DNA of 32,000 bases from Acaryochloris marina S15 (GCF_018336915.1 NZ_CP064923.1:3270001-3302000); one strand, 5' to 3'. Counted from the first letter of the stretch, positions 1 through 32,000 are shown. A program made the numbers and translations. Notes: a model not told the origin generated them from the letters alone.

Positions 1-322
1 AATGAAGCACACTGGCTATATGCACAACTACATGCGCATGTACTGGGGCAAAAAAATCATCGAATGGACCGCCACTCCAGAGCTAGCCTTCCAAACGGCC
101 TTAGACCTCAATAATAAGTACTTTATTGATGGCCGAGACGCTAATTCCTACACGGGTGTGGCCTGGGTGTTTGGGGTTCATGACCGGGGCTGGCGGGAAC
201 GTCCTATCTTTGGCACCGTTCGCTATATGGCGGCTAGCGGCCTTAAACGCAAATGCGATATTGATGGCTATATTAAAAAGGTCAATCAGCGGGTTAAATC
301 CCTCAATCCCACCCTGAAATAA
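1..322 (+). CDS. phr: Class II CPD photolyase, C-terminal fragment (gene begins upstream of window)
   Basis: The reading frame is open to the window edge. The block [13 protein letters not shown]...DGRD.NSY.G.AW..GVHDRGW.ER...G..RYM matches C-termini of class II deoxyribodipyrimidine photolyases. Confidence 0.75.
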
Positions 323-429
323 CCGATGTAACGGCCTAGGAATCGGCGTAAAATTAGGACTCAAGATTGCCACTAGGGTTGGAGGGCCGTCTTCTGCTAA
401 CGTATCCAATAGTGTATCGCTAACGCATT

Positions 430-1413
430 ATGGCTGAAGTACTGTTATTTAACGCCCTCCGTGACGCCATCGACGAAGAAATGGCAAAAGACAACACCGT
501 CATGGTCATGGGAGAAGACGTGGGACATTACGGTGGCTCCTACAAAGTCACAAAAGGCTTGTATGACAAGTACGGCGAGCTGCGCGTCCTCGATACACCG
601 ATCGCGGAAAATAGCTTTACTGGCATGGCTGTTGGCGCTGCCATAACTGGCCTAAAGCCGATCATTGAAGGGATGAACATGGGCTTTCTGCTCTTGGCCT
701 TCAACCAAATTGCCAATAATGCGGGCATGCTGCGCTATACCTCTGGGGGTAACTTCAAAATTCCCATGGTGATTCGTGGCCCCGGTGGTGTAGGTCGACA
801 ACTGGGTGCAGAACATTCCCAGCGACTAGAGGCTTATTTCCAAGCCGTACCCGGTCTCAAAATTGTGGCTTGTTCTACTCCCTACAATGCCAAAGGCTTA
901 CTCAAAGCAGCCATCCGTGACCCTAACCCCGTTCTCTTCTTTGAGCATGTGCTGCTCTATAACCTCAAGGAAGAATTACCCGATCAAGAGTACGTCTTAC
1001 CCCTAGACAAAGCCGAAGTGGTTCGTGCAGGTAAGGATGTAACGATCCTCACCTACTCGCGAATGCGTCACCATGTCGTCCAGGCCGCGAAAACCCTGAC
1101 GGAGCAAGGCTACGATCCTGAGATTATTGATTTAATTTCCCTCAAGCCCCTCGACTTCGATACCATCGGGGCTTCCATTCGCAAAACCCATCGGGTGATT
1201 GTCGTCGAAGAATGTATGCGAACCGGTGGGGTCGGTGCTGAAATCATCGCCTCTATTAATGATCGATTCTTTGATGAGCTGGATGCCCCGGTAGTGCGGC
1301 TCTCCTCTCAAGATATTCCAACGCCGTATAACGGCATGTTAGAAAGCCTGACGATTGTGCAGCCGCCTCAAATTGTCGAGGCTGTTCAGCAGATTACTGC
1401 ACTTCAGGTCTAA
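430..1413 (+). CDS. pdhB: Pyruvate dehydrogenase E1 component, beta subunit
   Basis: 327-aa ORF. It has [18 protein letters not shown]...[18 protein letters not shown] and C-terminal transketolase-like blocks typical of 2-oxoacid dehydrogenase E1-beta. Confidence 0.9.
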
Positions 1414-1452
1414 TTTTATTTTCACTTTTCCGTTTGGAGCAATGTAACACCG

Positions 1453-2880
1453 GTGCTTAAACAACAACGCTTTCTACTGGCTCTCATTGCCCTATTAGTG
1501 GTGGGGGCATTAATTGTCGTCACCCCGTTTGGCAAGCAGTATGGCCTGGGCAAAATTAATCTGGGTTTAGACCTGAGAGGTGGATCTCAGTTAACCCTGC
1601 AGGTCAACCCGACGGAGGAAGTGACAGACATTACCCCCAACGTGATGGAAGCGGTACAAACCGTGGTGGCCAATCGCCTTAACCCTGAAGGTGTATCGGA
1701 AATCGTGGTTCAGACTGTGGGTAACCAGCAAATTCTTGTTCAGCTCCCTGGGGTTAGCGACCCAAAAGATGCAGAGCAACTACTCAGCCAGGTTGCCCAG
1801 CTTGATTTTCGGCGTCCCAATAATGCTATCTTGGCTCAGGTCAATGTCCGTAGCAGTGAGCTGCAGCGGTTATTGCAGAAGCTACCCGAAGCAGAAAAAG
1901 CAGGCGATGCCGCAGCTCTCGCGAAGATCCAAGGAGAAGTTCAGGAGAAGCAGAAACAGCTCACTGAGCTACAAGATCAGTTCTTCGTAAAAACGGACTT
2001 AACCGGGGAAGACCTCAACGACGCGAGTTATGCCATTTCCCAATCCCAACCGAATAAATGGGATGTCACCCTCCGGTTTGATGTAGATGGCGGCAAAAAA
2101 TTTGCTGCTTTAACCAAGAGTTTGGCGGGCACCGGACAGCCTCTTGGGATTTTCTTGGATGGGAAGTCTGTTAGCCAAGCCACTGTCAGTGAGAGATTTA
2201 AGGCCAATGGCATTACCGGAGGAGCTGCCATTATTACTGGCAACTTTGAGCTAGAAGATGCCAAGCTGCTGGCCAACCAGCTTAAAGGCGGATCACTCCC
2301 TGTCCCCGTCAAAGTAGAAGAGATTCGGACCGTTGGTGCCACCCTGGGCCAAGACAGTATTCGTCGGAGTGTCTTGGCTGGGATTGGCGGACTGATTCTA
2401 GTGCTGATCTTTATGGGGGTGTGGTACCGTCTGCCCGGCTTGATTGCAGACGTGGCCCTTTGTGTTTATGGCCTCTTGACCTTTGCCTGCTATGTTTTGT
2501 TTGGCGTCACCCTCACTTTGCCAGGGATTGCAGGTTTTATCCTGAGTATCGGCATGGCAGTGGATGCCAATATCCTCATTTTTGAACGCACTCGGGAAGA
2601 ATTGCGGTCTGGGAAGACCCTCTATCGCTCCATCGAATCAGGATTTTATCGCGCCTTCACTAGTATTCTCGATAGCAATGTCACCACCCTCATCGCCTGT
2701 GGTGTGCTGTATTGGTTGGGGTCGGGCCTAGTGAGAGGATTTGCCGTTACTCTGGGTATTGGCGTTGCCGTCAGTATGTTTACGGCCATTACCTGCAGCC
2801 GCACCCTAATGTTCACGGCCATTAGCATCCCCAGTCTACGAAAAGTTGAACTATTTGATTCTAAGAAGGCGGTCTCATGA
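1453..2880 (+). CDS. secD: Protein translocase subunit SecD
   Basis: 475-aa ORF with a GTG start. It has an N-terminal TM helix, a large periplasmic loop, and a C-terminal multi-TM block containing [19 protein letters not shown]. The stop overlaps the next start (ATGA at 2877-2880). Confidence 0.9.
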
Positions 2881-3839
2881 AGTTGAATCTGAATCAGCAA
2901 CGGGGGCTTTGGTGGACAATTTCCGGTGCTTTGATCTTAGCGGGCATTATTTCCATGGCCCTGTCTTGGAATCAATATCAGGCTCCCCTAAAGCCCGGCC
3001 TCGATTTTACGGGCGGCACTCGTTTACAGCTAGAGCGAGACTGCAGCCAACCGGACAACTGCAAAACACCTATCCAGATTACAGATATTCGCCAGATCTT
3101 AGATGAACAAAAGCTGGCTGAAAGCAGTGTTCAGGTGATTGGCCAAGATGCTCAAGGGGTGGCGATTCGCACCAAGGATTTAAACCAGGAAGAACGAACG
3201 AAACTCACGGAAGCTTTAACCACCAAGCTGGGCCAGCTAGATGTCGAGAAATCGCAAATTGATACGGTCGGCCCAACCCTAGGAAAACAATTGCTGGCAT
3301 CGGGACTATTAGCGCTGCTGGTGTCTTTTGCAGCCATCATCGTTTATGTCAGTGTCCGCTTCCAGTTTGACTATGCCCTGTTTGCCATTGTGGCTTTGTT
3401 CCACGATGTCCTGATTACCATGGGCTTTTTCTCTATTCTGGGGTTGACCCGTGGGGTAGAGGTTAACAGCCTATTTATTGTTGGATTGTTGACCATTATT
3501 GGTTTCTCAGTGAACGATACGGTGGTCATTTACGACCGCGTTAGAGAAAATCTCAAATATGGTGCCAAGCGCTCGATCAGCGAAACTGTAGATATCGCCG
3601 TCAACCAAACCTTAGGACGATCCATCAACACCTCTCTAACCACGGGGTTGCCCTTAATCGGCATCTACATCTTTGGTGGAGAAACCTTAAAAGACTTTGC
3701 CCTAACGCTAATCATCGGATTTGCAGCAGGGGCTTATTCCAGTATTTTTATCGCCAGCACCTTGTTGGCCTGGTGGCGTCAACGCAAGGAGCGAGGCAGC
3801 TACATGACAGCGACCGATTCCAGCCCAGAAGAAATTTAG
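2877..3839 (+). CDS. secF: Protein translocase subunit SecF
   Basis: 320-aa ORF translationally coupled to secD. It has a [17 protein letters not shown] motif and a 6-TM architecture. Confidence 0.9.
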
Positions 3840-3843
3840 CCCT

Positions 3844-4311
3844 ATGAGTCAACCCCCTGGACATTCATCAGCAGACGGTGCTGTTCCAGAGCGGAACTCA
3901 GATCCTCAGATTCAGGCTGAAATACAGCGGTTATTCCAACTGACCCTCTATACCCGCTGGCTAGTCGTAGGAGGATTATGGTTGACGGTGGGTAGCCTCA
4001 GCCTGTGGAGTTTGCGACAGTCCATTCAACTATGGTTCGAATACTTTACTTGGGCTGCAGTCCGCTATGCCTTTGCCTTTAATCGGTTTGCGGCTATTGG
4101 AGTCGGAATCTGCCTAGGAACCACTTTTGCGGTCTTGCTGTGGCAGAGTCGAGTCATCCTCTGGGGCATCCCTGCGCCTGAGTATCAGCGACTCAGCCAA
4201 CAGGTGATGCGGATTCGAGTCCAAGGCAGCACCCATCCCCTATGGAATTGGGTTTGCGGCAAAAAGGATATGGGCCACACTATGGGGCAAGGGCAAAATA
4301 ATCAACACTAG
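3844..4311 (+). CDS. Hypothetical membrane protein
   Basis: 155-aa ORF directly after secF with 3 hydrophobic segments. Its 3' end overlaps the convergent M50 protease gene by about 70 nt. I recognise no motif. Confidence 0.45.
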   Translation: MSQPPGHSSADGAVPERNSDPQIQAEIQRLFQLTLYTRWLVVGGLWLTVGSLSLWSLRQSIQLWFEYFTWAAVRYAFAFNRFAAIGVGICLGTTFAVLLWQSRVILWGIPAPEYQRLSQQVMRIRVQGSTHPLWNWVCGKKDMGHTMGQGQNNQH

Positions 4312-5772
4312 AATGCCCAGGGAAATCAGCCCGAGCAGGTCCCGCTTGTTGTCCAGCTCACTGACATCATTCAGGGCGGGCTGATCCACTGTGGGCATAA
4401 ACAACAAAATAATGGCCCATATCAGCAACGGGGGCTGAATAAAGGCGAGAAACAATACCAGCAGTCGAGCGATCTGGCCGATGATTGCCCCGTTCCGCTG
4501 GCCAAACATGGCGTGGACGATATGGCCGCCATCGAGTTGACCAATGGGCATGAGGTTTAGGGCGGTGGCGATGATACCGATCCAACCTGCGATCGCAACT
4601 GGATGCAAATCAATCCCCTTATCTAAGGTCAGGGCACTTCCCATGGCCAACCTGCTGAACAAGGACAGCAACACCGAAGAGGTAGGATTCATGGCATCAA
4701 AGGGTAAGCCTTCAATCTTATCGGGGATGGTCACCACCGCCGAGTGCATCAAACCCCAAAATAAAACCGGAATCGTCACCAGGAGACCCGCTAAGGGCCC
4801 CGCAATCCCCACATCAAACAGCGCCTTGCGATTGGGTACGGGAGATCGTTGCTGAATAAAGGCCCCCAAGGTACCGATGGGGAAAAAGCTAATCGGCACA
4901 GGAATAAAGTAGGGCAGGGTCGCTTTGATCCGGTATCGACGGGCGGCGAAGTAATGGCCAAACTCGTGAATCCCCAAGATGGCCATCAAAGCCAAAGCAT
5001 AGGGTAGCCCCTGAAGGATCAATTGAGGCTGGTCCCTGAGCAGTTGGCGTGTTAGGTCAGGAACACTAAAATTCAATCCAGCCAAAGTGGTTGTCAATAG
5101 AGTGGAGAGAAACAGACCCAAGGCTAAGCCAGGACGACTGATAGGGCCACGCCGCTTCTCTTTTTCTTGATTTTGGGGATTGGGAACCAGAATAAAAAAG
5201 GGCTTATTCATCGCCCCGTCTTGGAAAACTACAAGAAACCGATCTCCAAACTGGGTTTTGATATTTTCTTGAATGGTTTGATAGGCTTTTTCAGGTTGCG
5301 ATCGCAACTGGCCCCGGCAGATCACCACCTGGGGGCGATAGTCCACATTTTGCAAGTAAAAAATGGACCAGGGAAAGCAATTTTGGAGTTGACTCTCTTC
5401 GCCTTTGGTTAATAGATTAGCTGCCGCAATGGGCTTGGGAGACTCCTCTTCCTTCGTGGGAGCAGCATCAGATGGCTGGCTATTGTCAGCTTCGGCATTC
5501 TTGGCGTCTGAGGCTTGAGGGGCAGGCTTGCGTTTATTGGGACGCGCCAAATACAAATACGTAATTAGGGAAAAAACGGTACTGGGAATCCACAGTCGAG
5601 GCGGGGGTTTAACATCCGCCCCATGGACAGCAGCCCAACCGCCCGCCACTAAGGCTGGAATCATCAACACTAGCCACAGCAGCCATGTAGGGGTGTTTGT
5701 GGTCCGAGAAACACTGTGATGAACGATAAAATACAGGACCAGTCCAAAGATAGAGAGGGAAATCCAAATCAT
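4240..5772 (-). CDS. Site-2 protease family (M50) membrane metalloprotease
   Basis: 510-aa polytopic ORF. It has HEFGHY (HExxH) in a TM segment and a downstream NLMPIGQLDGGH motif (NxxPxxxLDG), as in the M50/S2P family. Confidence 0.85.
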   Translation of the reverse strand: MIWISLSIFGLVLYFIVHHSVSRTTNTPTWLLWLVLMIPALVAGGWAAVHGADVKPPPRLWIPSTVFSLITYLYLARPNKRKPAPQASDAKNAEADNSQPSDAAPTKEEESPKPIAAANLLTKGEESQLQNCFPWSIFYLQNVDYRPQVVICRGQLRSQPEKAYQTIQENIKTQFGDRFLVVFQDGAMNKPFFILVPNPQNQEKEKRRGPISRPGLALGLFLSTLLTTTLAGLNFSVPDLTRQLLRDQPQLILQGLPYALALMAILGIHEFGHYFAARRYRIKATLPYFIPVPISFFPIGTLGAFIQQRSPVPNRKALFDVGIAGPLAGLLVTIPVLFWGLMHSAVVTIPDKIEGLPFDAMNPTSSVLLSLFSRLAMGSALTLDKGIDLHPVAIAGWIGIIATALNLMPIGQLDGGHIVHAMFGQRNGAIIGQIARLLVLFLAFIQPPLLIWAIILLFMPTVDQPALNDVSELDNKRDLLGLISLGILVLIILPLPHSVAHILFAANPIP

Positions 5773-5814
5773 GCAAAAAGGTTATTCTCGGGGACAAAGG
5801 CGAAGGGACTTACT

Positions 5815-6474
5815 GTGAGTAAAGAACCACGACAGGTTTTAGAGTCAGTTTTCGCGTTTCCTCCCAATCGTGAGACGCTGGGGGGCACCGCTTATCTCAT
5901 TGTAGAAAATGACGGCAATATTCTTGTGGATTGCCCACCCTGGACTGATCATACAAAATTATTTCTGAGAGAGCAGGGGGGAGTAGATTGGTTCATATTT
6001 ACCCATCGCCAAGGCATTAGCCAACATGTCCGTCAAATCCAAGAAACGTTTACCTGTCAGCTGGTCATCCAAGAGCAGGAAGCTTACTTACTCCCTAATT
6101 TGAAGGTCACAACCTTTAGCGATCGAGAAGAAATCACACCTCACTGTCTGCTCATTTGGACACCAGGATTCTCTCCGGGGTCCTCCTGTCTTTATTATCA
6201 GGCTTGGGGCGGAGTTTTGTTCACAGGCCGTCATATATTGCCCAATCAACACGGACAACCCGTGCCCCTAAGAACGGCGAAGACCTTTCACTGGCCTCGA
6301 CAGATAGCCAGCGTCCAATGCCTCCTTGATCAATTTACCCAAGATACGTTGCAATTTATCTGCCCAGGTGCCAATACTGGCTTTTTGCGGGGACAAGGCA
6401 GGATTCAAGGCGCCTATGAGGCCCTTAACCAATTAGATATGGAAGGACTCCGTTATGTTGAGGCTGGCCTTTAG
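5815..6474 (+). CDS. MBL-fold-like hydrolase family protein (weak call)
   Basis: The ORF is open from 5716, but that start overlaps the divergent protease gene. An in-frame GTG at 5815 avoids the overlap. The ILVDCPPW...FIFTHRQG layout resembles a metallo-beta-lactamase fold, but no canonical HxHxDH is present. Confidence 0.5.
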   Translation: MSKEPRQVLESVFAFPPNRETLGGTAYLIVENDGNILVDCPPWTDHTKLFLREQGGVDWFIFTHRQGISQHVRQIQETFTCQLVIQEQEAYLLPNLKVTTFSDREEITPHCLLIWTPGFSPGSSCLYYQAWGGVLFTGRHILPNQHGQPVPLRTAKTFHWPRQIASVQCLLDQFTQDTLQFICPGANTGFLRGQGRIQGAYEALNQLDMEGLRYVEAGL

Positions 6475-6680
6475 TTTGGGGGTGACATGGAAATGGCTGC
6501 GTTGAACACGCTGGGGGCCGGAATAACTGCACGATCTAAACATAGAAAGACGATGGCATGACGCTCAAACAAATATTCGCTGTAGTCAACGAGGTCATCA
6601 ATACCGACCAGGTTGAGCACTAGTTCAGCCAGTAGCCATAAGGACAAACTTACGAGTAGTTGATGCCAACGAACGGTCAT
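6471..6680 (-). CDS. Small hypothetical membrane protein
   Basis: 69-aa ORF with one clear hydrophobic helix. There is no other support. Confidence 0.3.
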   Translation of the reverse strand: MTVRWHQLLVSLSLWLLAELVLNLVGIDDLVDYSEYLFERHAIVFLCLDRAVIPAPSVFNAAISMSPPN

Positions 6681-6915
6681 AACAGGTCCTCCTCCAGTGC
6701 TGCCCTTAGCCTACGGTGAGGGCCTAGGGCTTGTATTCAGGAGGAACACCGAATTCTATGTGCTTGAGGGATGGGTTATACCTGCAGTCATTTATCTGCA
6801 GAGTAAGTCAGGGTCAGCATTTGTACGGATAGCACCTGGGGCCTGCCACACCTCTAATGAATCTTGTAGGCTAAATCTATGGAGAACTACGGATTTTCTC
6901 CGCAGGAAGGGGCTT

Positions 6916-7386
6916 ATGGCTGATGAAAATCTAGAGCAAATCCAGGCTTTCCTGGCGTTATCCGATCAGGTTGGAACGGCAGGCCAACCCACAGCTGCTC
7001 AATTTAAGGACATCCAAGCAGCGGGATATCAAACCATTGTTAATTTGGCACTGGTCAGTTCGACAGATACGATTCCGGAAGAAGGAGAGATTGTTTCTCA
7101 GCTAGGGATGGAGTATGTCCACATTCCGGTGGATTGGGAAGTACCCACGTTGGATGATTTAATCCGTTTCTTTGAAGTTATGGATCAGCGCTCCCCTACC
7201 CAGGTATTTGTGCACTGCGCTAAAAATATGCGGGTCTCGGCGTTTATGTATCTGTATCGAGTTCTGCGACAACGGATGGCACCTGAGGATGCACAACAGG
7301 CATTACTGCAAATCTGGCAGCCCATTCCCCATTGGCAAGCATTTATGGATCGTGCGATCGCAGAAGTGAATCCTGCTTCAGATTAA
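6916..7386 (+). CDS. DUF442/dual-specificity-phosphatase-like protein
   Basis: The ORF is open from 6697, but the ATG at 6916 is preceded by AGGAAGGGG. VHCAKNMRVSAF resembles a Cys-based phosphatase P-loop. The stop codon at 7384-7386 directly abuts the tRNA-Gly fragment. Confidence 0.55.
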   Translation: MADENLEQIQAFLALSDQVGTAGQPTAAQFKDIQAAGYQTIVNLALVSSTDTIPEEGEIVSQLGMEYVHIPVDWEVPTLDDLIRFFEVMDQRSPTQVFVHCAKNMRVSAFMYLYRVLRQRMAPEDAQQALLQIWQPIPHWQAFMDRAIAEVNPASD

Positions 7387-7420
7387 TTCAGTGGTAGAAC
7401 GTCAGCTTCCCAAGCTGAAT
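7387..7420 (+). pseudogene. tRNA-Gly(CCC) fragment (D-arm to anticodon arm) carrying the CAST homing protospacer
   Basis: 34/34 identity to positions 11-44 of the intact tRNA at 21696-21767. The 5' acceptor strand is absent. The T-arm region (7421-7446) is only about 60 percent similar. Confidence 0.85.
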
Positions 7421-7461
7421 ACATAGGCAACGTCTCAGTTCACTTCTTGACAAAATCTATA

Positions 7462-7586
7462 TGTACATTAAAGAATTAAATGCACAGTTTTAAAGAATTA
7501 GTGCACAAGTTCACGGTTTTTCGTTATTTCAAAAATTAGCGGACAAATAAAATTTAAAACCTCCAGTTTTAAAGAATTAATGCACA
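7462..7586. repeat. CRISPR-proximal transposon end with three TnsB-site-like repeats
   Basis: The motif TTAAAGAATTA(N)1-2TGCACA occurs at 7462-7487 (terminal, begins TGTACA), 7488-7507 and 7567-7586. Confidence 0.75.
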
Positions 7587-7617
7587 AAAATCTTACATAA
7601 CCTAAAGATTTTTGCAA

Positions 7618-7634
7618 TTGGGAAGCTGACGTTC
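7618..7634 (-). CRISPR. 17-nt tRNA-Gly homing spacer following the terminal array repeat
   Basis: On the minus strand the sequence reads ...GGGGTTGAAAG|GAACGTCAGCTTCCCAA. These 17 nt are identical to 7397-7413 and to 21716-21732 (tRNA-Gly). Identity ends at nt 18. Confidence 0.85.
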
Positions 7635-7887
7635 CTTTCAACCCCTACTAACCCTCAAAAGTCATTGCAACGAGCAAGAAAGCTGTCTGCCTATATTCTG
7701 GCTGGACTTTCAACCCCTACTAACCCTCAAAAGTCATTGCAACGCAGGGGGATTACTGTCTCCACTAATTTTAGAAGTCTTTCAACCCCTACTAACCCTC
7801 AAAAGTCATTGCAACATGACTTATCAATTTATATCTGGCGTTGCTGTTGACTTTCAACCCCTACTAACCCTCAAAAGTCATTGCAAC
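7635..7887 (-). CRISPR. CRISPR array, 4 identical 37-nt repeats and 3 spacers of 35 nt (type V-K style)
   Basis: Repeats lie at 7635-7671, 7707-7743, 7779-7815 and 7851-7887. The minus-strand repeat is GTTGCAATGACTTTTGAGGGTTAGTAGGGGTTGAAAG. The GGTTGAAAG 3' end is the hallmark of Cas12k repeats. Confidence 0.95.
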
Positions 7888-8047
7888 CCACCTCCTAATT
7901 AGCCTAGTCCTGGTAAGACTTTGAGCGATTAAATCGCGGATCACAATCACATTGCGTAATATTGGCAAAGAAACATCCAAAAAGATAAGAGATGAATCAC
8001 CAAAAGCTTTACTCATAGAGGGTTCTGAGAAATGCGCCAATCAATCA

Positions 8048-8335
8048 AAAAAAATTAGAATTTGATTTGGCCCACTGATTCTGGGGTTCCCCCTTGCTCG
8101 GGGGCAATTTAGTAGCTGCCACGACAGGTATTCCTGTATTCTCAAACTAGACACAGTAGTCTAGTCTAAAAATATTGCTTTGGCTCAAGTTGCGAATTCT
8201 CCACCAGCGCTGGACAGAGCAAGTCTGAACAACAGCGGACAACTACTTGCATGTGAACACAAACATTTGTGAAACACATGGGACTGGAAAGTAGTGAAAC
8301 TGGACCTTCATTTATCACAGATACATTGATGCACC
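8048..8335 (-). ncRNA. Putative tracrRNA (boundaries approximate)
   Basis: The region lies between cas12k and the array. Minus strand 8122-8083 reads GTGGCAGCTACTAAATTGCCCCCGAGCAAGGGGGAACCCC. CTACTAA and AACCCC are complementary to TTAGTAG and GGGGTT in the repeat 3' part. Hairpins lie at 8089-8104, 8124-8137 and 8144-8168. A T8 run (plus-strand A8 at about 8048-8055) follows. Confidence 0.6.
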
Positions 8336-8411
8336 TGCGCGCGATAGTTTTTATTTTACTCCTGTCGCTAATACCTTCTCAGGCTGTTCATCAAACTTCA
8401 GACCCTGAAGG

Positions 8412-10418
8412 CTAATCAACCTGCAAGGCCATTGCAACAGCTTGTTCAGCCGGATCATCCGTCTCTATTGGTAGTACAGTCTTCACCTCAATACCATTCC
8501 GATTTGCACACTCAGAAATCGATTGAATAAGTCTGCTGAAACTCCAAAGAGGATATTTTGCTCGAATAGATTTAGCATATCGCTGCTGCAGTGCTTTGTA
8601 ATGGGGAAACTTGATGCGGGCTTTTGCTTGCAGATTGGCTTCTATGCTCTCTTTGAGTCCTTCAACCTTAGGCAATACGATAGTCCCTACCCGATGGCTA
8701 ATGGCCCAGTCTACTAATCGTCTGGCAATAACTCTATCGGCATAAATTCCGAGCCTTTCAATTTTCTGAGATCTAAGTACCTTGCCTTTAGACTGCTTCT
8801 TTTGGCGGGCTTTTCTCACAAGGACTCTCTCTCGTTGTAATCGCTCTATTAGGGAGGCATTTTGGTTATTTTGCTTGGAAGAGAATCCTGATTGGGATTT
8901 GCCACCCCAATGAAGCTGTAATAGCTGTTGAGCAGTACAAGTGGCAATCTGCTTCTGAGTGGATACGTTAATGATTGCGGCTTGCAGGGGAAATTGTCGG
9001 CTCAAGCTTACCCCTAACACTAGGTTTGGATTACCGATATAGGGAACTGTGTAAGGTCTGCAGATCTTACCCTGACTCAAACGTAGATGAGATGACTGCT
9101 GCCTTTTTTGAAATATGCTCTGATTTTTATCCTGAGTTTGGGCCGTTTTTTTCTGGGATCGGAGGAGATTTTCTTTAGTAGCTGGCAGTTTCTCCGAGCA
9201 AACTTGGCCTGTTCCTTCGTCAGAAAGCAGTCGTTCATCAATGGTGCAGTGAAGATATAAACGATGCCTTTGCCAAGGTTGTGAGGCATCCTTGTGCTTG
9301 TTACTTGGTCGCCACAGTAACTGCCCAGACCTCAAGGGAAAGACTCCCCACGATGGGGGGATAATCTCTGGGTGTTTCTTGCACGCCTTGATTTGTTGTC
9401 GAATAAAGGTACTGTCTTCTTGAAATCGGCGGAAAATAGGCAGTTGTTTCTTTCCACATTGAATCCTGAACACATACTCCTTAAAACCTGAAAAGGCCAC
9501 ACCCAATTGAGGTTGCTTACTTTGCTTTGTCAGGCGACGGGGAGTTTGATCTGTATTTCGCTCAATTCGTGGCCAATAAACTTTATCGCAGCTCATAATA
9601 ATCAGCGGATATGGCAAAGGATTGTCCTCTGGAATCTGAACCTGTTTCCTCCACATTTCCCACTCTGCTTGAAGTTGATTAGAATCTTCAGGTATTTCAG
9701 GCAGGCTTATTGCTCGTTCTAGGCTCTCAAAATATGTCACTCCTAATGGATCTCGACCTTCAGGCAGTTGAGCATTAACTTTGGTCTCTAAGCGTTCGAT
9801 TTCAATCCGTTTTTTAGTGAATCGTTGCTTGAGTTTCTTGGGCTTAAACGGTTTCTCGGGAATTTCCAACTGATTCAATAGCAGATAGGCGATGGCCAAC
9901 TGGTCTAATTTCTCGGTTTGAGTTTCAGCTTCTCGCATTAATTGGCCAAAGCGCTGATGTTTTTTAATTCCCCCTTGCTTAGCTTGGGTTTCAACAAGGG
10001 CAAGCCATTGTTCAGCCCGTGTACAGATCTCTTCGTGGGTTTGCTGAGTCTTCTTTCCTGCCAACACTTTCTCCACAATATTTAGCCATCGCTGTTTGTT
10101 CTGAAGGCGAAAGAAACTCTGCTTTTGGATGGCAAACCAAGATTTATAGACTTGGGAGATCGCATGTCTCGCTGAAACGTAGAATAGATTAGGCAAACCT
10201 GCATACTGACTTTCAAGTTTCAAAGAGGCCAGAAAGTCTTTATCAATAATGGTTTGAGGGACTTCCCCCTTTAGCATCCACTTTGGAAAACGCTGATCTC
10301 TGGCAATCTGCTCCATCAGCTCTTTCACTAACAGAGTGTATTGAACTGACCAATTCCAAAGCAGTTTCCGGGTCTCTTCTGGGGCACTAAGCGCACATTC
10401 AATAGTTCTCACCGTCAT
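8412..10418 (-). CDS. cas12k: Cas12k (type V-K effector, nuclease-inactive)
   Basis: 668 aa. N-terminal LWNWSVQYTLLVKELMEQIA...FPKWMLKGEVP...YAGLP..FYVSARHAISQVYKSWFAIQK and C-terminal GTIVLPKVEGLKESIEA...KFPHYKALQQRYAKS...WSFSRLIQSI are collinear with ShCas12k as I remember it. The position of the RuvC-I Asp reads GVSLS. Confidence 0.92.
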   Translation of the reverse strand: MTVRTIECALSAPEETRKLLWNWSVQYTLLVKELMEQIARDQRFPKWMLKGEVPQTIIDKDFLASLKLESQYAGLPNLFYVSARHAISQVYKSWFAIQKQSFFRLQNKQRWLNIVEKVLAGKKTQQTHEEICTRAEQWLALVETQAKQGGIKKHQRFGQLMREAETQTEKLDQLAIAYLLLNQLEIPEKPFKPKKLKQRFTKKRIEIERLETKVNAQLPEGRDPLGVTYFESLERAISLPEIPEDSNQLQAEWEMWRKQVQIPEDNPLPYPLIIMSCDKVYWPRIERNTDQTPRRLTKQSKQPQLGVAFSGFKEYVFRIQCGKKQLPIFRRFQEDSTFIRQQIKACKKHPEIIPPSWGVFPLRSGQLLWRPSNKHKDASQPWQRHRLYLHCTIDERLLSDEGTGQVCSEKLPATKENLLRSQKKTAQTQDKNQSIFQKRQQSSHLRLSQGKICRPYTVPYIGNPNLVLGVSLSRQFPLQAAIINVSTQKQIATCTAQQLLQLHWGGKSQSGFSSKQNNQNASLIERLQRERVLVRKARQKKQSKGKVLRSQKIERLGIYADRVIARRLVDWAISHRVGTIVLPKVEGLKESIEANLQAKARIKFPHYKALQQRYAKSIRAKYPLWSFSRLIQSISECANRNGIEVKTVLPIETDDPAEQAVAMALQVD

Positions 10419-10486
10419 GGATCTGTCTCCCTTCAGTCATGAAACGAGATCAAGACAAAAACTCTAAGACCTGTTTGGGGACAGAT

Positions 10487-10780
10487 TTAGTCCAGCAAAT
10501 GACGGATGGCTTTAACTGAAGCCCCTAGCTCATCATTCAATGGTTCACCTTCGAGTTGCTCTAGTAATTTACGTAAGGTGTTTTTCTCCTGAAGAGAAAG
10601 CACAGGAAGCATTCCCCGACCAATTTGCTCAATGAACTCAGACCGAGAAAGCCCCATTTTCTTGGCTAGGCTATCTAATCCTTGGACTCCAGTTTCTGTC
10701 AGAGACAGGTTCACTTGGCCTTTGACCTCATCATAGAGTTCGGGTTGTCCCCGAACTTTTTTACGCCCTTTTTCAGGCAT
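10487..10780 (-). CDS. Ribbon-helix-helix (CopG/Arc-like) putative transcriptional regulator upstream of cas12k
   Basis: 97 aa from the ATG at 10780 (the ORF opens at a TTG at 10783). VNLSLTETGVQGLDSLAKKMGLSRSEFIEQIGRG fits a beta-strand/helix/helix RHH pattern. It is on the same strand as cas12k, 68 nt upstream. Confidence 0.6.
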   Translation of the reverse strand: MPEKGRKKVRGQPELYDEVKGQVNLSLTETGVQGLDSLAKKMGLSRSEFIEQIGRGMLPVLSLQEKNTLRKLLEQLEGEPLNDELGASVKAIRHLLD

Positions 10781-10815
10781 CAACCTCTAATCCTTATACT
10801 ATGGATTTATTTAGA

Positions 10816-10864
10816 GGCTATATAGGCTCTAACTGTTTTAAGATTGTAGGTAGTGGCTATATAG
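10816..10864. promoter_or_regulatory. Two GGCTATATAG boxes in the divergent intergenic region (candidate operator/promoter)
   Basis: An identical 10-mer containing the palindrome CTATATAG occurs at 10816-10825 and 10855-10864. These sit 36-84 nt upstream of the RHH gene start. Confidence 0.3.
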
Positions 10865-11056
10865 TCTCTACGTCAGAGTCAGTCAGGGAGTTGCTTGGTA
10901 AGTTGGCTGCCTGACTGGCTTGTGTTCTTATCAGCTTAAACTGCGCCTGTCTCTCACCTGAATTTCTTGGAAAGTTTTCAGATCTGTTTTTCAAGGGTGT
11001 ATGAGGAATGAGACTGCGGGTAAGGATGCGTCTCAAGTTCATAACGTTTTCAAGTA

Positions 11057-11554
11057 GTGCTCCAGGGGGACATCATCAAATCATCAACAGAGAGATTGCC
11101 GTTGCGACCCGCTCTTCTAGAGGCAATCACGATTCTTCAAAGTCATGGAGGGCGATTAACGGCACCTGAACTGCAAGCAGAGATGAGGATTGGCCTTTCT
11201 ACGGCCTATACCTATCTCAACCAACTCTTCAGCGAAGATTTCGTCGAACGAGTCAAAATAGAAACTGCGATGGGGACTTCTAAGCAGTTTCTCTACATTA
11301 TGAAGTCCGCTAACTGTGAGGGTCTTGATTTACCTAAGAATCAAAAAAAAACACCCAATGTCCTTCAGAATGGTTGTCCTGACAGTGAAGCGCATTCTGA
11401 GGACCCTATAGAGGAAGTCTTGGAAATTTTAAGTTCTCTTTCGAAGAAAGTTAGAACTCTAGAGAGACGGCTCGCCGCACTGGAACAAGAGAAGCACAAA
11501 AGCTATCCACTTCTTTCAGCTTTGAAGCAAGATATTGAAATGAGCGATGTATAG
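11057..11554 (+). CDS. Hypothetical winged-helix-like DNA-binding protein with C-terminal coiled coil
   Basis: 165-aa ORF with a GTG start, divergent from the RHH gene. LTAPELQAEMRIGLSTAYTYLNQLFSEDFVERV resembles a wHTH recognition region. The C-terminus is heptad-like (LERRLAALEQEK). Confidence 0.45.
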   Translation: MLQGDIIKSSTERLPLRPALLEAITILQSHGGRLTAPELQAEMRIGLSTAYTYLNQLFSEDFVERVKIETAMGTSKQFLYIMKSANCEGLDLPKNQKKTPNVLQNGCPDSEAHSEDPIEEVLEILSSLSKKVRTLERRLAALEQEKHKSYPLLSALKQDIEMSDV

Positions 11555-12073
11555 ATAAACTGCTCATTTGACATATCATCAAGAGCTATATGTATTCGGA
11601 ATTAAGGCACACAAGGCTTGTTCTAAGTTATGTAAATGCAGTTCAGTTAGACTACACGACGTTCTGTCTAACATGAAACTCTACTCCAATGGTTCTTTGA
11701 CTGGTGTAAAGCTTGTAGTGCAGCAAACTCACTAGGTAGTTCTATCACCACTCAATAGTTGTTAAAACCACCTGTGCTTTGAAGTTAGAGACGTATTTTC
11801 GCCATTTGTAAAGATATAGATTTCCATAATTCGGTACAAAACTATTTCGCTCCCTGTCCAAATTCAAGGACTCACTTCACAAAAGTCTTCAAGGGAATTT
11901 TTTCCGATGGTTGGTTTTATACAGCATAGACGTCAAGCGTAATATCTTAAGAATCAAGAAATTTTGAGCTAAAAAATCGGTTGTTAGGGAATATTTAAAC
12001 CGCTTACTACATTTGATTAACTAGTTCATTCGATTTCTCTTCCACTAAGGACATATTAGGAAAAGACCAAGAA

Positions 12074-15000
12074 ATGCTAAAGACAGTCAAAGATGCATGC
12101 ACCCTTCATCCAACGACTCTCGATTATCAGGTGGCAAGAGGTGTGGATAATCTCTCAGAAATTCTTGACGCTGAAGATTCAGGCAAGGCATTTTTTGAGA
12201 AAAGCCATATAACTCGAGGAATGGAAGAGCTTCTCAGGGAAGGGCTTTTGAGAATATCTGGTGAAAATGAGCAGGCATTGTTTGAACTTTCACAATCAAT
12301 GGGGGGTGGCAAAACCCATCTTATGTGTTCACTGGGCCTGTTAGCGAAGTATCCTTGTCTCAGAGCTGAGATTCTACCAACAGACGTTATAAATCGACTG
12401 GAAAATACTCCAGCGCGGGTAGCTGTATTTGAGGGGCGGAATAAACCGAAACACTATCTTTGGGGCGAAATTGCCAAGCAGCTTGGACCCGATGCTGAAG
12501 CGGTCATGCTGCCATTCTGGAAAAATGGCCCCCAGGCACCGGGTAAGGAGCATTGGAAGAAGATTATTGGTGATCAGCCAACGCTAATTTTATTTGATGA
12601 GTTACCGCCCTATTTTCTAGGGGCTCGCACTGTGGCCGTGGGGCAGGGCTCAATGGTGGATGTGCTGACGGAGGCCCTATCTAACCTGTTTGCGGCTGCC
12701 CTGGAACTGCCGCGTTGCTGTGTGGTGCTGGCTAATTTGTCTGATAGCTATCACGATCAGGTCAAGGAAGTACGCAAGCTAGTGGCCGATGTGCAGCGAG
12801 AAGCGTCTCGGCAGGCTAAAAAGATTACTCCGGTTTCCCTGGAAGGCAGCGAAATCTATTCAATTTTGCGAAAGCGGTTATTTGCTGAGCTGCCATCAGA
12901 TGAGGACATTGACGAGGTAGCTGAAGCCTACGCGGAGCAGATCAAACTGGCGGAGGACAGTGGTTACTTAACCGCTCGCAGTCTAGAGCAGGTGGCTGAT
13001 GAAGTGCGGGCGACGTATCCATTCCACCCATCGTTTAAGCATTTGGTGGCTTTATTTAAGGATAATCCTGACTTTCGGGAGACCCGTGGATTATTGCAGT
13101 TTGCGGCACGGGTGATTCGATCAGTGTGGCAACGTAAGCAGAATGATGTTTTTCTGATTGGTACCCAGCACCTGGATCTGAATGACAGTCAAGTGATGAA
13201 TGAGGTGACTGATATTAACCGGGCTTTGCGGCCTGCGATCGCACAGGATATTGCTGACAGTGGCAATGCCCATGCAGAGGAAATTGACGCTAACCTGAAC
13301 AGCGATGCTGCCTCTCAAGTGGCTTGTATGCTGCTTTCTGCCTCGCTTTCCCTGGCAGTGAAGGGACATATGGGCCTGCGTCGGGAAGAGGTGATCGAAT
13401 ATCTGGCGGCACCGAATCGAAAAGCCGAGGAATTTGCCCAGGCATTTAAGCAACTGAAGAAAACGGCCTGGTATCTCCATGCGGAAGGAGAACTTTTCTA
13501 CTTCAAAGATACGGAGAACCTGACCAAACGCATTCAGCGGGAGGCCCAGGGGTTACCCAAGGCAAAGGTAGAAAAAGCCCTTCGGACACGATTAGAAGGG
13601 GAACTAGAAGCTCAATCTAAGAAGGCATACCAGGAAGTGCTGATAATGCCGGAAATTAATGAGATTCGTCTGGGCAGTCATCGTATTTTGGTGGTTGTGC
13701 CCCCAGACAACAGTGTGCCACCTGAAGATATTCATCGGTTTTACGGGTCTGTTGCAGAAAAGAATAATCTGTTGGTACTGTCGGGGAATGACACCCATAT
13801 GGCCAGCCGTGTGGAAGAGTCACTGCGAGAGCTTTACGCTATCGAGAAGATTGCCAAAAATCTTAAACATAGTGATTCTCTTTATGAGCAAGCTCAAGAT
13901 TCTAAGGAAGAAGCTGAAGGGGCTCTTTTACAAGCGTTGCAGGGTACCTATAACAGACTCTTTTACCCATCTGAAGATGAACTACAGCAGGCCACCATCG
14001 AGAATGGTCTCAAATTTGGGCAGACCAGTGATGACAGTGTGGAAACCCAAATTGAAGCCATGCTGGCCAGCATGCGCTGTGACAACAAGCTGGCGACTGA
14101 TGCAGAACAAGACTCGCTGCCCTATTTTGCGATGGCAGAAGAAGAACTATGGCCCCAAAACGATCGCCGTACCCCCTGGCGTGATGTACTGATGCGGGCA
14201 AAGAGCAATCCCGCCTGGCCCTGGTTACCAGGATTAAAGGGCTTAGACCAGCTTAAGGTCAAAGCATTGTCCCAGGGGCGTTGGCGTGAGGGTAACGATG
14301 GCTGGATCGAAAAAGGACCATTCCCTAAGGAAAAGACTGCTGTCAATATCGTCAGCCCAACATTAGATATGCAGACTGGAGAAACGGTGCTTACGCTCAC
14401 CCCACGTCATGCGGGTCCGAGCCCCAACGTGCATTACAGTACATCTCCTAACGTTAGTGAAGCTGATCACGTCGTAAGGGATTTAGATACCTTTCGAACC
14501 AAGGATTCGACATTATATTTCCTAGCGGTCGATAGCACAGGGAAATATTCCATCGGTGAACCTAAACGATGGGTAGCCAAGCTTAAGATTCAGCATCAGG
14601 TTCACAATCGTCCGGTGCATCGTGAAGTAGAGCTAGCAGTCACACCTAATGCACAACTGCGCTACACCATCGATGCCACTAACCCCCGTGAAGGCAAAGT
14701 CTACGATGGCCCGTTTCAGATCTCGGATGATCAAATTTTGCTACAGGTGTACGCCAGCGCAGGCGAAGCGACGGCAACTGAAACCTTCAACATCTCTCAG
14801 AAAGGAATAGAGCGACCACCAATAAAAGATGACATGCCCGCAAAGCTAGTGCGTACCAAACCTCGGTTCGACACCACCAAAGCAGTTTTTGATGTCATTG
14901 CACAATTTAAGGACCGCCAGGGCGTTATCTTCCATGGTGTTACGTTGAATATTGGTGAAAATGAGCAGGCGGTGCAGGTGCGGTTTAATGATCGCCCTGT

Positions 15001-15175
15001 TACACCCGACATCTTAGAAAAATTAATTAAGGCCCTGCGCGAAAGTCTTAACGAGCCAGATGCTCTGGTACAGTTGACTATCCGGGATGGGGCAGCTTTT
15101 GATACTGGCTTTGACCTCAAGGCTTTTGCTGAGCTGGCGGGTATTGAGCTAACCCCAAACTCAGTGGAGCAGTAA
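12074..15175 (+). CDS. DUF499 (COG1483-like) P-loop ATPase of a defence-associated operon
   Basis: 1033 aa. It has the N-terminal pattern ...FFEKSHITRGMEELL...LSQSMGGGKTHLM (Walker A) and LILFDELPPY (Walker B-like), typical of DUF499 proteins. Confidence 0.8.
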   Translation: MLKTVKDACTLHPTTLDYQVARGVDNLSEILDAEDSGKAFFEKSHITRGMEELLREGLLRISGENEQALFELSQSMGGGKTHLMCSLGLLAKYPCLRAEILPTDVINRLENTPARVAVFEGRNKPKHYLWGEIAKQLGPDAEAVMLPFWKNGPQAPGKEHWKKIIGDQPTLILFDELPPYFLGARTVAVGQGSMVDVLTEALSNLFAAALELPRCCVVLANLSDSYHDQVKEVRKLVADVQREASRQAKKITPVSLEGSEIYSILRKRLFAELPSDEDIDEVAEAYAEQIKLAEDSGYLTARSLEQVADEVRATYPFHPSFKHLVALFKDNPDFRETRGLLQFAARVIRSVWQRKQNDVFLIGTQHLDLNDSQVMNEVTDINRALRPAIAQDIADSGNAHAEEIDANLNSDAASQVACMLLSASLSLAVKGHMGLRREEVIEYLAAPNRKAEEFAQAFKQLKKTAWYLHAEGELFYFKDTENLTKRIQREAQGLPKAKVEKALRTRLEGELEAQSKKAYQEVLIMPEINEIRLGSHRILVVVPPDNSVPPEDIHRFYGSVAEKNNLLVLSGNDTHMASRVEESLRELYAIEKIAKNLKHSDSLYEQAQDSKEEAEGALLQALQGTYNRLFYPSEDELQQATIENGLKFGQTSDDSVETQIEAMLASMRCDNKLATDAEQDSLPYFAMAEEELWPQNDRRTPWRDVLMRAKSNPAWPWLPGLKGLDQLKVKALSQGRWREGNDGWIEKGPFPKEKTAVNIVSPTLDMQTGETVLTLTPRHAGPSPNVHYSTSPNVSEADHVVRDLDTFRTKDSTLYFLAVDSTGKYSIGEPKRWVAKLKIQHQVHNRPVHREVELAVTPNAQLRYTIDATNPREGKVYDGPFQISDDQILLQVYASAGEATATETFNISQKGIERPPIKDDMPAKLVRTKPRFDTTKAVFDVIAQFKDRQGVIFHGVTLNIGENEQAVQVRFNDRPVTPDILEKLIKALRESLNEPDALVQLTIRDGAAFDTGFDLKAFAELAGIELTPNSVEQ

Positions 15176-15176
15176 A

Positions 15177-15830
15177 ATGAGTCTAGTGCAAACGTACTTA
15201 GCCCCCATGGCCAAAGAGACTAAAAAGACACGCGCAAAGACACGTTCAAAGGCCAGTAAACCTGCCCATGCCACCCAGGGCTTTGGGGTGCCGATCACGG
15301 CAGCGCCCCACCATTTTGTGGTGATTATTCCTCGGGGGACCAAGCAGCCGGTGCAAATTGTGGAAGACCTGGGGATGCACACCCTGGGTGATGAAAGTGA
15401 GCTGCTGGATCGAGTGGAGCTGCCCCGTGGGATTTGGACGGAAATTGCTAACCCAGTAAAGCGGATGTTTAATGAGCGTCTGAAAGCGCATCAGCTAAAG
15501 CCGGGTCAGTGGAAGGCAGGGGAAAATCGGGTGGACCGATTGCTGGGTAAAGAGTTATGTGTGCTGGCCTGGGCCATTGAGGATCTAGAAGAGGAGAAGA
15601 TTGGGACGGCGCTGCGGAATTGGTTGGCATTACGGCCAGAGGAGCGCTGGTGGTTGTTTGGGATGACGGCGACGACTGTAGGTGCCCCTGAGGATAAGGG
15701 GCGAGGGTGGCGAATGGCGCTGAAATATGCCCTGGGGTATCCCCCCCAGCCAACGCTGAGAGCCCCTAGAAAAGGTGATAAGACGGACGCTGAGGACATC
15801 TACGAAACATTGCCACTATTTCAGGGTTAA
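15177..15830 (+). CDS. DUF3780-like protein
   Basis: 217 aa, with its start 1 nt after the DUF499 stop. FGVP...HHFVV...RLLGKELCVLAWAIE...PEERWWLFGMT...GWRMALKYAL matches my recollection of the DUF3780 family that accompanies DUF499/DUF1156. Confidence 0.7.
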   Translation: MSLVQTYLAPMAKETKKTRAKTRSKASKPAHATQGFGVPITAAPHHFVVIIPRGTKQPVQIVEDLGMHTLGDESELLDRVELPRGIWTEIANPVKRMFNERLKAHQLKPGQWKAGENRVDRLLGKELCVLAWAIEDLEEEKIGTALRNWLALRPEERWWLFGMTATTVGAPEDKGRGWRMALKYALGYPPQPTLRAPRKGDKTDAEDIYETLPLFQG

Positions 15831-15956
15831 ACCTTGTCCACGTCCAGAACTGGAGTTTTTCCGTAGAGGAAACTATATGTTTCATTCAACTTAGACGTGG
15901 TTTAACTGCAGATTCTAAGCTCAAGAAAATGGAGAAACATCAAAGCTCACAAAACG

Positions 15957-16157
15957 GTGGAACCAATGGAAAATGCCAATTCTTTAAATATGTTGGAACG
16001 TGCTCCAGACAAGGTTAGTGGTGCATGGGTCTTTAAGGGCACTCGTGTTCCAGTTGCTGCCCTGTTTGAGAATCTCAAAGATGGGGCTTCTATTGATCAG
16101 TTTTTGGAATGGTTTCCAGGGGTTAAGCGTGAGCAAATAGAGACGCTATTGGAATAA
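15957..16157 (+). CDS. DUF433-like small protein
   Basis: 66 aa. VSGAWVFKGTRVPVAALFENLKDGASIDQFLEWFPGV fits the DUF433 homeodomain-like pattern. Confidence 0.6.
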   Translation: MEPMENANSLNMLERAPDKVSGAWVFKGTRVPVAALFENLKDGASIDQFLEWFPGVKREQIETLLE

Positions 16158-16238
16158 TCCTCAAACTTTAGAAATGCCACCGTTGATTCCAAAAAATTGC
16201 AGATTCCAAAATTAGAGCAAGCCCGTTGGAGACCCCTG

Positions 16239-16556
16239 ATGAACTATTTAGCGACAGACTACAAGTATATTCAGCTTGATGAAAACCAAGTTCCGGTAAT
16301 TGAAGGCAGCACCATGAAGGTGGTGGAGCTTATTACCTCGCATCTTACCTATGGCTGGAGTCCAGAAGAACTCCACTTTCAGTATTCTCACATCAGTCTG
16401 GGCAAAATTTACTCAGCCCTTGCTTACTATTGGGATCATAAAGCGGCGCTCGAAAGCGATATGAAACAGCGTCTCGAAAAAGTAAAAGCCCTACAGCAGG
16501 AAGCTCCTCCGTCTCGCATTGTCCAAAAACTAAAGGAGCGGGGTGTGATCTCTTGA
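16239..16556 (+). CDS. DUF433-like putative antitoxin
   Basis: The ORF opens at a TTG at 16197, and ATG 16239 is the more likely start. VPVIEGSTMKVVELITSHLTYGWSPEELHFQYSHISLGKIYSALAYY fits DUF433. The stop overlaps the next gene's start. Confidence 0.6.
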   Translation: MNYLATDYKYIQLDENQVPVIEGSTMKVVELITSHLTYGWSPEELHFQYSHISLGKIYSALAYYWDHKAALESDMKQRLEKVKALQQEAPPSRIVQKLKERGVIS

Positions 16557-16900
16557 GCGTAGCTCTCTACATGGATGAAAACGTACCTCGGCAAATTGCC
16601 GTGGGCTTACGACTCCGCGATATTGATGTCCTCACCGTGCAAGAAGATGGAAGGGCCGGAATAGCGGACCCAGAGGTACTGGCCCGCGCCACCGAATTAC
16701 AAAGAGTCTTATTTTCTAGAGATGACGATCTATTAGCACTGGCCCATCATCGTCAAAAAGTGGGTATCGACTTCTCCGGGGTAGTGTACGCCCATCCTCA
16801 AAGTATTAACATCGGTGATTGCGTGAAGGACTTAGAGGTGATTGCCAAAGCCAGCACTTTAGAAGACACGCTGAACCAAGTTCAATATTTACCGCTTTAG
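16553..16900 (+). CDS. DUF5615 (PIN-like/Mut7-C-like) putative toxin
   Basis: 115 aa. LYMDENVPRQIAVGLRLRDIDVLTV...VLFSRDDD is the usual DUF5615 N-terminus. It is coupled to the upstream DUF433 gene. Confidence 0.65.
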   Translation: MSVALYMDENVPRQIAVGLRLRDIDVLTVQEDGRAGIADPEVLARATELQRVLFSRDDDLLALAHHRQKVGIDFSGVVYAHPQSINIGDCVKDLEVIAKASTLEDTLNQVQYLPL

Positions 16901-16920
16901 TTCCTCTCCTAGTTTTATAC

Positions 16921-17857
16921 ATGCCGACTCCGTCTTTGAAACGCTTATCGCTACAAGATGCCCCCTCACTGATTGAGCGGGTATTTCCAGCGCAGAAGAT
17001 TTCGGCGGAGGCGCAGAAGGAGCGTAAGGCGGGGGCAGGGCAAACGTTGACGGCACTGGGATCTTATTGGAAAGGTCGCAAGCCGTTGATTATGGTGCGG
17101 GCGATTGTGCTGGGATGCTTGCTGCCGGTGACGGATGATTTAGAAGCGGATCTGCGCATCTTTGAGAAGCTGATGGGCATTGATGATGCGGCTTTTGGCT
17201 GGCGAGAGCCGAAGCTAAGGGTGATTGATATTGCCCAACGGATAGCGTTGGAGAACCCTTGGGACTTTTTTGACTACACCAACAAGTTTTACGATGCGGA
17301 AGAGATCGAGGCGCTGCAGTTTCCGTTGGATGTGGAGCAGTACCCGAAGCTAAAGGTGCGATGGAAGCGGGGTTCAGACCTGCGGGACAAGTATCCTTTT
17401 TTTATGCAGGCGTTAGAAGGATTGTCTTTTGAGGAGAAGGTGGGCCTGTGTCGGCGACCGGAAGAGATTGATCCAGAGGTTCTTTATGGGCCGATTTGGC
17501 AGGATGTGAATAAGCACCTGGAACCGTTTGGCATTGAGGCACATTCCCATGAGTCGTTGGTGGAGCAGTTGGGGGTTTTGCGCTATGGGCATCGGCCCAA
17601 GGTGGGAGATACGTTTTGTGGGGGTGGGTCGATACCGTTTGAGGCGGCGCGGTTGGGGTGTGATGTGTATGCGTCGGATTTGAATCCGGTGGCCTGTATG
17701 TTGACCTGGGGAGCGTTGAATATTATTGGGGCGAGTCCAGAAAAGCGGAAAGAGATTGAGAAAGCTCAAAAAGAAGTAGCGGAAGCAGTAGATCGAGAGA
17801 TTACCGAGCTGGGGATTGAGCATAATGAGCGGGGGGATCGGGCGAAAGCGTTTTTGT
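16921..17857 (+). pseudogene. DUF1156 (COG1743-like) DNA methyltransferase, truncated after about 312 codons by an IS
   Basis: From ATG 16921 the sequence reads MPTPSLKRL...FPAQKISAEAQKERKAG...SYWKGRKPL (DUF1156 N-terminus). SAM motif I is GDTFCGGGSIPFEAARLGCDVYASDLNP. The reading frame runs into the IS inverted repeat at 17858, so the catalytic motif IV region is absent. Confidence 0.8.
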
Positions 17858-19289
17858 CAGCAATTGTAAATTCAATATTTCATGAGGTATCGGCTGCTAT
17901 TCGAGGCTCTGGATCATCCAACATAAACTGGAGCAAATGCTCCCAACTCTCAAAGAGCAAGTATTTGGTCAAAGTCTGAATATCGTGAAAAAAGCCTTGT
18001 CGGGTTCCCCGTTGCTTTCGCATGCGTTGATAAGTGGAGTCCACCAAGTGCAAGACGGTATGAAATAAGAATGCCAACAGGTTGAGTACCAATAGCACAG
18101 CAGCAAGGTTCTTCTGACCATGACCAAAATTATGTTCTAAGTGATAGCCCTTGGTTTTGAGGACATTGTGTCCTTCATTCTCCGCTTTCCATCGGGCACG
18201 TCCAGCACTGACAATCTCGGCCACACTTTGGTCATTGATGAAATGGTGAGTAATGAACGCGTTGTGATACATAGTCTTTCCATCAGCAGCACGAGTAACA
18301 GAGACTTCGCACCAGTTGACCATCACTGCTGGTAGCTCCTCACGCAGGGGGATGCGATTGTAATAGCGATACTGACAAATTTCATGATAGCGACCGTTCC
18401 AGCCCCGAGTCTCTAGATGCTCAACATCTCCAATACCTTCTAAATACTCTACCCATTCATATAGCTCTGGATGGGAGGAGGGCAAACAGACAAAAATGAA
18501 GTTCAACTCATCCTCTAAACAAGTCTCCACCATCGGTTGACGGCTATAGAGGTCATCGCCAAGAACCGTAATCTTGGCTCCGTCAAACCCTTGAGCATGC
18601 CCCTTGATCCACCGTTTGGCCGCAGCGGTTTCACTATCCTGTTTCTCCGCACCATCTTGAGGACGAATGAACTCTGGGGCCAGAGAAATGACATGTTCAA
18701 TTTCCGGACAAACGAGGACGGGCAACACGGCGGTGTGCGTATAGGTGACACTCCCATCCCGATGGGTTTTGGTAGAACACTGATCGCAACAAATCCGGTT
18801 TGAGGAAAAATACTCGCTGCCGTCTAGCCCTACCAACAGGTGTCCACCTAGAACCTTATATTGCTCTAGATAACCTCGTCGTAGGAGAACGCTATAAATT
18901 TGATAAAAAATGGGAAACAGAAGACGAAATGCGATCAAGTCCAAAACATTCTTGATTTGGTTGCTCGTGGGGAGTTCTGTTAACTCAAAGAGGGCTTGGG
19001 CGTTGTCACGACCATGACGACTATGAACATGGCGTTGGTACTCCAGAAACGAAGGACATTGCATAAAGAAGACAGCAAATGCGCCTAATACAATATCTTT
19101 GAGACTAAATTTGGTGCCATTACTGGGTTGACGTGGATCATCGAGGTGCTCAATGAGCTGATGTAGCCAGTGCAGTAAGAGAGGGAAATTTAGAACACCT
19201 TCATTCATCGTCTGGGGCTCTGCAAGTGTATGAATACATCCTCAACGACTACAACCTAGCTTGCCAAAATTTTGAATTTACAATTGCTG
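17858..19289 (-). mobile_element. Insertion sequence (IS4-superfamily/ISNCY-like, family tentative)
   Basis: The terminal inverted repeat CAGCAATTGTAAATTCAA lies at 17858-17875 and, reverse-complemented, at 19272-19289. It holds a single 442-aa transposase ORF. No direct repeat flanks it. Confidence 0.8.
17880..19208 (-). CDS. DDE transposase of the IS
   Basis: 442 aa. Candidate DDE residues lie in LLVGLDGSEYF, VLGDDLYS and RARWKAENEGHNVLK (an IS4-type Y-R-E-K-like signature). Confidence 0.85.
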   Translation of the reverse strand: MNEGVLNFPLLLHWLHQLIEHLDDPRQPSNGTKFSLKDIVLGAFAVFFMQCPSFLEYQRHVHSRHGRDNAQALFELTELPTSNQIKNVLDLIAFRLLFPIFYQIYSVLLRRGYLEQYKVLGGHLLVGLDGSEYFSSNRICCDQCSTKTHRDGSVTYTHTAVLPVLVCPEIEHVISLAPEFIRPQDGAEKQDSETAAAKRWIKGHAQGFDGAKITVLGDDLYSRQPMVETCLEDELNFIFVCLPSSHPELYEWVEYLEGIGDVEHLETRGWNGRYHEICQYRYYNRIPLREELPAVMVNWCEVSVTRAADGKTMYHNAFITHHFINDQSVAEIVSAGRARWKAENEGHNVLKTKGYHLEHNFGHGQKNLAAVLLVLNLLAFLFHTVLHLVDSTYQRMRKQRGTRQGFFHDIQTLTKYLLFESWEHLLQFMLDDPEPRIAADTS

Positions 19290-19624
19290 GTGATAAAGAC
19301 ATCTCGGGGACGACCTGGATCATGCATTTCCACATACAACACAGGCATCGGAATGCGGTACAGCCCTCCCTTCTGCTTGGAATAGTGAGCCCGATAGACC
19401 TGACTTGCCTTTGAAAGACCCACATCATCAGAGGTGTACACCACACCAGAGTGCAACACGGCTTTGCGCTCATTCAGCCAATCAAAATAGGCTTGTTCTC
19501 TAGGAGTTTGAATATAGGGATCAAATTCCTTGATTCGCTGGGCTTTCAGATCTAGCTCTGAAGGCTGTTCACCGAGATCAACCGATGTCAATTGAATTGG
19601 GACAGGTTCTACCATCGGGCTCAC
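19290..19624 (-). pseudogene. tnsC: tnsC remnant (first ~111 codons only)
   Basis: The GTG start overlaps the tnsB stop (GTGA). FDWLNERK...VV...YRAHY...PVLYVEMHDPGRPRDVF is collinear with the N-terminus of V-K TnsC. The ORF continues into the IS end at 19289 and stops. The expected P-loop reads YTSDDVGLS. Confidence 0.75.
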
Positions 19625-21420
19625 CAGCTTTCACTCAGAAACTCATCCCAATTCTCTATCACAGAAACCTGCTGTGATTCTGCAGCAACGTCATGATCGG
19701 AAAAGGGTTGTTGATCTGGGGGATCCTGGACCACTCGCTTCCCATCCTGAGAATCCATAACATTTCCCTTGATTTCAGCGATTTGGGAGTCTTGCAGGGT
19801 CTTTTCCTCTAGCTTATCCTGGGCTTTCCACCGACACTTTCTCTGAGATTTCTCTTTCCGTTTCTGCTCTGAAAACTGCTGCAGATCCAGCCGCTCACTT
19901 AGCAAGGCCACATTATCTATCTTTCGCTCTTGTTGATGCATCTTGCGCTTGATAAGACGCCATTCTTTCAGGGAAATACGAGTTTTCTCCAAATCTCTGG
20001 CATGGGCCAAGCCTATATACTCAGATAGCTCAGACTCCTGTGAATAGGAGTAAACCAACACGGTAGAAATATCTCTCGGGTCATACCGGATTTGAATATA
20101 TTTGTGTGGCAGATTTTTTAGGGCCTTCACCTGATACTTTAAGCACTCAAAATTAAACGACTCATGCTTCTCAACTTTCCGCTTCTTGGTTTTCAACAAG
20201 CAAACATCAAGTTTTCGTTCATCGATGATCGGCAGATCACCCAATAGCGAAGCTTGCCAACGCTCTCGTCTCAGGGTATCTCTGACTTTGGGATATTGAT
20301 GGAGATTGTAATGCTGGGAAAAATAGCGGACCATCAGCTGCTCAAATTCTTCCAAGGTCACACAGGCATTTTTTTCAGCCTCTACAGGGCGAGTTTGAAC
20401 ATTGGAACCCTTATAGCCCAGTAAATGAGATAGCAATTCTGTATTGTTTTTTCCAAACACTGATTCCACGACTCCCCCAGCTTGGGGATATGCGCGCCGC
20501 CTGAGCTTGATACCGAGATGAGAAGCAACCTTCTTCAAATGCAGAGACTTAAACTCTTTGGCTCGGTCTGTAAATAGATAATCTGGAATCCCACGTTCAA
20601 TCCAAGGTTGTTCGAGCTTGTACTCAGGTCCATAGTGCTTGGGAAGCATCGCGTGACGCAAGGCTAGCCCTACCTCAAAGGCTCCAGGTGCTTCAAACCC
20701 TACGTAGTAACCCATCAGACAACCAGAGTAGTGATCGACAATGATCGTTAAGAAGGGACAACCAATAATCTCTCCTTTATCATCTACCAGCAGAATATCG
20801 GCTTTGGTATGGTCTGCTTGCCAAATCTGGTTGCTATAAGTGACGGGTATATCCCCATCCGTCGTACGAGCAACTTTATTTTTTCCTTGACCTGGGTGCC
20901 GCTGGGTTTCCCGAGCTTTCTCAATGTAGGGGGCTAAAACTTTGTAAACGGTGACATGAGACGGATATTCGCCTTGTTTGAGACCTAAATTTAGCTCTGC
21001 ATGGGCTTTGACGAGGTTAAAGACTTGATTGCGATTGATCCGCAAGCTATTCTTTTGACCCCGCAGATAGGTTTGGACGATAAATTGATGCCACTCTTTG
21101 GATATTCTGAATTTACCTTTATCCGCTCTGACCTCTACAGCTAAGCCATCCCAGCCCTTATTTCTGACCCGTTTTAGCGTGCGAATAATTGTGGTTCGAT
21201 GAACCCTTAAGATCTGGGCTGCTTCTCTAATTTTCTGAGTCTTCAGTCCTTCCGGTGCTCGAAGAATCTCTGAAAGCAGGCGGATTTTCAGATTGGAGGA
21301 CTCTGCACAAGATTCCAAGACCTGGGGAAGCAGAGAACTATCACGTAAGCTATCGACATCAACAGATTCTTCACTCTCTGCCAATAACTGTGCATCTTTT
21401 GCAGTATTTGCAAATTCCAT
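19621..21420 (-). CDS. tnsB: TnsB, Mu/Tn7-family DDE transposase
   Basis: 599 aa from ATG 21420 (the ORF opens at a TTG at 21432). It has N-terminal HTH-like regions. The catalytic core is WQADHTKADILLVD (D), YLFTDRAKEFKS (D) and GGVVESVFG (E). It lies next to the transposon end. Confidence 0.9.
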   Translation of the reverse strand: MEFANTAKDAQLLAESEESVDVDSLRDSSLLPQVLESCAESSNLKIRLLSEILRAPEGLKTQKIREAAQILRVHRTTIIRTLKRVRNKGWDGLAVEVRADKGKFRISKEWHQFIVQTYLRGQKNSLRINRNQVFNLVKAHAELNLGLKQGEYPSHVTVYKVLAPYIEKARETQRHPGQGKNKVARTTDGDIPVTYSNQIWQADHTKADILLVDDKGEIIGCPFLTIIVDHYSGCLMGYYVGFEAPGAFEVGLALRHAMLPKHYGPEYKLEQPWIERGIPDYLFTDRAKEFKSLHLKKVASHLGIKLRRRAYPQAGGVVESVFGKNNTELLSHLLGYKGSNVQTRPVEAEKNACVTLEEFEQLMVRYFSQHYNLHQYPKVRDTLRRERWQASLLGDLPIIDERKLDVCLLKTKKRKVEKHESFNFECLKYQVKALKNLPHKYIQIRYDPRDISTVLVYSYSQESELSEYIGLAHARDLEKTRISLKEWRLIKRKMHQQERKIDNVALLSERLDLQQFSEQKRKEKSQRKCRWKAQDKLEEKTLQDSQIAEIKGNVMDSQDGKRVVQDPPDQQPFSDHDVAAESQQVSVIENWDEFLSESW

Positions 21421-21456
21421 AGGACTTAGCAAAACCTAACCAACACACCGACAAAG

Positions 21457-21638
21457 GTGCATGTAATTCTTTAAAAGAATACCCCCACTATACAGAGGTG
21501 GTGCACTTAAATATTTAATTATGGAGAAAAGTTCTTTATTCGAAAAAGGTTGTATAAGATAGATACAGTAACCAGCTATAGACTCTTCGAAGAGTGCACT
21601 AATTCTTTAAATCAGTGCATTTAATTATTTAATGGACA
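21457..21638. repeat. tnsB-proximal transposon end with four TnsB-site-like repeats
   Basis: GTGCA(N)TAATTCTTTAAA-type motifs, in inverse orientation to those at 7462-7586, lie at 21457-21476, 21501-21520, 21594-21611 and 21614-21638 (terminal, ends AATGGACA). Confidence 0.75.
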
Positions 21639-21695
21639 AAATCTATAGTTCGATTAAGGAGTCAGAGTTGGATGCTATCTTAATATTCACGTTCT

Positions 21696-21767
21696 GCGGA
21701 TGTAGTTCAGTGGTAGAACGTCAGCTTCCCAAGCTGAATGTCGTCGGTTCGAGTCCGATCATCCGCT
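21696..21767 (+). tRNA. tRNA-Gly (anticodon CCC)
   Basis: The cloverleaf folds by hand: acceptor GCGGATG/CATCCGC, D-stem GTTC/GAAC, anticodon stem TCAGC/GCTGA with loop TTCCCAA, T-stem GTCGG/CCGAT with loop TTCGAGT, and discriminator T. No CCA is encoded. Confidence 0.93.
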
Positions 21768-21788
21768 TTGACACATGCTCATCATTCT

Positions 21789-22232
21789 CTACCCTACAAA
21801 AGGGTTGATGAGTTTTATCGTACACCCTTCAAAATCGCTTATGTTTCGAGTTGCAATGGCCAAAGGCCGGTCGTAGAACATCGCACTACCGTATTGTTTT
21901 GCGATCGCAGCAATCATCATATCGAAGGCATCCACATGTAACCCCTGTTGCAAACAGGTATTACACAACTCACCGTAAGCCAAAGCTGCTTTAGGCTCAA
22001 AATTCAATAGTCGATCTCTAAAGCCTGTATCGATAAATATTTCAAATCTACGATGTAAATCTTCGCGCCTTCTGCCTTCAGGCAAGCGACCCAATCCATA
22101 ATAAATTTCTGCCAAGGTAATCACCGTAATCGCCAGATCCTTTTGATCTTGATCACGCATCCAGTCCAACACCTGTGAAGACGGAGCTGGCTTCATAAGT
22201 TCTGACACCACATTCGTATCGAGAATGATCAT
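21789..22232 (-). CDS. vapC: VapC/FitB-like PIN-domain toxin
   Basis: 147 aa. It has MIILDTNVVSE..., a conserved acidic pattern, and a ...ATRNISDF C-terminus. The start overlaps the antitoxin stop (ATGA). Confidence 0.85.
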   Translation of the reverse strand: MIILDTNVVSELMKPAPSSQVLDWMRDQDQKDLAITVITLAEIYYGLGRLPEGRRREDLHRRFEIFIDTGFRDRLLNFEPKAALAYGELCNTCLQQGLHVDAFDMMIAAIAKQYGSAMFYDRPLAIATRNISDFEGCTIKLINPFVG

Positions 22233-22462
22233 TCAAGCTCTCGCGGCAGGACAGCAGGATGGGCCTCTAGCTCAACGCCATTGTCTTGGCCAAATAATTG
22301 CAGTGCTAAATCAGCAGTATTAGGCTCGGATACAGTCTGAGCTAATGCCTGTCGCAGGATGACACGAGCTTCTTCCTCCATGGAGCGATTATTCTGGGCT
22401 GCCTGTACACGCAGCTTCGTTTTGACATCTTCATCTAAATTGCGGATAGTGATGCTGGCCAT
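22229..22462 (-). CDS. vapB: VapB/FitA-like RHH antitoxin
   Basis: MASITIRNLDEDVKTKLRVQAAQNNRSMEEEARVILRQAL is a classic FitA/Arc-type antitoxin N-terminus. The ORF opens at a GTG at 22480, and ATG 22462 is preferred. Confidence 0.75.
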   Translation of the reverse strand: MASITIRNLDEDVKTKLRVQAAQNNRSMEEEARVILRQALAQTVSEPNTADLALQLFGQDNGVELEAHPAVLPRELE

Positions 22463-22690
22463 ACAGATGACTCCTGACACTTGATATCATTTTCATCAAT
22501 GATTGCAATGCCATCAAAAATAAGATGCTAATACTGGCATTTATATTAGAACCCAGCTCAAAGCTTGAGATCATCAGTCATAGCAATTATCAAAAACAGA
22601 AATCTCTGTTTATGGGGCAGGTTTGGGGTAAACAAGAAAATCACTCGTCAAAACCCATACAGGGTAAAGGTTTTATTTCAGATTCTCAAA

Positions 22691-22725
22691 CTGAATATCA
22701 TCGGTTCAAGTCCGATCATCCGCTT
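22691..22725 (+). pseudogene. tRNA-Gly 3'-half fragment (att-like direct repeat)
   Basis: 32/35 identity to 21734-21768 (variable loop, T-arm, acceptor 3' strand and one following base). All three differences are G to A. Weaker similarity extends back to about 22676. No 5' acceptor partner exists upstream. Confidence 0.8.
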
Positions 22726-25700
22726 ATTGGTTATTGTCGTTGTTCGCTTCCCAGGAACTACTGGCGGCTTTCAGCATATTCAATACGAGCAGGGCAAACT
22801 TGCGGCCCGATTCTTCATTATCTAAAACGTCTAGGGATAGTTTTTCATGATCAGTCATGGCATCTAATACCGTATCCACCACCTTCTGGGGAAACAGGCC
22901 ATGCATCACCTGTTCTGGCGTATGGGTCTTAACCTGGGCCATCACATCTTCCTGACGACGGATGCGCTTGGTAATGGTATTGAGAAACTGGACCTGGTCT
23001 GCATCACTAATTTCAGCACCAAACAAGTCATTGAGGGACTGAATGATTTCTGAGAGCTTCTTTTTCTCGGGGTCATGGGCTTTGCCAGTACCAATCGCAC
23101 TGCCTGGCTGCAAAGGATATTCACCTTGATTTTCTGCGAGTCGGAGCTGTTGTTCCTTACGCTTAGTGAGACGGTAGTGGGTTAAAGAAAGTTCAGAAAC
23201 GTCTATCTGTTCTCGATCTAAACGATCGCGTCGCAGTAGGGGGTAGAGGTGCTTGGTATAGACGCATAGTTGCTCTAATTCCTGATCTTCGTAATCGATA
23301 ATCTGGGAGAGAAATTCATACAAACGCCCAAAGCTCTGGAGGTTCTTTTTGAACAGGTCGAGTTGGTCAATCTCTTCTCCCGCAGCTTTTAAGGTTGACT
23401 CAGCTTGTGTTAGGGCTGCAGTGTTGCTAGTACGTTTTTGCGCCAAGGCTTGTCGGCGGTTGGCGTCAGCCTCTTGATAGCGTTGCTTATAGCGATTGAC
23501 GGCGGGTTGGCAATGGTAAGCCAGCTTGGCATTGGCAGCTTTGGGGTCAAAGAAGGCCAGGGCAAACGCTTCCACTTCACTCCCGTGATAAATGCCTTCT
23601 TCATCTAGGGTATTTTGCAGGTCGTAGAGGAGCTGCGGGTCCGAGACATCTGCGAGTTCTGCCTTGTTGTAGTAAGGCAAAAAGGCTTCCAGAATATCCT
23701 GAGGGTCGTTAAAGAAGTCGAGGATAAAGGTGGCTTTGCCAGGGAAGAGGCGGTTGAGGCGAGAGAGGGTTTGTACGCAATCTACGCCGTGGAGTTTTTT
23801 GTCCACGTACATGGCGCAGAGCTTGGGCTGGTCGAAGCCCGTTTGGAATTTGTTGGCCACAATCATGACATTATATTCAGCCGTATCAAAGACCTGCCTG
23901 ATATCGCGCCCCTTGAGATTGGGGTTAAGGAGAGTACTGGTTTCGCGTACCTCTTCCGGGATAGCGTCATCCGGGGGCACCTTGCCAGAAAACGCCACCA
24001 GGGGATGCACGTTGGTGTAGCCCTGATCTTGGACATAGGTTTTAAGGGCGAGGTGATAGCAGACTGCTTCTTGGCGACTAGTGGTGACCACCATGGCCTT
24101 AGCCTGACCATTGAGCAGATGGGTGACATGCTCGCGAAAGTGCTCAACCATAACCTCCACTTTTTGGCTGATGTTATGGGGGTGCAGACGGACCCAGCGG
24201 GCCAGCTTGGTGCGGGCCTGTTTAGAATCCACCTCTCCTTGCTCAGCATGGGGATGGGCAATTTTCCAGGCGGTGGCGTAAGTGGTGTAGTTGAGCAGCA
24301 CATCGAGGATAAAGCCTTCTTCAATGGCCTGCCGCATGGAGTAAAGATGAAAGGGTTCTGGCTTATTGTCCACGCTGGGAGGCTGATGGGGGTTGGGTGG
24401 ACGGCCAAAGAGTTCTAGGGTTTTAGCTTTGGGTGTAGCGGTAAAGGCATAGTAGCTGATGTACTGATTGGGTCCCCGCGCCTGTACCGCAGCATCCATT
24501 AAGTCTTCGGCACTCAGTCCTTCGGTATCAGGATGGTCACTCCCCAGAATGGCTTTCAGCTTGCTAGCAGCCGATCCGGTTTGGGAGGAATGGGCTTCGT
24601 CAGCAATCACGGCATAGCGACCGCTGGCGAGGTCAGGATATTTATCCAGGGCATCAAATAGGGCGGGAAAGGTTTGAATCGTGACGATAATAATGCGGGT
24701 TTTGCTGGATAGGGCCTCGGCCAGTTGCTCTGACTTGCTTTGGCTGGTGCCCTCGCGGGTAATGGGAACCACAACGCCCTGGGCATGCTCGAACTGGTAG
24801 ATGGTGTCCTGGAGTTGGCTATCCAGAACGGTGCGATCGGTAACGACGATGACGGAGCTAAATAGTTTTTGACCGCCGTCGTCATAGAGAGAAGCCAGCT
24901 GGTGGGCGGTCCAGGCAATGGAGTTGGATTTCCCGGACCCAGCACTATGCTGAATCAGGTATCGTTGGCCTGCCCCTTCACGGCGAGTAGTATCTATCAG
25001 CTGGTTGACCACCTGCCATTGGTGATAGCGAGGAAAAATCAGTTTCTCTTTCGGTTTAACGGAACCGTCAAAATCTTCTTCCTTGGGCTTTTGCAGATGC
25101 AAGAACCGACCCAACACCTTTAGCCAAGCATCAGGCTGAAATAGCTGTTCCCATAGGTACGCCGTGGCGTAGGTGTTTTCGGCCTTGGGAGCTGGGTTGC
25201 CTGCACCGCCATCCTTCGTGCCCTGGTTAAAGGGCAAGAAAAAGGTGTCTTTGCCTGCCAGTTGGGTGGTCATGGCGACTTCTTGCTGGCTAACGGCAAA
25301 ATGCACCAGGGCACCACGCTTAAAGGCGAGTAAGGGTTCTGCTGTGCGGGTGAGGGGGTCTTTGACGGGGCGATCAAACCGATACTGGCGTTTGGCGTTG
25401 TCGATGGATTGTTTAAACTCGCTTTTGAGTTCTAATGTGGCGGTGGGGATGCCGTTGACGAATAGCACTAGGTCGAGGCGAGGGTTATAGTCACCGGAGC
25501 GGGCATGGGGCGAGTAGGATACTTCTGGCACCACCCGCAGGCGATTGGCTTGGTAACGAGCCTGGGTATCGGGGTTCATGCCGTGGTCGGGCTGGAAGCT
25601 GCACAGCTCAATTTTGATGCCGGGAATTTTATAGCCATGGCGCAGTAAGTCTAGGGAGCCGTTTTGTTCTAAAGTCCGGACGGTTTTTTGAATTAGGACG

Positions 25701-25897
25701 CCTGCGGGGTCGGTGGGGTTATTCTTGCAGAGTTTTTGCCAACGGTCGGGCCAGGCGGTTTGGAAGTAGGCCAGCAGGTCTTCGGTATATAGGGCAGTAG
25801 TGGGGTTGTAGTTTGCAGACGTGCCGACGAGCCAGCCTTGGGCTTGCAGGGCATTGATGATATCGGTTTGGAAGGCGGCTTCTTTGCTGTCGGCCAT
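22724..25897 (-). CDS. hsdR: Type I restriction enzyme, R subunit
   Basis: 1057 aa. It has the N-terminal nuclease region, an SF2 helicase motif I (SAGSGKSNS), a DEAH box (VIADEAHSSQ), and later motifs (TATP, QTGFD). Confidence 0.93.
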   Translation of the reverse strand: MADSKEAAFQTDIINALQAQGWLVGTSANYNPTTALYTEDLLAYFQTAWPDRWQKLCKNNPTDPAGVLIQKTVRTLEQNGSLDLLRHGYKIPGIKIELCSFQPDHGMNPDTQARYQANRLRVVPEVSYSPHARSGDYNPRLDLVLFVNGIPTATLELKSEFKQSIDNAKRQYRFDRPVKDPLTRTAEPLLAFKRGALVHFAVSQQEVAMTTQLAGKDTFFLPFNQGTKDGGAGNPAPKAENTYATAYLWEQLFQPDAWLKVLGRFLHLQKPKEEDFDGSVKPKEKLIFPRYHQWQVVNQLIDTTRREGAGQRYLIQHSAGSGKSNSIAWTAHQLASLYDDGGQKLFSSVIVVTDRTVLDSQLQDTIYQFEHAQGVVVPITREGTSQSKSEQLAEALSSKTRIIIVTIQTFPALFDALDKYPDLASGRYAVIADEAHSSQTGSAASKLKAILGSDHPDTEGLSAEDLMDAAVQARGPNQYISYYAFTATPKAKTLELFGRPPNPHQPPSVDNKPEPFHLYSMRQAIEEGFILDVLLNYTTYATAWKIAHPHAEQGEVDSKQARTKLARWVRLHPHNISQKVEVMVEHFREHVTHLLNGQAKAMVVTTSRQEAVCYHLALKTYVQDQGYTNVHPLVAFSGKVPPDDAIPEEVRETSTLLNPNLKGRDIRQVFDTAEYNVMIVANKFQTGFDQPKLCAMYVDKKLHGVDCVQTLSRLNRLFPGKATFILDFFNDPQDILEAFLPYYNKAELADVSDPQLLYDLQNTLDEEGIYHGSEVEAFALAFFDPKAANAKLAYHCQPAVNRYKQRYQEADANRRQALAQKRTSNTAALTQAESTLKAAGEEIDQLDLFKKNLQSFGRLYEFLSQIIDYEDQELEQLCVYTKHLYPLLRRDRLDREQIDVSELSLTHYRLTKRKEQQLRLAENQGEYPLQPGSAIGTGKAHDPEKKKLSEIIQSLNDLFGAEISDADQVQFLNTITKRIRRQEDVMAQVKTHTPEQVMHGLFPQKVVDTVLDAMTDHEKLSLDVLDNEESGRKFALLVLNMLKAASSSWEANNDNNQ

Positions 25898-25952
25898 AGG
25901 GTTTGCCGGGTAGGGGAAATATGCAAATTTAGAGATTGAGTTGCTATGTCGG

Positions 25953-26378
25953 TTAAATCAGTAGATTTTGAAAGGGATGAGTATTTTTCCGTCGATAGGT
26001 GTTGAAGTCTCGCTGATCGACGGAGAGAATACGCCCGTGCCCCAGGTGTTCAGCCAGAATCACCAAGGACGCATCGGCTAGATCCATGGGCAGATTCCGA
26101 TATTGATTCATCAGATTCAGTATTTGTGTGCAGTGTGTAGGTGTCAAATCGAATACCTGGATAGCACCAGCCGAGACTTTCTTGAGTAAAGCAGCGGGGG
26201 CATCGATACCGACCCTTTGCTGCAAGAGGTAGCAAGTTTCTATGATCACAGTGATCACACACCAGGTTGTGATGAATCCTTCTGGCTGGAATTCAGGAAA
26301 GCGAGCTATGGCTTGTTGGTGAAATGTATCACGTTTATTTGCGAGTGCTAACCAGAAGCCAGAGTCAATGATGACCAT
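25953..26378 (-). CDS. PIN-domain toxin (VapC-like)
   Basis: 141 aa. It has MVIIDSGFWLAL..., ...DLADASLVILAE..., and ILSVDQRDF. Confidence 0.8.
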   Translation of the reverse strand: MVIIDSGFWLALANKRDTFHQQAIARFPEFQPEGFITTWCVITVIIETCYLLQQRVGIDAPAALLKKVSAGAIQVFDLTPTHCTQILNLMNQYRNLPMDLADASLVILAEHLGHGRILSVDQRDFNTYRRKNTHPFQNLLI

Positions 26379-26637
26379 ATTTTTTCTCTAGCCCCTCTGC
26401 CAGATAGGCTTTGTAATTGACCGATAGATCTTCTTCGGCACTGATACAGCCAATAAGGTCCGACCAGTCTGTATAGTCTGGGGTTGGGACTGTTGGGATT
26501 GAGGACGACTGAGGCGTCTGGGTGGCTTGAGAGGGTTGGCTATCTTTTTTGAGGAGCTGGACAAACTGATAGACCTGATTTAGTGCCTCTTGGGGCAGGA
26601 TTTGGAGGTCTTGCTGGATTTGCTCAAGGGATGCCAT
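26365..26637 (-). CDS. Putative cognate antitoxin
   Basis: The ORF overlaps the PIN gene start by 14 nt. Likely start is ATG 26637 (MASLEQIQQDLQILPQEALNQVYQFVQLL), which is DUF2281-like. The upstream part of the ORF lies in a conserved non-coding repeat. Confidence 0.5.
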   Translation of the reverse strand: MASLEQIQQDLQILPQEALNQVYQFVQLLKKDSQPSQATQTPQSSSIPTVPTPDYTDWSDLIGCISAEEDLSVNYKAYLAEGLEKKYGHH

Positions 26638-26669
26638 TGCGAGAATTGCCGATTGGGTTGGTGAGCGAT

Positions 26670-26709
26670 TTGCTTGCATTTTAGCAATTGGGTTGGTGAT
26701 CTACTCCAT
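26670..26709. repeat. 40-nt conserved cassette-upstream module, copy 1
   Basis: TTGCTTGCATTTTAGCAATTGGGTTGGTGATCTACTCCAT is 38/40 identical to 27451-27490. It lies 33 nt upstream of the antitoxin ATG. Confidence 0.75.
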
Positions 26710-26782
26710 ACCTATCGAATTCACGGTTAGGCATCCTTCTCATCTCCTGCAGCATTACTGGTTGTTTAGCCTTTTGTGCAGA

Positions 26783-27187
26783 CTAGCTATTTTCCCAGTC
26801 TTCGAGTTGTAGGTCTGGCACTCGTCCGAATTCTCTAGTGTTGTGAGTCACTAGAGTGAGGTTATTGGCTAAGGCGATCGCAGCAATTTGCAAATCGTAG
26901 GTGCCGATAGGGGTGCCTGCGGTTTCCAATGCGGCTCGGATTTGTCCACAGACTTCAGCAGCTTTACCGTCAAAAGGCAAGCTCACCAGATCGCCAAAGA
27001 AATTACTCAGGTTCTCAAGGTTTTTGGCTCTTCTTGAGCTTTTATAGGCCCCATAGTAAAGTTCATACTTGACGACATCACAGATACAAACATCATCGGC
27101 AGAGATGTTGAGCAGACGCTCATAGATAGATTGGCTACTTTGATTGAGGTATCGGATGCAGGTGTTGGTATCGAGTAGGTAAATCAC
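26783..27187 (-). CDS. vapC: VapC PIN-domain toxin
   Basis: 134 aa. It has MIYLLDTNTCIRYL..., ...YDLQIAAIALANNLTLVTHNTREF, and a start that overlaps the upstream ORF's stop. Confidence 0.85.
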   Translation of the reverse strand: MIYLLDTNTCIRYLNQSSQSIYERLLNISADDVCICDVVKYELYYGAYKSSRRAKNLENLSNFFGDLVSLPFDGKAAEVCGQIRAALETAGTPIGTYDLQIAAIALANNLTLVTHNTREFGRVPDLQLEDWENS

Positions 27188-27423
27188 ATCAGCACATCGC
27201 GCTCTTGCTGCTCACCCTGGGGTGCTCGTTCTAAGGATTCGCCCTGCCATGCTCCAAAGGTCTGGAGAAATTTTTGAGACCATTGGCGTTTGGGTTGATT
27301 AGATATTGGTTGGTAGACCAGCAAAATGTCGAGGGCTTCGCCAGAATGATCGGGTAATTGAATTTGAAGGGTGCCGTCTTTGTTGACACGAGCAGTCATT
27401 TTTAGGGTTTGCATGGTGTCCAT
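27184..27423 (-). CDS. Putative VapB-type antitoxin
   Basis: The small ORF is coupled to vapC. Likely start is ATG 27423 (MDTMQTLKMTARVNKDGTLQIQLP...). The upstream part of the ORF lies in the conserved repeat. Confidence 0.5.
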   Translation of the reverse strand: MDTMQTLKMTARVNKDGTLQIQLPDHSGEALDILLVYQPISNQPKRQWSQKFLQTFGAWQGESLERAPQGEQQERDVLM

Positions 27424-27450
27424 GGATGAAGGGACTAGGGCGAGGCGAGA

Positions 27451-27490
27451 TTGCTTGCATTCTAGCAATTGGGTTGGTGCTCTACTCCAT
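27451..27490. repeat. 40-nt conserved cassette-upstream module, copy 2
   Basis: TTGCTTGCATTCTAGCAATTGGGTTGGTGCTCTACTCCAT lies 28 nt upstream of the antitoxin ATG. A 16-nt core (TCTAGCAATTGGcTGG) recurs at 28185-28200. Confidence 0.75.
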
Positions 27491-27679
27491 TTTGCACTGG
27501 CCCCCCGGCCCCCCTAATTCTGGGGGGAGAGCAGCCTGAAACATTCGATACTTGTGGAGATCAGTGAACAATCTCAATGTTTGAAGGAAGCTATAATTCC
27601 TTGGCTGCTGCGGTTATGACTCGTTCCGGCACGGTGGAATGCCCCGACCTACGAAAGCACCGAAATTGTTCAATATTCT

Positions 27680-27974
27680 CCCCCCAGAGTTGATACCGCT
27701 GGCGAAATAAATATTCGTTTACACTGCAAAGCCTCTCACGGCCACCTAAATCCCCCATTCTGGGGGACTTTGAGCCTATATCTGAGCTGGATCATGGGGC
27801 CAACAATTTCAAGCATTTTTCTCTCAAATCTAATTTTAAATATCTGTGTGGGAAAACAGGTAAAGTCCCCCACAGGTGGGGGATTTAGGGGGCGAGCGCA
27901 ATGCTGAAGGCCATAGATATAATCTCTCAATGTAACTGGATGTGAATTTCGCCAGCGGTATCAGAATTGGGGGG
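27680..27974. repeat. Nested inverted-repeat, MITE-like non-coding element
   Basis: The outer IR is 27680-27708 versus 27946-27974 (CCCCCCA....TGATACCGCTGGCGAAAT, 25/29). The inner IR is 27745-27773 versus 27862-27889 (CCTAAATCCCCCA...TGGGGGACTTTGA units). A related G/C hairpin lies at 27511-27529. Confidence 0.65.
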
Positions 27975-28006
27975 CTGGGGGACAATGCAGTGTTAACCAT
28001 GCAGAT

Positions 28007-28174
28007 TCAGAAGTCTAGGTACACGGTGGCTTTTTCTACTAAAAAATCGATATCGTTATGGGGTTGCTCTTCTCCTCTGGCAACTGACCCAAAAACACGA
28101 ATACGCTGTGCACCATAGTGTTGACTGAGTGCTAGAACTGCATCGCTTTGGATTCGGAAGGGATCGAGCAGCAT
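28007..28174 (-). pseudogene. Nucleotidyltransferase (MNT-type) gene, apparently 3'-truncated
   Basis: RIRVFGSVARGEEQPHNDIDFLVE is the MNT GS..(D/E).D motif. The ORF ends about 10 codons later, with no C-terminal half. Confidence 0.55.
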
Positions 28175-28185
28175 GGTTCTATTGT

Positions 28186-29523
28186 CTAGCAATTGGCTGG
28201 GGAAGCGTTGGTGGGGGCTTGCCAGCCTCGGACATCTATTTTCCCTGTCACAGCAGCGGAAATTAGGGCTGAGCGGCGTTCTTGGAGAAGACAGACGTTC
28301 TCTTTAGATTGCGATACAAGCTCATTCAAAAGTGATACTTTCTTTTTAATGAATCGACAAATTTCTCTCTGTTCGCTCATTGGAGGCAGGGGCAGAGAAA
28401 AAGCGCGCAAATCCCTACATGTAATAGCAGCTTTGGTACTTCCCCAACCTTCTGATTCATAACGAAGCCTAAGATAGTTTGCGGACAACCAATCATGAAG
28501 AAAGTCATGAGAAAGATTAATTCCTTCATGCTCAATATATGCAAGATGCTGGTTTATTGTGGCTTCAATTTCTGTAATAGTTGCCATACCCCGAGTCTTA
28601 CCCTCACCAGTAATAGCTATCAATACAGTTCCTGGCTTGACAATTGGAAGTGCACATTCCTTTAAAGCTTGTTCAGTAACAAACTGATCTGCCTCAATTA
28701 CCCTCTCTAGATTGACCTTTGAACTATTAAGCCATGGATAATCTCCATTTTCCCAATAAGCAAGATTGTCACGAGATGGAGTACATCCATTCCCTACAAG
28801 GCATTGCCATCCAATTCGAGTTATCTGCCAATGCTTGGGTACTTCGCCGAGCCACTCGACGCCGGAGTCCTTCATGGGGGCGGTGGGGTCGAGGCCCTTG
28901 GTGACCGCATGGGAAATCACTGCCTGCCGCTTTTCCTTCAGCAGCTCGATCAGCCGCTCCTGCTCCGCGATCAAGGCGTCAATGCGGGCAGTCTCGCGAT
29001 CGAGAAAACGAGCGATTTGCTGTTGCTCAGAGATGGGAGGTAGCAAGATGGGCATACGAGAATGCTGCTGTGGATCTAGATCCCACTGATTGACACGAAT
29101 TCCTTTAGAGTTTGATAGATATCCTGCTATGTATTCATTGCATCGGAAAAGATGATGTAGATATCGGGAGCTTTCCTTATTCTGTGACGAATAGACGTGA
29201 TAGGCAGGACTAACAATTCCTCTATAGTTAGAAATGGCAACAGAGCCTTGCCATGCTTTCATCTTGTTGATTGCAAGATCGCCAACCTCTACAAGTTGAT
29301 AAGCCGACAAATCATCCGAAGGCTTATTGAAATTGTCTGCTCTGGATGATTTCGGAATTACACCAAAATCGCGATACACAGACAATAACTCTTCCTCTGA
29401 ATAGCCAGTTCGCTTTGTTCTATTAAACAAGCTCCAAAGAGGCTTAGTTTTCCAATGCTCAGGCACTTCCCCCAACCATTCCACCCCAGAATTCTTATAC
29501 GCCTCATACCTCGGAAAGCTCAT
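28186..29523 (-). CDS. hsdS: Type I restriction enzyme, S (specificity) subunit
   Basis: 445 aa. Two target-recognition domains are each preceded by GVEWLGEVP.HW. Two conserved helical spacers are present (EQQQIARFLDRETARIDALI and EQREICRFIKKKVSLLNELV). Confidence 0.92.
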   Translation of the reverse strand: MSFPRYEAYKNSGVEWLGEVPEHWKTKPLWSLFNRTKRTGYSEEELLSVYRDFGVIPKSSRADNFNKPSDDLSAYQLVEVGDLAINKMKAWQGSVAISNYRGIVSPAYHVYSSQNKESSRYLHHLFRCNEYIAGYLSNSKGIRVNQWDLDPQQHSRMPILLPPISEQQQIARFLDRETARIDALIAEQERLIELLKEKRQAVISHAVTKGLDPTAPMKDSGVEWLGEVPKHWQITRIGWQCLVGNGCTPSRDNLAYWENGDYPWLNSSKVNLERVIEADQFVTEQALKECALPIVKPGTVLIAITGEGKTRGMATITEIEATINQHLAYIEHEGINLSHDFLHDWLSANYLRLRYESEGWGSTKAAITCRDLRAFSLPLPPMSEQREICRFIKKKVSLLNELVSQSKENVCLLQERRSALISAAVTGKIDVRGWQAPTNASPANC

Positions 29524-29640
29524 TCGTCCTCAGCCCTCACTACACTATTGCCCCTCAACCAACCCGCCAACTGCTCCACACACACCTCTTGAGACTCACC
29601 ACTCGCCACCAACCCCAAAAACATAGTCACCGCATCCACT

Positions 29641-30102
29641 TCAGACGCGCTTAGAGGATGTGTAAAAAGTATCAAACGTACTGCATTCGCCCCCTAAATC
29701 CCCCATTCTGGGGGACTTTGACTGTAGATCAATGCTTTGCTCACTTGCCTGTCGAATCTGCTGAAGTACGTTATCTAGATGGTGCATAACGTCTGCGTTG
29801 CGGAATCGGATCACGCGGTAACCAGGCTGGTTGAGTTGATCGGTACGGGCTGCGTCGTACTCCATCTGATGGTCGTGAATGTCGCCGTCTAGCTCAATCA
29901 CTAATCGGCATTGGGGACAGTAAAAATCGACAATAAACGAACCGATAGCGTGTTGACAGCGGAATTTCAGGCCGCTGAGTTGACGTTTTTGCAGTGCTTT
30001 CCACAGTTTTTGTTCGGCGGTTGTCAGATTTAGTCTCAGTCGTCGCGCAGCGGCAACGACTGCTGGGGTCGTGCCGCGAATGCGGTGGTGTTGCGATTTC
30101 AT
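29641..30102 (-). CDS. DUF559 (Vsr-like endonuclease domain) protein
   Basis: LTTAEQKLWKALQKRQLSGLKFRCQHAIGSFIVDFYCPQCRLVIELDGDIH...D..RT..L...GYRVIRFRN is the DUF559 pattern. The C-terminal tail reads through a flanking repeat. Confidence 0.75.
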   Translation of the reverse strand: MKSQHHRIRGTTPAVVAAARRLRLNLTTAEQKLWKALQKRQLSGLKFRCQHAIGSFIVDFYCPQCRLVIELDGDIHDHQMEYDAARTDQLNQPGYRVIRFRNADVMHHLDNVLQQIRQASEQSIDLQSKSPRMGDLGGECSTFDTFYTSSKRV

Positions 30103-30198
30103 CTCTTGCCTCTTGTTACCCCTAACCCTATCTCACATCTAGGATAATCATAAACTCTCAAAGTCCCCCAGCATGGGGGATTTAGGGGGCGAATGCAG
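29681..30198. mobile_element. IR-bounded DUF559 cassette (candidate small mobile unit)
   Basis: 41-nt inverted repeats lie at 29681-29721 and 30158-30198 (CTGCATTCGCCCCCTAAATCCCCCA..CTGGGGGACTTTGA). They differ only in the hairpin loop. The same unit is seen at 27745-27889. Confidence 0.5.
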
Positions 30199-30263
30199 AG
30201 CTTAACGGGACTTTTAAAATAACCTCTCGACGCACCTCATAATGACGACAGAGGGTAACAGCT

Positions 30264-30560
30264 TCAATTTTTGTCCTGTACTGAGCTACTAGATACATTG
30301 GGCGCATGAAAGCCAAAACGGTGAACCCCACGGTGCCCAATCCGAATCCCAAAGATTTGGGCATCAGGATAACGTTTCAACAACGCTTTGGCCGCAGTCA
30401 GACTCTCATCAGCGACCTCATACGCCCCCGTCTCAATATCAATGGCAACAACCCTGCCGTAGTTATTCGCCTCCACTTGACACCGCACTTGCGAGTCATA
30501 GAGTTCATGCCCCCGCCGCGCAAACTCTTCCTTACTATATTTGGGTTGTCGAACCGTCAT
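30264..30560 (-). CDS. Hypothetical small protein
   Basis: 98-aa ORF with good coding appearance (KEEFARRGHELYDSQVR...GRVVAIDIETGAYEVA). I cannot name a family with confidence. Confidence 0.45.
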   Translation of the reverse strand: MTVRQPKYSKEEFARRGHELYDSQVRCQVEANNYGRVVAIDIETGAYEVADESLTAAKALLKRYPDAQIFGIRIGHRGVHRFGFHAPNVSSSSVQDKN

Positions 30561-31302
30561 AGGGGTGCCCTCCTTGCAACGCTACCCCTTGCATCTTAGC
30601 TTGCAGATCCAACGCAAAATCGCGCCCACCCACCTGCACCGGATACTCCGACCCCACAAAACAAAAATCACGCCCCAGCTCAATCAAAAAATCCTGAAGC
30701 TGCCGCAACAACGCCCGGTGTAAATCCGCCTCCGTATGCCGCTCTGGTAAATCCAGAAACTCCAGCACATAAGCATCCCGAAACACATCCATCGCCATCG
30801 GATGAGATTGTGTCACCGCTGGTGACACCTGCACCAGATTCAAAACCGTTTGCTCAAACCGTGCCGCCTTAAACTGCCGCTCCAGCTCCCGCTTCGACCA
30901 TTGTTCTTGAATCGCTAACCGCAGGTAAAACTCCCTTTCCTCAGGGTGTTTGCTCTGATTGATAATGATTAAATTATGGGTCCAGGGCAATTGTGTCACC
31001 AGTGGTGTCACTTTTTCATCATCCCGATAGGTCTCATATAGCTGCCACATCCGAAACAAATTCCGCCGCGTAAATCCCCGCAATCCTGGCTGAGTGAGGG
31101 CCAGGTAGTCCGCCAACTGCTGCACCACCCCATCCCCCCACTCCGCCTGTTCCAGCGTCTGGCTAATGTAAGCCCCCACCTGCCAATACAGCTCCACTAG
31201 CTGCGTATTCGCTGTCTGGACAACCTTCTGTTTAGCGGCCTGGATGATCTCTGCCACCTCGGCAAAGCTTTGTTCCACGGCAGGACTGATCGCATCCGTC
31301 AT
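30535..31302 (-). CDS. DUF1016 (YhcG-like PDDEXK nuclease) protein, probably 3'-truncated
   Basis: LVELYWQVGAYI...WGDGVVQQLADYL...GFTRRNLFRMWQLY...WTHNLII...EREFYLRLAIQEQWSKRELERQ is the DUF1016 pattern. After ...GGRDFALDL (about 30604) the expected LFYHR...ELK nuclease core is replaced by unrelated sequence. Confidence 0.7.
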   Translation of the reverse strand: MTDAISPAVEQSFAEVAEIIQAAKQKVVQTANTQLVELYWQVGAYISQTLEQAEWGDGVVQQLADYLALTQPGLRGFTRRNLFRMWQLYETYRDDEKVTPLVTQLPWTHNLIIINQSKHPEEREFYLRLAIQEQWSKRELERQFKAARFEQTVLNLVQVSPAVTQSHPMAMDVFRDAYVLEFLDLPERHTEADLHRALLRQLQDFLIELGRDFCFVGSEYPVQVGGRDFALDLQAKMQGVALQGGHPYDGSTTQI

Positions 31303-32000
31303 GCCGACAAATCCTCGATCATCTGCTTAATCCGATCCGTGCAGACCTTTAGATCCTGGTCAATCTCCGCCAACGGGCGCGGTGGCTCAAACACATAAAA
31401 ATGCCGATTAAATGGAATCTCAAACCCGACAATCCCCACTTCTCCATCCAGCCCATCGCACTTGCCCTCATCAATCCAGGCATCGGGTACATGGGGTTTG
31501 ACCTCCCGATCAAAATAGTCATAGATGGACTGTCCCAGAGGTACATTCTCATAGTCCCGCAGCCCCGTATCCGGCTCCGGTTTGCCCTTACTCTGGCAAA
31601 TATCCCCCTCGGGATGACGCTCCCCCAGACTATTGAGCAACGCCTTGATCTGCTGCGTTTTTAGCTCTACCTTTTGGCCCTTTAGAGCTGCCTTGAGGTC
31701 TTTGGTAAACTGGCTCCGATTTAGGTATACCGTCTCCCCATCCATCCCACTCAACGCCGTAATCAGCCGATTTTGCACCGCCCCATCCAGCTTTTGCATT
31801 TGCTTTTCCGCCAGTACTGCCTTGACCCGCTCTGCCGTCACCTGAAACGCTAGCCGCAAGGGTCGCTCAATCGTTATTCGCCGATAGCCAAAGGCATCCA
31901 CCGGAAAGATCTTGCTCTGAGTCGTTTCCTCAAACCGACCGTAGATTCGCACCAGGTCCTCAATTTGTTCTTCGTTGAGATACTGCCGCTTACTCCCCAA
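31299..32000 (-). CDS. hsdM: Type I restriction enzyme M subunit, C-terminal part (gene continues beyond window)
   Basis: The frame is open to the window edge. ...GYRRITIERPLRL... and the terminal GFEIPFNRHFYVFEPPRPLAEIDQDLKVCTDRIKQMIEDL are typical C-terminal blocks of large HsdM proteins. Confidence 0.8.
   Translation of the reverse strand: MGSKRQYLNEEQIEDLVRIYGRFEETTQSKIFPVDAFGYRRITIERPLRLAFQVTAERVKAVLAEKQMQKLDGAVQNRLITALSGMDGETVYLNRSQFTKDLKAALKGQKVELKTQQIKALLNSLGERHPEGDICQSKGKPEPDTGLRDYENVPLGQSIYDYFDREVKPHVPDAWIDEGKCDGLDGEVGIVGFEIPFNRHFYVFEPPRPLAEIDQDLKVCTDRIKQMIEDLSA

Follow-up and report, generated by a model that had tools for sequence, protein, structure and literature searches.

A type V-K transposon of Acaryochloris marina S15 probably disabled by a recent insertion sequence-associated internal deletion

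The 32-kb stretch of A. marina DNA analysed here (the window) contains an insertion sequence (IS) with the beginning of a different gene on each side: a DUF1156 methylase gene on the left and tnsC on the right. Both genes are incomplete and converge on the IS, the orientation described in an earlier reading of this DNA made from the sequence alone (the sequence-only reading). How did one IS come to separate two truncated genes, what became of their missing parts, and what does this mean for the type V-K transposon in which they lie? The features at the junction are:

16921-17857, plus strand: 5′ third (312 codons) of a DUF1156 N6-methylase gene, recognised by NCBIfam, PADLOC and homology to contig L021; cut by the IS
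17858-19289, minus strand: 1432-bp IS of an ISNCY-annotated group, with a weak IS4-like DDE motif and without target duplication
19290-19624, minus strand: 5′ part of tnsC, a stub of 109 codons (ATG at 19615) or 112 codons (GTG at 19624), reading 10 codons into the IS

The left breakpoint was placed by comparison with the DUF1156 homologue in L021. The homology (90% DNA identity) ends exactly at 17857, while L021 reads on past this point (ATTGTTTGGAGACGCG); in an uninterrupted gene of the window, CGTTTTTGT would run on into sequence like ATTGTTTGGAGACG. With the ATG at 16921 as the start, the breakpoint falls at codon 312, as the sequence-only reading had estimated, in a gene whose full length is about 1000 codons. 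The truncated ORF matched the NCBIfam DUF1156_antiphage profile at positions 1-271 of 960 only, and aligned with a 1017-aa plasmid reference at residues 19-331 only. Nothing similar to residues 332-1017 of that reference was found in the six frames of the 32-kb window by tblastn. An independent short-read contig (L016) contains the junction between DUF1156 and the IS as well.

The right breakpoint was equally sharp. Homology to the intact tnsC of four relatives ends exactly at 19290 (DNA identities of 97% for L019, 89% for L018, 90% for L020 and 70% for L017), in agreement with the cut at about codon 112 proposed previously. All four relatives continue through a tnsC of 287-290 aa and a tniQ of 165-169 aa that directly follow tnsB; in L019, tnsC continues past the breakpoint with GCTGTTGGAGGGATTGGG. 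The stub matched the PADLOC TnsC V-K profile at positions 15-106 of 283, and an HMM built from three full-length relatives with an E value of 1e-68. No TniQ was detected in any of the six frames of the window (best E values of 0.31 with tblastn and 1.1 with an HMM), nor any TnsC sequence beyond the stub (tblastn and HMM, six frames). The claim that the element holds no TniQ-like ORF is thus upheld; neither tniQ nor the rest of tnsC lies within 7462-21638, the interval in which the sequence-only reading had suggested looking for them. The stub has an odd Walker A motif, and its origin by decay after inactivation was considered and rejected, since the motif is conserved in the full-length TnsC of intact relatives. 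Non-canonical Walker motifs in TnsC have already been noted for several V-K elements (PMC11406308).

Inspection of the IS confirmed its coordinates, its length and its 18-nt terminal inverted repeats as previously given, and showed that the repeat extends to 23 nt (arms at 17858-17880 and 19267-19289; 96% complementary, with one mismatch), the outer 18 nt being perfect. The sole gene between the inverted repeats encodes a 442-aa transposase (17880-19208, minus strand) with D..D..E-like blocks and an RW..EN....LK motif. The latter accounts for its single family match in NCBIfam, a weak one to IS4 (E 0.0033); searches of Pfam (up to E 10) and of the Protein Data Bank with the transposase, and a megablast search of plasmids, gave no match. 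Homologues of the transposase in cyanobacterial plasmids and Acaryochloris genomes are annotated as ISNCY family transposases. The IS belongs to a poorly classified cyanobacterial group.

The IS appears not to be single in its genome. A public short-read contig (L003; Logan SRR17348481) is exactly as long as the IS (1432 bp), matches 17858-19289 with 100% identity and extends past neither IS end; a stand-alone contig of this kind fits the behaviour of a multi-copy repeat in de Bruijn assembly. At least three near-identical copies appear to reside on the same 5,881,945-bp chromosome, since a transposase variant differing by one residue is recorded for A. marina, under two protein accessions (QUY42560.1 and QUY42703.1), on a contig equal in length to that of the window's own proteins. 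The sister copies differ by at most one residue in the transposase.

Re-examination of the IS boundaries gave 9-bp flanks of CGTTTTTGT on the left and GTGATAAAG on the right. There is therefore no target-site duplication, as the sequence-only reading had stated. The relevance of this was assessed by scanning genome contigs with the pattern of the IS ends, which yielded four related copies in other cyanobacterial genomes (L004, L005, L007 and L008; three full-length and one a 123-bp miniature). All four are flanked by perfect 9-bp target duplications. The missing duplication at the window IS is thus meaningful, an anomaly for its group. Together with the presence of at least three chromosomal copies, it strengthens the earlier proposal that a simple insertion is insufficient and that an IS-mediated deletion is likelier. 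A history in two unrelated steps, namely a plain IS insertion followed by an IS-independent deletion, would be compatible with the final structure taken alone, but that deletion would have had to end, to the base, at the IS terminus, a coincidence that events promoted by the IS itself do not need to assume. We consider such a history highly improbable.

The V-K transposon spans from 7462 (TGTACATTAAAG...) to 21638 (...ATTTAATGGACA), and homology to relatives starts exactly at the TGT. Its minus strand begins with tnsB and the tnsC stub; after the IS come the reversed cargo, genes for a helix-turn-helix (HTH) and a ribbon-helix-helix (RHH) protein, cas12k, four repeats and a 17-nt spacer. The features outside the cargo are as follows:

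7389-7422, plus strand: partial copy (34 nt) of tRNA-Gly(CCC), identical to 21706-21739; ARAGORN calls no tRNA here
7453-7461, no strand assigned: left 9-bp direct repeat AAATCTATA, adjoining the transposon
7462-7617, no strand assigned: array-side transposon end, starting TGTACATTAAAGAATTAAATGCAC, an inverted match to the tnsB-side end
7618-7634, minus strand: homing (attachment-site) spacer GAACGTCAGCTTCCCAA, 17 nt, directly after the last repeat
7635-7887, minus strand: CRISPR array of four identical 37-nt repeats (GTTGCAATGACTTTTGAGGGTTAGTAGGGGTTGAAAG) and three 35-nt spacers
8412-10418, minus strand: cas12k, 668 aa, full length (NCBIfam V_Cas12k, E 3.5e-147, positions 2-627 of 629)
10487-10783, minus strand: ribbon-helix-helix protein, candidate regulator, upstream of cas12k (Pfam RHH_1; module conserved in L018)
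11057-11554, plus strand: 165-aa helix-turn-helix protein (weak HTH matches), divergent from the RHH/cas12k unit
19621-21420, minus strand: tnsB, 599 aa, intact; aligns with residues 37-530 of ShCAST TnsB (E 2.5e-109)
21578-21638, no strand assigned: tnsB-side transposon end; its reverse complement starts TGTCCATTAAATAATTAAATGCAC, and homology to L018 and L020 starts exactly here
21639-21647, no strand assigned: right 9-bp direct repeat AAATCTATA, abutting the tnsB-side end
21696-21767, plus strand: functional tRNA-Gly(CCC), 57 bp outside the tnsB-side end

The retained parts are those of a V-K element. Among the features by which membership was judged is an array with 37-nt repeats and a 17-nt attachment-site spacer, whose protospacer has a GTN PAM and lies 60-66 bp from the transposon end. 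The homing spacer has a match in the partial tRNA copy as well as in the real tRNA-Gly, and the partial copy holds a GTA PAM (7394-7396) and the 17-nt protospacer (7397-7413), which begins 65 bp before the array-side end. This agrees with the natural V-K geometry (10.1101/2021.02.06.429022). The real tRNA-Gly at 21696 was set aside as the target, its protospacer pointing away from the element. Cas12k, TnsB, an array with a 17-nt spacer and inverted TGT ends are all present; a complete TnsC, TniQ and a 5-bp target-site duplication are not. Each end is bordered by the 9-bp direct repeat AAATCTATA, with differing adjacent 5-mers, while a 5-bp duplication is expected for V-K elements (PMC11406308). 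The array-side end is 97.8% identical over 45 nt to that of L018, the HTH gene shows 89% DNA identity to positions 17288-18151 of L018, and the Cas12k is at least 90% identical to that of intact relatives, including L018 and L019. In the region between cas12k and the array, where a tracrRNA is expected, a simple complementarity scan gave no stretch longer than 9 nt, and there was no Rfam match. The full Cas12k profile match, the four identical repeats and the 599-aa TnsB bear out the earlier statement that cas12k, the array and tnsB are intact.

The window element resembles ShCAST of Scytonema hofmanni (7m99, 7svw, 8rdu) in its Cas12k family profile, in a repeat that ends in GGTTGAAAG, in the GTN PAM and in an insertion 65 bp from the PAM. 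Its TnsB, in the aligned part, conserves three acidic residues that we take to be the DDE triad. In contrast to ShCAST, the window clade has a TnsC with neither the Walker A lysine nor the Walker B glutamate, the cargo is placed between tniQ and cas12k, and the flanking direct repeat is of 9 bp rather than 5 bp. A search for literature linking Acaryochloris with Cas12k found none.

The cargo begins beyond the HTH gene and ends, at the IS, with the DUF1156 fragment. Its other genes are:

12074-15175, plus strand: DUF499 AAA+ ATPase (NCBIfam DUF499_antiphage, 1429 bits, full length; PADLOC agrees)
15177-15830, plus strand: standalone DUF3780 protein (Pfam, E 1.9e-68)
16197-16900, plus strand: toxin-antitoxin pair, DUF433 antitoxin-like and DUF5615/PIN-like, embedded in the cargo

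DUF499, DUF3780 and DUF1156 together make up a type-2 BREX-related system. In systems of this type, an ATPase/methylase/helicase core is accompanied by a standalone DUF3780 and an HKD-helicase effector (PMC12839542). The window shares with them a DUF499 protein with FnIII-type domains, DUF3780 and DUF1156 in the canonical order, and differs in a methylase gene that breaks off after roughly a third and in the lack of the PLD/HKD-helicase effector; DUF499 and DUF3780 are thus present, a complete DUF1156 and the effector are not. Two plasmids with uninterrupted systems show the order DUF499, DUF3780, DUF1156 and a PLD-like effector of about 910 aa. A tblastn search with the Thiodictyon effector found no PLD-type effector in the 32-kb window (best E 0.031, in an unrelated gene). 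The same toxin-antitoxin pair was found upstream of DUF1156 in L021. After the event, the cargo defence system would be dead. Joint loss of the methylase and the nuclease effector may have been tolerated, while loss of the methylase alone might not have been.

The relatives indicate what stood in the place of the IS. Their architecture is tnsB-tnsC-tniQ, cargo, regulators, cas12k and array, with the rest of tnsC and tniQ where the window has its IS; in L018 and L019 alike, the cargo occupies the space between tniQ and the regulator/cas12k module. The ancestral order, from the tnsB side, would then have been tnsB, tnsC, tniQ, cargo, HTH, RHH, cas12k, array and homing spacer, with a cargo that would have read, on the opposite strand, DUF499, DUF3780, the toxin-antitoxin pair, DUF1156 and probably a PLD-type effector. 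ISs are known to generate adjacent deletions and to recombine with other copies of themselves. In one possible route, two directly repeated copies of the IS, one inserted in tnsC and the other in DUF1156, would have recombined; in another, a single copy would have made an adjacent deletion during transposition. Either would leave one IS between unrelated 9-mers. This is how textbook IS-mediated deletions look, with one IS between former non-neighbours and the target duplication lost. A recent IS-associated internal deletion in the V-K transposon is therefore the best explanation for the locus, and one that we hold with considerable confidence.

The lost segment would have taken some 690 codons of DUF1156 and the final 178 codons (62%) of tnsC, together with tniQ and probably the effector gene. 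The list in the sequence-only reading (the 3′ part of the methylase, tniQ and some 60% of tnsC) stands, but the loss appears to be larger than it implied and probably extends to the PLD-type effector. The expected position of the effector falls inside the missing interval. Its share of the loss would be about 2.7 kb and that of DUF1156 about 2.1 kb, with tniQ and tnsC each contributing 0.5 kb; the deletion is therefore probably near 6 kb, with a probable minimum of about 3 kb. Alignment with intact elements, which had been proposed as the way to size the deletion, did so for tnsC and tniQ; none of the relatives found combined this cargo with an uninterrupted structure, and unrelated plasmids therefore served to reconstruct the deleted interval and to estimate the cargo loss.

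The missing DNA could also have moved rather than disappeared. An IS in tnsC might have recombined with a distant copy, producing an inversion or translocation after which the 3′ part of tnsC, tniQ and the 3′ part of DUF1156 would survive elsewhere. At least two further near-identical copies of the IS do appear to be present on the same chromosome, and an absent target duplication fits an inversion as well as a deletion. However, the two transposon ends lie 14 kb apart, are correctly inverted, have the same 9-mer outside and enclose one IS. An inversion with a copy outside the transposon would have separated these ends, and one inside it needs two copies, while the cargo passes into the conserved HTH/RHH/cas12k module at about 11550 with no IS in between. 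Further, the 90%-identity clusters of the TniQ of four relatives and of the relatives' TnsC contained no member from the 5.88-Mb contig except the stub, an observation of little weight given how narrow these clusters are. An inversion or translocation is unlikely. Deletion is preferred because the ends are intact and correctly oriented with a single IS between them, and the missing DNA would accordingly be gone.

An assembly artefact would offer a different escape: two simple IS insertions, one in DUF1156 and one in tnsC, with DNA between them, collapsed into one. A 1.4-kb exact repeat does break short-read assemblies at its ends, and independent contig support was obtained for the left junction, that between DUF1156 and the IS, only. 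The predicted partial proteins spanning the junction between the IS and tnsC, searched for with guessed query sequences, had no record in the protein collection, and the exact TnsB protein of the window is unrecorded from short-read assemblies, while neighbouring proteins are recorded. Against a collapse, the records of the window proteins lie on one 5.88-Mb contig, which suggests an assembly well able to span repeats. In addition, the read sets and the chromosome of the strain yielded no protein within 90% identity of the relatives' TniQ or of the C-terminal part of their TnsC, a weak argument at that threshold. A concatenated query of the TnsC C-terminal part and TniQ gave no match in a search so insensitive that it missed the query's own TniQ. 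Overall, an artefact is very unlikely, and the internal deletion remains the preferred reading.

How long ago the deletion occurred was approached through the retained genes. The dN/dS of tnsB against L019 was 0.068 (28 synonymous and 7 non-synonymous differences), and that of the tnsC stub against this 97%-identical intact relative was 0.065. Changes in tnsB private to the window lineage, polarised with L018, were 17 synonymous and 5 non-synonymous. For Cas12k, 19 private amino-acid changes were counted in the window; three relatives, of which two come from contigs where tnsBCQ is intact, had 16, 14 and 6. The comparison of tnsB with an intact relative, suggested earlier as a test for ongoing selection, thus revealed no relaxed constraint, and Cas12k, assessed by its private changes, showed no excess. 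These values bear on recency, not on selection after the event, and on them the event looks recent. With no sign of relaxed selection, no new function needs to be invoked; the earlier question of whether the genes are retained for another purpose loses its force, as dN/dS values of about 0.07 and the lack of a Cas12k excess fit a recent event.

With TnsC truncated and TniQ missing, the element would be unable to recruit TnsB to a target marked by Cas12k, and therefore should not be able to move on its own. Related V-K elements, 89-97% identical, occur in read sets that probably come from sister Acaryochloris strains. On the 5.88-Mb contig itself, the 90%-identity clusters of TnsC and TniQ gave no helper, although a more distant one may exist. 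That the element, by virtue of its intact ends, TnsB, Cas12k, array and homing spacer, can be mobilised in trans by the TnsC and TniQ of a relative, or that Cas12k and its guide are kept as an RNA-guided binder, for example one occupying or protecting the tRNA-Gly site, seems to us distinctly doubtful.

That V-K elements are often found degraded is not new. Hsieh and Peters found a proximal tnsB-tnsC-tniQ operon for 152 of 282 cas12k genes and ascribed the rest to inactivation and degradation, not to new function (10.1101/2021.02.06.429022). As in their degraded elements, the window keeps cas12k, the array, a 17-nt tRNA-targeting spacer after GAAAG, a transposon end and the attachment site, and has lost transposition genes. 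It differs from them in that the causative IS is visible at the deletion junction, and in that the loss is partial (tnsB and the tnsC stub remain) and appears recent. What is described here is ordinary IS-associated decay in a known kind of element, and reveals no new kind of system. It provides a clean, datable case of the death of a V-K transposon, in which one IS event would have taken the target-selection genes and the defence effector together and left the RNA-guided module intact. The case offers a concrete mechanism for the numerous reported cas12k loci without tnsB-tnsC-tniQ, and a natural donor-only element that is usable for tests of trans-mobilisation between related transposons.

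The transposon, a type V-K CRISPR-associated element, is positioned between a pseudo-tRNA on one side and its intact twin on the other:

window 7389-7422, array side of the transposon: partial tRNA-Gly(CCC) copy of 34 nt, containing the homing protospacer
window 21696-21767, 57 bp beyond the tnsB-side transposon end: functional tRNA-Gly

The 34-nt copy has the same sequence as the middle of the real gene, while the 5′ and 3′ parts of the array-side copy outside this identity are strongly diverged. A perfect 9-bp direct repeat, AAATCTATA, adjoins both transposon ends (window 7453-7461 and 21639-21647). Tn7-like elements are expected to generate 5-bp duplications (PMC11406308); the 5-mers adjoining the two ends did not match when compared. 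In L017, a contig of a relative with an intact tnsC, positions 1-72 contained an apparent array-side transposon end followed by 5 bp (GACAA) and then a tnsB-side end, an arrangement that could represent two tandem elements or a joined-ends form.

Within the cargo, a toxin-antitoxin pair is embedded in the defence system related to type-2 BREX:

window 16197-16900, between DUF3780 and DUF1156: DUF433/PIN-like toxin-antitoxin pair

A Thiodictyon plasmid system also has an embedded pair, of VapC type, at a different position. The DUF1156 methylase gene, cut by an IS in the window, was found interrupted in another read set as well (contig L021, 633-2587; 90% identity), about 33 codons beyond the window break point. 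The IS that breaks it there is not the one seen in the window: its transposase belongs to the IS5 family (DUF4096 and DDE_Tnp_1). The gene has been struck by ISs independently in the two cases. A 123-bp miniature derivative of the window's own IS, consisting of both ends only and having a 9-bp duplication, was present in contig L007 (2191-2313). Beyond the transposon lies a further defence-rich stretch (window 21789-30102), which includes:

FitA-like/VapC pair
HsdR, type I restriction subunit, 1057 aa
HsdS, specificity subunit
two PIN-domain proteins
DUF559 endonuclease-like protein

The TnsC proteins of this clade lack the Walker A lysine (FTSDDVGLAK vs GESRTGKT in ShCAST) and the Walker B glutamate (VNH or VDH vs IDE). 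The comparison took in the tnsC stub of the window (19290-19615) and L017 2073-2936, L018 7279-8151 and L019 1685-2548. Since the full-length genes of intact elements show the same departures, these are a clade trait; TnsC proteins with such non-canonical motifs are mentioned in the review literature (PMC11406308). Two other read sets contained TnsC remnants of 166-170 aa (L001 1401-1913 and L002 506-1006), 80-86% identical to the window stub. Both have the same premature stop (NFHIF*), and upstream of both there is no tnsB; a Peptidase_S24 gene lies next to each. This remnant looks like an older element that degraded separately.

The exact TnsB protein (window 19621-21420) is on record from the NCBI genome only, and not from the short-read assemblies that have identical Cas12k, DUF499, VapC and HsdR. 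One possibility is that a second, similar tnsB fragmented the assembly graph. When window 19290-21270 was compared with L019 30-2010, synonymous divergence was 0.08 in tnsB and 0.31 in the adjoining tnsC stub, a difference which suggests that related elements have recombined within the transposition operon.
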